Shown here: one piece after another, positions 1-64,000 of the stretch
Position numbering within the stretch: the first letter of the stretch is position 1
Layout: every line of letters begins with the position of its first letter
Virus record (IMG/VR): IMGVR_UViG_3300037467_001655
Length of the DNA stretch: 64,000 bases
From: a virus
Strand: one strand, 5' to 3'
The notes under the pieces: generated by a model
What the model was told of the DNA's origin: nothing
Databases searched by the model: none
The model's input: only the letters and a program-made list of their open reading frames with translations
Program-made: the position numbers and the translations under genes

Positions 1-3000
1 CCTTCTGCAGCTGGAGCATCCACGGCTCCACCGCGCCGCCGGTGGCGAACCGTGGCCGCAGCTGATCGAACAGGCCCTCGGGGCTGACGTTGCCGATGCC
101 CTTGGCTTTCACCGCCGCCCCGTAGGCGTCGAGATTCTGCCGCCCCAGGTCCGTGATGATTCGGCCGTTGTCCCAGGTGAAAGGTATTCCGCGGGCGATC
201 ATGTCGCGGATCGCGTACAAGATGTTCTGTCCACCGGCCGCCAGGACTTCCGCGGCGGTGACGACGTGCTCACCGGTCGACAGCCAGGCCGGTATGGAAT
301 CGGAGGTGCCTGAGCCGGGCCCGAACACCGAACCGCCGCGCGCGAATCCGAGTGTGACGGGATCGAGTTCGCCGACACCGGGCAGGAACTTCGCCACCGT
401 GTTCCAGGCCTTGCGGAGGCCGTCGTTCCAGACGGTGTTGACCAGGAATCGGACCGGGTTCGCGGCGGCGTCGCGCAGACCGTCCCAGATCGAGCGGATT
501 CCATCGACACCGTCCTGGAACCAGCCGCGTACCTTGCGGATCCCGTCGCCGATGGCCGGGAACACGGTGTTGGTCAGCCAGTCGACGCCCTTGCCCAACG
601 AATCGTTCAGATCGCGCCAGTGATCGATGATCCATTGCAGGGCAGGCAGAACGAGTTTCTGGACGACCTCGTTGACGAACCAGGTGAAGCCGTCGATTAG
701 CTTGGTGATGATCGGCAGCAACACGGTGATGATGTCGATCACGCCCGGCATGACCTGCACCGCCAGATCGACCAGTTTCGGCAACAGCGGAATCACCGCC
801 AGCAGGAGATTGGCGAACGCTCCGACGAGTTGAGGCAGGAACGGGGCGAGTTCGGTGAGAGCGTCCGCGAGCGCCTGGCCGAGGGTCATCGCCACCTGCG
901 CCAGCACCGGCGCGAGCTGCTGAATCACCGGCTGCATCTGCTGCGCGAAACTCGCGATCACCGGCGCCAACGCCTGCGCCACAGTGGACAGGGCAGGCGC
1001 GAGAGCCTGGATCGCGACCGATAAATTCTCCGCGATCAGCGGGACGATCGGCGCGAGCGCGGTCAGCAGATCGGCGAACGACTGGGCGAGTGGCCCCATG
1101 GCGGGAGCGAGCGCGTTTACCGCTCCTACCAGGGCATTTCCGACGACCTGAGCTATCTGGGACAGCGGCCCGATCATCGGTGTCAGGGCGGTCATCAGCG
1201 CCGACAGCAGGTTCGAGATCACCGGCAGCACCGGCGCCAGGCCCTTGGCCAGGTCGGAGATGAACGTCCCCAGCTGAGGCAGGATCGGCGTCAGCGCATT
1301 CGCGAACGCCGCGCCCAGCTCGCCGAGCCCCGGGGCCATGTTCACCAGCGCGGTGCCGAGCGAATCGAACAGCGGTCCGAGCGTCGGGAGCACGCGATCG
1401 GAGATGGTCAGCAGCGCGGTGGTGAATCCGCCGAGCAGCGGGCCCACACCCTCCAACGCCTTGTTCAGGCCGTCGAACACCGATGCCAGCTGCCCGGAGG
1501 CGGCCGACTGGGAGAACGCCGCACCGATGCTGTCGCCGATATGCGCGATCGAGGTCCCCAGACCCTGCATGGCCGGGGCCGCGATGTGGACGAAATCGAG
1601 GATGCCTTGCGTGGCTTCGCCTGTGCCGGACCGCAATCCCTTGATCAGGTTCGTCGCGCCGGCGAATGTGTCGTTCAGGCCTTGGATTCCGCGGGCGGAC
1701 CCGACGAAATTCAGGGCTTCCAGGGCTGCGCCGTTGAGTTCGGTAGCAACACCGTTCATCCCGGTTTTCAGCACCGGCAGCACGCGGCCGGCCACATCGG
1801 TCAAGGTGGAGCCGAGGTTCGCGAGCAGCGTGTTTTGGACGGACTTCTGGACGTCCTCGAGCGCGGGTTTCAGCGTGACGAATGCCTTGACCAGCTCCTG
1901 CGCGTTCGGCGCGAGCTTCGACATCGCCTCCGCGTAATCCTGCTGGCTGGCAGTGCCTTTGGCCTGCTCAGCGGCGAGATCGCGGACAGCGTTCGCGGCG
2001 TCGCGGGCAGCGGTCGACGCCTCGTACTGGGCGTCTGCTACCCGCTGCTCGGCTTCCTGCTGGCGGTCCTTCGCCGCCGTGACGGCGTCCGATCCCTCGA
2101 TGCCCTTGGCCTGGGCTTCCGCGTTGTCCTGGGCGGCGCGAGTGTTCTCATCGACCGCACGGTCGTAGTTGAGCTGGGCACGCTCAAGAGCGACCAGATC
2201 CTTTTCGTGCTGCTTCGGATTGAAGATCGAGTCGTTGGCGGCTTTCTGCGCTTCCCGCAGGTCGATCGCCGCTTCCTTCTGCGAAATCGACGCGCCGCGG
2301 GCCCGCAGCATCGAATCCTCGAGATCGCGCCCGGCCTGCCGGTAGGCTCGGCCGACGTCTTCGGCGGCGGTCTGGGCTTCCTTCTGCGCCGACGCCAGCG
2401 AGCGCTGGGCGACTTCGGCGGTGTGCGCCGAATCCTGTACTCGGTCCTGGGCATCCGACAGTGCTTTGGTTTTCGCCGCGGCGTCGGCCGCTTCCTTCGG
2501 CCCCGATTCGGTGGCTTTGTTGGCGGCCTTCAATGCGTCGCCGAGACCGTGCAGACCGGTCGCTGCCGTCGCGATGATCCCGCCGGCCGCTGGCCCGATC
2601 GCCGCCAACGCGACCGCCAACCCGCCCACCAAACCGGTCGCCGCCCCGGCCGCGCCGCCGATACCGGCGACCAGCGCGGTGATCCCGGCCAGCTTCCCGG
2701 TGTTGAGGGCGATGGATCCGATCGCGCCGGACAGCCGTTTGAACGCGGACGTGCTGGCGTCCGCGTCACCACGCAGCCGCCCCGCGCTCGCTGATGCGCC
2801 GGACAGCGACGGCACCCGCAGATCCGGTGTGTTCACCCGCTGTTGCAGCGTCGCCGCCTGCCGCCCCAGCTCGGCGTTGCGTCGCCGCGCGTCCGCTACC
2901 CGCAGCTCGGCAGCCTCGACCCGCTGCGCTGCTCGCTCCTGTTTCAGGGCGTCGGCTTCCGGGTCGCCCTGGGCGGCCTTCACCGCCCGCTTCGCTTCCG

Positions 3001-3634
3001 CGACACGGATTTCGGCAGCCGCCACACGGTCAGCGGCGGCGGTGCGTTTGTCGGCGTTCTCGTCGCCGACGCCGATCGCCGCCGCAGCCTTCTTCGCCGC
3101 CGCAAGCCGGTTCTGGGCGGCCGTCAACTGCTGGGCGGCCTTCTGCTGCCGCAGCAGCTGCTCTTCCGGATCGGGGCCCGACGCCGCAGCGGCCTTGCGT
3201 GCTTCGGCCAGCGCGGTCTGCGCGGCCTTCTCCGCTGCCGCCGATTTCTGCAGTTGCTGGGTGACCTTCTCCAGCTGCGCGGCGGCCCGCTGCCGATCCG
3301 TCGCGACCGTGCGCGCCACCTGCCCGGACACGCGCTGCACGTTCTGCATCTGCTGTTCAGACGCGATGACACGAGCAATGGCCGGCTGGTCGACCTGGAC
3401 CCGAACTTCCTGCACGATCGGGCGGGCCTCGCGTTGCAACTGCTCACGCAGCGCACGCATCTGCTCCGGGGTGCCGGCCGTGTCCAGATCGACTTTGATC
3501 GGGATATCGAGCGGTTTCGCGTCCAGCTGGAGTTGGACCTTGCGCATCGCGCCGATGACGACGCGGGCCAGATCAGCTTCGAACCCTCTGCCATCGGCAG
3601 TAATGGGGATGCGGATTCCGCCCGGCGCAGTCAC
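1..3634 (-). CDS. Tape measure protein, N-terminal part (runs off the window start)
   Basis: GTG at 3634 (MTAPGGIRIPITADGRGFEADLARVVIGAMRKVQLQLD...); frame reads as Ala/Gly-rich helical repeats and is still open at base 2 (...RPRFATGGAVEPWMLQLQK); missing from the ORF track because no stop falls inside the window. Confidence 0.9.
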   Translation of the reverse strand, partial: MTAPGGIRIPITADGRGFEADLARVVIGAMRKVQLQLDAKPLDIPIKVDLDTAGTPEQMRALREQLQREARPIVQEVRVQVDQPAIARVIASEQQMQNVQRVSGQVARTVATDRQRAAAQLEKVTQQLQKSAAAEKAAQTALAEARKAAAASGPDPEEQLLRQQKAAQQLTAAQNRLAAAKKAAAAIGVGDENADKRTAAADRVAAAEIRVAEAKRAVKAAQGDPEADALKQERAAQRVEAAELRVADARRRNAELGRQAATLQQRVNTPDLRVPSLSGASASAGRLRGDADASTSAFKRLSGAIGSIALNTGKLAGITALVAGIGGAAGAATGLVGGLAVALAAIGPAAGGIIATAATGLHGLGDALKAANKATESGPKEAADAAAKTKALSDAQDRVQDSAHTAEVAQRSLASAQKEAQTAAEDVGRAYRQAGRDLEDSMLRARGASISQKEAAIDLREAQKAANDSIFNPKQHEKDLVALERAQLNYDRAVDENTRAAQDNAEAQAKGIEGSDAVTAAKDRQQEAEQRVADAQYEASTAARDAANAVRDLAAEQAKGTASQQDYAEAMSKLAPNAQELVKAFVTLKPALEDVQKSVQNTLLANLGSTLTDVAGRVLPVLKTGMNGVATELNGAALEALNFVGSARGIQGLNDTFAGATNLIKGLRSGTGEATQGILDFVHIAAPAMQGLGTSIAHIGDSIGAAFSQSAASGQLASVFDGLNKALEGVGPLLGGFTTALLTISDRVLPTLGPLFDSLGTALVNMAPGLGELGAAFANALTPILPQLGTFISDLAKGLAPVLPVISNLLSALMTALTPMIGPLSQIAQVVGNALVGAVNALAPAMGPLAQSFADLLTALAPIVPLIAENLSVAIQALAPALSTVAQALAPVIASFAQQMQPVIQQLAPVLAQVAMTLGQALADALTELAPFLPQLVGAFANLLLAVIPLLPKLVDLAVQVMPGVIDIITVLLPIITKLIDGFTWFVNEVVQKLVLPALQWIIDHWRDLNDSLGKGVDWLTNTVFPAIGDGIRKVRGWFQDGVDGIRSIWDGLRDAAANPVRFLVNTVWNDGLRKAWNTVAKFLPGVGELDPVTLGFARGGSVFGPGSGTSDSIPAWLSTGEHVVTAAEVLAAGGQNILYAIRDMIARGIPFTWDNGRIITDLGRQNLDAYGAAVKAKGIGNVSPEGLFDQLRPRFATGGAVEPWMLQLQK

Positions 3635-3661
3635 CCGCGCACAATCACAAACAGGGGTGCA
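3635..3661 (-). promoter_or_regulatory. Putative late promoter (TGCACCCC-N7-GATTGT) upstream of TMP
   Basis: Matches the consensus seen 10 times; -10 hexamer is degenerate. Confidence 0.5.
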
Positions 3662-3670
3662 AACCCCAGG

Positions 3671-4084
3671 TCAGATCATCTTCGCTTTCGCCAGCTCATC
3701 CCGAACAGCGCTCGCCAGGAACGGATTCCCGCGATATCCGGGATGCCACACCCGCCGCGCGAACACCGTGCGCCCGCCGACCTGGAACCGCAACGCCCGA
3801 GCACGCGTGGGCGTGATCGCGTGCGCCCTGGTCGGATCGTGCACGAACCGCGCATACTTCGCCGTCGCGTACGTTTCGGTGAGCACCGTGGCACCGAGGA
3901 CCGTGGTCCGGTCGCCGATCGTGGACCGCAGATGTCCGGACCTCACATTCACCCGGCGTCGCGCTGTCCGGGTCACCGCCCGCCCCAGCTTCCGCATCCT
4001 CGGCGCGGCCTGCTGCGCCGCCTGCTCCCCGGCGTGCGCGGGTGGGATGAAGTACGACCCCCGGGGCCGAACCTTGATCGTCAC
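3671..4084 (-). CDS. HK97 gp10-like tail/neck component
   Basis: GTG start overlapping the upstream stop; motifs VRSGHLRSTI, YARFVH, VFARRVWHPGYRGNPFLASA are typical of this family. Confidence 0.75.
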   Translation of the reverse strand: MTIKVRPRGSYFIPPAHAGEQAAQQAAPRMRKLGRAVTRTARRRVNVRSGHLRSTIGDRTTVLGATVLTETYATAKYARFVHDPTRAHAITPTRARALRFQVGGRTVFARRVWHPGYRGNPFLASAVRDELAKAKMI

Positions 4085-4272
4085 TCGCCGTCCCTTGCGC
4101 GCCGACGTTTCCGCGCGGGGGCGGCGGGTTCGTCGTCGTGGTGCCAGTCGACCACCTTCACGATCCCCGAGCGGAGCAGGCCGCGAAGCTGGTCGGTCAT
4201 CTCCACCGTGTACCGCTTGCCTCGCGCGCACACGTCGGAATTGATGACACCTTCGATGGTGACTTTCGCCAT
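4081..4272 (-). CDS. Small hypothetical virion-module protein (63 aa)
   Basis: ATG at 4272 (MAKVTIEGVINSD...), coupled to both neighbours. Confidence 0.7.
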   Translation of the reverse strand: MAKVTIEGVINSDVCARGKRYTVEMTDQLRGLLRSGIVKVVDWHHDDEPAAPARKRRRARDGE

Positions 4273-4796
4273 TACTGCTGTCCTCCTGCGATTTCCGCGT
4301 GCGCGAGCTGCGTCCACGCGATGACCAAACCTTCCGGCCCGAACGGCTCACCCGGCCCGAGCGCTGCGCTGCCGACCCTGCCCGCGGCTTCCGCATCACC
4401 CATCGCCGCGCACAGCGCGAGGTCGATGCGCCAGGCGTCGTCCCACTGGACCGCCGCCAGCTGCTCGAGTTCCGCGGCGTCCGCGTCGACCGGGTGACAG
4501 CGCGCGATACCGGCCTCGATGGTGATGGCCTTCTGCGCCCCGCAGTCGGCGGTGACCGATTCGGTGGGGAATTCGGTTGTGCGCCAGCGCCGCACCAGCC
4601 GCACCCAGATGTAGGGGCCGCAGTCGTCGCAGCTGTCGGAGTTGGTGCCCACCCATTCCGGGATGATGCCGGTATCGCCAGCCAGGATGTACACGGTGTC
4701 GGTTCCGCCGCCGAGCGGAGGCGCCGACGCATCCGGGGCGAACACCTGCCGCAGCCGCGTCACCGCGAGCCCGATCACGGTCGCTACGGGATCCAT
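4272..4796 (-). CDS. Putative tail terminator/neck protein
   Basis: ATG 4796 (MDPVATVIGL...); position after the adaptor; WVRLVRRWRT and IEAGIARC motifs as in cluster-B-like phages. Confidence 0.6.
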   Translation of the reverse strand: MDPVATVIGLAVTRLRQVFAPDASAPPLGGGTDTVYILAGDTGIIPEWVGTNSDSCDDCGPYIWVRLVRRWRTTEFPTESVTADCGAQKAITIEAGIARCHPVDADAAELEQLAAVQWDDAWRIDLALCAAMGDAEAAGRVGSAALGPGEPFGPEGLVIAWTQLAHAEIAGGQQ

Positions 4797-5536
4797 CAGG
4801 CACCACCCCGGTAATCCGGAGACAGCACAGCGGGCGGGGCGGCCAGCCGGTGCGGATTCACCGCCGTAATCCACAGGTCCACTTCCGGGATCCCCGTCTG
4901 GAAGTTCTCGAACAACGCGGTCGGGTCGGCGATCTTCATCGACACCCCCTGCCGGGACACCGATTCCACGCCACGCGGGAGCCGGCATTTCTCGCCCCGG
5001 CACAACTTCCAGAACTCCAGCGCCAACGCGCCCACCGCGGCGGCGGCCCCGGCGGGCGGCGGGTAGCCCTGGAGGAATTCGACGCTCCAGGTGCCGGGGG
5101 AGCCGGCCGGGCGTGACAGGTCCTGACTGGGCCACTGCCCGGATGCCGCGTAGAGCTGGTCGCCTTCGAGCACCCATGCACTGGAATCGACTGTCGCGCC
5201 GTCGATCTTCACTTCGGTCACCGAGCACACCGGCCCCGGCAGATGCACCACACCCGGCCCGCCGACCGTGCAGGTGGGGCCGCACGCGCACGCGATGTTC
5301 TGCCACACCCCGGCGTCGAGCACCGGATACCAGGCGTAGCCGGGGATCCAGAACAGGTGGTGCTCACGCTGTTGCGGGCACGGCCGCACGATGAGCGGGC
5401 AGCACCCGTACTGGCGGCCCGTGAACGACCACAGCACGGTCACCGCGGCGTCCACGGCGGCCTGCAACCGGGCGGTGTCCTCCGGCGACGTGACGTCGGG
5501 GAGACAGGTGTAGGAGACCGGCCAGGTGCAGGACAT
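4796..5536 (-). CDS. Head-to-tail adaptor
   Basis: MSCTWPV..., ELAxEF-like LALEFWKLC.G..CRLP, VSRQGVSM, TGIPEVDLWITAVNP motifs. Confidence 0.8.
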   Translation of the reverse strand: MSCTWPVSYTCLPDVTSPEDTARLQAAVDAAVTVLWSFTGRQYGCCPLIVRPCPQQREHHLFWIPGYAWYPVLDAGVWQNIACACGPTCTVGGPGVVHLPGPVCSVTEVKIDGATVDSSAWVLEGDQLYAASGQWPSQDLSRPAGSPGTWSVEFLQGYPPPAGAAAAVGALALEFWKLCRGEKCRLPRGVESVSRQGVSMKIADPTALFENFQTGIPEVDLWITAVNPHRLAAPPAVLSPDYRGGA

Positions 5537-5564
5537 GACGCGGACCGTAGGCCGAAGGGGTGCA
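5537..5564 (-). promoter_or_regulatory. Putative leaderless late promoter TGCACCCC-N7-TACGGT-N7-ATG
   Basis: Read directly upstream of ATG 5536. Confidence 0.7.
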
Positions 5565-5569
5565 GGGCC

Positions 5570-5968
5570 TTACGGCCCGTAGATTCCGTTGCGCGGGTAG
5601 GTCGTGACCGGCGGCATGTCCGCGCCCTCCACAAGGAAGATCGGGTCGGTGGAGGAGGTGACCGGCGCCAGGGACAGCCAGAAGAAGAATCCGTTGGCGT
5701 TGAACGGGATCGCGCCTTCCCGCCCCGAATCCACCGGCAGATAGTTCGGCGGGACCGTGGGGATGCCGCCGCCCGGGGCGCTCGGCAATTCGCCCTGCCG
5801 AATCAGCCACACGCCACCGGCCGCTGGTCCCGGCGAGCTGACCCAGTAGGTCGCGACCTTGCCGTCGCCGATGTCTTCGGCCCACACCATCCGATGGCCC
5901 GCGTCCGGACCCGGGAGAGCGGTCCACGATGCGCTCGGAACAATGTCGAATCGACTCATAGTCGTCAT
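5570..5968 (-). CDS. Hypothetical protein (132 aa), virion module
   Basis: Clean ORF between the SGNH gene and the adaptor. Confidence 0.65.
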   Translation of the reverse strand: MTTMSRFDIVPSASWTALPGPDAGHRMVWAEDIGDGKVATYWVSSPGPAAGGVWLIRQGELPSAPGGGIPTVPPNYLPVDSGREGAIPFNANGFFFWLSLAPVTSSTDPIFLVEGADMPPVTTYPRNGIYGP

Positions 5969-5995
5969 CAGGGAAAACCTTTCTGATCTGTGCTG

Positions 5996-7231
5996 TTACG
6001 GCAGCATCGTTGCCAGCTCGGTCGCCATACGGCGGTGCCCGAGCCAGGACGGGTGGATGGTGTCGCAGGTGTAATCCGGCCACAGCGCGGTGCTCGACGC
6101 GCCCCGCATCGCGCCGGCGAAGTCGATGACCGCGGTGCAGAACGACGGTTTCAGCGACAGCCAGTCGTTGTAGGCGGCGCGCACCGTGTCGCCGGTGGTG
6201 GTGCGGGGAATGATCGTGCCCATGTAGACCGGGCCAGTGAAGCTGGCCAGCGTTTGGACACGGCTGATCAGCGTGAGCACTGCGGCCTGCATCGTCGCCA
6301 GGGTTCCGCCGCCGCCGAACGCGTCGTTGGATCCGCCGCTGATCAGTAGCTCATCGATCGGGTATGTGCCCAGGCTGAGACGGTTCCAGATATGCGCGAT
6401 GATCACGTTCGACATGTCCGTCGCGTAGTCCGACAGCTTCCAGCCGGCCAGCGAGATGTTGACCACCAGCCGGTTGTGTTCGGCCGCCCAGAGATACACA
6501 TTGCCGCGATGCAATGGGGTCGGTGCGATGCTGGCGCTGGAGGTGCCGCGACCGCCGCCGATGGGTTCGAAGATGCTGTCGCCGATGACGAAGCACACCT
6601 GGCGGCGGGTGGTGCACTCGTATTCGATCACCCACTCGAACGGTACGAACGTCACCGTTCCGCCCGATCCGGCGACAGTGGGATCGGTGCCGGACGTCGC
6701 GTTGGACCAGGTCCACGCCTTCCCGGCGCCGGTCTGCACGGCCGTGGAGCTGGCGAATGTCCACCCGAACGCCACCAACCATTCCTGGTTCGCGGTGAAC
6801 AGTGCGCCCGCGGTCGTGACCCATGGCGACACGTAGTAGGTGCCGTCGCCGGGGATCGTCTGATCGGTCGACACGATCGTGGTGGCAGCGGAGCCGGTGA
6901 AGCTTCCGGTGTCGGAGGCGTCGCCGGTGCCGGGCAGGCTGTGCTGCCCGACTATCAGCTTTTTCAGCGTGGCAGCCGTTTTCGCTGTCTCGCTGCTGTC
7001 GCGGTTGCGGATCTTGATCCGCCACCGGTTCACGTCGACCGGCAGTTTGACGACGAACCGCGTCGATCCCGCCGTGCCCGCCGACAGGCTGGTCGCGACG
7101 GTGCCGCCCAGGCCGCCGTTGGTGTGCGGCAGGATCATCGTCCGCAGCGGCAACGCCCGTTGCAGCGAATCGCCGTCCGCCAGCTCCTTGACGGTGCCCC
7201 CGTCCAGGACGAGGGGACGACGATCCACCAT
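5996..7231 (-). CDS. Virion-associated SGNH/GDSL hydrolase (esterase) domain protein
   Basis: Blocks GDSI, GGSND and DTIHP in the C-terminal half; beta-rich N-terminal half. Confidence 0.8.
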   Translation of the reverse strand: MVDRRPLVLDGGTVKELADGDSLQRALPLRTMILPHTNGGLGGTVATSLSAGTAGSTRFVVKLPVDVNRWRIKIRNRDSSETAKTAATLKKLIVGQHSLPGTGDASDTGSFTGSAATTIVSTDQTIPGDGTYYVSPWVTTAGALFTANQEWLVAFGWTFASSTAVQTGAGKAWTWSNATSGTDPTVAGSGGTVTFVPFEWVIEYECTTRRQVCFVIGDSIFEPIGGGRGTSSASIAPTPLHRGNVYLWAAEHNRLVVNISLAGWKLSDYATDMSNVIIAHIWNRLSLGTYPIDELLISGGSNDAFGGGGTLATMQAAVLTLISRVQTLASFTGPVYMGTIIPRTTTGDTVRAAYNDWLSLKPSFCTAVIDFAGAMRGASSTALWPDYTCDTIHPSWLGHRRMATELATMLP

Positions 7232-7743
7232 CAGGCCAGCACCACCGGCTGCGCGCCCTCAAAATTGATCGACGTCGCCGAAGTCGCTACGCCGATGCGC
7301 TGCACCACATTCCCCGATCCGCTCGGCGGAGTCGACGTCGCCGTCCCCGCCGTGGTGGCCAGGAAAACCGGGCCAGCGGTGGCCCCAGTGACGGCGGTGT
7401 TGGGACCTTCGAAATACACGGTCGCGTTCGCGCCGCTGGACACCGCAGACAGGACGAAGCCGTGCGCTTCCTTGCCCGCGGTGGTGGCATCGGCCTTACG
7501 CACCTTCGGCCCCGACGAATTCCAGATGTTCACGAAATCGCCGGCGGCCAGGGCTTCGCTGGCGGCGATCACCGCAGTGTCCGCGCCGATCCCGGCGGGC
7601 ATCATCGTCGGATCGAGACGCCCCGACCCGTCCAGCGCGGGAATCTTCCCCGCATCCCCGGCCCCGGCCGACGCCTGCACGGCGGCCTGCTCGGTCAGAT
7701 TCCCTGTCGCCGAGTCGAGCTTGATGTATTTGTTGCCGGCCAT
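7231..7743 (-). CDS. Minor tail/fibre-associated protein (170 aa)
   Basis: ASEALAAGDFVNIW...VRKADA...AHGFVLSAV...VYFEG...VVQRIGVA; ATG overlaps the next gene. Confidence 0.7.
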   Translation of the reverse strand: MAGNKYIKLDSATGNLTEQAAVQASAGAGDAGKIPALDGSGRLDPTMMPAGIGADTAVIAASEALAAGDFVNIWNSSGPKVRKADATTAGKEAHGFVLSAVSSGANATVYFEGPNTAVTGATAGPVFLATTAGTATSTPPSGSGNVVQRIGVATSATSINFEGAQPVVLA

Positions 7744-7752
7744 GCTGGTCTC

Positions 7753-8538
7753 CTAGATAGCGATGCTCGGTGAGCGATCCACGAATACGGTTGTGCCGCT
7801 GGTCGCTGCGGCGATCTGCGCGACGAACAGCGCAGGACTGGTGGGCACGGACTGGGTGAGCGCACCCGCCGCGCCGAGGAAGATCGGGCCCGGCGTCCAC
7901 GACCAGGACGGCTCGGTCAGCTCACCGACCATGACGACGGAGACCGGGTCACCGGATGCTGCTGCGCCCGTGGTGATCCCGATCGGCAGACCGATGTGCC
8001 CGGCCGTCTGGTTGTCGGCGTACACCCACGCCCCCGACGTGTTCCGCACCACCGCCCGATGCCCGGACAGCGCGGTGCCCGCGGTGCCAGTGACGACGAC
8101 CGCGGCACCGCCTTCACCGCTGCCCGGCGGTCCGGCCGGGCCGGGCACCGGGACAGCGACCGCGCCATCGGAGATGCCGGGGACGGCGACGATCCCACCG
8201 AATCCAGCTGACGCGCACCCGGATTCGACGGGGCCTTTCAGCCACACGAACGGCGGACTGTCGGGGTAGTCGAGCCACAGCTCAGCCCACGAGGTCAGCG
8301 GCACCGTCGCCACATCGGCGGCCAGCTCATGCCACGACATGAGCGAACCGGAGATCGTGGCCGGCCATTGCACGTCGAAGCTGGTGCCGCGCGCGGACAG
8401 GTGCAGCCACGCCGACATGCCGGTCGGCCACGGCATCGGCGTGCCGAGCGGCTGCTGCAACTGGACCCGGCCGACGAAGTCGGCGGCCGGGTCGAGTGCG
8501 AGTCGCAGCCGCCCAGCAACAGCACCCAAGGTCAGCAT
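7753..8538 (-). CDS. Minor tail protein: N-terminal beta-sandwich (LtfC/gp6-like) fused to a fibre-associated domain
   Basis: ATG 8538 lies 7 nt after a late -10; LDPAADFV...WPTG...WLKGPV N-terminus; TALSGHRAV...WSWTPGPIFLGAAGALTQ C-terminus. Confidence 0.7.
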   Translation of the reverse strand: MLTLGAVAGRLRLALDPAADFVGRVQLQQPLGTPMPWPTGMSAWLHLSARGTSFDVQWPATISGSLMSWHELAADVATVPLTSWAELWLDYPDSPPFVWLKGPVESGCASAGFGGIVAVPGISDGAVAVPVPGPAGPPGSGEGGAAVVVTGTAGTALSGHRAVVRNTSGAWVYADNQTAGHIGLPIGITTGAAASGDPVSVVMVGELTEPSWSWTPGPIFLGAAGALTQSVPTSPALFVAQIAAATSGTTVFVDRSPSIAI

Positions 8539-8566
8539 GGCGCGCACGGTAGGCGGCTGGGGTGCA
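8539..8566 (-). promoter_or_regulatory. Putative leaderless late promoter TGCACCCC-N7-TACCGT-N7-ATG
   Basis: Consensus match. Confidence 0.7.
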
Positions 8567-8576
8567 GCTCTCGCAT

Positions 8577-8592
8577 TCGAATGTTTGGTCGA
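8577..8592. promoter_or_regulatory. Possible actinobacterial LexA (SOS) box TCGAATGTTTGGTCGA
   Basis: 2 mismatches to TCGAAC-N4-GTTCGA; about 80 bp upstream of a plus-strand small gene. Confidence 0.45.
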
Positions 8593-8669
8593 ATGGGACG
8601 GCGTGTCTTCCTGTCGCTGCTGTCGCGGCAAGACATCCTTGTCGTATGACAGAAACGCGATCCGGTCAC

Positions 8670-8870
8670 ATGGAAGTGCTGGTCCCGACCACGCTGTCGG
8701 GCCGTCAAGTCGACCGCTACATTCGGTCGCAGGTGGAGGCGAAGTTGGCGGAGACCGGTGAGTGGCCGGTGAAGGTGAGCACCCGTGGCGGGTTCGCCCA
8801 CGCGCCGGGCGTGATGCGCTACGGCGTGTCATTCAAGACGGGTCAGCCGAACACCTACGAAATGGACTGA
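8670..8870 (+). CDS. Small hypothetical protein (66 aa), antisense insertion in the tail module
   Basis: ATG 8670 (MEVLVPTTLSGRQVDRYIRSQV...) fills the gap between minus-strand genes. Confidence 0.5.
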   Translation: MEVLVPTTLSGRQVDRYIRSQVEAKLAETGEWPVKVSTRGGFAHAPGVMRYGVSFKTGQPNTYEMD

Positions 8871-8878
8871 CAGCTGGA

Positions 8879-9298
8879 CTATGCGGCATCGATCTGGACG
8901 AATGTCCCCGACGCGGCCATGGTGGCGCCAGTGGCGCTCGCTGCCACCCGCATGTCGATCGTGTCGTTCACGCCCACAACGACACCCGCGATATCGAGGT
9001 TTATGGTGCCGGTGCCGGCGAGTGAGGCGGACTTGATCTGTACGCCGTTGAGGTAGATGTAGCCGGTGATCGTCGCGCTGAAGGTGTTGCCGCTGATCAC
9101 CATCCGCGCGGTGATATTCACGGTTCCGGCCCGGTCCACAACGAGCGCGTTGCTGACGATGTTGGTGGCGGGATATCCGGCGTCGGCGGTCCAGGTCGGC
9201 ACGATCGTCGGCGAGCTGCCCGACAGGCTCTGGTTGCCAGACTTGTTCATCCGCTGCGACGACGGCGGCGACGCACCACCCATGATGGCGAGCAGCAT
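8879..9298 (-). CDS. Minor tail protein (beta-rich, 139 aa)
   Basis: ATG overlaps the upstream stop; QRMNKSG...WTADAGYPAT.IVSNALVV motif of actinophage tail proteins. Confidence 0.75.
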   Translation of the reverse strand: MLLAIMGGASPPSSQRMNKSGNQSLSGSSPTIVPTWTADAGYPATNIVSNALVVDRAGTVNITARMVISGNTFSATITGYIYLNGVQIKSASLAGTGTINLDIAGVVVGVNDTIDMRVAASATGATMAASGTFVQIDAA

Positions 9299-10701
9299 CA
9301 GCGCGTCACCGCCGTCATCTCCACGATCAGACCCAGACCGGGCGTCGTGCCTACAGCGGTGATCCACGGCACCAAGATGTCCCCGGCGTCGTAATCGAAT
9401 GTGCCGGTGGCGGTGGCGTTCGCGCCGCCGGCGGTCTGATCGGCGACGGCGATGGATTTGTTCGTGCTGGCGACCTGGCTTCCGTTCTTCCGCAGCTCGA
9501 CGTCGAGCGTCCCGGATACGCCTGGGGTAGTACCGCGGTACCGAACCTGAGTGATCCGGATGTTGCGGGTCAGCTTGATGCCCTGGGAGGCCACGTTGCC
9601 GCCGCCAGTCGCGCGCGTGGTCGCCGAGCTGGTGTGGACGTACACGATGTCGTACACCTGCCCGGCCGCGGTCGGGGTGCGCGCGTCCGTCAGGCGAGAA
9701 TCGTTGTCCGCGATGGTCGATATCGCGGCGCGGGCTGCCGCGGCGTTGCTGGCGGTGAGCACCTGTTTTCCGACGGTGGTGGCGTCGGTGATCGCGCTCG
9801 AGGTGTGGGTATGTCCCACATCTGATTTGCCGTCCCAGCCGTTGACGGTGGGGTGGTCGTAGGTGCCTCCGACTTCACCAGGGACGCCGCCGGGCAGCTT
9901 CACCAGGCCGGCTGTGCTGGCGGTCGCGTTCGGCGCGGGCGGCCCTGTGGGGCCCTCCTCGCCCTGCGGTAGGACCAGGTCTACTACCCACCCGGTCGGG
10001 TCGCCGGACACCGTGGCAGAGGCGGGACTACCGGGCGCGCCGGTGGTGACGGTGCCGATGGAGAGGTCGAATCCGTTGAGTGCGGCCTGCGCGGCGTCGC
10101 GTGCTTCTTCGGCGTCGGTGGCGCTCTCGGCGGCGGCCTCAGCTGACGCGGCGGCAGCGGAGATGTCGGGGACATCCACCGGGGGCAACGTGGAGCCATC
10201 GGAGAGGGAGAACACCAGCGCGTCATCGATGAGGGTTACTCCGACGACGGACACGCCTTGGGTGACAGCGTTTCCCAGCGACCCCGGCACGGGGGACACC
10301 TTGGTCAGATCGGTGTCGCCGGTCGCGGTGACGTAGAACGAGAACGGCGCGATCGGAACCCGTTTGGTGCCGTAGTACAGGTCGAAGCTGGCGCGGTAGG
10401 TGAAGGTGTTCGGGTTGGTGGTGCCGGGCGTCGGCGCGATGACCCGGACACCGCGCGCGCCCTGGTTGGTGAGATACCCCTGATCATCGAGGGTGCACAC
10501 ATAGAAGTCCGGCAACTGCACCACGGTCACTGGATCTGGAATGCCTTGCGGTACAAGGATTTTCGGCGGTTGCGCAGCGATCGTGACTGTGCCCGAAAGC
10601 GGTTCGAACTCCGGCATGTCGTCCGAGTCGACGCCATCGGCGACGTTGGCCAAGTACCGGCCGACGATCTTGCCGAACGTCAGGCCCAACGGATCGGTCA
10701 C
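9298..10701 (-). CDS. Minor tail/fibre protein (467 aa)
   Basis: LTFGKIVGRYLA...EPLSGTVT...CTLDDQGYL N-terminal attachment domain; IGTVTTGAPGSPASATVSG and HTHTSSAITDATTVGK fibre motifs. Confidence 0.8.
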   Translation of the reverse strand: MTDPLGLTFGKIVGRYLANVADGVDSDDMPEFEPLSGTVTIAAQPPKILVPQGIPDPVTVVQLPDFYVCTLDDQGYLTNQGARGVRVIAPTPGTTNPNTFTYRASFDLYYGTKRVPIAPFSFYVTATGDTDLTKVSPVPGSLGNAVTQGVSVVGVTLIDDALVFSLSDGSTLPPVDVPDISAAAASAEAAAESATDAEEARDAAQAALNGFDLSIGTVTTGAPGSPASATVSGDPTGWVVDLVLPQGEEGPTGPPAPNATASTAGLVKLPGGVPGEVGGTYDHPTVNGWDGKSDVGHTHTSSAITDATTVGKQVLTASNAAAARAAISTIADNDSRLTDARTPTAAGQVYDIVYVHTSSATTRATGGGNVASQGIKLTRNIRITQVRYRGTTPGVSGTLDVELRKNGSQVASTNKSIAVADQTAGGANATATGTFDYDAGDILVPWITAVGTTPGLGLIVEMTAVTR

Positions 10702-10721
10702 AGTGTGCTCCTCAATGAGAC

Positions 10722-10755
10722 ACCGGGCGGCCAGGGTGATTCCTGGCCGCCCGGT
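10722..10755 (-). terminator. Hairpin after the major tail gene
   Basis: 14-bp perfect stem accgggcggccagg/cctggccgcccggt. Confidence 0.65.
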
Positions 10756-10760
10756 ACCGA

Positions 10761-11864
10761 TCAGGCGTAGACGCCGCCCTTGACGGTCTCGGCCACGGTC
10801 ACGCCCGGCGTGGTGCCGCCGGTCAGGCCCGCACCGGAAGCGGTCATCAGCGGCAGATCCATGCCCGCCAGATCACCCACGAACTCGACCACGTACGGGC
10901 CGGTACCGGTCACGTTGACGTTGCCGGTGCCGACATTCGCCAACGCCTCCAAAGCGCTCTTGACCGCCGTGTTCGCGGCGTTGTACGCGATGCCCGCGGT
11001 GGTCTGCGACTTGTAGGTGAGGGTGAAGGTGCCGCCGGTCGGGCTGCCGGTGACGGTGACCGACTGCTTCTCGTTGGTCGCCGTGGTGCCGCACGCTGGC
11101 TGTTCCGGAGCGATCTCCGCCGCGGTTTCCCCGTAGTACGGGGTGGGCAGGATCAGCGGGCACGCGCCATCGGTCACGTCGGGCGGCGCGATGGTCGTGC
11201 GGAACTGCCGATGCTGCTGCTCGGCCTGCATCGGCTGGAGCAGGCGACCGGCCGTGTTGTCGACGTCGATCGGCATGATGTTGTACGGGCCACGGCCCCA
11301 GCGCGGCGCGTACGCGGTGATCCCGTTCAGTGTGAAGGTGCTGGCCTTCGCACCGTACTCGAGGTCGCCGAGCTGCGCTTCCTTGAACACCGGCCACAGC
11401 GAATACCCGTAGGGCAGGACGAGGTTTCCGCCGGCGCCGACGAGGATGTCGTCGGAGGTGGGGACCTCGCACGCGTCTTCGGAGCCGACGCCGGACCACA
11501 GTTCGATCGCGACACCGGTCTCGAAAGGCACGTTCTTCTTGTCGCTGAAGCCGATGTCTTTGCCGTCGTAGCTGGTGACGACATCCCAGTCCAACAGCAT
11601 GTTGAACAGGGCGGTGTCGACGCCACACATCTCGATCGACAGCGCCCACCATTTCAGACTGGGCGGGGTGCGATCGGACACGCAGGTTTCGCCGTCGGCG
11701 TTCTCCTGCTCGATGTCGTTGGCGTCTTTCCAGACCGGGGATGCCTTGACGGTGACGAAACCTTTGGTGACGATCCGGCTGCGCGGACCGGCCAGGGGCA
11801 TGCCACAGGCGTCGACCAGGGTGGCCCGCAGGCGCTTACCCCTCACGACTGCGTAAGTAGCCAC
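10761..11864 (-). CDS. Major tail protein with a C-terminal extension
   Basis: GTG 11864 with GAGGAG RBS; RGKRLRATLVDACG, EQENADGETCV, IEMCGVD, WGRGPYNI motifs. Confidence 0.85.
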   Translation of the reverse strand: MATYAVVRGKRLRATLVDACGMPLAGPRSRIVTKGFVTVKASPVWKDANDIEQENADGETCVSDRTPPSLKWWALSIEMCGVDTALFNMLLDWDVVTSYDGKDIGFSDKKNVPFETGVAIELWSGVGSEDACEVPTSDDILVGAGGNLVLPYGYSLWPVFKEAQLGDLEYGAKASTFTLNGITAYAPRWGRGPYNIMPIDVDNTAGRLLQPMQAEQQHRQFRTTIAPPDVTDGACPLILPTPYYGETAAEIAPEQPACGTTATNEKQSVTVTGSPTGGTFTLTYKSQTTAGIAYNAANTAVKSALEALANVGTGNVNVTGTGPYVVEFVGDLAGMDLPLMTASGAGLTGGTTPGVTVAETVKGGVYA

Positions 11865-11928
11865 GTGAGTCTCCTCAAATATGCATGTGAGAAACGGTTT
11901 TCGTGGCTGCCCATGCCCCGTGCGCCGC

Positions 11929-11949
11929 ACCATAGAGAGCCGGGGTGCA
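11929..11949 (-). promoter_or_regulatory. Putative late promoter TGCACCCC-N7-TATGGT
   Basis: Consensus match upstream of the major tail gene. Confidence 0.65.
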
Positions 11950-11964
11950 AGCACCCCGGCTGCG

Positions 11965-12375
11965 CTATTCGGTGAGCCAATCGCCGATCGGTGGCTTCCC
12001 GGCAAGCACTCGTTGCAGATCCCGTTTCACCGCGCCGAGTTCGTTGCGCAGGGCCGCGACTTCCTGGCGGGACGCGGCGATCTCCTCCCGCAGCAGACGG
12101 TTGTCGGAGTGGGCGGTGACCAGCTCCTCCCGCAGGCCTTGGCGCTCCCGACGCAATTCCTCACGCTCGGTCTCGATGCCCGCGATCAGCCGCTCATACC
12201 CGGCGCCGAGCGCGGCGGACAGAGTGACCTCGGCCTCCGTGTCTGTCCGGCGCGCGTCGGCCTCGACACGCCGAGCCTCATTCCGCCGGTTCATCCACCC
12301 ATTCACCAAACTGGTCGCAAACCCCGTCCCCAACACCGTGGCGATGTAGGGCGCGACCTCCGCAGCCAAACTCAT
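11965..12375 (-). CDS. Membrane protein with N-terminal TM segment and coiled coil (lysis accessory-like)
   Basis: MSLAAEVAPYIATVLGTGFATSLV followed by a long heptad region. Confidence 0.7.
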   Translation of the reverse strand: MSLAAEVAPYIATVLGTGFATSLVNGWMNRRNEARRVEADARRTDTEAEVTLSAALGAGYERLIAGIETEREELRRERQGLREELVTAHSDNRLLREEIAASRQEVAALRNELGAVKRDLQRVLAGKPPIGDWLTE

Positions 12376-12380
12376 CCCGA

Positions 12381-12785
12381 TCACCCGGCCGCAGGCGGTT
12401 TCACCAGTCGGTGCAGGTATGCGGTCACCACCGCCACCACCGCGCCGATCGCGGCCCCGCCCACCGCCTTCCAATCCCCGGCATTGGTGAAGTCGAATCC
12501 GCCGCCGCCGATCACCCCGGCCACCGCCAGCAGGATCGCGACCACAACGGTGGAGATAGCGCCCTGAATCGCGGTGCGCTGCGCACGATCCCGCGCGTCC
12601 GATTTGCCGTCCACGGCACCGGACACCACCGCGGGGATGCTGCTGTTCAGCCACTCGCTGATCTGCGCCTCTGCCGCCGTGCGGGTTTCAGCCACCGCTG
12701 CGACGATGCGGGGTTCGATCTGGTCACGGATCTTCTCCAACGCCAGATCGGCCGCCAGCTCGGCGATGGTCTTCTGCCCGGTCAC
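12381..12785 (-). CDS. Putative holin
   Basis: DARDRAQRTAIQGA followed by two hydrophobic helices and a basic tail. Confidence 0.65.
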   Translation of the reverse strand: MTGQKTIAELAADLALEKIRDQIEPRIVAAVAETRTAAEAQISEWLNSSIPAVVSGAVDGKSDARDRAQRTAIQGAISTVVVAILLAVAGVIGGGGFDFTNAGDWKAVGGAAIGAVVAVVTAYLHRLVKPPAAG

Positions 12786-13327
12786 GACTGGTCACCGGCC
12801 TTGTCGTCGGCGGCCTTGGTGGCAGGCTTCGTCTTCGCGCGGCTGGCGGTCTTGCGGGCGGCCGGTTTCGCCGGCTCCTCCTCGGCGTCCGCGGTCTCCT
12901 CTGCCGGGGAATCGTCGGCGGACGGTGTTGCGTCGGCGGGCTCCGGTTCCGATGCCGGAGTATCGGATTCCGCCGGGCCGGGAACGAGCTGGTCGCGTTC
13001 CTCGGCCGTCAGCACGGCGATCGGGGAGCCGGTGTCGTTCACTGCGGTTGCGCCGCTGGGGATCACGCCGCCCTCGGCGAATTGCGACCCGGTCTCCGCC
13101 TGCCCGTCGTCGCCGTCGTCGGCGGTGATTTCGTAGCTGACGAGCCCGGCGGCCTCGGCGATATCCAGCGGGACCCGGAATCCACGGCCGCCGGTACTGA
13201 TCGACTTCACTTCGCGTTTCCGGCCGCCCGCGGCTTCGATGAGCAGGGCGGCCAGGCGCTCGTGCTTCTCGGGCGGGACCACGCGGATTGTGGCTGTGTC
13301 GCCGTCGATTTCGGTGATGGTCTTCAT
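12782..13327 (-). CDS. Hypothetical head-module protein with an acidic, low-complexity C-terminus
   Basis: Coupled ORF (LIEAAGG...VKSISTGG.GFRVP). Confidence 0.75.
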   Translation of the reverse strand: MKTITEIDGDTATIRVVPPEKHERLAALLIEAAGGRKREVKSISTGGRGFRVPLDIAEAAGLVSYEITADDGDDGQAETGSQFAEGGVIPSGATAVNDTGSPIAVLTAEERDQLVPGPAESDTPASEPEPADATPSADDSPAEETADAEEEPAKPAARKTASRAKTKPATKAADDKAGDQS

Positions 13328-13330
13328 GGG

Positions 13331-14071
13331 TCAGGCTCCGATCGTGACGGCTTTGGTCCAGCACTCCCACAACACGAGGACATCGCGCTGGACGGTGGAA
13401 AGCCTCTGGTTGTGGGTGTAATCCGGGGCGTGAGTCAGCACCGGCGCACCGCGCTGCACTGTGACCGGCCCGGTAGCGACGAGAGTTTCGTTCAGGCCTG
13501 CATAGCCGGATCCGAATGCCCACCTGTGCCCGGACGGTGACAGCAGGTATTGCCCGGACCGGGTGATCAGCTGCGCGTTCTGCAACGCTGCGGCCAGGTG
13601 CGGTGCGGCGTGGATGACGCCGGTGAAACCGAACTCGGCGACGGATTCCTCGAGCGCGCCGACCGCAGCCACCAGACCGGTCACGCTGGTCGGGGTGCCG
13701 GCCATGGCGAGCAGTCGGGGGACCAGCTGCTTTTCCACGTTCACCGGTTCCTGGAGGCGCAGCAGCTGTTGCGCGCGTTGCCCGGCTTCCGGCTCGTTGA
13801 CCAGCGCCGAACAGTCATCGTCGGCGCCGACGACATCGCCTTCGAAGACGTTGTCGAGCCAGTCGTTTCGCGGTTCCGCGCCCATCGGCGACGGGTCGGG
13901 GAAGTCGTCTTCGCAGTGGATCGGCAGCACCCACGACGGGCCGCAGTTCCACGTTTCGACTACGACGTCTTCGGCGAGTCGGGACGTGCCGGTGATGTCG
14001 ATGAGGGCGGCCACCGAGTACAGACCGCCAGGGGAGGGGTTCGCCAGTGGCGGCGTGTAGACCTCGGCCAT
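13331..14071 (-). CDS. Second capsid protein (major capsid pentamer-like)
   Basis: ATG 14071 (MAEVYTPPLANPSPGGLYSVA...); follows the capsid gene as in cluster B phages; GVIHAAP, SPSGHRWAFGSGY, LVATGPVTVQR. Confidence 0.65.
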   Translation of the reverse strand: MAEVYTPPLANPSPGGLYSVAALIDITGTSRLAEDVVVETWNCGPSWVLPIHCEDDFPDPSPMGAEPRNDWLDNVFEGDVVGADDDCSALVNEPEAGQRAQQLLRLQEPVNVEKQLVPRLLAMAGTPTSVTGLVAAVGALEESVAEFGFTGVIHAAPHLAAALQNAQLITRSGQYLLSPSGHRWAFGSGYAGLNETLVATGPVTVQRGAPVLTHAPDYTHNQRLSTVQRDVLVLWECWTKAVTIGA

Positions 14072-14107
14072 GCCGCGCTCCTTCGGAAGTAGGTGGAGGG
14101 GAAGGTT

Positions 14108-14168
14108 CCCGGCCGGGGTGGGTGAGCGGGGCAGCCACACTGGGACTACTCACCCACCCCGGACCGGG
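14108..14168 (-). terminator. Large stem-loop after the major capsid gene
   Basis: ccggggtgggtgag...ctcacccaccccgg inverted repeat. Confidence 0.5.
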
Positions 14169-14182
14169 AGTTCAGGTGCCGA

Positions 14183-16276
14183 TCAGTTCGGCGCGCCCGC
14201 GGTGGTCTGAGCCACCGCGATGGACGGTGAGGTGCCGCCGGTGAACGCGCCGGTGGCGGTCAGCAGGCCGACGTTGGTGTTGCCGAGCAGACCCTGGAAG
14301 GTCACCGACCATGCGCCCGCGCTGCCGGACACGGCGACGTTTCCGGCGCCGATCGTCTTCAGCAACGACAGCTCCGTGGCCACCTGCGCGGCGGTCGCGT
14401 TGTACGCGATCGGCTTGGTGGTATCACCCGCGTAGGTGAGGGTGAAGGTGCCGCCGGTCGGGCTGCCGGAGATGGTCAGCGACTGCACTTCGTTGGCCGG
14501 TGCGGAGCAGGTGATCTGCTCGCGGGCCGCCACAGAACCGTTGACGCACAACGGAACTTCCACGATCTCCGAGACACGGCAGCGCTTGTCCACCGCATAC
14601 TCGTCCTCGGTGAACAGCTCGGTGTAGCGGTTCTTCTGCAGCTGCGCCTTGTCGAACAACGCCCCGACTTCGATGACGTTCTCGAGGTGCTGGACGAACG
14701 CGCCGGCCGGGTACAGCAGGGCCTGCACCTTGTTCGGCCACCGCACGGACGCGGTGGGCAGCGGCTGCCAGTGCTGTACCCACTGCATGCGGATGTTCTT
14801 GCTCGCCAGCCACGCGTCGATCTGCTGATCGGTGACGGCCTTGACGTCCAGGCCCTGCTGGAAGCTCATGTCGGCCTTCACGACCTCCAGCGCGTACGCC
14901 GGGATCACGCCTTCGATGATCGCGTCGTGCGGCAGGCGTTCCTGCTGCCGGATCATGGTGGCGCGCAGGGCCAGCGAGTTCAGCAGAGCACCGGCCGCGC
15001 CGATGTTGCCCGCACCCGGGATGGTGTACGAGTTGGACACCGCGACCATGTCCAGGATCGACCACAGCGACACCTTGATCAGGTGCGCCTTGGTGACCTC
15101 CGCCAGGAAGCGTTCGATCTCCTCGGGGAAGCCCCGCTTCTGCAGGATGCCCGCGGTGACGCAGAGGCCGATGGCCTCCACCATGATCTCTTCCCACTCC
15201 GTGCACGGGATTTCGATGCACGGCTTGGTCACGACCGGGGTGCCGTCCGGGTTGGTCGCGATCAGCTCCTCTTCGGTGAATCGGAAGGGGAGCGTGTTGT
15301 ACAGCTCGGTGAAGTCGGGATCCAGCGGGCGACGCTGTCCACCGCGCGGACCGAAGTTCGCGGCCGGCAGGGTCAGCAGACCCGATGCCGGGGTGACGTC
15401 ACAGAACGTGTAGATCGTTTCGGGGACCGCGCAGTGGCCGCCGGACGCGACAAGCGCACCGTCGTCCTTGAACTGGGCGGGCCGCCACTTGGTCTTGGCG
15501 ACCAATGCGTCCTGCGCCGCCTTCAACTCCTCGGAGTTCGCGGCCCGGATCTGGTACTCGTCGCTGAAACCGCGGTCCAGGGTCGCCAGCGACAGCGGCA
15601 CCAGATTGGCGCGGTCACGGTGCGGGGCACGGTTCGGGTGCACGCGCGCGTTGGTGGCCATCGCGTTCAGCGACGCGGCCAGCTCCTGGAACCCGACCAC
15701 GCCGGGCGTGAAGTTCGGCACCTGGTCGCGCATCCGGAAACCGGCCTGCTCTGACGCGTTGGGGGCAGCGACACGGCCGGGCGTCCGGCCGCTCCGTGCA
15801 CCCAGGCCGCGGAACGACACCGGGCGGGTCGACGCGGTGACGGCCGCGCCCTGGTCGGCCGCTTCGGCGGTGATGGTTTCGGCTTCGGCCACCACATCGG
15901 CACCGTCGCCGCCGTCACCACCGTCGCCGCCGTCACCGTTGTCGGTGTCGTCGCCGGCATCCTCGGGCGCCGCTTCCTCCTCGGCGTCCTCGGTGTCGGC
16001 TCCGCCCGCACGGGCGGCGTTGCGGCCCTCGATCAGCGCACGCGCTTCCTCCGCACGCTGGCGGTCCTCTTCCTGCAGTTCGCCGATACGGACGGCCAGC
16101 GCCGACGATGCGCCGTCGAGAGCCTTCATGTCGGTGAGCGCTTCGGCCGACGGGGTCGCGCCTTCCGCGGTGACTGCCGCTGCGACCTCATCGAATTCGG
16201 CTTCGGCTGCGGTGGCGAGCTCGGTCAGCTGCTCCAGAGTCAGCCCTTCGAGCGACTCCGGCATCTGGAACTTCAT
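14183..16276 (-). CDS. Major capsid (hexamer) protein with N-terminal scaffold-like region and C-terminal extension
   Basis: Acidic coiled N-terminus; ALVASGGHCAVPETIY, KPCIEIPC...VEAIGLCVTAGILQKRGFPE, KNRYTELFTED. Confidence 0.88.
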   Translation of the reverse strand: MKFQMPESLEGLTLEQLTELATAAEAEFDEVAAAVTAEGATPSAEALTDMKALDGASSALAVRIGELQEEDRQRAEEARALIEGRNAARAGGADTEDAEEEAAPEDAGDDTDNGDGGDGGDGGDGADVVAEAETITAEAADQGAAVTASTRPVSFRGLGARSGRTPGRVAAPNASEQAGFRMRDQVPNFTPGVVGFQELAASLNAMATNARVHPNRAPHRDRANLVPLSLATLDRGFSDEYQIRAANSEELKAAQDALVAKTKWRPAQFKDDGALVASGGHCAVPETIYTFCDVTPASGLLTLPAANFGPRGGQRRPLDPDFTELYNTLPFRFTEEELIATNPDGTPVVTKPCIEIPCTEWEEIMVEAIGLCVTAGILQKRGFPEEIERFLAEVTKAHLIKVSLWSILDMVAVSNSYTIPGAGNIGAAGALLNSLALRATMIRQQERLPHDAIIEGVIPAYALEVVKADMSFQQGLDVKAVTDQQIDAWLASKNIRMQWVQHWQPLPTASVRWPNKVQALLYPAGAFVQHLENVIEVGALFDKAQLQKNRYTELFTEDEYAVDKRCRVSEIVEVPLCVNGSVAAREQITCSAPANEVQSLTISGSPTGGTFTLTYAGDTTKPIAYNATAAQVATELSLLKTIGAGNVAVSGSAGAWSVTFQGLLGNTNVGLLTATGAFTGGTSPSIAVAQTTAGAPN

Positions 16277-16345
16277 GTTCGTGTCCTCCCACGAAAACGG
16301 TCATTCGGTTCGGGAGGCCCACAGCCATGCCCCAATTCGCGGCGA

Positions 16346-16366
16346 ACCGTAGGGAAGGGGGGTGCA
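16346..16366 (-). promoter_or_regulatory. Putative late promoter TGCACCCC-N7-TACGGT upstream of the capsid gene
   Basis: Consensus match. Confidence 0.7.
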
Positions 16367-16437
16367 AACGGGGTTACGATGCGCGGTTGACCGGGACAGG
16401 CGCGATGAGGACGCCCGTTCCACGGAGAAGGGGACCC

Positions 16438-16983
16438 ATGCCCATCACTGCCCGAATCGCTGCCACGGCAGCAGCTTTCGCCGTCGCTGTCGCGGTGGCC
16501 GGATGCTCCAGCAGCGACAACGACAAGGCCACCTCGACGCCGGTCATGCCGCCGTCCGCCACCACCGCCGGCCACACCACGACCGCGTCATCGACTGCAT
16601 CGACGCCGGGTGTGTATCAGCCGATGGACACCGGGAAATCGAAGTCCGGTCTGGAGGCGTCGATCCTGTCGGTGGAGGACGCCGACACCCGGTACGGGCC
16701 GGGCGTGGTCGTCACCTTCCAGATCGTCAACACCACCGACAAGCCGTGGGACGGATACAACTGGTCCACCCCGACCGTGGTCTACGGTCCGCCCGGGACG
16801 CCGGCCGAGCACATCACCTCGATATCGGAGGGGTACGGCGCCGGGGTGCAGGGCGTGATTCCGCCTGGGAGCCGGCAGACGGTGAAAGAGGCGTACAAGG
16901 TCAGCAAGGCGCAGTTGAATCCCGCGGTGATCACTGCGGGTTCGGTTGTGTGGCAGGGCGATTTCGCGACGTTCCAGAGGTAG
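16438..16983 (+). CDS. Lipoprotein (DUF4352-like Ig fold; possible superinfection exclusion)
   Basis: Lipobox VAGC, Ser/Thr-rich linker, beta-rich domain; oriented opposite to the structural genes. Confidence 0.75.
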   Translation: MPITARIAATAAAFAVAVAVAGCSSSDNDKATSTPVMPPSATTAGHTTTASSTASTPGVYQPMDTGKSKSGLEASILSVEDADTRYGPGVVVTFQIVNTTDKPWDGYNWSTPTVVYGPPGTPAEHITSISEGYGAGVQGVIPPGSRQTVKEAYKVSKAQLNPAVITAGSVVWQGDFATFQR

Positions 16984-17080
16984 AGGAACGCGGTTGCGCT
17001 GCCCCTTTCGCGGAGGGGCCGGAAGAGTGGCCAGGTGTTCCCGCTGGTCGGGGCCCTGGCTACTCGTTTCTCATCGCTGA

Positions 17081-17153
17081 TTGACATACACGCAAATGCG
17101 TGTATTGTTGTGGGTGTCAGACGGAATAGCCGTCACCAACCGGAGGAGCCGGA
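17081..17153 (+). promoter_or_regulatory. Early-gene module copy 1: TTGACA-16-TATTGT promoter, operator TACACGCAAATGCGTGTA (17087-17104), double-hairpin leader
   Basis: ttgacatacacgcaaatgcgtgtattgt...gtcagacggaatagccgtcaccaaccggaggagccggaATG. Confidence 0.85.
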
Positions 17154-17534
17154 ATGGACACCCCTATCATCGTCCGCACCTTTTTTCCCGAACTCGATGC
17201 CGTGATAAATCTCGGCCTGGCGCTGCAACATTCGTTCAATCTGCCCGTGGTCGACGCCCTCTACAACGCGATAGCCGTGGTCAGCGACAACGCCCGCGAC
17301 AAGGGAGCACGCGACAGCGACGTCTACGACGCGTTCCACACCGGGCTGACCGGCACCACCACAGTGCCCGGCAACCGTGACGAGGTGATCGTCACCGCCC
17401 ACCTCGCCCGCGCGCTGATCTACATCGACCGCCTGGACTCGATCCTGGCTGTCGCAGCAGCCTTCCCGGCAGCCGTCGCCGCGATCGCCACCACGCCCGA
17501 CACAGCGCAACCGCTCGATATCCTTCGAGCGTGA
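17154..17534 (+). CDS. Hypothetical protein (126 aa, helical) driven by the early module
   Basis: ATG directly after the conserved leader RBS. Confidence 0.8.
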   Translation: MDTPIIVRTFFPELDAVINLGLALQHSFNLPVVDALYNAIAVVSDNARDKGARDSDVYDAFHTGLTGTTTVPGNRDEVIVTAHLARALIYIDRLDSILAVAAAFPAAVAAIATTPDTAQPLDILRA

Positions 17535-17761
17535 GCAGGCGAGGAAAAGACCCCGCAGGGCCAGGCGCGCTGGCCGTCGTCGCCCGGATCCGGGGCGAAC
17601 TCGACCGGCGGGGGATGGACCAGCAGGCACTTGCTGCCGCGATCGGGCGGTCGACCAGCTACGTTTCCACGCGGATGCGTGGTGAGCTGCCTTTCGATCT
17701 GAATGACGTCGAGAACATCGCCATCGTCCTCGAACTCCCGTGCTCGCAACTGATCGGCTGA
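17531..17761 (+). CDS. XRE-family HTH regulator (76 aa)
   Basis: RIRGELDRRGMDQQALAAAIGRSTSYVSTRMRGELPFDLNDVENIA. Confidence 0.85.
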   Translation: MSRRGKDPAGPGALAVVARIRGELDRRGMDQQALAAAIGRSTSYVSTRMRGELPFDLNDVENIAIVLELPCSQLIG

Positions 17762-17768
17762 ATGAGTA

Positions 17769-17800
17769 AGGCCCGGACACCGACCATGGTGTCCGGGCCT
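17769..17800. terminator. Bidirectional hairpin between convergent genes
   Basis: aggcccggacacc/ggtgtccgggcct. Confidence 0.65.
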
Positions 17801-17819
17801 CACTCGTACGCGCGGGATT

Positions 17820-17984
17820 TCAGTCCGATACCGGCGTGACCGTTCCGCCCCCGGCGGCGGTCGCCGCTATCCGAGCCTCCGTCATCGTCAGATACGGCCC
17901 CAACTTCTCCCCGGTCACCGTGGTCACCTGATAGCCAGCGGCGGCTGCCTGGCTCGTACGGCGCCCAGCGCCACATCCACACAT
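17820..17984 (-). CDS. Small conserved head-module protein (54 aa, MCGCG...)
   Basis: Translated by hand: MCGCGAGRRTSQAAAAGYQVTTVTGEKLGPYLTMTEARIAATAAGGGTVTPVSD; ATG overlaps the protease stop; not in the ORF track. Confidence 0.7.
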   Translation of the reverse strand: MCGCGAGRRTSQAAAAGYQVTTVTGEKLGPYLTMTEARIAATAAGGGTVTPVSD

Positions 17985-20059
17985 CAGCTCGCCTTCCTCG
18001 CGTGTCGCGCATGGCTTTCCCGGATCGCGTCGGCGAGCAGCCGCCGCCGCGGTGCTGATGCCGCGATCAGCTGCCGGGCCGTGTCCTGCCGCGCGGTCGC
18101 GGCCTGTTGCTCGGCGTACGCGGCGACGGCGCGGCGGGCTACGTCGTCCAGCACGCTGGTGTCAGTGGCAGGTTTGGATTGCCGCGGCGCGAACGACGCG
18201 ACCAAGGCCAAGTCGCCGTCGCGGTCGCGGACGCGTTGCACAGCCGGGTTCAGGAATCCCGGCGAGTTCACCGCGTGCCCGATCAGCAGTTCCGGTGCAC
18301 CGCCGACGCGTTCCCAATGCCCGGAATGCGGTGTCTGGAGAGCGAGTTTCACCATTTTTTCGTCGGCGGTGGCCGCGATGCAGCCCGACACCCAGATCCC
18401 GATATCGTCCTCACCGGCGAGTACGTATGCCCAGCAGGTGGTTACGTCGTCGTAGTGCTCAAGGGCGGCGCGCATGCCCTTGCCGGCGACAGCGTGACCG
18501 CCGCCGACCGTGAGCCGGCCGACGCCCATGATGCCGCCGGAGTCGAGGTGGATGGGGGACTGGTGGAACGCGGCGTACCCGGTGTTGCTGTGGTACGGGG
18601 TGACTTCCATGTCCGGGTATGCGGTGTGGTGCGCCTTCCAGCACGCGAGGTGACCGAGCACGCGACCTTCCGCAGTCACATGGATCGGGGTGGGATCGGT
18701 CAGGCCCGGGTCCTCGAAGAACGCGGCCGGATAGATGTCGGGTTCCACGATCCGGGCCTTCGCCGCTGCCGCGACCAGGGCGAGCGGCGGCGGAGTGTTC
18801 ACACTGTCGCCGATGGTGATCACGGTGTCCCGGAACTCGGGCACTGAAACGAGGGTTGCTGCCGCGACTTCGACCGTGTCCCAGCGCATCACGACCGGGG
18901 CTCCGCTCGCGTACAGCTGTTCGGCGGCGTCCAGCGACACCGTGTTCCCCGCGGCGTCGGCGAGGACTTCGGATTTCACCCACAGTTCGGCGCTGGGGCG
19001 GGTGACTCCCGCTTCGACCTGCATCAGCGCTTCGTCTGCGTCGGGCCCGTCCAGGAGGGTGCCGGTGCCCCACAGGCCGTCCTCACGCAGGTCCAACGCC
19101 TGGACGGCGCCGATGGTGAGGCCGCCTTCGTGGGCGGGCAGGTCGGCGCGCTGCCATTTCAGCGGCATCGGGAGCACGGTGTCCACCAGCTCCACAGTGC
19201 GCGACATCATGAATTGCCCAGAGCGGCCGATCACGCCGGTAGGGACGAGTAGGGCCTCAAACGAGCGGGCCATGGTGGTGCCTCCTGTGTCTGCTGCTGA
19301 CGCTACTCGAGCCGGGGCCGGATTCTCGAGTGCTGATTCCACGATCGCGACCACACACCGGCAGCCGGCCACTTCCTCCGGTGGACCACCGATCCACCCC
19401 GGATACGGGAGCGTCGCGGAGCCGACGACGAAATCGGTTCCGAGCGGGACGCGTTGGCGGTCGGCGAGCTGATGCGTGTGCCGGGTGTGGCCGTCGTGCA
19501 ACGCCAACCACATCTTGTCCAAGGCATGCCCGGTGCCGGCGGTTTCGAGCTCGGCGCGCGCGATGCGGGCGGCGTTGAACACGCCCACAGCGGTCCGGCC
19601 GATCTCCGTGGCATCGCCACGCCACGAGTCGGCGTAGGACAGTGCCCGCGCCGCTGCTTGCCGTACCGCGTCGAGTGGTTGCCCGGCCGTCTTGCGGATC
19701 GCGGCATCGACGCGTTTACGGGCGCGGGCGGGGATCCCTGACATTCGTTCCCGCATCGCGCCGACCATGCGGTTGCGCCACTCGCCCAACCTGTCCCGGT
19801 CATCGCCCAGCAGCCGGTCCACGATCGCGCCGAACCGTGGCAGGAAACCGTTGTCCAGCTCCGATTCCCACGCCGCGGCGGTGCGGGTGACCGCGTCCGG
19901 GTCGGGCGGGATATCGCCGACGCTGGCGGCGGTGAGCACCGGCAGCGCGGCCTGTGTGGCGGTGCCGAGCCATGCGCGGATCGCGTTGGCGGCCAGGTCC
20001 TCCAGTTCCCGTTCCAGGGTGAGGATTTCGACCAGTGCGCTCCGCTGCTCGGCTCTCAC
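17984..20059 (-). CDS. MuF-like minor capsid / capsid maturation protease fusion
   Basis: GTG overlapping the portal stop; MuF motifs KMWLALHDGHTRHTH, LPYPGW.GGPPEEVAGCRC; protease part RVLGHLACW, GEDDIGIWVSG. Confidence 0.85.
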   Translation of the reverse strand: MRAEQRSALVEILTLERELEDLAANAIRAWLGTATQAALPVLTAASVGDIPPDPDAVTRTAAAWESELDNGFLPRFGAIVDRLLGDDRDRLGEWRNRMVGAMRERMSGIPARARKRVDAAIRKTAGQPLDAVRQAAARALSYADSWRGDATEIGRTAVGVFNAARIARAELETAGTGHALDKMWLALHDGHTRHTHQLADRQRVPLGTDFVVGSATLPYPGWIGGPPEEVAGCRCVVAIVESALENPAPARVASAADTGGTTMARSFEALLVPTGVIGRSGQFMMSRTVELVDTVLPMPLKWQRADLPAHEGGLTIGAVQALDLREDGLWGTGTLLDGPDADEALMQVEAGVTRPSAELWVKSEVLADAAGNTVSLDAAEQLYASGAPVVMRWDTVEVAAATLVSVPEFRDTVITIGDSVNTPPPLALVAAAAKARIVEPDIYPAAFFEDPGLTDPTPIHVTAEGRVLGHLACWKAHHTAYPDMEVTPYHSNTGYAAFHQSPIHLDSGGIMGVGRLTVGGGHAVAGKGMRAALEHYDDVTTCWAYVLAGEDDIGIWVSGCIAATADEKMVKLALQTPHSGHWERVGGAPELLIGHAVNSPGFLNPAVQRVRDRDGDLALVASFAPRQSKPATDTSVLDDVARRAVAAYAEQQAATARQDTARQLIAASAPRRRLLADAIRESHARHARKAS

Positions 20060-21891
20060 TGGTCCGACCGCCACATCGGGTGCGTGCCGGTGGTCAACGC
20101 TTCCCGGCACACCGACGCCACCAGCGTGCGGAGCTGGTCACGGGAAACGCCTGCGCTGGCGCAAATTTCGTCGTCCAGCACCTCTTCCCACCCGTCGATC
20201 AGACGATCCACGTCGCCGGCAGAGCATGGGCCGAGATGCTGTTTCAGGTGCGTGTCCCGCGCTGGGACACCCTGCAGCTGGGCGTGGTTCGGGCGGGTCC
20301 GTCGCCGGTTGCCCGCCAACCCCATTGCCCGGTTGACGCACAACCGCACCGCGGTGTCCGCGGCGGCGGCCAGCTGCTCGCGCGTGTCCGGTACGCGCTG
20401 CTGCTCCAACTCCGGTGACGGCACGGGCGGTGGTGGCGGGGGTGCGGCGGGGGCGCGGTTGAGTTCGGGCAGGCCGAGCGCGGGAACGAGTGTGCGGAGC
20501 AGCGGTTCGAGGACGGGGACCAGGGCGGCGTCCTTGCGTACCTGGTCGAGCACCCACGCGGTCCAGCCTTCGCGGGTGGTCAGGTCGTAGCCGTCCTGTT
20601 CCTCCGACATGCCGAGCTCACGCAGGTACGCCTCCGCGCGGACCACGCCATCGGTGAAGCCGGTGCGCACCTTCTCCACCTGATCCGGTTCCGCCTCGAC
20701 ATCGCTGGTGTCATACCAGATCACGACATCCGAGTCCGGCACCATCGGCCGCAGCAACTGGGTGGTGAGGGCGGCGCAGATGGTTTCCATCTCCGGCGCC
20801 GCGTGCCAGCGCACGGCCTCCTCTTCGACGCCGTAGAGGCTCCAGTGGTTGAGGTCGGCCAGGCCGAGCAGCACTTCGGGCGGCATGTCGAGGGTCATGG
20901 CGAGACGCCGGACCGCTTTCTCCCGCGCGGCCTGCGCCTTGTCCGATACCTCGCTGTCGAATTTGATGTGCCGGATCTTGTCGACCCATTCGCCGGCCAC
21001 CTGCAAGATGATCGGCACCATGGCTTCCGCGCTGGACGGGTCCTGGATGGCTTTCGACATCGCCTCCTGCAATGCCACCCGCACCTCGTCGGCGGTGACG
21101 AACCGCGACAACGGTGCAGGTGCAGGCAGATTCGGGGCGTCCGGGTCCGGGGCACCGGTCGGGGCGGGTTTCGCCGGCATCGACACTTCGGTGGGCAGCA
21201 CGAGGATGCCGTTACCGGCCTGCCGGCTCTTGCCTGCGCCCTCGATGTTCTGGGACATCCGAACGATTTCCTTGAGGATCGGCAGCGCCGCCTTGGCGGG
21301 CGACCACGCGAGCCGGGCCCGGCGTGGGTCCTGCCGCCAGATCCGCGACAGCGTGTCCGCTTTCGGGTCCATCGTGTAGTTGGTGCCGTCCTCGAGTTCG
21401 AGTTCGGCGGTGTCGCCGCGCGGTTTCACCTCGTCGTTGGACAGGACATGCCACTGTTCTTCGCCGTCGGGGTAGATGATCGCCAACCACGCTTCGCCGG
21501 GAATCATCATCAGCGGGGCGAGGCGGCCGAGCATCTGCGATTGGCCGGTGGCTCCGCCCGCGATCTGCCGGACCACCGCACGCGCCGCGGCGTTCTCAGT
21601 AGATCCGGTGGGCTTGCCCGTCTCCGGGTCCAGGTCGGACGCGACCAGCCGGAACCTGGAGAGCAGAGCGGTTTTCCACAGCAGCGAAAACGACAGCTCG
21701 CCGACGAGGTCGAGCATGTCCCACAGCTCTTCCTGCCACTTCTTCGTCTCGCCACGCGGTTTGGTGACCTTGCCCCACTTCGCCGGCGGGACGGTGACCG
21801 CTGCGGCGGTGAGCGCGGACAGCGACGAAACCACCTGCGGCTGGGTGGGGTCCGCGGTGGTGGTGGTTTTGCGCCGCCAGATCATGCTCAT
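20056..21891 (-). CDS. Portal protein
   Basis: WQEELWDMLDLVGEL, IPGEAWLAI, SRIWRQDPRRAR.AWSP, RRLAMTLDMPPEVLLG. Confidence 0.88.
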   Translation of the reverse strand: MSMIWRRKTTTTADPTQPQVVSSLSALTAAAVTVPPAKWGKVTKPRGETKKWQEELWDMLDLVGELSFSLLWKTALLSRFRLVASDLDPETGKPTGSTENAAARAVVRQIAGGATGQSQMLGRLAPLMMIPGEAWLAIIYPDGEEQWHVLSNDEVKPRGDTAELELEDGTNYTMDPKADTLSRIWRQDPRRARLAWSPAKAALPILKEIVRMSQNIEGAGKSRQAGNGILVLPTEVSMPAKPAPTGAPDPDAPNLPAPAPLSRFVTADEVRVALQEAMSKAIQDPSSAEAMVPIILQVAGEWVDKIRHIKFDSEVSDKAQAAREKAVRRLAMTLDMPPEVLLGLADLNHWSLYGVEEEAVRWHAAPEMETICAALTTQLLRPMVPDSDVVIWYDTSDVEAEPDQVEKVRTGFTDGVVRAEAYLRELGMSEEQDGYDLTTREGWTAWVLDQVRKDAALVPVLEPLLRTLVPALGLPELNRAPAAPPPPPPVPSPELEQQRVPDTREQLAAAADTAVRLCVNRAMGLAGNRRRTRPNHAQLQGVPARDTHLKQHLGPCSAGDVDRLIDGWEEVLDDEICASAGVSRDQLRTLVASVCREALTTGTHPMWRSDQ

Positions 21892-21920
21892 CGGGCGGCA
21901 AGCTAGTCACCGGGGGTGCA
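21892..21920 (-). promoter_or_regulatory. Putative leaderless late promoter TGCACCCC-N7-TAGCTT-N8-ATG
   Basis: Consensus match at the portal start. Confidence 0.65.
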
Positions 21921-21925
21921 GCACC

Positions 21926-22105
21926 CTATGCGTCAGCAGGCACCAGCGACGCGACCGGCGTGGGGAACGGGTAACCGCCCGGCGCGTCGCTGTCGGGTTC
22001 CACGATCACGCGTGACGGGTCGCCGTCGTCGTCCATCGCGACGATCCGGAACACGGACACGCCGCCCTCGCCCAGTTTGACCAGCGAACCCACGTCGAAT
22101 GACAC
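21926..22105 (-). CDS. Possible small protein (59 aa) or gene remnant
   Basis: Open frame (SFDVGSLVKLGEGGVSVFRIVAMDDDGDPSRVIVEP...) with phage-like codons, but no clear RBS or start. Confidence 0.35.
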   Translation of the reverse strand: MSFDVGSLVKLGEGGVSVFRIVAMDDDGDPSRVIVEPDSDAPGGYPFPTPVASLVPADA

Positions 22106-22174
22106 GCCCGGAGTGTACTGGTACGCCCGTCCAGACTCATCGATAGCCGCGCGTGTGCCGGACCCGGGAAAGGG

Positions 22175-22209
22175 GAATCCCCACCTGCTCCTAGGTCAGG
22201 TGGGGATTC
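22175..22209. terminator. Hairpin
   Basis: gaatccccacctg/caggtggggattc 13-bp stem. Confidence 0.6.
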
Positions 22210-22222
22210 GGGGGTCGGTCGG

Positions 22223-22498
22223 TCAGACCCCCAGCTTCGCGGCGTAGTAGTCCAGCGCGGCGTCCCGATCGTTCACCGAACGGGTCGCGTCGGCCGGGGG
22301 AGTGATCCAACGCAGTGCGCGCCACCCCGATACCGGGCGCAGCACCCACGCTCCCCACTCCCGATGCATCGTGTATCCGCCGCCGGTGTCGCGCGGGTCG
22401 CGGCGCAGAGAGCGCAGCAGCTGACTCGCGTTGTGCCGCAACCAGAACAGGCGGTGATGACCGTCGCTCTCGCCGTATCGCCCCTGGGTCAATGGCAT
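22223..22498 (-). CDS. Hypothetical protein (91 aa)
   Basis: ATG 22498 with GAGGG RBS. Confidence 0.65.
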   Translation of the reverse strand: MPLTQGRYGESDGHHRLFWLRHNASQLLRSLRRDPRDTGGGYTMHREWGAWVLRPVSGWRALRWITPPADATRSVNDRDAALDYYAAKLGV

Positions 22499-22499
22499 A

Positions 22500-22928
22500 T
22501 CAATTCCCTCTCGCGCATTCCTCGGGAGTGATGAACCGCTCCATGCTGGAGTCAACGAAGTCGAACGGGTGCCCCTGGAGGGTACCCACCGCCTGAGCCT
22601 GGACGCGCCACAACCCAGGCACGCAGGCAGTCTTCACGCCGTACGTCAGCCGCGGCGACGGGATCCGTGCGTCGCTGATGACGGTCTGCCCTTCCCACCC
22701 GTTCTTGGTGCGCAGTTGCAGCGCCAGCCGCAGTTCGTGGCGTTCGGGCGGCACCTCGCATGTCGCCCACGCGTTGCCCAGGATCGAACCGACCCCGATC
22801 GTGGGTTTGGTCGGCATGAATCCCAGGTTGCAGGACTTCTCGGCGGCCTGCGCGGGCCCAGCGTGCACGGCGCTGGCGAGCAGAACCGCGGTGGCGGCGG
22901 CGGTGATGATTGATCCGATGCGTCGCAC
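22500..22928 (-). CDS. Secreted protein with signal peptide and Cys pairs
   Basis: MRRIGSIITAAATAVLLASAVHAGPAQA-AEKSC... Confidence 0.75.
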   Translation of the reverse strand: MRRIGSIITAAATAVLLASAVHAGPAQAAEKSCNLGFMPTKPTIGVGSILGNAWATCEVPPERHELRLALQLRTKNGWEGQTVISDARIPSPRLTYGVKTACVPGLWRVQAQAVGTLQGHPFDFVDSSMERFITPEECARGN

Positions 22929-22979
22929 CTGATCCCCCTGTCTCGTGTTCTTCCTGCCTGCCGGTGCGGCGGGCCAGGT

Positions 22980-23342
22980 CTATTGGTGTGCCGGATCGGG
23001 GTGCAGCGGGTTGATGGTCCCGCCCTCGGGCGCGTATCCGCCGCCCCGTTCGTAGGTCCGGTCGGCGGCCAGGTCGTGGATGTCGGTCAGCTCCGCCAGC
23101 TCCGGCGGGATGCGGCCCCGCAGATGCCCCAGGTCGGGGACAATCAACAGTTCGATGTTGTGGTCGCTGATGTGATCGAGCAGAGCCCCAGGGATCACGA
23201 GACTGCTCGATCTGGTGAGGCCGATGTAGTCGTATCCGAGCCTGCACGCGACGCGGACGGCGCGGCGGTTGATGTCGCTCACGGTTTTCACCAGGTCAAG
23301 GCACACGTAGCCCATCGCGCGGGGCGGGGCCTCAACATCCAC
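22980..23342 (-). CDS. Degenerate resolvase-like N-terminal domain protein
   Basis: GTG 23342 with AAGGAG RBS; AMGYVCLD...RLGYD...ELLIVPDLGHL resembles a serine-recombinase fold without the catalytic motif. Confidence 0.65.
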   Translation of the reverse strand: MDVEAPPRAMGYVCLDLVKTVSDINRRAVRVACRLGYDYIGLTRSSSLVIPGALLDHISDHNIELLIVPDLGHLRGRIPPELAELTDIHDLAADRTYERGGGYAPEGGTINPLHPDPAHQ

Positions 23343-23478
23343 GGGTGTCTCCTTCGGATTCGATACGGCGGCGGATCGCTGCAACGGTGCGGTCCTTCGG
23401 AATGCGTTGCGGCCACAGCACAATCAGGCCGTAGATGGTCGGCGCGAGGATCAACACCACGATCACGAGCGTGGTCAC
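23332..23478 (-). CDS. Small membrane protein (48 aa)
   Basis: Translated by hand: MTTLVIVVLILAPTIYGLIVLWPQRIPKDRTVAAIRRRIESEGDTRGC; GAGGAG RBS. Confidence 0.6.
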   Translation of the reverse strand: MTTLVIVVLILAPTIYGLIVLWPQRIPKDRTVAAIRRRIESEGDTRGC

Positions 23479-23645
23479 CGGCAGCTCCTCAGGTTCGATG
23501 GTTCGCGCCCGCCGCCGGGGTCTTCACGGCGCCCGGCGGCGGGGCTTGACCTGATGGTTTCCGTTGTCCGGCGGGCATTTCCGGACGAGGACCGGACAAA
23601 AACCGGCTAATCTGAGGCCGACTACTTCCGCTGCAGGGGGCGCGC

Positions 23646-24908
23646 ATGGATATCGTCGCCACATGGACCGCCATCGAGTGCGTAGCGCTTCGACGCGCGT
23701 ACCAGATGAATCAGGCCAAGTTCGCCGCCGCGCTCGGGGCGTCGGAGCGCTCGGTCCGCGGATGGGAAAAGGGACAACGGCCGGTCGGTCACAACGGGCA
23801 AGGCTTCTACGCGGGGATGCTCGCGAAAGCGCCGGCCGATGTGGCGGCCCGGTTCGCGATCCTGCGGAAACCGGAGGATGACGACGACGTGAAGCGGCGC
23901 GAGCTGTTCAAAGCTGGCGCGGCGGCCGGTGCAGGTGCCTTGGCCACTCTGGGGCTGGGGGATGCGACCGAACGCGCGAATTGGCTGATGTCCGGCGCAG
24001 GGCGGCCGGACATGGCGGCGGTGAACCTGATGCGGGCCACCCTGCACCAGGCGATGCGGTTGGACGACCTACTGGGTTCTCCTGCCGCGCAAGGCATGGT
24101 GATCGCGCAGCAGCAGGTCACCGAAGCCATGCTGAAAGATGCACCGGCGGCGGTCCGGCCGATGCTGCTGTCGCTATATGCGGAGTGGACCGGGCTGGCG
24201 GGGTCGCTGGCGTGGGACGTCCGCGACTACGTGACCGCCGGACGGCTGTATGCACAGGCCCGCGAATTCGCCCACGAGGCAGAGGATTCCGACCTCGGCG
24301 CGTACATGCTGTGTCACCTGTCGCAGCTCGCCACGTGGCAGAAACGGCCCCGTGTCGCAGTCGACTACGCGGTGGCCGCCCGGTCGTGGGCGGCGCAATC
24401 ATCGGACCGGCACCTGCGCGCCTATGTCGCTGTGCGCAACGCAGAGGCCGCCGCCATCGCCGGACAACACGCAGGGTGCCTGGAGTCTTTGGACGAAGCC
24501 GACGCCGCCTTGGTCGGCCTGAATCCAGTGCACCCCTCGCAGTCGCGCGCCTACTTCATGGGCGGCGCGATCCAAGAGTCGTACCGCGGCAACTGCCTCA
24601 CCATCCTTGGGCGCGCCGAGCAGGCCGCCCAGGCGTCGCGCAACGCGCTGGCGATGATGCAGCCCGAATACGTCCGCGACCGCGCGGTTACCCTCCTCGA
24701 GCTCGAACGCTCCCTGATTCAACTCGACTCGATCGAGGAGGCCGCCGCCGCAGTCGGTGAAGCGGCGGAACTGGCCGAACAGAACCGATCACCGCGGCTG
24801 GCGGGCGCGATCGCTGACGGTCGGCACCAGCTGGCGCCGTGGGCGGGGACGCGGGCGGTACGGGACCTGGACGCCGAGCTGGCAGCCCGCGATATCGTGA
24901 CCGTATGA
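23646..24908 (+). CDS. XRE-HTH plus TPR-like regulator (actinobacterial type)
   Basis: WTAIECVALRRAYQMNQAKFAAALGASERSVRGWEKG HTH, followed by helical repeats (AGSLAWD...A.RLYAQA...LGAYML). Confidence 0.85.
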   Translation: MDIVATWTAIECVALRRAYQMNQAKFAAALGASERSVRGWEKGQRPVGHNGQGFYAGMLAKAPADVAARFAILRKPEDDDDVKRRELFKAGAAAGAGALATLGLGDATERANWLMSGAGRPDMAAVNLMRATLHQAMRLDDLLGSPAAQGMVIAQQQVTEAMLKDAPAAVRPMLLSLYAEWTGLAGSLAWDVRDYVTAGRLYAQAREFAHEAEDSDLGAYMLCHLSQLATWQKRPRVAVDYAVAARSWAAQSSDRHLRAYVAVRNAEAAAIAGQHAGCLESLDEADAALVGLNPVHPSQSRAYFMGGAIQESYRGNCLTILGRAEQAAQASRNALAMMQPEYVRDRAVTLLELERSLIQLDSIEEAAAAVGEAAELAEQNRSPRLAGAIADGRHQLAPWAGTRAVRDLDAELAARDIVTV

Positions 24909-25240
24909 GCGCAGACCGCGAACACGAAGTGATGTCGCGGATAGAACGCGCCAAGGCCCAGCTGATCGGCACCGGCGAGCTGTCCGAACGGGTCGGCGGC
25001 GGTCGCGCCCCGTCTCGCTCGGACGCGTTCAAAGAGGCGTCGGCCGAAATTCACGCCGCCGAGCAGGGCCGTAACCGGCTCCTAGTGGATCTGGTCGGAG
25101 ACGCGGACGCCGTGCCGGTCGACCTGGCGAAGCGGCTCGGGTTGACCGGCCGCGAAGCTGCCCACATCATCGACACTGCCCGCAACGGCACGGCGAGGAT
25201 GCGGGCGCACGTATTCGGCGGGGTCACCGCGCAGCCCTGA
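24905..25240 (+). CDS. Hypothetical protein (111 aa)
   Basis: ATGA overlap with the regulator. Confidence 0.7.
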   Translation: MSADREHEVMSRIERAKAQLIGTGELSERVGGGRAPSRSDAFKEASAEIHAAEQGRNRLLVDLVGDADAVPVDLAKRLGLTGREAAHIIDTARNGTARMRAHVFGGVTAQP

Positions 25241-25544
25241 GCGCCCGGGCTGGCACCCACTGCTGTACCGGCACGCGTCCCTGCTGGTTCCCGGTGGTCA
25301 GGACGAAGTCGACCAGCCCCAACCATGTTCCGTCCGCGGCGCGCGCCCACGCGAGTAGGCGGCCGGGGGTTTGCCCGGTGACGACGAGTCCGCCGGCCTT
25401 GATGCCCATCGCGATGTGGTTGCGGCCGAACGGGCGGCCGGTGTCGGCGCCGGTGGGGAAGATGGCGGCGAGGTCGACCAGGACCGGCGCGGGCGGGTCC
25501 AGGACGCGGCGCAGGTTGAACGGGTCCGGCCAATCCTCGAACAT
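25224..25544 (-). CDS. Hypothetical protein, putatively SOS-regulated
   Basis: MFEDWPDPFNLRRV...GRLLAWARAADGTWLGLVDF...VQQWVPA; LexA box on the start codon. Confidence 0.7.
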   Translation of the reverse strand: MFEDWPDPFNLRRVLDPPAPVLVDLAAIFPTGADTGRPFGRNHIAMGIKAGGLVVTGQTPGRLLAWARAADGTWLGLVDFVLTTGNQQGRVPVQQWVPARALRAAR

Positions 25545-25552
25545 ACGTTCGG
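25537..25552. promoter_or_regulatory. LexA (SOS) box TCGAACATACGTTCGG
   Basis: 1 mismatch to TCGAAC-N4-GTTCGA; overlaps ATG 25544, between divergent genes. Confidence 0.75.
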
Positions 25553-25601
25553 ACTGTAATCGATGGGAACCGATAACACTCAGTTTGCCGTCCTACCTGG
25601 C

Positions 25602-25751
25602 ATGACGGATTCCCTGGATCGACAAGCGTTGCTCGATGCCGGGCTCGGACCCCGACGACCCCCGCGTGTGGGAGACGCAGCGGCGGATACGGAACCTATT
25701 GGCGTGGTGCGGGACCGGCTGCGGGTGGCGAATCCGCCGCGGCCGCGCTGA
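25602..25751 (+). CDS. Small hypothetical protein (49 aa)
   Basis: ATG 25602, divergent from the LexA-boxed gene. Confidence 0.4.
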   Translation: MTDSLDRQALLDAGLGPRRPPRVGDAAADTEPIGVVRDRLRVANPPRPR

Positions 25752-25896
25752 GTATCGCGGTCGCCTCCCGGATCTGCCCGGCCAACACTGTTAGCCGGCC
25801 CGGCAGGCACCGGTTGCGGGACCACACCAACTCCAGCTCGGCGGCGGCTGCGTCCAGTTGGCGCGCCGCGCGCCCCGCCGGCGTCATATCGGCCAT
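25696..25896 (-). CDS. Hypothetical protein (66 aa)
   Basis: MADMTPAGRAARQLDAAAAELELVW...; overlaps the end of the plus-strand ORF. Confidence 0.4.
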   Translation of the reverse strand: MADMTPAGRAARQLDAAAAELELVWSRNRCLPGRLTVLAGQIREATAILSAAAADSPPAAGPAPRQ

Positions 25897-25967
25897 GAGG
25901 CACCTATACCAGCAGGGTCCGACAAATACTTCGGCCCCACACCGAATCCCGGTGCGGGGCCGTGGAG

Positions 25968-26669
25968 TCATGCTGTCGCCCGGTCGGTGCGGATCTGCCG
26001 CCGTGCTCGCGGGATCGGCCGGGCGTCCGGCTCATCGATCGTGTCTTCGTCCCATTCCAGCGGCAACTTCCATCGCCGCTTCCGCGCGTACGCCCGCGCG
26101 CGGCTGGACGGGCCGGGCTGCATTTGCAGCCGCTCGAACAGCTCGACCACCTGCCGATGCCGGGCCGCGGTGATCGTTCCGTCGCCATGCATCAGTGGAC
26201 CGAAGTTGTTCGACACCAGCCCCAGTTGCCTCGCCATCTCTCGCATCGTCCACCCGGCCGCCACCAACGCCTGCAACCTGCGCCGGGCGCCGATCACGGG
26301 CACCCGGTCTCCGTCGCGGGCCACGCGCACGACTTCGGTGAAGTCGGCTGGAACCTGCACCGACAAGATGCGGTCAGCAGTGGACTTCGAAACATACTGC
26401 GCGGGCGGACGACCGTTCTTCCCGACGAGCAACGTGCCGATGTAGGACCGGTGGATGCCGGCGAGCTCGACAATGCGCCGGTAGCTGAGCCCCGCCGCCT
26501 TCAGTGTGGCGAGATGTGCGCGCACGGGATCCGCTGGCACCCGGTCGGGGTTCCACCGCCCATACGCTTTCTGCCGTTCGCGGTGACCCATGTAGCAGGC
26601 CGGGCACAGGCCACGGCGGAGCGGGCGCGGCGAAGGGTCGCGCCCGCACTTGCACACCATGGAGGTCAT
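25968..26669 (-). CDS. Zn-finger plus tandem HTH DNA-binding protein
   Basis: CKCG...LCPACY; ADPVRAHLATLKAAGLSYRRIVELAG; GARRRLQALVAAGWT; W..PLEWDEDTIDEP. Confidence 0.8.
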   Translation of the reverse strand: MTSMVCKCGRDPSPRPLRRGLCPACYMGHRERQKAYGRWNPDRVPADPVRAHLATLKAAGLSYRRIVELAGIHRSYIGTLLVGKNGRPPAQYVSKSTADRILSVQVPADFTEVVRVARDGDRVPVIGARRRLQALVAAGWTMREMARQLGLVSNNFGPLMHGDGTITAARHRQVVELFERLQMQPGPSSRARAYARKRRWKLPLEWDEDTIDEPDARPIPRARRQIRTDRATA

Positions 26670-27151
26670 CGCGCCGAAACGGGTTCGCTGGTGCGAGCCC
26701 CGGCGCCGAGCGCCCACGTGGTCAGGTCCACCAGCTGCTGCGCGTGCGCGCGGTCGGTGACGACCAGGCGCACCACGATCCGGAAGTCCTGTTCACCGAT
26801 CGGCGGGTCGTAGACGTCGATCGCCCATTTCCCGGCGTGTTCGCCCCGGTAGTACGCGGACGCGAAGAACCGGTGGTCGCTGGTGTGGTAGACGCCCTCG
26901 GTGAGGGTTTCGGTCAGCGGGTTGATTGGCGCGCCCTGGGCGACGTCGGTGGGGTCGAGGTCGCCGAGCAGGGCCCGGAACGCTGCGACGGCCTGGTCCT
27001 GCGCCTCCTGGGCGGCGTTGAGGCGGTCGTTCCAGGCGAACCACTCCTGGCCGTCGCTGTACGGCTCGTCGTAGCGGTAGCTGTCCACTTCGGCGTCGGC
27101 CTTGACGACCGCATTGGCGGCGGCGATGTGCTCGGGGGTGAAGATGATCAT
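26666..27151 (-). CDS. Hypothetical acidic protein (161 aa), leader-driven
   Basis: Preceded by the conserved leader. Confidence 0.8.
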   Translation of the reverse strand: MIIFTPEHIAAANAVVKADAEVDSYRYDEPYSDGQEWFAWNDRLNAAQEAQDQAVAAFRALLGDLDPTDVAQGAPINPLTETLTEGVYHTSDHRFFASAYYRGEHAGKWAIDVYDPPIGEQDFRIVVRLVVTDRAHAQQLVDLTTWALGAGARTSEPVSAR

Positions 27152-27190
27152 TTCCGGCTCCTATCCGGTTGGTGACGGCTATTCCGTCTG
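27152..27190 (-). promoter_or_regulatory. Early-module leader copy (no promoter part), with CCGGATAGGAGCCGG
   Basis: cagacggaatagccgtcaccaaccggataggagccggaaATG. Confidence 0.8.
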
Positions 27191-27200
27191 GCGGTGTGGG

Positions 27201-27671
27201 TCAGTGGCCGCTGTGGCGGCAGTACGCGGCATCGCAGGTGCGGCAATAGGGGATCGAGGAAGCTTCCTCTCCGCAGTGCGGGCAGGAGGCGAACATCTCG
27301 CGGTCATCGAGCGCCCACAACGGCACGTCGCAGGCGGGGCAGTAGTGCGACGGCTCCAGCCCGTTCGGCCCGGCGGTGGCCATGATCGCGGACCCGCCGA
27401 GCAGGTTGTCGCCGCAGATCGCCACCGGGCCGTCCAGGACGGGCACCGGCTGCGGAACGATGACCGCGACGCCGCGCCAGCTGCCCTCGAGGGTGGTTGC
27501 CGCGTAGATCGCGCCGTGGTCGTCCAGGCGGACCGCGAGCATGGTTTCCTCGCCACGGTCGTTGACGGTGAGGGTGAGCGGGGTGTGCTCGCTGGCCGGG
27601 CCTTCGGTGATCGTGTAGCGGCGGCCGCAGTAGTCGATGATCTGGCCGACGTAGGTGGTGGGATCGAACAT
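27201..27671 (-). CDS. Hypothetical protein with a C-terminal Cys-rich Zn ribbon (156 aa)
   Basis: HYCPACD, SCPHCG, YCRTCD, YCRH motifs; leader-driven. Confidence 0.8.
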   Translation of the reverse strand: MFDPTTYVGQIIDYCGRRYTITEGPASEHTPLTLTVNDRGEETMLAVRLDDHGAIYAATTLEGSWRGVAVIVPQPVPVLDGPVAICGDNLLGGSAIMATAGPNGLEPSHYCPACDVPLWALDDREMFASCPHCGEEASSIPYCRTCDAAYCRHSGH

Positions 27672-27711
27672 GGTTCCGGCTCCTCCGGGATGTGACGGCG
27701 CAATCCGTCTG
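27672..27711 (-). promoter_or_regulatory. Early-module leader copy
   Basis: cagacggattgcgccgtcacatcccggaggagccggaaccATG. Confidence 0.8.
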
Positions 27712-27754
27712 CTGAGGGGCGGCCCGACGCTGGCCGGGCCGCCGTGGGGATCGG

Positions 27755-28132
27755 TTAGGCAGCGATCAGGTGGGCGGTGCGCGGGTAGGCGCGCAAACCC
27801 TCCGACAGCGCCGGATCGGCAGGGCTGTAGGCGTACACGCGGATCGGGTGCCCGTTGGCGGCGACGATCCAGATGCGCAGCGGGGCGCGGCCGGTGCGGG
27901 CGCGGTGCGCGGCGGCGATCTTCTTGCCCGCGTGGGAGCCGTAGCGGCGCACGGTGTCCTCGCTGGCACCGAGCGTGGTCAGGTGCCCGGTGACGGTGAC
28001 CAGCGCGCCGGAGTCGACGGCGGCGGCGATGGCCTTGCCGTTACGGTGGCGGACGATCATGGGGGCGAACAGGCGGGTCGCGCGGACGCGGATGGTGTGG
28101 GCGGCGGCGCGGGCGATGGGGGCGACGTTCAT
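27755..28132 (-). CDS. Basic hypothetical protein (125 aa), possibly DNA-binding
   Basis: RRYGSHAGKKIAAAHRARTGRAP...NGHPIRVYAY; leader-driven. Confidence 0.8.
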   Translation of the reverse strand: MNVAPIARAAAHTIRVRATRLFAPMIVRHRNGKAIAAAVDSGALVTVTGHLTTLGASEDTVRRYGSHAGKKIAAAHRARTGRAPLRIWIVAANGHPIRVYAYSPADPALSEGLRAYPRTAHLIAA

Positions 28133-28209
28133 GGTTCCGGCTCCTCCGGTAGGTGACGGCTTCTCCGTCTGACATCAACCACAATACACGCGACTGCGTG
28201 TATCTTCAA
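28133..28209 (-). promoter_or_regulatory. Early-gene module (promoter, operator 28185-28202, leader)
   Basis: ttgaagatacacgcagtcgcgtgtattgt...gtcagacggagaagccgtcacctaccggaggagccggaaccATG. Confidence 0.85.
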
Positions 28210-28267
28210 GGGTTGAAAATGCCCCGGCCAGCAGAACCGACCGGGGCACACCGCGCCGTGTGGCCGG

Positions 28268-28576
28268 CTACTCCGAATCCCACCGCCCCAGCAGGCCCAC
28301 CAGATACGAGCCGGCCACCCACAGGCCGAACCCGAACCACCACGGCAGATGCGCGACAGCCGCCGTAGGCCACGCGAGGACCGCGCACACCCACCACCCG
28401 AAGCACCACGGGCAGTGGACCAGGAACGTGACCATCGAGGTGCCGCCGAACCGTTCGGTGATCGACTTACGGATCCGGTCGCCGATCTTGTCCGTGACCA
28501 CGATCCGGGTCAGTCGGGCGGCGGCGAACACGTACACGGCGAGGGTGAGCAGGGTTGCGAGGGTGCTGTGTGGCAT
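28268..28576 (-). CDS. Membrane protein (DUF1360-like)
   Basis: AAARLTRIVVTDKI...FLVHCPWCFGWWV motif; leaderless late promoter at 28577-28605. Confidence 0.75.
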   Translation of the reverse strand: MPHSTLATLLTLAVYVFAAARLTRIVVTDKIGDRIRKSITERFGGTSMVTFLVHCPWCFGWWVCAVLAWPTAAVAHLPWWFGFGLWVAGSYLVGLLGRWDSE

Positions 28577-28605
28577 GGCGCCGCACGGTAGGGACCGGGG
28601 ATGCA
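28577..28605 (-). promoter_or_regulatory. Late promoter variant TGCATCCC-N7-TACCGT-N8-ATG
   Basis: One mismatch to the consensus, spacing preserved. Confidence 0.55.
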
Positions 28606-28643
28606 GAACGGCCCGCCAGCGGCGAGGCTGGCGGGCCGAGGAG

Positions 28644-29186
28644 CTACAGCGTTGCTTTCTGGACGGGATCGGGGCTCGGTTCGTGGATCCCGCCATCGCC
28701 CCAGTCTCGGCAGTACGGGCACCACGGCTGCAACCGGTGATGCAGCCACGTCCCATACATCCACCCGAACCACACCAAATCCACAGGCAGCGTCGCCACA
28801 CGCGGCCAACCGAAGTGCTTGCACGCCATGCTCATCGCGGCCATGACCGCGAGGAACCCCAGTTGCAACGGGAGCCGATTCAGGAAGTGCTGCAACCACA
28901 GCAGCCAGCTCTGCCGTTGCGCGCGGACCGGCGCGTCGGCCGGCACTTCCTCCATGCAGCGCACGCACATGCGGGTGAAGTCGTTGTGGAACATCCCGAT
29001 CAGGAGGATGACGGTGGCGGCGGCCTGCGCCAGCTGGAGGGGTAGCGCGTCGTAGTTGAGATACCAGGGGATGTAGAGGATGGCCACGACCACCAGCGCC
29101 CACCGAAGCCGGTGCGCGGTGGCGGTGAGCAGTCGGGAACCGCGGCTGTTGTCGTCGTTGTTGAATGCGTCGATGACGTCGGGCAT
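28644..29186 (-). CDS. Polytopic membrane protein with CxxC motifs (180 aa)
   Basis: About 4 hydrophobic segments; H...MCVRC and HHRLQPWCPYC. Confidence 0.75.
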   Translation of the reverse strand: MPDVIDAFNNDDNSRGSRLLTATAHRLRWALVVVAILYIPWYLNYDALPLQLAQAAATVILLIGMFHNDFTRMCVRCMEEVPADAPVRAQRQSWLLWLQHFLNRLPLQLGFLAVMAAMSMACKHFGWPRVATLPVDLVWFGWMYGTWLHHRLQPWCPYCRDWGDGGIHEPSPDPVQKATL

Positions 29187-29236
29187 TTGAGTTCTTTCGG
29201 TGATAGGTGACGGCCCGCCGCGGGGACGGGCCGTCG
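29187..29236 (-). promoter_or_regulatory. Variant leader hairpin (GACGG...CCGTCAC with an extended stem)
   Basis: gacggcccgtccccgcggcgggccgtcacctatcaccgaaagaactcaaATG. Confidence 0.45.
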
Positions 29237-29239
29237 TGG

Positions 29240-30673
29240 TCAGTGGAGGTAGGTGTCGATCCAGGCCAGGCCGCCGCGGTCCAGGCGCAGTTTCGCGCGG
29301 GTGACCGCCACATACGCGAGCATGATGTCGGCCGGGGTGACGTCCTCCATCTCCCCGTCGTCGTCGCGCTTCGGCTCCGGGAAGTCCTTCGCGATCCGCA
29401 CCGAATCCCACTCGCGGCCCTTGGCTTTGTGCCCGGTCGACACGATGGTGTCGGCGCGTTTCTCGTCGGCCAGCTGGTCCACCGCGCGGATGATCGTGTC
29501 CACGCCGTGGGAGTCGATGAGGTCCACGAACGGGCGCAGGTCGCGGCCCTGCGGTTCGTCGGCGAAGTCCTGCACCTCGCCCCAGGTGCCGAACACCCAC
29601 AGCTCCGGGTGCGAGGTGCGGCGGCCGTCCTTCAAATCGCGGGCGGCTTCGGCCAGCCGTTTGATGCCGGCACCGCCGCCGACGAGCGCTACGCGGTGTC
29701 CGGCGCCCATGAGGGTCATGCACTGGCCCATGGCTTCGCCGTTGGTGCGGCACAGGATCGCGTCCGGCGCCGGGAGGTCGGCGAGCGTGGAGGCCAGCGA
29801 CGGGTTGCCCGACAGCCGCAACGGGGTGTCGAGCAGCGACAGCCATTTGTTGGCTTCCTCGGCGATCTTCGTGCCGAACCGCCACGACTGAGACAGGTAC
29901 AGGCGGCGGTCGGCGGGCCACTCGGTGAGCGCGTCGACCGCGCCCCGCCACGCGTACAGCTGCTGCGCCGAATCCCCCACCGCGATCTGCTGCGCGTGGG
30001 TCTGGGACTGCACGAGGTTCGCCACGAGCGGGTTGGAGTCCTGGCACTCATCGAGCATGACCAGTTCCACGGGCAGGACCGGGTTGGTCAGTGCCCAGAT
30101 TTTCAGGTAGTGGTCGTGGTCGAAGCGGAGCAGGCCGTCCGGGCTGATGATGTCGGCCCAGGCGCGCCGCGCGAACGGCAACACCGTGTTGGTGAGGGCC
30201 TTGTGGTCGTCGCGGGTCATGCCGGTCTGGTGCGGCACATGCTCCGCGGCGACGGCCGGATCGGCGGAGTAGCAGAACCGCGACACCGTTTCGATCGCGA
30301 TGCGCGCGATCTGCACCGGCGACACCCGAAGCGCGCCCAGATCCAGCCAGGTGTTGATGCCGAGCAGTTCCGCGGCGCGCCGCGCGGGCTGGCGGGGCCC
30401 GTTGAGGCGGTGCCGGTAGTTGCGGCCGACCGCGCCGAACGCCAGGCTGTGCCCGGTCTTGCACTGCACGCTGTCGGGGAAGCTGGCGCGCGCTTCGTCG
30501 GCGATCGCCCGGTTGTAGGCGATGTAGAGGGACGGCACGGTGACCTCACGGGCCACCATTTTCAGTGTCGAGGTTTTCCCCGTCCCGGCGCCGGCCTGGA
30601 TGACGAGGTTCGCGCCGTTGCGGGCGGCGTCGATGATCTGGGCTTGCTCGGGTGTCGGCTGGTATGCGGACAT
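29240..30673 (-). CDS. SF1 UvrD/FBH1-like helicase
   Basis: AGAGTGKT, DECQD, GDSAQQLYAWRGA, SWRFG, TGHKAKGREW, YVAVTRA; ATG 30673 after the leader. Confidence 0.9.
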   Translation of the reverse strand: MSAYQPTPEQAQIIDAARNGANLVIQAGAGTGKTSTLKMVAREVTVPSLYIAYNRAIADEARASFPDSVQCKTGHSLAFGAVGRNYRHRLNGPRQPARRAAELLGINTWLDLGALRVSPVQIARIAIETVSRFCYSADPAVAAEHVPHQTGMTRDDHKALTNTVLPFARRAWADIISPDGLLRFDHDHYLKIWALTNPVLPVELVMLDECQDSNPLVANLVQSQTHAQQIAVGDSAQQLYAWRGAVDALTEWPADRRLYLSQSWRFGTKIAEEANKWLSLLDTPLRLSGNPSLASTLADLPAPDAILCRTNGEAMGQCMTLMGAGHRVALVGGGAGIKRLAEAARDLKDGRRTSHPELWVFGTWGEVQDFADEPQGRDLRPFVDLIDSHGVDTIIRAVDQLADEKRADTIVSTGHKAKGREWDSVRIAKDFPEPKRDDDGEMEDVTPADIMLAYVAVTRAKLRLDRGGLAWIDTYLH

Positions 30674-30715
30674 GGTTCCGGCTCCTGTTCCGGTGTGTGA
30701 CGGCGCAATCCGTCT
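30674..30715 (-). promoter_or_regulatory. Early-module leader copy
   Basis: gaagacggattgcgccgtcacacaccggaacaggagccggaaccATG. Confidence 0.75.
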
Positions 30716-30759
30716 TCGGGGGAGGGGCCGCCGGTGGGCGGCCCCTGATGATCGGTCGG

Positions 30760-31230
30760 TCAGTTGTTGCGCAGGCGGGCCTGCTCGAGGAGGCGCACGT
30801 ACTCGGTGGCCGACAGCATCACCGAGACCGGGGTTCCGTCGCCGTCGCGGATGACCTGTTCGTCGCCGGTCGCGATCGCGTCGAACTGTTCGGTGAACGT
30901 CTGCGGCGCGCCGTGATGGCACGTGCAGTCCTCCCGCACGCACTGTTCGTCCTCGGCGGGGTGGCCGCAGCGGTCGCACATGTCGGCCACATCACCGGTC
31001 GGGGTGACGGAGGTGCGGCGCACGTTCGACATGCTGTAGCCCGCGCGGCGGTGGATCAGCCGCAAGCGGCCGTCGTTCACGCCGACGACGACGAATTCCT
31101 TTCCGTGCTCGCTGCTGTAGGACCCGTGGTAGACCACCACGTCGCCGATGGCGAGCAGGGGCAGCGCGATCACGTACAGGGCGCGGGCGGCCAGAACGTC
31201 GGTCAAGGGGATGCGAGTGGTGTTGGGCAT
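30760..31230 (-). CDS. Hypothetical protein (156 aa) with a Zn-binding middle and a Phd/YefM-like C-terminus
   Basis: CDRCGH...CTCHH; QVIRDGDGTPVSVMLSATEYVRL. Confidence 0.75.
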   Translation of the reverse strand: MPNTTRIPLTDVLAARALYVIALPLLAIGDVVVYHGSYSSEHGKEFVVVGVNDGRLRLIHRRAGYSMSNVRRTSVTPTGDVADMCDRCGHPAEDEQCVREDCTCHHGAPQTFTEQFDAIATGDEQVIRDGDGTPVSVMLSATEYVRLLEQARLRNN

Positions 31231-31306
31231 TTCCGGCTCCTCCGGTTTTGTGACGGCTATTCCGTCTGACAGAAACGAATATACACGGGTATGCGTGTAT
31301 GGTCAA
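31231..31306 (-). promoter_or_regulatory. Early-gene module (promoter, operator 31282-31299, leader)
   Basis: ttgaccatacacgcatacccgtgtatatt...gtcagacggaatagccgtcacaaaaccggaggagccggaaATG. Confidence 0.85.
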
Positions 31307-31357
31307 GTTGTGGCGGATCCGGTAACGACGTGTCGAGTGTTGGCGATAATCCAGGCC

Positions 31358-31783
31358 ATGACATTCAACCGCGCTCTGATCGGATCGCTCGTAATCGCCA
31401 CAGCCGGAAGTCTTTTCGGCGTCACCACGTCAGCGCAAGCTGTCCCGACCGGTAGCTACCAAGTGCCAGACCTGACCTTCCAGGCAACCGGACCGCACGA
31501 GGTCACCGCCACCATCCACAACCCGAACGATAACGGAATCTGTTGGGCCACCATCGGAATCGACGGATCTGTCCACGAATTCGCCGAACACAGCGGCGCC
31601 GGCTACGCAGCCGCCGGGCAGACAATCCAGGTCAAGCGGGAGAACCTTCCCGCAGGTCGGTACAGCGTCGGCGGCGGTTGTGGCGCGACGACCACCGACG
31701 TCCATCAGGTGCTCGCGCCGAGCCAGGAAGTGACCGTGCCCGGCGACACTCCGCCCCCGTCCACCGGTTCGTTCGGCAGCTGA
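31358..31783 (+). CDS. Secreted protein (141 aa), moron-like
   Basis: Signal peptide MTFNRALIGSLVIATAGSLFGVTTSAQA; GATAAT 7 nt before the ATG suggests a leaderless mRNA. Confidence 0.75.
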   Translation: MTFNRALIGSLVIATAGSLFGVTTSAQAVPTGSYQVPDLTFQATGPHEVTATIHNPNDNGICWATIGIDGSVHEFAEHSGAGYAAAGQTIQVKRENLPAGRYSVGGGCGATTTDVHQVLAPSQEVTVPGDTPPPSTGSFGS

Positions 31784-31788
31784 CCTGA

Positions 31789-33387
31789 TCAGCCGGTGAT
31801 CCCGTCCGGCAGTTGTCCCCAGCTGCCTGGCGTCCGTGAGGCAGCCGCCTGGCCGCCGCTGGCGAGTTCATCGAACGCGATCGTCGCAGCGGCCACGCGG
31901 TCCGGCTGGTGCTGTGTCTCCTGCCAGCGGATCGCCCGCGCTTCCATCGCGGCCAGCCGATACCCGACTACCCGGCATCGTCCGACCGATGTCGCGTGCC
32001 GCAGGCCCACAGACCGAACCAGCGCGTTGCCCGACGCTGTCCACGGCCGGATGTGGAACGGCCGGTGCGCTGGCACCCGCAGGCCTTCCACCGTGCCGGG
32101 AGCGTCGATGTTGTTCGCGGCCTCGATTACCAGATCGTCATAGGCGCGGCGCAACAGGTCCCCGTATGTCTTCGGTGCGCTGTACGCCTCGAACACCACT
32201 TCGGTTGCGCCGGTGGACAGTGCGAGCAGGCAGGCGCGGCGCGGCCACTCGGCCGAGGACAGCTGCCCGGATGCGTCCTCGGTCAGCACGACCGTGCCGT
32301 CGCCGGCCAGGCCCGCGGCGATGATGCCGGCTTCGTCGCCCTTCCCGGTTTCGGCGGGGTCGATAGTCACGATCCGGCGGTACAGGGCCGGTTCCGCGGC
32401 GAGCCGGTACGTGTCGAACCAGGCTTGCGAGAACAGGGCACCGCCGAGCGGGTACGGGGAGCCGAGATACAGGGCGGCCCACACGCGTTCGCCGACCTGG
32501 CGGCGGATCCGCGCCCAATCCTCGACGGTTCGTCCGCGCGCGGACTCGAGCTGCTCGCCCTCGGCGCGGCCGAGTGCGTCCGGGACACCGGCGGTCGCGA
32601 CGGCGGGGAAGTTGATGTGAACCCATTCCCGTGCGTCGGGGTCGCTGTCGGCGTCCTGCTGGAGCAGGAACCCGGCGAGATCGGCCTCATGCCACCGGGT
32701 CTGAATCAGGATGATCGGTGCGCCCGGCGCGAGGCGGGTCGATAGGTCGCCCTGGAATCCGGCGATGACCTTCGCGCGTTCGGTGGGCGAGTCCGCGGCG
32801 GCCATGCCCTTCAACGGGTCGTCAATGATCAGCATGTCGCAGGGGCGGCCGGTGATGGTGCCGCCCATACCGACAGCGACGACACCGCCCTTGTGTCCCT
32901 TGATCTGCCAGTTCCCGGCCGCGAACCGGTCGCCGGCCAGCGCCAGGCCGAGCCGGTCGGGCAGCTCCACACCGGACAGGGGATCGCGGGCGCCGGTGCC
33001 GTGGGAGGTGATCAGGTTGCGGGCGGCCTGCGATGCTTGGCGCGCCAGATCCTCGGAGTAGGAGGCGATGAGGATGCGGGTGTCGGGGTTGCGTTGCAGC
33101 TGCCGCAGCACCGTCCACACCGCGACCAGCGTCGACTTACCTTCCTGCGGTGGGCAGGTGATCAGGAGCCGGCCGCCGCGGGTGGTCATCGCTTCTTCGA
33201 TGTGTTCGGCCATCATGCGGATGGCTGGGGTGATCACGTAGGCGGGGTCGATGCGTTGGGCGAGGTCGGCGGAGTGGCGGCAGCTGGTGAGGGCGGCGCG
33301 GCGGGTGATGGCTTGCCGCGCCCACGCCATGAACGCTGCCCGCTCACGGTCGGGCAGCTGCGCCGCGCGCTCCCACACATCAGTCAT
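31789..33387 (-). CDS. terL: Terminase large subunit
   Basis: Walker A PPQEGKS, Walker B MLIIDDP, IQTRWHEADLAG, nuclease TIDPA...DEAGII, QPDRVAA. Confidence 0.92.
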   Translation of the reverse strand: MTDVWERAAQLPDRERAAFMAWARQAITRRAALTSCRHSADLAQRIDPAYVITPAIRMMAEHIEEAMTTRGGRLLITCPPQEGKSTLVAVWTVLRQLQRNPDTRILIASYSEDLARQASQAARNLITSHGTGARDPLSGVELPDRLGLALAGDRFAAGNWQIKGHKGGVVAVGMGGTITGRPCDMLIIDDPLKGMAAADSPTERAKVIAGFQGDLSTRLAPGAPIILIQTRWHEADLAGFLLQQDADSDPDAREWVHINFPAVATAGVPDALGRAEGEQLESARGRTVEDWARIRRQVGERVWAALYLGSPYPLGGALFSQAWFDTYRLAAEPALYRRIVTIDPAETGKGDEAGIIAAGLAGDGTVVLTEDASGQLSSAEWPRRACLLALSTGATEVVFEAYSAPKTYGDLLRRAYDDLVIEAANNIDAPGTVEGLRVPAHRPFHIRPWTASGNALVRSVGLRHATSVGRCRVVGYRLAAMEARAIRWQETQHQPDRVAAATIAFDELASGGQAAASRTPGSWGQLPDGITG

Positions 33388-33620
33388 GACCTGGCAACCC
33401 ATCCCGCGCCGTGCTCTATCCCATCGAGATACGAATCGACCGTTGTATAGCTGGCGTCGGGTAGGACCTCGGTCTGATTGATGCGGACGACGAATCCCGC
33501 GCCAGTCCGCGCGGCACCCAGGCGCTCCACGGTGACCGGAATTTTCAGCACCTCATGGATGCGTGCGCAACGCTGACGCAAGTGCGCGGCGTCCTCGTCC
33601 TGATCCCACACATCAGTCAC
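33384..33620 (-). CDS. Hypothetical protein (78 aa)
   Basis: Coupled to terL. Confidence 0.7.
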   Translation of the reverse strand: MTDVWDQDEDAAHLRQRCARIHEVLKIPVTVERLGAARTGAGFVVRINQTEVLPDASYTTVDSYLDGIEHGAGWVARS

Positions 33621-33623
33621 AGG

Positions 33624-33830
33624 TCAGCCCTCGACCACCATGCGCCGCAACGGCGAATGCTCGTCCACCAGCTGATCGGCATACACCAGGCCGGTCATGT
33701 GCGCGCCCCACCGGCCATCGCTGAGTGGCTGTTTCTGCCACGCGACGAATTCGGACCCGATCACCACGGAGCCCAACGGCAGCGCGTCCAGCTCGGCCGC
33801 CGTCAAGCCGCGGCGCTTCTCTCCGGCCAT
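33624..33830 (-). CDS. Small phage protein with an ELDALP-GSVV motif
   Basis: LTAAELDALPLGSVVIG...AWQK. Confidence 0.7.
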   Translation of the reverse strand: MAGEKRRGLTAAELDALPLGSVVIGSEFVAWQKQPLSDGRWGAHMTGLVYADQLVDEHSPLRRMVVEG

Positions 33831-34180
33831 CAGTCGTCCTTGTCGTTCTGCGTCGGCGTCTCGCCTCCGAGCGCGTTGCTGATGGCTGCATTCAGGTCAG
33901 CCAAACGAGCCTCTGCGGCGGCCACCTCGTCCTTCAGCCTCTCGTTGGTCAGCGCCAGGCGCGTCTGCTCGCTACGGAGTTTCTGCGTCTCCGAACGGAG
34001 CTCAGCCTGGCTCAACTGTTCGATGTCAAGATAGGCGTCACTGCTCCAATCGACCGTGCTGGCACGAATCGGCGTGAACACCAACTGATCATCGGAGACC
34101 ACTAGGACGAAACCGCGATCGTCCGTCAGTCCGTCGATCGCGGCACACAATTGGCGCTTCATATCGTCACGAAGACTCAT
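33830..34180 (-). CDS. Coiled-coil hypothetical protein (116 aa)
   Basis: Heptad C-terminus; coupled stop/start. Confidence 0.7.
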   Translation of the reverse strand: MSLRDDMKRQLCAAIDGLTDDRGFVLVVSDDQLVFTPIRASTVDWSSDAYLDIEQLSQAELRSETQKLRSEQTRLALTNERLKDEVAAAEARLADLNAAISNALGGETPTQNDKDD

Positions 34181-34563
34181 CAGTCGTCCTTATCGTCTTC
34201 CGGGTAGACGGGCACGATCCGCGGATCGCGGCGCATCGCTTCCGACACCACCCGCTGCCACCAACCCGGGGTCGGCATGTGGTCGGATTTTGCACGCCAC
34301 ACGCGCACCCGGATCCGGTCGCCGGCCTGATCGGCCACCGACGTAACCAGCTGCTCTACTTCGGATTCGAATCGCACGTACAGGCGGTCGATTTCGGACC
34401 AGATGGTGGAGGGGATCGGGTCGCGGCCAGACTCCCACGCTTGGACCGTGTTGGGTCGGACGCCGCCGAGCAGGTCGCCGAGTTCGGGACGTTCGACGCC
34501 GAAGTATCGGCGAGCGACTTGCAGCTCGGCGCTGCGCCCGAATTCGCGTTTGGGGTGAGTCAT
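34180..34563 (-). CDS. HTH protein of the Aca2/DUF1870 type
   Basis: SAELQVARRYFGVERPELGDLLGGVRPNTVQAWESGRDPIPSTIWSEIDRL matches the ELQ..R...E....G.V.....WESGR..P...E...L pattern of Aca2; C-terminal GWWQRVV. Confidence 0.7.
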   Translation of the reverse strand: MTHPKREFGRSAELQVARRYFGVERPELGDLLGGVRPNTVQAWESGRDPIPSTIWSEIDRLYVRFESEVEQLVTSVADQAGDRIRVRVWRAKSDHMPTPGWWQRVVSEAMRRDPRIVPVYPEDDKDD

Positions 34564-34577
34564 AGACTCCCTTTCGT

Positions 34578-34645
34578 CCAGCACTATCGCCGCTCGATAG
34601 TGCTGGGCCCCATGATCACACGCTGTGCGGTGTGACCATGGGGCC
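34578..34645 (-). other. Two tandem hairpins in the intergenic region upstream of the Aca2-like gene
   Basis: ccagcactatcg/cgatagtgctgg and ggccccatg.tcacac/gtgtga.catggggcc. Confidence 0.6.
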
Positions 34646-34661
34646 AGGGAGCGTGGGAGGG

Positions 34662-35018
34662 TCACGCGGCGATCGGGGCGGGCATGTTCACCCGGTCGGC
34701 GGTGTCGGACAGCTGGGGGTGGACGAACCGCAGGTAGGCGCGGCACACGGTGACGTAGATCGTCTCGTGCTGGTCGACCTGATCCGACATCGCCAGCGTG
34801 TTGATGTGGTCGCCCGCGATAGCACCGGCGAAAGTGCGATCGGTGACATCGCCTTCGGCGGTGGTCCACTTGACCTCGACCGCGCCCGGCTCGCCGGTCT
34901 CCTCGCACATCGCGTTGTCCCAGCCGGTGTTGGTGACCTCGATGCGGATCCGGTCGTCGGCGTCGATGCCGAGGGCTTCGGCGATCAGGGCGGCGGGGGT
35001 GGTGATGGTGGCGGTCAT
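34662..35018 (-). CDS. Acidic hypothetical protein (118 aa), leader-driven, immediately upstream of the Aca2-like gene
   Basis: ATG 35018 after the conserved leader. Confidence 0.8.
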   Translation of the reverse strand: MTATITTPAALIAEALGIDADDRIRIEVTNTGWDNAMCEETGEPGAVEVKWTTAEGDVTDRTFAGAIAGDHINTLAMSDQVDQHETIYVTVCRAYLRFVHPQLSDTADRVNMPAPIAA

Positions 35019-35093
35019 ATCCGGCTCCTCCGGTTGTTGACGGCTTCTCCGTCTGACAAGAACTACAATACACGTATGTGCGTGTACGTGCAA
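35019..35093 (-). promoter_or_regulatory. Early-gene module (promoter, operator 35069-35086, leader)
   Basis: ttgcacgtacacgcacatacgtgtattgt...gtcagacggagaagccgtcaacaaccggaggagccggatATG. Confidence 0.85.
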
Positions 35094-35157
35094 GCGGTTC
35101 GGTGGAAACAGATCGGCCCCGGCCGCTGGATGCGGGCCGGGGCCGGATCGGTGGGGC

Positions 35158-35382
35158 CTACTCCTCGCCCCAGTCGTAGCCGCGCTGGTAGGCGGTGTTC
35201 GCGGCCTCCTCGGTCGCGCCCGCCCGCTCCGCGGCGTCGAACGCGCGGGCCACGGCCTCCACGGTGGCTGGCATCTCGGGGTATCCGTCCTCGGCTTCGG
35301 TGTGGGCCTGCGCGCCGACGCGGTTCAGCTCGGCCAGGGCGGCGTCCAGGGTGGTCGCGGGTGCGGTGGCGAAAGTGGTCAT
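35158..35382 (-). CDS. Acidic hypothetical protein (74 aa), leader-driven
   Basis: MTTFATAPATTLDAALAELNRVG... Confidence 0.8.
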   Translation of the reverse strand: MTTFATAPATTLDAALAELNRVGAQAHTEAEDGYPEMPATVEAVARAFDAAERAGATEEAANTAYQRGYDWGEE

Positions 35383-35458
35383 GTCCGGCTCCTCCGGTAG
35401 GTGACGGCTCAATCCGTCTGACATGACCAACAATACCCGCACGCGCGTGTATACGCAA
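35383..35458 (-). promoter_or_regulatory. Early-gene module (promoter, operator 35434-35451, leader)
   Basis: ttgcgtatacacgcgcgtgcgggtattgt...gtcagacggattgagccgtcacctaccggaggagccggacATG. Confidence 0.85.
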
Positions 35459-35462
35459 GTGG

Positions 35463-35546
35463 TTACAGCGACAGCAGCGCCACCGAAAACGCCACCATCA
35501 GCGCCACCCACAACACCAGCACCGCATTCGCCCGCAACAGCCTCAC
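35463..35546 (-). CDS. 27-aa hydrophobic micropeptide
   Basis: MRLLRANAVLVLWVALMVAFSVALLSL; GTG overlaps the upstream TGA. Confidence 0.5.
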   Translation of the reverse strand: MRLLRANAVLVLWVALMVAFSVALLSL

Positions 35547-35713
35547 CCGCCCACCCGTCCCGCACGGCGCGCCAGGATCCGCTGCTTACGCTGCTCGTCG
35601 CTCGGCGCGGCCCAGACGTGCCAGCCGGCCTCCGGCGCGAACCGCTGGAGGTGCGTGTCCTGGTCGACGCCGCACCAGCGGCAACCGTTCGGGTTCGGCG
35701 TCGGGGCAGTCAC
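35543..35713 (-). CDS. Small phage protein (56 aa, PNGCRWCG...H...GWH.W)
   Basis: Translated by hand; GTGA coupling; common actinophage motif. Confidence 0.65.
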   Translation of the reverse strand: MTAPTPNPNGCRWCGVDQDTHLQRFAPEAGWHVWAAPSDEQRKQRILARRAGRVGG

Positions 35714-36138
35714 TCGCCCCCACCGCCCGACATCTGCTTGAAGCCGTCGAACTCCTCCAGCTCCGAATCCCGATCGAATCCGCCGCTCTCGCTTTCGGCG
35801 GTGGGGTTCACGATGTCGCCGATACGGGCACGCACGTACTCGACCGCTGCCTCTTCGAGATCCCAGGCGAGCATGTCCCCGCCAGCGCCGTCGCTGCGGC
35901 CGATCGCGGCGAGGACGTTGGTGAGCTTCTGCTGTTCGAGCTGCTGGCGCTGCACCTCCACCTGTTCGCGGATCTGGTCACCGACGTACAGCAGGGCCAT
36001 GGCGGTCGCTGCCTGGAGCGTGGCCGATGCCATTTGGATGTCGGCCAAACCTATGCCGGGCGTGTGCTTCGCCATGGTTCCCGTGGTGTCGGTGACGACT
36101 TTCTTGACGATCTCGCGGATGGTGGCTGGTTCGGACAT
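35710..36138 (-). CDS. Hypothetical protein (142 aa)
   Basis: GAGGAG RBS, ATG 36138. Confidence 0.75.
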   Translation of the reverse strand: MSEPATIREIVKKVVTDTTGTMAKHTPGIGLADIQMASATLQAATAMALLYVGDQIREQVEVQRQQLEQQKLTNVLAAIGRSDGAGGDMLAWDLEEAAVEYVRARIGDIVNPTAESESGGFDRDSELEEFDGFKQMSGGGGE

Positions 36139-36173
36139 GGTTGTGCTCCTCAGGTTTTCGGGAATAGGGGAAC

Positions 36174-36207
36174 GGCGGCCGGGCCGTGATCCATCGGCCC
36201 GGCCGCC
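36174..36207 (-). terminator. Hairpin
   Basis: ggcggccgggccg/cggcccggccgcc. Confidence 0.6.
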
Positions 36208-36254
36208 ACCCAGCGCCCGGCTTAGCGAGCGGGGCAGGCGCTGGGAGATTGGGG

Positions 36255-36596
36255 TCAGGAAGCGGCGGCCTGCTCGGCGCGTTCGCGTTCCCAGCGTTTC
36301 CGTCCGGCCTCGCTGAGTTTCCGGTTCTTCTCCAGCCGCCGCGCCTCACGCTTCTCGGCGTCGCGCTCGGCCGCCTTCTGCACCCGCTGCTTGTACTCGC
36401 GGTCCCGCCGGGCCTTCGGGTCCTGCTTCGGCTGCTCGAACGCGCTGCCCTCCTGGAGGGCCGAGGGGGCCTGGCCGGTCAGGACGCGCTGCATGTGGTC
36501 GACGGATTTGAATCCGAACGCCTTCGCGGCGTGTTCCATGGTCGGGGAGTTGAGGGGGATTCCCTTGGCGTACACCTTGACTCGGTCGATGGTCAC
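36255..36596 (-). CDS. Basic, charged hypothetical protein (113 aa)
   Basis: GTG coupled to the upstream stop (MTIDRVKVYAKG...). Confidence 0.65.
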   Translation of the reverse strand: MTIDRVKVYAKGIPLNSPTMEHAAKAFGFKSVDHMQRVLTGQAPSALQEGSAFEQPKQDPKARRDREYKQRVQKAAERDAEKREARRLEKNRKLSEAGRKRWERERAEQAAAS

Positions 36597-36793
36597 AGGA
36601 TCACCGCCGACGCGAGCAGGGTCACGACCACGGCCACGGCGATAAGGGTCCACAGCGGTCCGGCGCCGGTGGCCAGCGGCACCAGGGACACCATCGCGGC
36701 GATGGCCAGCGCGACCAGGGCGAGGGACAGGCCGAAGCTGTCGAGGACGCGTGCGAGCGTGAATCGGTTCACGTGGGGCAAGGGGATATGCAT
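36593..36793 (-). CDS. Small 2-TM membrane protein (66 aa), leader-driven
   Basis: ATG 36793 after the leader. Confidence 0.75.
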   Translation of the reverse strand: MHIPLPHVNRFTLARVLDSFGLSLALVALAIAAMVSLVPLATGAGPLWTLIAVAVVVTLLASAVIL

Positions 36794-36870
36794 ACCGGCT
36801 CCATTCCGGTGGATGACGGCTGATCCGTCTGACAAAAACCAATATACACGCGCACGCGTGTTTTGTCTTG
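36794..36870 (-). promoter_or_regulatory. Early-gene module (operator 36845-36862, leader with GGAATGGAG variant)
   Basis: aacacgcgtgcgcgtgtatatt...gtcagacggatcagccgtcatccaccggaatggagccggtATG. Confidence 0.8.
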
Positions 36871-36895
36871 GGAATCGGCTGCGCCACACCGAAAC

Positions 36896-36979
36896 CCGAA
36901 CCTGTAGGCACCCCCGAAGTCTCAGCCCGAAAATCCGGAGACTTTCCCCAGGTCGCGCCCGACCGAACCTGTAGGCACC
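36896..36979. repeat. 17-bp direct repeat CCGAACCTGTAGGCACC x2 (36896-36912, 36963-36979)
   Basis: Read directly; lies just downstream of the small terminase-like gene. Confidence 0.7.
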
Positions 36980-36986
36980 GGGGCCG

Positions 36987-37472
36987 CTACCCGCCCGGCT
37001 CCGGCTCCACCAACTCCGCATCCAGCACACCGCCGGCCGCCTTGTTGATCTCCAGCATGAAATCGTTCTTCAGCCGCTCCAACTCCCCAGCACCAGCACC
37101 GATCTGCACCGACACATCCGGCGTATCCAGGCCATGCAACCGCATCAACCGTGCCAGAGCCTTATCGGCCACGCTGGCGCCCTTCGCGAACCGCTCCATA
37201 TCGCCCTCGTCGCGACCCTCCAACATCACACCCAGCCCGTGCTCCCACAGCTTCTCCGCACGCGCCACCATCAACGGCCGCACCGTCTCCGCGGCCTTCT
37301 TCGCCGAACGCTTCAACGCAGCGTTCACGGCCTTCCGCGCCCCCGACTCCGACGCATACCCCTCCGCTTCCGCGATCTCCGCGTAGGTCAGGCCCTTCAC
37401 CGCCAGATCCAGGCAGCGTTGCTGCTTCGCCTTCACCTCGATCTTCGTGACCGCGGCACCACGCGCTGTCAC
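36987..37472 (-). CDS. Terminase small subunit-like HTH protein
   Basis: RCLDLAVKGLTYAEIAEAEGYASESGARKAV...LARLMRLHGLD. Confidence 0.75.
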   Translation of the reverse strand: MTARGAAVTKIEVKAKQQRCLDLAVKGLTYAEIAEAEGYASESGARKAVNAALKRSAKKAAETVRPLMVARAEKLWEHGLGVMLEGRDEGDMERFAKGASVADKALARLMRLHGLDTPDVSVQIGAGAGELERLKNDFMLEINKAAGGVLDAELVEPEPGG

Positions 37473-38266
37473 CCCGCACCGCCCTTGGTCGCACCGATTT
37501 CGTGATAGCGACGGACGATTTCGCGTTTCAGCTCAGTGAGCACACCCTTCCCGAACTCTGCCCCGGTGGAGGTTTCCCACCATCCGGTGTCGTCCTCGCA
37601 CTGGTCCTTGTCGATACCGCGGAGCAGTTCGTCCACCCAGCTCAGATCGATTGCCGTCGCCGCCTGGCGGTGCTCGCTATCGAGGAAGCGTTCCATCCGG
37701 CGCGCTGCCTCCTGCGGGGTGTGTCCGTCCCATTCGGCGGCGGTGTTGCGGATCGGGACGTGGAACTTGTACCAGTCGCCGATCTCGTAGTGGTTGCTGA
37801 TCTGTCCGGTGGGCAGCTGCGCGTAGACGACGAACCACCGCCCGTCGAAGCACACCGATCCATCCGAGTGCCGGACCGATTTGTGCACGTCGTAGAAGCC
37901 CTGGCGTGCCCACTCATTGACCAGGAGCGCGTTGTAGAGCATCCGGTAGTGGTAGAGCTCGGCGAACGTGTGAAAGCCGTCCGAGGTGTCCGCGGCGAGG
38001 TGGCCAATGCGCGCGTACGCCTGGTCCCGCTCCACCTCATCCGATGGGCCATGCATCGGGTTGGCGCGCTGGCACATCCGTTCGGCAGCGAGATAGCCGG
38101 CCTCGAAGATCCCGCGCGCAGTCGGGGCGGCCGGTACGTGGTGGATCTTCTCGATGGCTTCGGCGCTGGCCTGCAGGGTGATCGGATGCCGGTATGGGTG
38201 CGGGAATGCCGGTTTGCCGCAGGTGGTGCAGATAGCGGACGTGTTGATCGGGGTGTTGCTGCCCAT
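37469..38266 (-). CDS. WDGH-domain phage protein
   Basis: TSDGFHTFAELYHYR...KS.RHSDG...WFVV...LPTGQISNHY...WDGHT. Confidence 0.75.
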   Translation of the reverse strand: MGSNTPINTSAICTTCGKPAFPHPYRHPITLQASAEAIEKIHHVPAAPTARGIFEAGYLAAERMCQRANPMHGPSDEVERDQAYARIGHLAADTSDGFHTFAELYHYRMLYNALLVNEWARQGFYDVHKSVRHSDGSVCFDGRWFVVYAQLPTGQISNHYEIGDWYKFHVPIRNTAAEWDGHTPQEAARRMERFLDSEHRQAATAIDLSWVDELLRGIDKDQCEDDTGWWETSTGAEFGKGVLTELKREIVRRYHEIGATKGGAG

Positions 38267-38271
38267 GGCCG

Positions 38272-38571
38272 TCAGCCCTCCACGTCGTATGTGGCAGCGA
38301 ATACGTCAGCCGCGCACGGATAGAACTCGCCCCGGATTCCGCGGATGATCCAGTCGTTGTCGTTGACCGGTATCCACTCGCCCTGTAGTTCGTCGTACAC
38401 GTGCGGTTTGTCCCAGGTGCCGGAGATCTCCGCTGGTTCGAGGAATCTGCTCTCGCCGTTGTCCCGGGTGCCGGTGAAGGCTTTGATGGCGTCGGCGTTC
38501 GTGCCGTCCCACTGCATGGCGTCGATAGTGACGGGTCGCTTCGTGTATCGCTGTGGTGTGTGGTTGCCCAT
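38272..38571 (-). CDS. Conserved phage protein (KRPVTIDAMQW...WIIRGIRGEFYPC..DVFAATY)
   Basis: Widespread phage motif; leaderless late promoter upstream. Confidence 0.8.
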   Translation of the reverse strand: MGNHTPQRYTKRPVTIDAMQWDGTNADAIKAFTGTRDNGESRFLEPAEISGTWDKPHVYDELQGEWIPVNDNDWIIRGIRGEFYPCAADVFAATYDVEG

Positions 38572-38600
38572 GGCGGCGGACGGTAGGTAGCTGGGGTGCA
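38572..38600 (-). promoter_or_regulatory. Putative leaderless late promoter TGCACCCC-N7-TACCGT-N8-ATG
   Basis: Consensus match; heads the operon containing the small terminase. Confidence 0.7.
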
Positions 38601-38675
38601 ACGGATTCGGCGCCGCGGGCGATGTATGGCCGTCAGGGCAGTCGATCGCCCCGCGTGGGGCATGAACAGGGAGAC

Positions 38676-38912
38676 ATGGAGTTGGCGGTAACGAAACTGC
38701 ACTACGGCGGCCAGGAATTCCGGGTGGACGAAGCGGAGGCTAAGGAGTTCGAGAGGAAGGTGCGGGAGTGCCTGCAGGCCGCTGATGAGTTCATCTCGTT
38801 CCAGGATGTGAAGCTGGCGAACGGTGGAACCGTGAACGTTGCGGTGTCGCGCTATATCCCGATCGCGATCGAACACTCGAACCCGAACCCGCCGAAAGCT
38901 GTATTCGGGTAG
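38676..38912 (+). CDS. Hypothetical protein (78 aa)
   Basis: GGGAGA RBS, ATG 38676. Confidence 0.65.
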   Translation: MELAVTKLHYGGQEFRVDEAEAKEFERKVRECLQAADEFISFQDVKLANGGTVNVAVSRYIPIAIEHSNPNPPKAVFG

Positions 38913-38933
38913 CGGTGACCGTGAGGAGTTCCA

Positions 38934-39128
38934 ATGCCTGAGCGGCAGACAATCCACATCCCCGGGCATCACCGTAGCGCGAGGGCCCTCGCGGTCCGGG
39001 ACGCCACCATGCAGGTGCAGGCGACGAATGCGGCGGCGATGGACTTCCAGTGGGAGGGGTATGTGAGCGGGGAGGGAACCTCGCACGACGGCTATCACAA
39101 GGTCAGCTACATCGTGCAAGGCACCTGA
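38934..39128 (+). CDS. Hypothetical protein (64 aa)
   Basis: GAGGAG RBS; followed by a hairpin at about 39139-39178. Confidence 0.6.
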   Translation: MPERQTIHIPGHHRSARALAVRDATMQVQATNAAAMDFQWEGYVSGEGTSHDGYHKVSYIVQGT

Positions 39129-39208
39129 GATACGAAACCGCCCCAGCCGGAAGCGGATCCATATCGGCTGGGGCGGCCGTGCCCGGACGGGCACGATCAG
39201 GGGCCGGG

Positions 39209-39766
39209 TCAGGCGAAGTCGCGGGCTTTCAGCTTCGCCCGCCGGCCGTCCGGGTGGTGCCACACGATGCCCTCGATCCAGTCGCGGTAGTCGTTGCCGC
39301 GGTATGGGGCCAGGGCATCACGGAGACTGTCGAACGTGAGCGAGGCAGGAAGGTCGACCTCGACCGCGCCATGTCTCACCAGGAGATGTGTGGTTCGTTC
39401 GTGGGGGTTGCCGTTGACCTTCGGGCCGATGAGTTCGTATGTGCCGATTGTGGTGGGCCTGACGTTATCGAGGGCGTCGGAGAACGCTTTCGCGAACGGG
39501 GATTGTTCGATCGGTTCCCATCCGACGCGTTTGCCGGTGACCTCGTCGGCGTCGATCTCCTCCCAGTTGGGAGGCGGGGTCTTGCCGGGCTTCACTTCCC
39601 GTCGCGCCCACCACTGTTCGCCATCGAACGCGGTGCACGTGCCGTCGTATTTCGCGGTCGCGGTGCCTTCACCAGCTAGTACCCATTCGCAGCCGGGTGT
39701 GACTTCGGGGAGGACGTAGCGGCGGTCGTCGGGGTTGCGGACGAACACTGTCGGGATCTTGCGCAT
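39209..39766 (-). CDS. RNA ligase-like nucleotidyltransferase (DUF5565/Rnl-type)
   Basis: MRKIPTVF, ATAKYDGTC (motif I), YELIGPKVNGNP, IEGIVWHH.DGRRAKLK. Confidence 0.8.
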   Translation of the reverse strand: MRKIPTVFVRNPDDRRYVLPEVTPGCEWVLAGEGTATAKYDGTCTAFDGEQWWARREVKPGKTPPPNWEEIDADEVTGKRVGWEPIEQSPFAKAFSDALDNVRPTTIGTYELIGPKVNGNPHERTTHLLVRHGAVEVDLPASLTFDSLRDALAPYRGNDYRDWIEGIVWHHPDGRRAKLKARDFA

Positions 39767-39769
39767 GGT

Positions 39770-40114
39770 CTACTGCTCCTTCGGTTCGAACAGGCGGCAG
39801 GCGGGCCACCAGCTGCGCATGTCGGGGCCCCAGCTGCCGCGCGAATTCCGGACTCCCGCCTCCTCGCATTTCAGGAAGTCGGAGTTACCGGCGCCGGTGC
39901 GGTACAGGTGCCGGCATCCCCGGCAGCGGAGGCCCGGGCCGGTGCGGTTCTTGGCTGCGTCGCGGTGGAGGCGTTCGCGGGTGCCGGGATTGAATCCGGC
40001 GGCGATGGTGTCGGCCTGCCGGAGGGTGCGGGCGGCGTCGCGGCCCAGGCCCTCGAACCGGTCCGCGACGGGCACCGGTTCGAGGTCGGGGAACAGCGAC
40101 GGGTCGTCGCTCAT
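39770..40114 (-). CDS. Cys-rich hypothetical protein (114 aa)
   Basis: RCRGCRH, FLKCE, WPACRLF. Confidence 0.75.
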   Translation of the reverse strand: MSDDPSLFPDLEPVPVADRFEGLGRDAARTLRQADTIAAGFNPGTRERLHRDAAKNRTGPGLRCRGCRHLYRTGAGNSDFLKCEEAGVRNSRGSWGPDMRSWWPACRLFEPKEQ

Positions 40115-40695
40115 CGCCGATCCCACAGACCGCGGCCCAGCAGTTCGGCAGTCTGGGCGGCGTCGAATTCAGCTTCGATCGCATCGATGTGGTCGATGTC
40201 GGCGGCGGAGAGGAGACGGTTCATCCACGCCGGATGCGGTGGCGCGTCGGTCGGGTAGCCCTGGACCTGGCCGCCGGGGTTGCAGCCGAGCCTGTGGGAC
40301 ATGGTGATCGCGTCCATGAAGTGGTCGGCTTGGACGATGCAGACACCGAGGAACCCGCCGGCGCCTGACACCTGCTCGTCGTAGGGCCGGGACTTGGTGG
40401 TGTCCACGAACGACAGCCACCACAGGCCGGTCGGGGATACGTCGCCCGGTCTGCGCGCTCGGTAGGTCAGCGGGATGAAACCGTGGCCGGTGGTCATGAC
40501 TTCGAGGGCGAACCGGCGAGCTTGGTCGGCGAACAGGTCGCGGCCGATACGCTCCGCGGCCTGCGCCGGGGTGAGCGCGGACAGGGTGCAGCGCTCCCAC
40601 GGGCTCTGATTCCCGAGTGCGTGAGTGATCGCACCGAGCAGGCCAGTGAAGTCGGCTTCCGTAGGGGCGTACCGATAGGGCTGGTCATGGCTCAT
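40111..40695 (-). CDS. Hypothetical protein (194 aa)
   Basis: ATGA-coupled; LWWLSF.D...FLGVCIV...GCNPGGQV. Confidence 0.75.
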   Translation of the reverse strand: MSHDQPYRYAPTEADFTGLLGAITHALGNQSPWERCTLSALTPAQAAERIGRDLFADQARRFALEVMTTGHGFIPLTYRARRPGDVSPTGLWWLSFVDTTKSRPYDEQVSGAGGFLGVCIVQADHFMDAITMSHRLGCNPGGQVQGYPTDAPPHPAWMNRLLSAADIDHIDAIEAEFDAAQTAELLGRGLWDRR

Positions 40696-40934
40696 GTGTC
40701 GTCGCATCCGCAGGTGTTGGTGTGGCGGTCGCCGTGCTTGCCGTCAGGTCCGGTCGGCCGCTGCCGACCGACGTCGCGCAGCAGTTCGGCGATCACCTCG
40801 GCGTACCGGTCGCGCTGCTCGCCTGCCGGGTAGAAGTTCAGGACGGCGCATTCGGCGTAGCTGAGTGCTTCGCCCACGGTCTTGATGCTGCGCGACGAGT
40901 GGAGGGCGCTGCCCTGGGTGTGTTCGGCGCTCAT
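40692..40934 (-). CDS. Hypothetical protein (80 aa)
   Basis: Coupled ORF; GRQRPTGPDGKHGDRHT motif. Confidence 0.7.
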   Translation of the reverse strand: MSAEHTQGSALHSSRSIKTVGEALSYAECAVLNFYPAGEQRDRYAEVIAELLRDVGRQRPTGPDGKHGDRHTNTCGCDDT

Positions 40935-41038
40935 CCGTACAGCTCGGCGGTGATGATCGGGGTCCAGTAGACGGGGCCGTGGCCCTCCAGGGTGATCACC
41001 GGGTGATGCAGAAAGGGGGCGAGCAGGTAGCGCAGCAT
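40931..41038 (-). CDS. 35-aa small protein
   Basis: MLRYLLAPFLHHPVITLEANGPVYWTPIITAELYG; coupled at both ends. Confidence 0.5.
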   Translation of the reverse strand: MLRYLLAPFLHHPVITLEGHGPVYWTPIITAELYG

Positions 41039-41184
41039 TACGAGTTCTCCGTGTTCTCAGGGATGGTGGGCCGGGTCAGGCAGACGCGGCAGTTGCAGTT
41101 GTCCGCGCCGCGGCCGGTGTGGCCGAGCGCGCCGGCGGCTGCGGCTGCGGCGAGGTAGGCGAGAGTCGATGGGGTACCGGCCAT
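41038..41184 (-). CDS. 48-aa small protein with CxCxxC
   Basis: Coupled at both ends. Confidence 0.5.
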   Translation of the reverse strand: MAGTPSTLAYLAAAAAAGALGHTGRGADNCNCRVCLTRPTIPENTENS

Positions 41185-41471
41185 CAGGTGTCCCCGTCGG
41201 TGGCGGTGGTCTTCTCGTCGGTGGTGATGTATCCCCGTGCGAGGAAAACCCGCAGGACAAGGTCCCGAATGTGGTCCCACCGGCGCGCTTTCGCGTCCTG
41301 GCGGCGATGCCAGTCCGCGTGCACCTCCGGGCGGATCACGTACACGCCGCACGGCTCGCATACCGACGACACCGGCGGCAGTCCCACCGGTGGGGACATG
41401 CGTGGGAGTTCGGCCGCCGGCGGAGCGGGTGTCGATTTCCGGCGGCTGATCGTCAGCTTCGAGCGGTTCAC
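41184..41471 (-). CDS. Hypothetical protein (95 aa)
   Basis: CEPCGVYV...HADWH motif; coupled. Confidence 0.65.
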   Translation of the reverse strand: MNRSKLTISRRKSTPAPPAAELPRMSPPVGLPPVSSVCEPCGVYVIRPEVHADWHRRQDAKARRWDHIRDLVLRVFLARGYITTDEKTTATDGDT

Positions 41472-41953
41472 CGGTGGGCCTCCTCGGGCTCCAACACCAC
41501 GGTCACCGAGCCTTCGCGTTCCAGCAGTTGCTCAGAGGTCAGCCGATCGTCGGCCAGGTACGCGCCGCCCCAGTTCGCGCGCGACCGCGGAGTCAGGCTG
41601 TGCGAAGTGAGCTGCCAGGCTGTGCCCAGTGCGCCGCGATGGCCGACCACGATGGTGCGGCCGGGCAGCGCGTCCAGTTCCTCGGCGGTCTCGATGCGGC
41701 GGGGCGGTGGACGCCATCCCAGCGCGGTTACAGCCCCGGCCATGGCCTCGACATTGGCAGTGCAGATCGCGCAGGTGGCATCGAACCTGTGCTCGTCATG
41801 CGCAGAGCGGAGGCCGCGGTCAGACCACGTGTACGCCATGAGGTCCGCGGTGAGCTGGTCACGGGTCGCCGCACGCTTGCGCTCGGCCCGGTACTCCGCG
41901 CGGCGCGCTTCTTCGAGCGCCCGGACCTCCGCGATAGCTTCGTCGGAGATCAT
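41468..41953 (-). CDS. Hypothetical protein with a C-terminal ELDALP domain
   Basis: ATGA coupling at 41953. Confidence 0.7.
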   Translation of the reverse strand: MISDEAIAEVRALEEARRAEYRAERKRAATRDQLTADLMAYTWSDRGLRSAHDEHRFDATCAICTANVEAMAGAVTALGWRPPPRRIETAEELDALPGRTIVVGHRGALGTAWQLTSHSLTPRSRANWGGAYLADDRLTSEQLLEREGSVTVVLEPEEAHR

Positions 41954-42135
41954 TCGGACCCCTCCCGCACCAACCGCGGCTCCCACTTCGCGACCTTGGC
42001 CGACCACATCGGCGCCGTTTCGAAGCTGTGCCACAGGCCGTCTGCGCCCTTCGTGGACACATCGCTGTACCGCTCGATGATCCGGGCGCCCGCGGGCAGT
42101 GCATCGAGCTGTTCGGCGGTCAGGGGCTCAGCCAT
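41950..42135 (-). CDS. Small protein with an ELDALP domain (61 aa)
   Basis: LTAEQLDALPAGARII. Confidence 0.7.
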   Translation of the reverse strand: MAEPLTAEQLDALPAGARIIERYSDVSTKGADGLWHSFETAPMWSAKVAKWEPRLVREGSE

Positions 42136-42532
42136 GGTTGTTCACCTCCTCCTCGAGGAATCGCGCGTACGCGCCTTCGTCCACGCCGAATTCGTGTTTG
42201 AGCCACTGGTCGTAGGACTCCTGGAGGTCCTTCTCGCCTTCCAGCTCGGCGATGCGGGAGTCCTGGGCAGCCACTTGCTCACGCAGTTCCACCACACGCG
42301 CCTGCAGCGCTCCCGCAGTGCCACGTGCCGCACCAACATCGCGCCGGGCCTCGTCCAGCTGGGCCTCCAGTTCCTTGACGCGGGCGTGCTGTTCGGCCAC
42401 GAGCCGGGGCAAGTCACCGAACAGTGTGTCGCCCCGCTCGCCGAGTGCGGTTGTAATGGCGACGAGCAGGCCGGCGAACCGCTGGGTGGTCGCGTGGTAG
42501 TCGGAGAGCGGTTCGGATGTCTGGTCAGGCAT
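42128..42532 (-). CDS. Coiled-coil hypothetical protein (134 aa)
   Basis: Heptad repeats. Confidence 0.7.
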   Translation of the reverse strand: MPDQTSEPLSDYHATTQRFAGLLVAITTALGERGDTLFGDLPRLVAEQHARVKELEAQLDEARRDVGAARGTAGALQARVVELREQVAAQDSRIAELEGEKDLQESYDQWLKHEFGVDEGAYARFLEEEVNNHG

Positions 42533-42797
42533 TGCGGTCCCCGGGGGTGTCGAATCGGGCGTACTGGACGGCTTCGATCGCGTGCTGGTAGGCCAGTTCG
42601 TCGCGGTCCCGGTAGCCGGCCTGGAATCCCGTGCAGTACAGGGCGACCAGCGAGGAGACGGCGATGATGTCGGCGAGTGCGACGACCCAGGCTGGCCAGG
42701 TGGTGGTGATGAGCAGCAGCACCGGGAGGCCGAACGCGACGGTGACGAAGCCGGCGAATGCCGCGCGGGTGAACGCGCGGCTTTCGGTGCGGATCAC
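42525..42797 (-). CDS. Membrane protein (90 aa, 2 TM)
   Basis: GTGA coupling. Confidence 0.65.
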   Translation of the reverse strand: MIRTESRAFTRAAFAGFVTVAFGLPVLLLITTTWPAWVVALADIIAVSSLVALYCTGFQAGYRDRDELAYQHAIEAVQYARFDTPGDRNA

Positions 42798-43363
42798 TTC
42801 GGTACGTCCGCGACGGAGGTGGGGCCCAGCGCGATCGCGCCGCCGGTCTTCTGCGGCGGCAGCGGCTGATCGAACAGCAGGACGTTGATTCCGAGTCCGG
42901 CGGTGTATTCGATGTAGGCGCCGGTGGTGGCGTCCTTGCCGTAGTACGAGTTGCAGCCGCCGGTGCCGGTCGAGTAGGTGCCGTCCATCGACGGGCGCGG
43001 CGTGGTGACCTTGCCGTTGCTGTCGGAGTCGATGTCGAACGTGGGGACCAAGCTGGTGCAGTAGGAGACGGGCAGGCCCTCGAGGACGTAGTAGCCGAGC
43101 ATCTTGCCCTCGGCCGACTGGAGGTACACGTAGGACAGCTTCTTCGGGGATTTGCCCCAGGTGTCGATCCAGAAGTTCTTCGTCGCTCGGGTGGGGGAGT
43201 AGGCCATCGCGTGCGCGGGCTGGGCGGCTTGCAGTTTCGCGAAGGTTCCGTCGACGGTGGCGCGTTCGCTGTTCGCGGCCTTCTTCTGGTCGTTGCATCC
43301 TGACGCGAACAGCGCGGTGGTGGCGATCAGGGCGGCGGCGGTGAGTTTCAGCGGATAGCGCAT
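42794..43363 (-). CDS. Lipoprotein (189 aa)
   Basis: Lipobox ASGC; GGAGG RBS. Confidence 0.8.
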   Translation of the reverse strand: MRYPLKLTAAALIATTALFASGCNDQKKAANSERATVDGTFAKLQAAQPAHAMAYSPTRATKNFWIDTWGKSPKKLSYVYLQSAEGKMLGYYVLEGLPVSYCTSLVPTFDIDSDSNGKVTTPRPSMDGTYSTGTGGCNSYYGKDATTGAYIEYTAGLGINVLLFDQPLPPQKTGGAIALGPTSVADVPK

Positions 43364-43794
43364 GTGGTGGCCTCCTGGGCGGGATCGATGTGGAAGGGAA
43401 GGTTGGAGGCCAGGAAGTGGCCTTGGGTGTCGGTCTTGGCGGCGTCGGCGTTGTAGGCGGCGATGGCCTGGGCGCGGGACGCGGTGACCGCGGTGATGGT
43501 GGTGTTGATCTGGGCGACCCGATCGGCGGGCGGGTTGGTGGCCAGTTCGGCTTTCAGCGCGGTGAGGGTCGCTTCCTTGCCCTGGATCGCGCCGCACTGG
43601 TCGAAGAACGAGTTGTAGGCGGCGATTCGGTAGTTGCCGTTGCCGCGTACCTGCTCGGTCACCGCGGCCGATCCGCGGAAGTCAGCGGTGTGCTTGTTCG
43701 TGAAGACGATGCCCAGCCAGACGGCGATACCGATCACGATCACGGCGACACCGATCACGATCCACCAGCCGAGCTCTCGAAAGCGGTTCAACAT
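43348..43794 (-). CDS. N-terminally anchored membrane protein, partner of the lipoprotein
   Basis: Single TM segment then a helical domain. Confidence 0.8.
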   Translation of the reverse strand: MLNRFRELGWWIVIGVAVIVIGIAVWLGIVFTNKHTADFRGSAAVTEQVRGNGNYRIAAYNSFFDQCGAIQGKEATLTALKAELATNPPADRVAQINTTITAVTASRAQAIAAYNADAAKTDTQGHFLASNLPFHIDPAQEATTCAIR

Positions 43795-43859
43795 TTGTCC
43801 TTTCGGAGAGGAATGGGGTTGTCGGCGGGCCGCCCGCAGAGCGGCCCGCCGATCGGGGC

Positions 43860-52659: not shown

Positions 52660-52877
52660 CAGTTGCCTGCGGTACTTCTTTGTTACGACTGGTTTCCGGT
52701 TATTAGCTCACCTACAGGTTGGAAAGTCAACCGCCGGTATAGGACTGGCAAACCTACGGTAGGCGATTGATAATCGGGAGTAATGCTTGATAATGACGAA
52801 CGGCGTGGTAAACGCTTCAACATCCCGACAACGACCGGTAGGCAAGCATGTGCTTGGCCGCAAACAGAGGGACGGCA
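52660..52877. promoter_or_regulatory. Divergent immunity control region with CCTAC-N-GTAGG-like sites
   Basis: AT-richer; palindrome CCTACGGTAGG at 52753-52763, related CCTACAGG near 52711 and CCGGTAGG near 52836. Confidence 0.6.
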
Positions 52878-53240
52878 ATGGATCTAGGGGAGCTGATTCG
52901 GATCAGCAAAGGGGACCGATCCTATGAGCAGCTGGCCCGCGCCGGCGGACTCGAATCCGGTACCCCACTTCTCGGGGCCGCGAGATGGCAGCAGTTAGCA
53001 ACGCAGCAACTGAATGCCTTCCCCGCACCGCGCACCATGACCGCGATCGCCACCGCGCTCGGCGTCAGCGAGGAAACCGTATTGCTCGCCACCGGAACAA
53101 GTCTCGGCCTCCAGCTCCGGCGCCGGAACCGACTCCTGGAGCTCATGCCCGACAAGGCCGCGGAACTCCCTGACCAGTGCATAACCTCGGTTCTCACCAC
53201 CATCCGCGTGATGTGCGACCTCCGGGAGGGGCCCCGATGA
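52878..53240 (+). CDS. Immunity repressor (CI-like HTH, no S24 peptidase domain)
   Basis: LGELIR..KGDRSYEQLARA...WQQL...FP.PRTMTAIATALGVSEETVLLA; co-transcribed with int. Confidence 0.75.
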   Translation: MDLGELIRISKGDRSYEQLARAGGLESGTPLLGAARWQQLATQQLNAFPAPRTMTAIATALGVSEETVLLATGTSLGLQLRRRNRLLELMPDKAAELPDQCITSVLTTIRVMCDLREGPR

Positions 53241-54487
53241 GCAACGGCGACGGATGGATCCAGAAGAGGGTGCGTGTATCCCCGCGTACCGGCAAAACCA
53301 CCACCCGATTCATCGCGCGCATCACCCCACCCGGGCAGCCCGAAGACACGAAATCGTTCATAAAACACGGGCGGCCGAACGAACCCGGCACCGCCGCGCA
53401 CTGGCTCGCGCAGCGCCGCGAAGAAATTCGTAGTAACACTTTCGTCAGCAAAAACGATAGGGCGTGGACTTTGGCGGAATGGGCCGAAGAATGGCTCGCC
53501 GGAGTAACAGGCGTCGACAAAGACACCCACGACGCATACGACACCGCCATCCGCCTCGACATCAAAGGCGCCCCCATCGGTGACCGGCTGCTGACCGAAC
53601 TCGACCGCAAGGTCATCGTGGAGTGGATGGGCGACCTCACCACCGCCCGATCGTGGGACGACAACCTGAAACCGCTGGCAGCGAGCACAGCCAACGGCCG
53701 CCGCACCGTGCTCGCCATGATCCTCAACGCCGCCAACGACGAAGGGCTGATGACCCGCAACCCGATGCGGCGGGTCAAGATGCGCGACGCCGATATCGAC
53801 GTCGACCCCATCGACCCCGAAGAACTACCCACCCGTGACCAGGTGTGGAAGCTCTACGAGGTCGCCAACGAAGTGTCGCCGCTGTTCGCCGAGCAGATCA
53901 TCGTGTCCGCCGGAACCGGCCTGCGACCGGGGGAATTGCTGGGGTTGCGCCAGCGCGACATTCGGGGCAACGAAATACACGTCGTGCAACAACGGAAACT
54001 GAAAAACACCAAAGTCATATTCGGTGCGCCGAAATCGCGAATGTCGCGCCGCCGCGTACCGATCGGCGACGAGGTCGCCGCAGCGATCGACCGGCACCTG
54101 ACGAAGTTTCCCGAAGAACGGGACGAGGGTGTGGTGTTCATGTGGAAGAACGGCAAGCACTGGCACCGCAACACGTGGGCAGCCAACTGGAAGCGGATCC
54201 GGGACAAGGCCGGCATGTCCGGGATGCGGTACTACATCCTCCGGCACTACTACGCGTCGGTGCTCATCGACGGCGGCGCGTCCCCGCGGCTCGTGATGGA
54301 GCGGATGGGGCACACCTCCTCCATCTACACCCTGGAGCGGTACGCGCGCCTGTGGCCCGGCGCCGAAGACGGGACCCGCGAACTCATCGACTCCGGGCTG
54401 AGACGGGACAAAAACGGGACAAGCGAGAAGCCGGCGGCCGGAGAGCCGGTCGAACTGGACGGCGAAGAGTGGGAAGAAGAGGACTGA
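53237..54487 (+). CDS. int: Tyrosine integrase
   Basis: ATG 53237; TGLRPGELLGL (R), PKS (K), YILRHYYAS (xxxR-H), ERMGHT, ERY (catalytic Tyr). Confidence 0.93.
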   Translation: MSNGDGWIQKRVRVSPRTGKTTTRFIARITPPGQPEDTKSFIKHGRPNEPGTAAHWLAQRREEIRSNTFVSKNDRAWTLAEWAEEWLAGVTGVDKDTHDAYDTAIRLDIKGAPIGDRLLTELDRKVIVEWMGDLTTARSWDDNLKPLAASTANGRRTVLAMILNAANDEGLMTRNPMRRVKMRDADIDVDPIDPEELPTRDQVWKLYEVANEVSPLFAEQIIVSAGTGLRPGELLGLRQRDIRGNEIHVVQQRKLKNTKVIFGAPKSRMSRRRVPIGDEVAAAIDRHLTKFPEERDEGVVFMWKNGKHWHRNTWAANWKRIRDKAGMSGMRYYILRHYYASVLIDGGASPRLVMERMGHTSSIYTLERYARLWPGAEDGTRELIDSGLRRDKNGTSEKPAAGEPVELDGEEWEEED

Positions 54488-54654
54488 TGGACGCGAATCG
54501 CATCGACTGGAATCTATTGCGCAGCAACGCATCTGACGTGATGAAACGTGCCTACGCGCCCTACTCGAGGTACCCGGTCGGGGCGGCTGGATGGACTGAT
54601 CGCGGGGTGGTCGTGGGTTGCAATGTGGAAAATGTCTCAATCCCAACACTCTAA
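54487..54654 (+). pseudogene. cdd: 5' half of cytidine deaminase (attP-borne replacement fragment)
   Basis: IDWNLLR...AYAPYSRYPVGAA...VVGCNVENVS matches the actinobacterial Cdd N-terminus, then diverges before the catalytic CAE motif. Confidence 0.88.
54619..54639 (+). other. Putative attP common core (within codons for CNVENVS)
   Basis: Point where cdd similarity ends; directly downstream of int; boundaries approximate. Confidence 0.65.
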
Positions 54655-54680
54655 GCTACCTGTCGGTAACCATCGGTGTC

Positions 54681-54720
54681 CTCGGATTCGATCGGATTGC
54701 AACCGATTTCATCGGATTAT
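54681..54720 (+). repeat. Four helically phased 10-bp repeats ([A/C]TCGGATT..)
   Basis: ctcggattcg/atcggattgc/aaccgatttc/atcggattat. Confidence 0.75.
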
Positions 54721-54836
54721 TTCCGGTGGTCCGGCCCTCGATCGGCCATCCGAGCGACAGTAGCGACAGCAGCGGCGAAGGACGACGGGGCGGACGGGAC
54801 GACGGCGGGACACACGGGACGCGTCCCGCCGCCAAC

Positions 54837-54944
54837 TCACACGCCGAGCACAGCGCCGATACCGGCGTAGATCATCGCGCCGACGACATGAGCGATGGTG
54901 CCCCACGGCATCGCCGCCGCCGCGGCAGACAGACTGGACAGCAT
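54837..54944 (-). CDS. 35-aa hydrophobic peptide downstream of the lysin
   Basis: Strong AGGAGG RBS; MLSSLSAAAAAMPWGTIAHVVGAMIYAGIGAVLGV. Confidence 0.65.
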   Translation of the reverse strand: MLSSLSAAAAAMPWGTIAHVVGAMIYAGIGAVLGV

Positions 54945-54973
54945 GATCGATTCCTCCTGCGAATCGAGACGGA

Positions 54974-55048
54974 TCACCCGATACCGGACGGCACCAGATG
55001 CAGCAACCGCTGGATGAGCAGATAGGCCAGCCAGGGGTTGACGATCAC
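54974..55048 (-). CDS. 24-aa hydrophobic micropeptide coupled to the lysin stop
   Basis: GTGA overlap; MIVNPWLAYLLIQRLLHLVPSGIG. Confidence 0.5.
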   Translation of the reverse strand: MIVNPWLAYLLIQRLLHLVPSGIG

Positions 55049-55896
55049 TTCGACCTCGACATGTCTTCGAACCCCGGGATGTCGAGTTTCGCGCCGATCG
55101 TCGCGACGGCATCGACCAGACTGAGACCGCCCAGCTGCGGCCACCCGGTCGGCGCGAGACCCTCCCGCTGATCCTTCGACTTCGGGCCGGCCGCCTGGTC
55201 CACGAGGTCGGCGGCGTGCTTGTCGGTCCACGTCAGCAGCTCGCCCACCGTCGCGTCCGTGCTGCCGTCCGGCTGGGTGGGGCGTGCCGCCAGAAACGCG
55301 TCCACGATTTCCTTGGCGCTGGGCATATCGTCCTCCTGGGATTCGGGGGCGGCCGGTCCGCCGCCGAGTGCAATGGCCTTGCCGATCACCACGTCGTAGG
55401 GGAAACCGGCGCCGGGGTCGTGGTGGTCGGTGGCGTGCCAGGCATCCACGGTGTCCGCGTGCCCGCCCACGCCGCGCTGACCCGCCCGCATCTGCGCGCC
55501 CGACAGCTTCACCAGCGGGATGCCGTAACGGTCGTGCCAATCGCGCAGCACCCGCGCCGCGGCGTCGAGCTGCTTCGGCCGGGCCAGCCAATCGGCGCGG
55601 GTATCGGCCGCATATCCCAGGCAGCACAGGTGCAGGCCGCGTTCGTTCGCGGGACTACCTGCCGCCCAAGGGATGTAGTTGTCGTCGTTGCTGCGGCCGA
55701 CCGTCCCGTCGCCGCCGACGACGATCGTGTAACTGGCCTGCACCGCAGGGTTAGCCAGGTACTGGAGCAGGCCGGCGACCGAGCCGGTGGCGGGGCCCTC
55801 GTTGGTGTGGATCACCATCAGCTGGCAGGTGCCCGGATTGCGCGGACCGCTGTCGTTCGGCGACAGGATCGTCACATCGGCTTTGAGCTGGCTCAT
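55045..55896 (-). CDS. Endolysin, N-acetylmuramoyl-L-alanine amidase (Amidase_2)
   Basis: VIHTNEG, ASYT, PWAAG..ANERGLHLC, VGGH, HHDPGAGFP; C-terminal GWPQLGG.SLVDAVA actinophage lysin tail. Confidence 0.9.
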   Translation of the reverse strand: MSQLKADVTILSPNDSGPRNPGTCQLMVIHTNEGPATGSVAGLLQYLANPAVQASYTIVVGGDGTVGRSNDDNYIPWAAGSPANERGLHLCCLGYAADTRADWLARPKQLDAAARVLRDWHDRYGIPLVKLSGAQMRAGQRGVGGHADTVDAWHATDHHDPGAGFPYDVVIGKAIALGGGPAAPESQEDDMPSAKEIVDAFLAARPTQPDGSTDATVGELLTWTDKHAADLVDQAAGPKSKDQREGLAPTGWPQLGGLSLVDAVATIGAKLDIPGFEDMSRSK

Positions 55897-55924
55897 GGCG
55901 GGCACCGTAGGCCGCAGGGGTGCA
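55897..55924 (-). promoter_or_regulatory. Putative leaderless late promoter TGCACCCC-N7-TACGGT-N7-ATG
   Basis: Consensus match at the lysin start. Confidence 0.7.
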
Positions 55925-56068
55925 GCCGAGCCGTTTGTGATCTTCACAATACCCGCGCGTGTGGGTCACGGTTTCCGCACATCAACGGTGTATAGATACC
56001 GAAACCGGCGCGGCACAATACCAGCTTATACGTGTATGATTCGGGGGCTATTGGAAGGCAGGTGAGAA

Positions 56069-56281
56069 ATGGCGATCAAATATCTGAGCCGCGCCGGGGT
56101 CGCCGAACGTATCGGCGTCAAATACGACACGCTTAACCGGTACAAGCTGCCGCCCGCCGACGCCGAGATTGGCGACCGCAAAGGGTGGCTGCCTCAAACC
56201 ATCGATGAGTGGAACGAACGCCGCCCCGGCCGCGGGCAGGTGAAGAACAAACGGTGGAACCTGCCCCCGGACCTCCAGTGA
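56069..56281 (+). CDS. Small AlpA-like HTH DNA-binding protein
   Basis: YLSRAGVAERIGVKYDTLNRYKLP.ADA.IG...GWLPQTIDEWN. Confidence 0.8.
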   Translation: MAIKYLSRAGVAERIGVKYDTLNRYKLPPADAEIGDRKGWLPQTIDEWNERRPGRGQVKNKRWNLPPDLQ

Positions 56282-56292
56282 CGGCGGCGGGG

Positions 56293-56600
56293 TCAGGCGC
56301 CCATCGCTGCGAAAGCGTCGAACCCCGCCAATTCGTCGGCCGCGTCGAACCCGGCCGGGACCGCTTTCAGCTCCCCGGACTCCAAGTCGATGGTTTCCTC
56401 GCGGTACATCTCCCGATGCCACTGCTCGAGTTCCTTCGCGTCCATCGACTCGGTCCACAGGACCTCCACGAAGTCCAGCACCGCATGCATATCCGGCAAC
56501 TGCCGCAACGGATCCGGGATACCAGACTTGATGAACTGCCCTCGTATGGTGCGCCAATTACGCGCCGCGAACAGCGCTAGGGTCGCGACGGCTCGATAGG
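56293..56600 (-). CDS. Tail assembly chaperone downstream ORF (putative -1 frameshift product); upstream boundary approximate
   Basis: The -1 frame overlapping the TAC end reads ...VATLALFAARNWRTIRGQFIKSGIPDP...; no clear own RBS. Confidence 0.6.
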
Positions 56601-57182
56601 GCGGGCAGTGTCCAAGGTGGCGATCTTCTCGATGAGCCGGCCGAAGTCCTCCATGGTGAACGACTCCTCGGGATCCATCATCCGTGCCAGCAGACGACCG
56701 TACGACAGCGGCGAAATGTGGTTCTTCACAAACAGGTTCGCCATATCCATCTGGATCTGCGGCGGCGCGTACTTGCTGATCGCCATCGAAAACGCCTGCA
56801 ACGCCTGCGGGGCAGGCTTGCGTACCTGGATGATCTCGCCGTCCAGTTCGACGGTCTGGTGCTTCCACTTCGGGATCGGGGCACCGAAGCTGTCCCGGAT
56901 CACCTCGCCGGTCTCGACGTCGACCTCGAACTCCCCACCCTCGGAATCCACCACCGCCGGCGTGTACGGCCGCGACGCAGCAGGCTCCTGGGTGACCGGT
57001 TCGCCGGTCGGCTCCAGCACGGTCGGCTGCTGCTGATCCTCACGGATGCGCCGCTGCCGGACCAGAGCCTTTTCCTCCTCGAGTGCTGCGCGCTCCTGGG
57101 CGAGCTGCGCGCGCTCGGTTTCGATGTCACTGACCTGTCCCGTGAGATCCTCGATGCCATGCGGCGGTTCGATAGTCGCCAT
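56577..57182 (-). CDS. Tail assembly chaperone
   Basis: GGAGG RBS; IQVRKPAPQAL...LLARMMDP; ends TARPIEPSRP, overlapping a second frame. Confidence 0.65.
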   Translation of the reverse strand: MATIEPPHGIEDLTGQVSDIETERAQLAQERAALEEEKALVRQRRIREDQQQPTVLEPTGEPVTQEPAASRPYTPAVVDSEGGEFEVDVETGEVIRDSFGAPIPKWKHQTVELDGEIIQVRKPAPQALQAFSMAISKYAPPQIQMDMANLFVKNHISPLSYGRLLARMMDPEESFTMEDFGRLIEKIATLDTARPIEPSRP

Positions 57183-57226
57183 GGTGTCCTCCATCCATTA
57201 CTGCTGCCCTGGCGGTTCGAGAGCGC

Positions 57227-57247
57227 ACCGTAGGAGGCAGGGGTGCA
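57227..57247 (-). promoter_or_regulatory. Putative late promoter TGCACCCC-N7-TACGGT
   Basis: Consensus match upstream of the TAC. Confidence 0.7.
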
Positions 57248-57282
57248 GGAGAAAGAGCAACTGTCCGGAAATACCGGATAGT

Positions 57283-57897
57283 TCAGGGGATCACCGGCAC
57301 GCTGAACAAGTCGAGCCTGACCGGCCCCACCTTGCCCAGTCGGGACGCCACAGGGTCACCCCACGCGGTGGTGTACCAGTCGATACCCCACGCCGACGTG
57401 TACCACGACACCTCCGCTTTCGCCTTCATCGTCTGCCCGGGAGCGAGTGTCGCGATATCGCCGATCGGAACGCTGTTGGTGGGTTGCCGATCCTCCAGCA
57501 GGAAGTAGATAGCCGCGGTGCCGCCACCTGATCCGGTGGAGCCGGTGCCGAGGTCGCCGTAACCGCGCATCAGGGACTCATCGGTCAGGGTCGGATCGGC
57601 GGGGGAGGCGCCGGAGGACACGCCCCATCGGGTTCGGATCGTCAGATCCTTCAGGCCGTCGATCGAATACCGTTGCGGGCCTTGCGTCATCAGCGCATAC
57701 ACCTGCTGAGTAATGCCGGTGTCGTTCGTCCACGCCACCGGCACGGTGAAAAGCACCGTGCCGGGGGAGGGGTTGTTGGCGGGGATGAAGGTCGCGCCGC
57801 CGCCCTGCGCGGTCGCACGCTGCGCCCACTGCCACTGCCGTAGCGGGTCCAGCACACCATCGGTCGTGTCGAAGAAGTTGCTATCAGCGCAGGTCAT
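57283..57897 (-). CDS. Minor tail protein (204 aa)
   Basis: Third of three related genes; WTNDTG...QQVY. Confidence 0.8.
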   Translation of the reverse strand: MTCADSNFFDTTDGVLDPLRQWQWAQRATAQGGGATFIPANNPSPGTVLFTVPVAWTNDTGITQQVYALMTQGPQRYSIDGLKDLTIRTRWGVSSGASPADPTLTDESLMRGYGDLGTGSTGSGGGTAAIYFLLEDRQPTNSVPIGDIATLAPGQTMKAKAEVSWYTSAWGIDWYTTAWGDPVASRLGKVGPVRLDLFSVPVIP

Positions 57898-57900
57898 GAT

Positions 57901-58479
57901 TCACTCCGGAGCTGCCCACAGCAGCAGCCGCACCCAGTAGGCGCGCACCACCTGCAAAACCTGATTCGGGTCGCGCCACTGCCCGGGCGTCGTATAGAGG
58001 GCGCGGTATCGGATGTGCGCGGTCTGCCCGGCCGGCACCACGCCGAGGGCTTGGAACCGCACATTGTCATCCCAGGAGCGAAACATTCTGCCGTAGTTGA
58101 TCTGATTCAACGCGAACGGTGTGATGCTGGCCCGGCACCCGATCCCGTCCTCCGTCGCGTACGGCTCGGCTGCGTTGGGGGAGACGGCGATATCGGCGCT
58201 CACCGCGTCATCGAGGGCGTACGTGTTCGGGTTGGTCGCGACGATCGTTCTCGGTGCGCGATGGGTTGACAGCCAGCACTGCTGGTCGCTCCCGGTGGCG
58301 TTGGTCCACGACATTTCCGCGTCGATGAAAATCACAGGGTCCGGCGCCCGCTGAACATTCCCATCCTTGGTGCTGGTCGTGAATCTCTCGGCCACGATGC
58401 GCGGCATCCACGCCTCCGCGAACCCCGTCCCACGCGGCCCGGAGATCATCATCTCCGACGAGCAGATCGCGATACTCAT
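57901..58479 (-). CDS. Minor tail protein (192 aa)
   Basis: MSIAICSSE...WTNATG; coupled. Confidence 0.8.
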   Translation of the reverse strand: MSIAICSSEMMISGPRGTGFAEAWMPRIVAERFTTSTKDGNVQRAPDPVIFIDAEMSWTNATGSDQQCWLSTHRAPRTIVATNPNTYALDDAVSADIAVSPNAAEPYATEDGIGCRASITPFALNQINYGRMFRSWDDNVRFQALGVVPAGQTAHIRYRALYTTPGQWRDPNQVLQVVRAYWVRLLLWAAPE

Positions 58480-59090
58480 CGGACCGCCTCATCCAAGGTA
58501 GGGAACGCCCACAACCGCAACGTGACTCCGCGCGCCCATGCCTCATGCAGCGGCGAATTCGCGGAAGCGTTGTTCGACCACGGCGGGGGCGTCCAGCAGT
58601 ACGCGCGGTATTTGATCTGAATCGAAGACCCGGCCGGCAGGTCGTACCACTCCTCCGACGCGCTGGCGGGGTAGTGCTGGTGGATGCGCGCATAGAACGG
58701 CTGACTGGCCTGGTCGGTGCCCATATCCCACGACAGCGTGGTCAAGCTGTTGACCAGGTTGTAGGAATCGGGAGTGACCGCGGACCGGTCGATACCGACG
58801 TTCCACGAGTCCCAGATTTGCACGGCGTTGGGATTCGAGGCGATGAGGGTGCGGTATTTGCGGATCACCTGCAGGCGCATCACCGACGCCAGCGGCGAAT
58901 CCGATGTCCACGACACCGACGTGTCGATCATCAGCCGGCCGGGCTGGGAGGTGAGGCCCGCGCTGCTGATCGTGCCGTCACCAGTGGAGGTCGCGGTCTG
59001 CTGCGCGACCAGGCGCGGCGCCGACCATTTCGCGATCCCCAGCACACCATCGGTGATCGAGAGGTTGCGGCTGGCGCAGACTTTCGGCAT
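58476..59090 (-). CDS. Minor tail protein (204 aa)
   Basis: MPKVCAS.NL...WTSDSP...PPPWSNNA...HEA.AR. Confidence 0.8.
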   Translation of the reverse strand: MPKVCASRNLSITDGVLGIAKWSAPRLVAQQTATSTGDGTISSAGLTSQPGRLMIDTSVSWTSDSPLASVMRLQVIRKYRTLIASNPNAVQIWDSWNVGIDRSAVTPDSYNLVNSLTTLSWDMGTDQASQPFYARIHQHYPASASEEWYDLPAGSSIQIKYRAYCWTPPPWSNNASANSPLHEAWARGVTLRLWAFPTLDEAVR

Positions 59091-59093
59091 GAG

Positions 59094-59765
59094 CTAGCTC
59101 CTCTGCACCAGCGACATCGAGAACACGGTGGGCACGGGGGATGCGGTGACGGTGGTGGAGCCGATGCCCTGCCCCGAGTAGGCGGCGGCCCACAGTTGGA
59201 TCTTCTGGCCCGCGTTCACCCTCAATAGCCCGTTGACCTGCGAGGTGAGCCAAATGTTGTTCTGTCCGGAGTTGTCGGAGATCCGGCCGTACAGCATCGG
59301 CTGGTCGTCTACCAGGACGATCACCATCCAGTAGCCTGACCCGTCGCGGAAGTGCACCGACCCCGACACCTGATAAATCCCGCTGACGGGCGCGTTGATC
59401 GCGTCGAATGTCGTTTTGCCGCCCGTCCAGTCCCCGCCACTCTGGAATCGTGCGCCGTCGAAGATCACCGCGGCCCCGCCCGAGGGCAAGGTTTGCGTGG
59501 CGTTGCGGACGACCGAAACCGCCGGGACGGCGTCGTCCTGGATAGCGTCCGGGTCGTTTTCTCCACCCTCCGGTTGGCGGGCCAGCACGACGGAGCCGCC
59601 GTTGACGTTCGACACGATGAGGCTGCCGTCGGCGCTGGTGGAGAACACCCATGCCCCGACGCGCATAGATGTAGGGTTCTCCACCGAATCCAGTCGGCGG
59701 GAGGTGTCGCGCGCCCACTCCTGGTCGTTCTTCGGCGGGCGGACCGGTTCTGCTGTGCCGCTCAT
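59094..59765 (-). CDS. Minor tail protein (223 aa)
   Basis: PPKNDQEWARDTSRRL..VE.PTSMRVGAWVFS; C1q-like beta C-terminus. Confidence 0.8.
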   Translation of the reverse strand: MSGTAEPVRPPKNDQEWARDTSRRLDSVENPTSMRVGAWVFSTSADGSLIVSNVNGGSVVLARQPEGGENDPDAIQDDAVPAVSVVRNATQTLPSGGAAVIFDGARFQSGGDWTGGKTTFDAINAPVSGIYQVSGSVHFRDGSGYWMVIVLVDDQPMLYGRISDNSGQNNIWLTSQVNGLLRVNAGQKIQLWAAAYSGQGIGSTTVTASPVPTVFSMSLVQRS

Positions 59766-60775
59766 TGCACCGTCGCTCCCGCCTGCTCGAGGGCTGTCGG
59801 ATTGTCCGGCGTGGACAACGACACAGCCACCTGCGTGCCAGACGATGAGCCCGACACCTGCACCTGATCCAGGCGCAGGATCGTACGGAGATCCAGTGCA
59901 GACACCGTGACGTTGATGCCGGGCACCAGCATGTCCAGCTCCACCGGCGCATCGGGGGTGAGAGTGGCCGACTGCGGCACCACCAGTTCGTCGCGGATGA
60001 CCGCCGACCGGCCCACATACTCCGCCGCCGCCCTCTGGATGTTGCTGACCCCGAACAGATCATCAAGGGACACGATCGATTGCAGGTGCAGCCCGGCCAG
60101 CTCCCGCCGCTCCGTCACCGCCGAGTTCTTCCCCATGATCCGGACGTCATTGGCGGTTTTCGCGCCCGACCGTTTGATACTCATGCCGACCGTGAAATCG
60201 CAGTCCGACAACTCGGCCGCGATCGCGGTGGGTTGGGTGCCCAGGATCGGCCGGCCCCGCACCACCGTCCACCGCAACCCGAGCTTCGTCAGGTCGGCCA
60301 TGTCCTGCTGCACGTACCGCAGGTCCGCGGTCACCGACACGTCGTAGCGGGACGCCGTCGCCAGGGCGGGCAACACCTTCGGCTCTGCGTCGATGCCGTG
60401 GAAGGTGAGCATGTCCCGCCACATGTCGGCCGCGATGCTCGCGACATTCAGCTGGGACCACTTCCGCGTGATCTGAGTGCGGGTGTGCCACATCAGCGCC
60501 GACAGGTCGCGGGCGTCGATCTGCATGCTGGTGCGGTCCCGGGTCGCGTCCTGGACAGGGCCGAACCATTGCAGCGCCCCGCCGTGCCACGCCGATATCC
60601 AGTGCACCCACGGCGTGATCCGCGTCGACAGTTCCTGCAGCGGTGCCTGCACCTGACACCGGCTGACCTCGCACAGCTCGCGGGACCACGTGTAGCTGGT
60701 CGGGCATTCCAACGCGCCCAGAGTGGAGCCGTCCACGATCGAATGGATTGCGAAGGCGGCGTTTTCGAGCTTCAC
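59762..60775 (-). CDS. Minor tail protein (baseplate hub-like, 337 aa)
   Basis: GTGA coupling; WSRELCEVS, PWVHWI..W, IQRAAAEY. Confidence 0.8.
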   Translation of the reverse strand: MKLENAAFAIHSIVDGSTLGALECPTSYTWSRELCEVSRCQVQAPLQELSTRITPWVHWISAWHGGALQWFGPVQDATRDRTSMQIDARDLSALMWHTRTQITRKWSQLNVASIAADMWRDMLTFHGIDAEPKVLPALATASRYDVSVTADLRYVQQDMADLTKLGLRWTVVRGRPILGTQPTAIAAELSDCDFTVGMSIKRSGAKTANDVRIMGKNSAVTERRELAGLHLQSIVSLDDLFGVSNIQRAAAEYVGRSAVIRDELVVPQSATLTPDAPVELDMLVPGINVTVSALDLRTILRLDQVQVSGSSSGTQVAVSLSTPDNPTALEQAGATVQ

Positions 60776-62031
60776 GACTGCCGCCCCCGCACGCTGATCT
60801 GCACGGTGAAATCGATGCCCGGCTCGTGCTGCGCGACCAGCTCCCAGCACTGCCCGGCATCCAGAACTACGGGTGTCCATGGCGCGCCGGTGGGGGTGTG
60901 GACGATGCCCTCCTGCCGCACCTGCCGCCCGTTCACCAGGCCGTAGGGTCGGCCCAGCACGCTGTCCGCGACGATCGTCGACCCGGCCGGCATACCGGCC
61001 AGCGACAGGAACCCGGTCCGGTCGCAGGCGGCGTCCGATCCGCACGGCCGGAACCAGAAATTCACCGAGACCAGGTCGGCACCGGCGGTGACGGTGAGGG
61101 TGACCGTTTCGTCCCGGCACATGACACCTTCCGCCGCCGGCACCTGCGCCACCCGGGTCTGCACCTCGCACACCGGGATACAGCCCGCGCACACCGGCGG
61201 CTGCACCGCGGTCACATCCACGGTCGCCGGGATGCACACCGCCGACGCCAGCACCGGGATGTCCTCGCACGACGCGGGGTCGTCGCAGTCCGGCGGGTGC
61301 GCCCACTCGATGGACTCGGTGACCGACGAACCCCACACGACCGTCCTCGACGTGGCTGGGCCGTACACGTACGGATCGAGGACGCCCATCTCCCAGTCGA
61401 TGGCCTTCACCGCGCCCTGCCGGTGCTGTTGGCCCCGCGTCCCGAACGACTTCGTTTCCCGGATTTCCCGGGTGTACACGACCCGCGACATCACGCGCCG
61501 CAGCAGCGCAGGGTCGGCGGCCGAATCCTCCGGGTGCGCCGCGAGGTATTCCAGGGTGGTCCCGGCCAGACTGGTGGCGTCGCGCAACCGGCAACCCAGC
61601 CACTCCATCCCGTATTGGACGCCTGCGTTCGTGCAGCCGATCAGAATCGCCTGAATGGTCAGCGAACGTGCCTTGTCCCGATGCGCGCCGGTCACACCGC
61701 CCGCGCAGATTGCGTCGGAGATCTGCCGATCCACCGGCGCCGGACCGAACCCATCCGTCGCGGTAACCCAGACGCCGAGGAATTCCTCGCTCTGCGGGAT
61801 CGTCGGGTCGTACCAGGGCGCGGAGGTCAGCGTGTACGGCTGCTCATCGCCGAGGAACACCGCGAGGCCGGGCCAGGAATCGTCGTAGTTGATGTAGCCC
61901 CGGGGCACGGTGCATCGGCACTGCGCCAGAGCTTCCTCCATCGATTGCGGCACACCCGGACGCGCGTGCGCGACCAGCCGCGACGTGTTCGTCAGCTCGC
62001 GGCCGGCGAGAGCGAGATAGCCACGGAACAC
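60772..62031 (-). CDS. Minor tail protein (distal tail-like, Cys-rich)
   Basis: MFRGYLALAGRELTNTSRL; APWYDP.IPQS.EFLGVW. Confidence 0.85.
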   Translation of the reverse strand: MFRGYLALAGRELTNTSRLVAHARPGVPQSMEEALAQCRCTVPRGYINYDDSWPGLAVFLGDEQPYTLTSAPWYDPTIPQSEEFLGVWVTATDGFGPAPVDRQISDAICAGGVTGAHRDKARSLTIQAILIGCTNAGVQYGMEWLGCRLRDATSLAGTTLEYLAAHPEDSAADPALLRRVMSRVVYTREIRETKSFGTRGQQHRQGAVKAIDWEMGVLDPYVYGPATSRTVVWGSSVTESIEWAHPPDCDDPASCEDIPVLASAVCIPATVDVTAVQPPVCAGCIPVCEVQTRVAQVPAAEGVMCRDETVTLTVTAGADLVSVNFWFRPCGSDAACDRTGFLSLAGMPAGSTIVADSVLGRPYGLVNGRQVRQEGIVHTPTGAPWTPVVLDAGQCWELVAQHEPGIDFTVQISVRGRQS

Positions 62032-62034
62032 CCG

Positions 62035-62178
62035 CTACTCCTCGTCCGCGACGACGGGCGAGGGTGGGGTCAGGCCGACCACGCCGAGATACGAAGGCTC
62101 GGGTTCGTGGTCCTCGGGCACGGCGTCAGTGCTCGACACCGACCGCTGCGCCAGGTCAACGACCTGATATTGATCCAC
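62035..62178 (-). CDS. 47-aa small protein after TMP
   Basis: GGAGG RBS; MDQYQVVDLAQRSVSSTDAVPEDHEPEPSYLGVVGLTPPSPVVADEE. Confidence 0.6.
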   Translation of the reverse strand: MDQYQVVDLAQRSVSSTDAVPEDHEPEPSYLGVVGLTPPSPVVADEE

Positions 62179-62187
62179 ACCAGCCTC

Positions 62188-64000
62188 CTACAACAGGCTC
62201 AACAGGGAGTCGCGGACCGCGCCCGGACCGCCAGCGCCGACGTACTGAATGGGGGCGTTGATAGTCGTGGGCCCGCGGCGGCCCCACGACTCCATCGCGT
62301 CCACGAGCCGCCCGAAGTCCTCGGTCTGCTTCGGCGACAGCACTCGTTCCGGGCTGATGGTGTTTTTCGGCAGGAAGCCGATACCGTTCGCCACACCGCC
62401 GGAGTCGAAGCTGTCGATGGCCGCGCCCGCGCCGACCGCGATACCGGACACCACCACCGCCGCCAGGCCGGCCAGCGCCGCACCGACCACGGCGCCGATC
62501 GCCGCGCCGATGGCGGTGCCGATGCCGGGGATGATGGAGCCGATGGCGGCGCCGATCGCGGTGACGACGAGCTGGATCATCGCCGACAGGATCGCGGTCA
62601 GGATCGGGATCAGCACCGCCGTAATCAGGTACCGCAGAACAGCTTTCATCAGAGCGGTGTTCAACCGGTTCATTTCCTGGATGACCAGGTCGCGGCTGGA
62701 CTCGTTGCGCTGCATCAGGTCCGCGGTGTCAGCGACGATCCGGCCCGTCGCGTCATACGCCGCCGCCTGATCGCCCCGGAATCTCCTGATCTCGTCGTTC
62801 GCTTTGGTCAAGTTGTCCCGGATCTCGATGTTCACCCCGGTGAGGCGGACAATCATGTCGACCAGCGGGCCGCCGCTGATGTCCTTGCCGAGCGTGCCGC
62901 GCGAGTTCTGCACCTTCGAATCCTGTTGCGCGAGAGCGGCATTCGCTATCTGTTGCGCGACCTGCTGGAACGCGCTGGTGGCGGCCTGCGCGACGCTCTG
63001 CACCGCCTTGCTGATCTCGGCCACCGCATCGAACGCGCTGCCCGGCGCACCGAAAGGGCTGACCGCGCCCGGCCCCGGATTGTTGCCGCCTGGCGTGGTC
63101 TGCACCGTGCCGTTCAGGTTGTTCACGGCGGCTGTCGTGGCGTTCGCCGCGTCCACGACCAGCCCGAACCCGGAACCCAGCCAGTCCTTCACCACACCGA
63201 TCGCGGAATCGAACGCGCTCTGCATGATCGGGGTCAGCACCCCACCGGACACCCGGTTGGATATCTCGGTCAGCACGGCGCGCAGCTGCTCGGTCTGCTG
63301 CTGCGTCACCAGCTCCTGACTGGATTGCGTGCGCAGCACCAGATCCCGCGTCTGCGCCGCGATCTGCCCCGTCTGGGAGATAGCCTCCGCCGTCTGCTCC
63401 TGGAACGCCTGATCCTCCGGAGCTTTCCGCGGCTCCTGCTGCTGGATCCCCAACGCACGCGACAGTGCGTCCACGCCAGCGCTGAACACGGTGTTGGTCA
63501 ACAGGTCCGGGTCGGCCGCGCCTGGGCCGCCGCCCGCGATCTGCTGCAACGACATCACCATCGCGTCGAACAGGCGCGTCTGTTCCGGCGACAGCACGCG
63601 TTCGGGCGCGATCACGTTCTTCGGCATGAAACCGGTACCCGATGCCACACCACCGGAGTCGAACGGATTCAACGCGTCCAGCACCGCCCGGCCGGCGTCC
63701 TGCGCCTTCGTCCAGGCGGACGGCAGCAGGTCGGTAAGGCCGTCCGCCAGGCCGGTCAGGTAGTGGATACTGCCGTCTTCGAAGGTCTGTAGGAACTCGG
63801 GCGGGATCCTGCGGAACTCCGGCGGCGGCGGACCGACTTCGGAATCCACGCGCCGTTTGATCGGCTCCATGAGGCCGGTGATGACGTCGGAAATCTTCCG
63901 CGCTAGGAACCCATGCTGATCCGACACCGAGGGTCCGGAGCCGCCGCCGGTGGTCGGCTGGAAGAACCCGTTGGCGCCGATCGGCAGGCCGTACAGGGAT
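62188..64000 (-). CDS. Tape measure protein, C-terminal part (enters from beyond the window end)
   Basis: Frame open to base 64000 (SLYGLPIGANGFFQPTTGGG...); duplicated FDSGGVA.G.GF.PKN.I.PERVLSP motif; Ala/Gly/Ile-rich hydrophobic region. Confidence 0.9.
   Translation of the reverse strand, partial: SLYGLPIGANGFFQPTTGGGSGPSVSDQHGFLARKISDVITGLMEPIKRRVDSEVGPPPPEFRRIPPEFLQTFEDGSIHYLTGLADGLTDLLPSAWTKAQDAGRAVLDALNPFDSGGVASGTGFMPKNVIAPERVLSPEQTRLFDAMVMSLQQIAGGGPGAADPDLLTNTVFSAGVDALSRALGIQQQEPRKAPEDQAFQEQTAEAISQTGQIAAQTRDLVLRTQSSQELVTQQQTEQLRAVLTEISNRVSGGVLTPIMQSAFDSAIGVVKDWLGSGFGLVVDAANATTAAVNNLNGTVQTTPGGNNPGPGAVSPFGAPGSAFDAVAEISKAVQSVAQAATSAFQQVAQQIANAALAQQDSKVQNSRGTLGKDISGGPLVDMIVRLTGVNIEIRDNLTKANDEIRRFRGDQAAAYDATGRIVADTADLMQRNESSRDLVIQEMNRLNTALMKAVLRYLITAVLIPILTAILSAMIQLVVTAIGAAIGSIIPGIGTAIGAAIGAVVGAALAGLAAVVVSGIAVGAGAAIDSFDSGGVANGIGFLPKNTISPERVLSPKQTEDFGRLVDAMESWGRRGPTTINAPIQYVGAGGPGAVRDSLLSLL

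What the first reader, a model, noticed from the sequence alone, without database searches (positions are those of the whole stretch)
34180..35458. Aca2/DUF1870-like HTH gene at the end of a leader-driven operon of small acidic proteins: candidate anti-CRISPR/anti-defence locus
Seen: 34180-34563 reproduces the Aca2 N-terminal pattern (ELQ..R...E..G.V.....WESGR..P) and lies directly downstream of two small acidic unknown ORFs (118 aa and 74 aa). Each has its own strong promoter, operator and leader, and two more hairpins sit before the HTH gene. Established: Aca2 represses acr operons by binding promoter inverted repeats and also 5'-UTR RNA stem-loops, which is the architecture of the repeated module here. 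Inference: this protein may control the whole 12-site regulon, and the leader-driven ORFs are candidate new anti-defence proteins in actinomycetes.
Basis: partly seen in the sequence, partly recalled or inferred. Interest (0 to 1): 0.85.

Follow-up and report, generated by a model that had tools for sequence, protein, structure and literature searches.

The report
Aca2-type regulator inside a phage terminase operon
A soil Nocardia-type temperate phage carries a true Aca2/YdiL-family DNA-binding protein whose ribosome site is locked in a conserved folded RNA, but it always travels with the same acidic partner gene next to the terminase gene, so it looks like a built-in phage regulator rather than a proven anti-CRISPR locus.

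Summary
The ORF at 34180-34563 (minus strand) is an Aca2/YdiL-family HTH protein by Pfam, by PDB sequence search and by fold. It follows two small acidic ORFs, each with a promoter, an inverted repeat and a leader. Two hairpins precede it.

The anti-CRISPR reading is only partly supported.
- In 13 of 14 related Nocardia-type prophage or phage loci, the HTH gene sits upstream of the same TerL family.
- In 11 of 14 loci the 118-aa acidic ORF directly precedes it. The supposed cargo is therefore a conserved partner, not variable cargo.
- The HTH gene is not the last gene of its operon. Overlapping ORFs run on from it into TerL.
- The two hairpins belong to a 93-nt Y-shaped RNA whose closing helix pairs an anti-SD with the HTH gene's Shine-Dalgarno. 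It has compensatory changes and occurs once per genome.
- The promoter repeat TACAC-N8-GTGTA has the geometry of the ZF40 Aca2 operator (GTTC-N8-GAAC). Two of Aca2's three base-contacting residues differ, and binding is untested.

My best reading is a feedback regulator of strong cassette promoters and of its own translation, working like Aca2. Anti-defence roles for the acidic ORFs remain possible but have no direct support. The scan had noted the dispersed module on this same window only.

The parts
35158..35382 (-). 74-aa acidic ORF (P0003, pI 4.18); a single-gene cassette
   Evidence: Homologues lie in L001, L003, L004, L017, L018 and L019. No family match.
35383..35460 (-). Promoter and leader of the 74-aa ORF: -35 TTGCGT, repeat TACACGCGCGTGCGGGTA (35434-35451, one mismatch), -10 TATTGT, leader hairpin 35402-35420, SD-in-loop CCGGAGGAGCCGG 35385-35397
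35105..35146 (-). Terminator-like GC hairpin (CCGGCCCCGGCC...GGCCGGGGCCG) followed by ATCTGTTTCC, after the 74-aa ORF
   Evidence: Read from the sequence. The simple terminator scan did not call it.
35019..35093 (-). Promoter and leader of the 118-aa ORF: -35 TTGCAC 35088-35093, repeat TACACG-CACATA-CGTGTA 35069-35086, -10 TATTGT 35065-35070, leader hairpin GACGG/CCGTC 35039-35053, SD-in-loop 35021-35033
34662..35018 (-). 118-aa acidic ORF (P0002, pI 4.27); the conserved partner directly upstream of the HTH gene
   Evidence: AF2 pLDDT 81 with no fold match.
34561..34653 (-). 93-nt Y-shaped RNA element. Anti-SD GCUCCCU 34646-34652 pairs with SD AGGGAGU 34566-34572. Hairpin 1 is 34608-34643; hairpin 2 is 34578-34606; the ATG is 34561-34563.
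   Evidence: The covariance model finds one copy per genome, always in front of the HTH gene.
34180..34563 (-). Aca2/YdiL-family HTH protein (P0001, 127 aa)
33830..34180 (-). 116-aa coiled-coil ORF (P0004). Its start overlaps the HTH stop. It is a variable insert between the HTH gene and TerL.
   Evidence: It is 95% identical to the L003 ORF, while its neighbours are about 57% identical.
33384..33830 (-). Two small ORFs (68 aa and 78 aa) linking the HTH gene to TerL; variable between lineages
31789..33402 (-). Terminase large subunit, the last gene of the same transcription unit
36987..37472 (-). 161-aa protein with a sigma-70 region 4-like HTH; context only. A possible small terminase subunit, conserved 2-5 kb upstream of TerL in 8 related loci.
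   Evidence: No confirmation.

Best explanation
P0001 is a dimeric Aca2/YdiL-fold HTH regulator. It is built into the terminase operon of a temperate Nocardia-type siphophage, as part of a conserved unit: sigma-A-type promoter with TACAC-N8-GTGTA repeat, then a 5' stem-loop leader, the 118-aa acidic ORF, the Y-shaped RNA, and the HTH gene.

Shown:
- family and fold membership;
- the conserved gene order;
- the RNA structure, which hides the HTH gene's Shine-Dalgarno.

Inferred:
- The protein is made only in small amounts, or only when ribosomes finishing the 118-aa ORF open the closing helix. That ORF's stop codon lies 9 nt before the anti-SD.
- Once made, the dimer feeds back negatively. It would bind the promoter repeat, which lies between -35 and -10 of its own promoter and of 5-6 other cassette promoters. 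It may also bind its own two-hairpin RNA, as Aca2 does.
- The effect would be to cap expression of strongly driven cassettes, including the operon that ends in TerL.

So it works like an Aca2. Whether the genes it controls are anti-defence genes is open.
For: Family and fold.
- Pfam PF08965 above its gathering score.
- Aca2 7ezy at E 1.8e-7 over both domains.
- 27 of 54 family members hit PF08965.
- AF2 pLDDT 95.8. The only full-length PDB fold matches are YdiL, Aca2 and SO3848.

Operator geometry.
- ZF40 IR1 is TGTTCG-CGATTG-CGAACA, with core GTTC-N8-GAAC (PMC8633003).
- Here the core is ACAC-N8-GTGT, placed between -35 and -10.
- The outer TACAC...GTGTA arms recur in module promoters of most related lineages.

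RNA element.
- z = -7.9 in the window.
- The same Y shape is the minimum-energy fold in 8 of 11 lineages.
- 92% of cells are paired, against 35-45% in slid controls. Seven pairs carry compensatory changes. 0 of 500 shuffles reach the observed covariation score.
- The anti-SD and SD covary in L004 (GAUCCC with GGGAUC).
- Five G-U cells fit RNA on the sense strand.
- The covariance model finds one copy per locus, always before the HTH gene, including four lineages outside the training set.

Precedent. Aca2 binds two 5'-UTR hairpins, and RNA motifs occur between genes of aca2 operons (PMC13551039).
Against: - No binding data of any kind.
- Aca2's R30 and Y34 equivalents are N38 and A42, so specificity cannot be carried over.
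- One-turn spacing of half-sites is common to many HTH dimers.
- L003 has a nearly identical recognition helix but only a degenerate repeat in the homologous promoters. L022 has none.
- The right arm of the repeat overlaps the -10 region, so part of its conservation may be promoter function.
- Other HTH proteins in the genome could be the repeat binder.
- SD sequestration could be relieved by translational coupling alone, with no protein binding the RNA.
Confidence: 0.45

Rival explanations
1. This is a true acr-aca (anti-defence) locus. The 74-aa and 118-aa acidic proteins inhibit CRISPR-Cas or another Nocardia defence system, and P0001 is their Aca repressor.
For: - The formal architecture matches: small acidic ORFs with no homologues, strong promoters with a repeat between -35 and -10, and an Aca2-family gene directly downstream.
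- Aca2 RNA motifs are reported to predominate in Actinobacteria as an 'actino-motif' (PMC13551039).
- Known acr loci can sit inside structural operons (my own knowledge of Pseudomonas Mu-like phages).
Against: - The 118-aa ORF precedes the HTH gene in 11 of 14 loci, at identities similar to those of the HTH protein. The usual conserved-aca, variable-acr signature is therefore absent.
- There is no similarity to any known protein, and no recognisable fold.
- The variable genes lie downstream of the HTH gene, not upstream.
- No self-targeting or CRISPR context could be examined.
Confidence: 0.2
2. This is a packaging protein. P0001, alone or with P0002, is the DNA-recognition (small terminase-like) component. 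The conserved palindromes in front of it are a pac or cos recognition site read as DNA.
For: - An HTH homologue lies upstream of this TerL family in 13 of 14 loci.
- It abuts or overlaps TerL in L015-L018 and L020.
- No small terminase subunit is confidently identified in the genome.
- The invariant C-terminal P-x-F/Y-P-E-D-D tail could be a docking motif.
Against: - The fold is that of the dimeric Aca2/YdiL regulators. No terminase small subunit appears among the structural matches.
- The HTH protein and TerL evolve independently. TerL is 74-80% identical in L015, L016 and L018, while the HTH protein is 40-50%.
- A separate 161-aa HTH protein conserved upstream is an equally good small-terminase candidate.
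- G-U pairs and SD:anti-SD covariation point to RNA rather than a DNA site.
- More distant family members sit in unrelated contexts.
Confidence: 0.15
3. This is a two-gene conflict or switch module. The acidic 118-aa protein and the HTH protein would form a toxin-antitoxin-like or antirepressor-repressor pair, with the RNA setting their ratio.
For: - Adjacency is strict, with translational linkage across the RNA element in 11 of 14 loci.
- A structural homologue in Mycobacterium phage Bipper is annotated 'antitoxin'.
- HigBA-type systems put the HTH antitoxin second (my own knowledge).
Against: - The 118-aa protein is acidic and has no toxin-like fold or family.
- Nothing so far shows the two proteins binding each other (see Tried and rejected).
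Confidence: 0.1

Closest known systems
Aca2 of Pectobacterium phage ZF40 (PDB 7b5j, 7vjo-7vjq) and of Oceanimonas (7ezy); Pfam PF08965 / DUF1870
   Same: - N-terminal HTH plus C-terminal alpha/beta domain (TM 0.63-0.68).
- Gene placed just downstream of a small ORF in one operon.
- Promoter repeat with 4-bp cores 8 bp apart, lying over the core promoter.
- Two hairpins next to a ribosome-binding site.
   Different: - 22-25% identity.
- R30 and Y34 are replaced by N38 and A42.
- A different half-site (ACAC rather than GTTC).
- The RNA lies directly before the regulator's own gene and hides its SD in a closing helix.
- The upstream gene is a conserved partner, not a known or variable Acr.
- The operon continues into TerL.
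- The same repeat sits in 6-7 dispersed promoters.
YdiL (Salmonella, PDB 1s4k) and SO3848 (Shewanella, PDB 2ox6)
   Same: The same two-domain fold (TM 0.65-0.72). Both have no acr association (PMC8434428).
   Different: They are chromosomal, stand-alone genes of unknown function, not phage genes inside a terminase operon.
Start-associated sequences (SAS, GGGATAGGAGCCC) and extended SAS of Cluster K mycobacteriophages (PMC3203893)
   Same: A dispersed motif 3-7 nt before ATG starts, with AGGAG flanked by self-complementary bases (here CCGG-AGGAG-CCGG). Many copies have an inverted repeat just upstream. It sits in front of unrelated small genes.
   Different: The flanks differ in sequence. Here the upstream repeat is a short 5-bp stem with at least 8 compensatory variants across lineages, which supports an RNA hairpin. 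The Cluster K authors found little support for RNA pairing. About half of the copies here also carry a promoter with an operator-like repeat.
Late-gene regulators placed just upstream of terminase genes in Gram-positive phages (RinA, ArpU, Ltr families; my own knowledge)
   Same: A small DNA-binding protein held next to the packaging genes across divergent phages.
   Different: No sequence or fold relation. Those are activators of a late promoter. Here the promoter looks host sigma-A-type, and the repeat position predicts repression.

Membership tests
Aca2/YdiL structural family (PF08965, DUF1870) | Profile match above Pfam's gathering score | tested here: met
   28.0 bits against 23.8, E 2.7e-6. 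27 of 54 aligned relatives also match.
Aca2/YdiL structural family (PF08965, DUF1870) | N-terminal HTH followed by the family's C-terminal alpha/beta dimerisation domain | tested here: met
   AF2 pLDDT 95.8, with helices at 11-20, 25-31, 37-45 and 52-77, strand 84-87, helix 99-112 and strand 116-119. The only full-length PDB matches are 1s4k, 7ezy, 7vjp, 7b5j and 2ox6.
Aca2/YdiL structural family (PF08965, DUF1870) | Base-contacting residues R30, Y34 and R39 of ZF40 Aca2 conserved | tested here: not met
   The alignment, read with PMC8633003, gives R30->N38, Y34->A42 and R39->R47. Only R39 is kept. A different DNA specificity is expected.
Aca2/YdiL structural family (PF08965, DUF1870) | Homodimer in solution | not tested
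   No homodimer prediction or experiment was run.
Anti-CRISPR-associated (acr-aca) operon | The aca gene lies directly downstream of small ORF(s) in one transcription unit | tested here: met
   The 118-aa ORF, a 98-nt spacer and the HTH gene lie on one strand with no terminator between them.
Anti-CRISPR-associated (acr-aca) operon | Inverted repeat over the core promoter, bound by the Aca | tested here: inconclusive
   The repeat is present between -35 and -10 and has Aca2-like geometry. Binding is not testable here. The repeat is degenerate in L003, L004, L019 and L022.
Anti-CRISPR-associated (acr-aca) operon | The upstream gene is a known Acr, or varies among relatives while aca is kept | tested here: not met
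   There are no homologues outside this phage group. The 118-aa ORF is kept in 11 of 14 loci.
Anti-CRISPR-associated (acr-aca) operon | The upstream protein inhibits a CRISPR-Cas or other defence system | not testable with these tools
   This needs phage or plasmid challenge assays.
Aca2 RNA motif ('actino-motif' of Birkholz et al. 2024) | Two conserved hairpins next to the ribosome-binding site that match the published motif | tested here: inconclusive
   Two covarying hairpins are present. The paper that defines the motif is not held, and Rfam has no such family. Identity with the published motif could not be checked.
Terminase small subunit | Gene immediately upstream of TerL | tested here: inconclusive
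   It is adjacent or overlapping in L015-L018 and L020. Three ORFs intervene in the window, and up to 4.4 kb intervenes in L022.
Terminase small subunit | Small-terminase fold or oligomerisation core; co-evolution with TerL | tested here: not met
   No terminase structure appears among the PDB or BFVD matches. TerL is 74-80% identical where the HTH protein is 40-50%.

The most novel reading that the evidence does not exclude
An Aca2-family protein has been taken over as a core phage regulator. It would act as a dual DNA- and RNA-binding governor. It would gate its own translation through a Y-shaped SD-sequestering RNA. It would also repress a dispersed regulon of about seven strong promoter cassettes, among them the terminase operon, across a whole lineage of Nocardia temperate phages. 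Aca2-type control would then not be limited to anti-CRISPR genes.
Probability: 0.25. Interest if true: 0.7.

Novelty: new variant of a known kind. Interest (0 to 1): 0.5.

Why it matters
Aca2 is the model for HTH proteins that regulate through both DNA and RNA, and it is used as a flag for finding anti-CRISPR genes.

This locus shows that, in actinobacterial phages, an Aca2-family gene with all the formal acr-aca hallmarks can be a fixed part of the packaging operon with a conserved partner gene. Guilt-by-association calls of 'new Acr' from such loci need comparative checks.

The locus also offers a compact, covariation-supported RNA element (93 nt, one copy per genome) in which to test whether RNA binding by Aca2-fold proteins extends to autogenous translational control.

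It supplies two conserved, fold-less acidic proteins in a host group with no characterised anti-defence genes. Finally, it adds a Nocardia-phage counterpart to the unexplained SAS/ESAS motifs of Cluster K mycobacteriophages.

Tried and rejected
- Megablast of the locus against 50,697 phage records: no match.
- tblastn of P0002, P0003 and the 161-aa HTH protein against the phage records: no match.
- No whole genome is held for this window. The records behind L001, L003, L004 and L010 could not be searched.
- The search for related loci with HTH alignments failed for lack of a conserved stretch. With P0001 alone it found nothing in viral contigs. The TerL alignment worked.
- Rfam: nothing relevant.
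- The Nature 2024 Aca2-RNA paper is not held, and the NAR 2026 paper has no held supplements. The published 'actino-motif' could therefore not be compared.
- P0002 fold searches: best Foldseek TM below 0.4 and best VIA Z 4.0. The Atlas gave no usable hit.
- Complex prediction of two P0001 copies with P0002: no verdict (score 0.00, controls not run). This is not evidence either way.
- No RNA sequencing run holds the locus. The source is a soil metagenome.
- Rejected: the CI-like repressor as the obvious binder of the repeat. The immunity intergenic region 52600-52900 has no ACAC-type repeat. This is weak evidence only.
- Rejected: that the similarity of hairpin 1's tip to the operator (ACACC-N6-CGTGT in the window) is meaningful. 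It is absent in the closest relative, L001.
- Rejected: that the C-terminal DKDD tail merely reflects an overlapping ribosome site. The P-x-F/Y-P-E-D-D motif is kept where the downstream genes differ.
Full report
**What the window is.** The window is 64,000 bases of a 64,509-bp contig from a soil metagenome. It reads as one temperate siphophage genome, transcribed almost entirely on the minus strand. The gene order is:
- endolysin, 55045-55947;
- tyrosine integrase, 53177-54487 (plus strand), with a CI-like gene (52848-53240, plus) and a Cro-like gene (52417-52659) beside it;
- replication initiator, 48466-49458;
- a 161-aa sigma-70 region 4-like HTH protein, 36987-37472;
- the locus in question;
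- TerL, 31789-33402;
- a helicase, 29240-30673;
- portal, 20056-21891;
- MuF-like protein, major capsid, major tail and tape measure.

TerL is 48% identical to that of Gordonia phage Clawz and of Cluster B mycobacteriophages. The closest relatives are prophages of Nocardia species.

**The observation.** It is confirmed.
- P0001 (34180-34563, minus strand) passes Pfam PF08965 Aca2_YdiL at 28.0 bits against a cut-off of 23.8.
- Its best solved relative by sequence is Aca2 7ezy (E 1.8e-7), aligned over residues 13-101, that is, both domains.
- An exhaustive HMMER search gave 128 relatives. With 54 of them as alignment, AlphaFold2 gave a model at pLDDT 95.8.
- The only full-length PDB matches of that model are YdiL, four Aca2 entries and SO3848, at TM 0.63-0.72. 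All other matches cover the HTH only.
- BFVD adds full-length matches in mycobacteriophages annotated as HTH proteins, one of them as 'antitoxin'.
- The two upstream ORFs (118 aa and 74 aa; pI 4.27 and 4.18) are real and have no family.
- Each is preceded by TTGNNN, a 17-nt spacer that holds TACACG-N6-CGTGTA, TATTGT, a 5-bp stem-loop and CCGGAGGAGCCGG a few bases before the ATG.
- The repeat is strongly over-represented: 8 copies against 1.35 expected. I found 11 leader copies.

Two corrections apply. The 74-aa ORF is a closed cassette with its own terminator-like hairpin. The HTH gene is the second gene of an operon that runs on through overlapping ORFs into TerL.

**Comparative genomics changes the reading.** I collected 14 loci that hold this TerL family, through exact-protein look-ups and a TerL-based scan of species genomes. 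They come from Nocardia cerradoensis, N. pulmonis, N. miyunensis, N. panacis, N. farcinica, two unnamed Nocardia, an Actinomycetota MAG, Hoyosella and metagenomes.
- An HTH homologue (35-91% identical) lies upstream of TerL in 13 of the 14. It abuts or overlaps TerL in five of them.
- A homologue of the 118-aa ORF directly precedes the HTH gene in 11 of the 14, counting the divergent L020 copy. The 74-aa ORF recurs in about seven.
- The genes that vary are those between the HTH gene and TerL: none to six ORFs, and up to 4.4 kb.
- One of them, P0004, is 95% identical between the window and L003, although its neighbours are about 57% identical. It is flanked in the window by the repeated end GATAAGGACGACTGATG.

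The conserved-regulator, variable-cargo signature used to call acr genes is therefore absent upstream of this regulator. The HTH protein does not co-evolve with TerL either. TerL is 74-80% identical in L015, L016 and L018, where the HTH protein is 40-50%. The fold is not that of a small terminase subunit. A separate 161-aa HTH protein, conserved 2-5 kb upstream of TerL in eight loci, is at least as good a candidate for that role, though it is unconfirmed.

**The two hairpins are part of a larger RNA.**
- The spacer between the 118-aa ORF and the HTH gene folds into a Y shape. A closing helix pairs GCUCCCU (34646-34652) with the Shine-Dalgarno AGGGAGU (34566-34572). It encloses hairpin 1 (34608-34643) and hairpin 2 (34578-34606). 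The fold is -63.8 kcal/mol with z = -7.9.
- The same architecture is the minimum-energy fold in 8 of 11 lineages, with z from -3.6 to -7.1.
- On six lineages, 92% of cells are paired, against 35-45% when partners are slid. Seven pairs carry changes on both sides. No shuffle out of 500 reaches the covariation score.
- In L004 the anti-SD and the SD changed together (GAUCCC with GGGAUC).
- Five G-U cells fit an RNA on the sense strand.
- A covariance model built from these six finds exactly one strong hit per locus, always before the HTH gene. It also recovers the element in four lineages outside the training set (L015, L016, L018, L022).
- The stop codon of the 118-aa ORF lies 9 nt before the anti-SD. 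Terminating ribosomes could therefore open the helix (inference).

Rfam holds no such family. [quoted passage not shown] I could not compare sequences, because the defining paper is not held.

**The promoter repeat.** The ZF40 Aca2 operator IR1 is TGTTCG-CGATTG-CGAACA. Each base of the GTTC core is read by R30, Y34 and R39 (PMC8633003). The repeat here, T-ACAC-G-N6-C-GTGT-A, has the same 4-bp cores 8 bp apart, and it lies between -35 and -10.

The outer arms TACAC...GTGTA recur in cassette promoters of the window and of L001, L009, L015-L018 and L020, with lineage-specific inner bases (ACACG-N6-CGTGT or ACACAC-N4-GTGTGT). They are degenerate in L003, L004 and L019, and absent in L022.

Lineages with the ACACAC type share a recognition helix ending S-Y-Q-R-W, and those with the ACACG type have T-V-Q-A/S-W. 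L003, L004 and L022 break the pattern, and relatedness confounds it.

The residues matching R30 and Y34 are N38 and A42. One-turn spacing is common among HTH dimers, and the right arm overlaps the -10 region. The repeat is thus compatible with binding by P0001, but it is not assigned to it. Other candidates are the 76-aa XRE at 17531-17761, which follows the cassette with the most perfect repeat; the 249-aa HTH protein at 25968-26717; and the CI-like repressor, whose own intergenic region lacks the repeat.

**The leader.** The stem-loop before each cassette keeps its position, while its stem changes in at least eight compensatory ways across lineages: GACGG/CCGTC, GAGGG/CCCTC, GCCAG/CTGGC, GTCGG/CCGAC, GGCAG/CTGCC, GACAG/CTGTC, GGAAGG/CCTTCC and GCGG/CCGC. 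It is followed by CCGG-AGGAG-CCGG, which would present the SD in a loop.

Copies without a promoter follow terminator-like hairpins. This is the layout of the SAS and extended SAS motifs of Cluster K mycobacteriophages (GGGATAGGAGCCC, 3-7 nt before ATG, often with an upstream repeat; function unknown; PMC3203893). I read it as a 5' stabiliser plus translation-start element (inference). It bears no likeness to the operator, so it is not a mimic of the HTH site.

**Mechanism and odds.**
- Most likely (0.45): P0001 works like Aca2, as a dimeric feedback repressor. Its own synthesis is limited by the Y-shaped RNA. It acts on the TACAC-N8-GTGTA promoters and possibly on its own RNA. It belongs to a conserved promoter, 118-aa ORF, RNA and HTH unit inside the terminase operon.
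- A true acr-aca locus (0.2): it keeps the formal hallmarks but lacks the comparative signature.
- A packaging role (0.15): it fits the synteny, but not the fold, the mosaic evolution or the RNA evidence.
- A toxin-antitoxin-like or antirepressor pair (0.1): it is not excluded.

A complex prediction of P0001 with P0002 gave no verdict, and I use it neither way.

**Verdict.** Aca2-family membership is confirmed by sequence and fold, but with diverged DNA-reading residues. The anti-defence claim is untested and weakened by conservation of the supposed cargo. The most interesting product is the conserved SD-sequestering RNA in front of an Aca2-fold gene. The next is the finding that this gene is a fixed neighbour of TerL in a whole lineage of Nocardia phages. 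It is a new variant of a known kind, with interest 0.5.

Noticed in passing
window 17118(+), 27190, 27711, 28171, 30716, 31268, 35055, 35420, 36831, 46885, 49496 (all minus strand); also L001, L004, L009, L015-L020, L022: A stem-loop plus CCGGAGGAGCCGG leader precedes many unrelated genes. It recurs throughout related Nocardia prophages, with at least eight compensatory stem variants. It resembles the SAS/ESAS of Cluster K mycobacteriophages. Copies without a promoter follow terminator-like hairpins, which suggests processed or re-initiated cassettes.
   Followed up: partly
window 33830-34180 and L003:6336-6668: The 116-aa coiled-coil ORF is 95% identical between the window and L003, while the flanking genes are about 57% identical. 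In the window it is bracketed by the repeated end GATAAGGACGACTGATG, shared with the end of the HTH gene. This looks like a recent cassette exchange at a translational-coupling junction.
   Followed up: partly
window 36987-37472 (minus strand): A 161-aa protein with a sigma-70 region 4-like HTH (PHROG 645, labelled 'Rnase E'). It is conserved 2-5 kb upstream of TerL in eight related loci. It may be the small terminase subunit, separated from TerL by a run of small cassettes. It has no match in the phage records or in the PDB.
   Followed up: partly
window 29240-30673 (minus strand): A 477-aa DNA helicase (PHROG 1967, E 2.5e-90) lies between TerL and the portal gene. It sits behind a leader copy that has a terminator-like hairpin instead of a promoter. 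That is an unusual place for a replication-type gene.
   Followed up: no
window 17154-17761 (plus strand): A leader-driven 126-aa ORF with the most perfect TACACG-N6-CGTGTA repeat is followed by a 76-aa XRE/BetR-type HTH protein (Pfam BetR, E 6.8e-7). The pair is transcribed against the head genes. It is a second acr-aca-like pair and an alternative binder of the repeat.
   Followed up: partly
window 52417-53240: The immunity region next to the integrase holds a CI-like 130-aa HTH gene (plus strand) facing a Cro-like 80-aa HTH gene and two excisionase-like HTH ORFs (minus strand). The intergenic region has TTGATAAT direct repeats but no ACAC-type repeat.
   Followed up: partly
L011:357-1836: A distant family member (P0028, 29-36% identical) follows a DUF932 gene on a short metagenomic contig. 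This is a non-terminase context, possibly a conjugative element.
   Followed up: no
window 31148-31783 (plus strand): A plus-strand ORF with a signal-peptide-like N-terminus converges on the end of TerL, between TerL and the next cassette promoter.
   Followed up: no
P0001 residues 114-127 and alignment A3: The C-terminal motif P-R-I-x-P-x-F/Y-P-E-D-D is nearly invariant across the TerL-linked clade, whatever gene follows. It may be a docking tail for an unknown partner.
   Followed up: no
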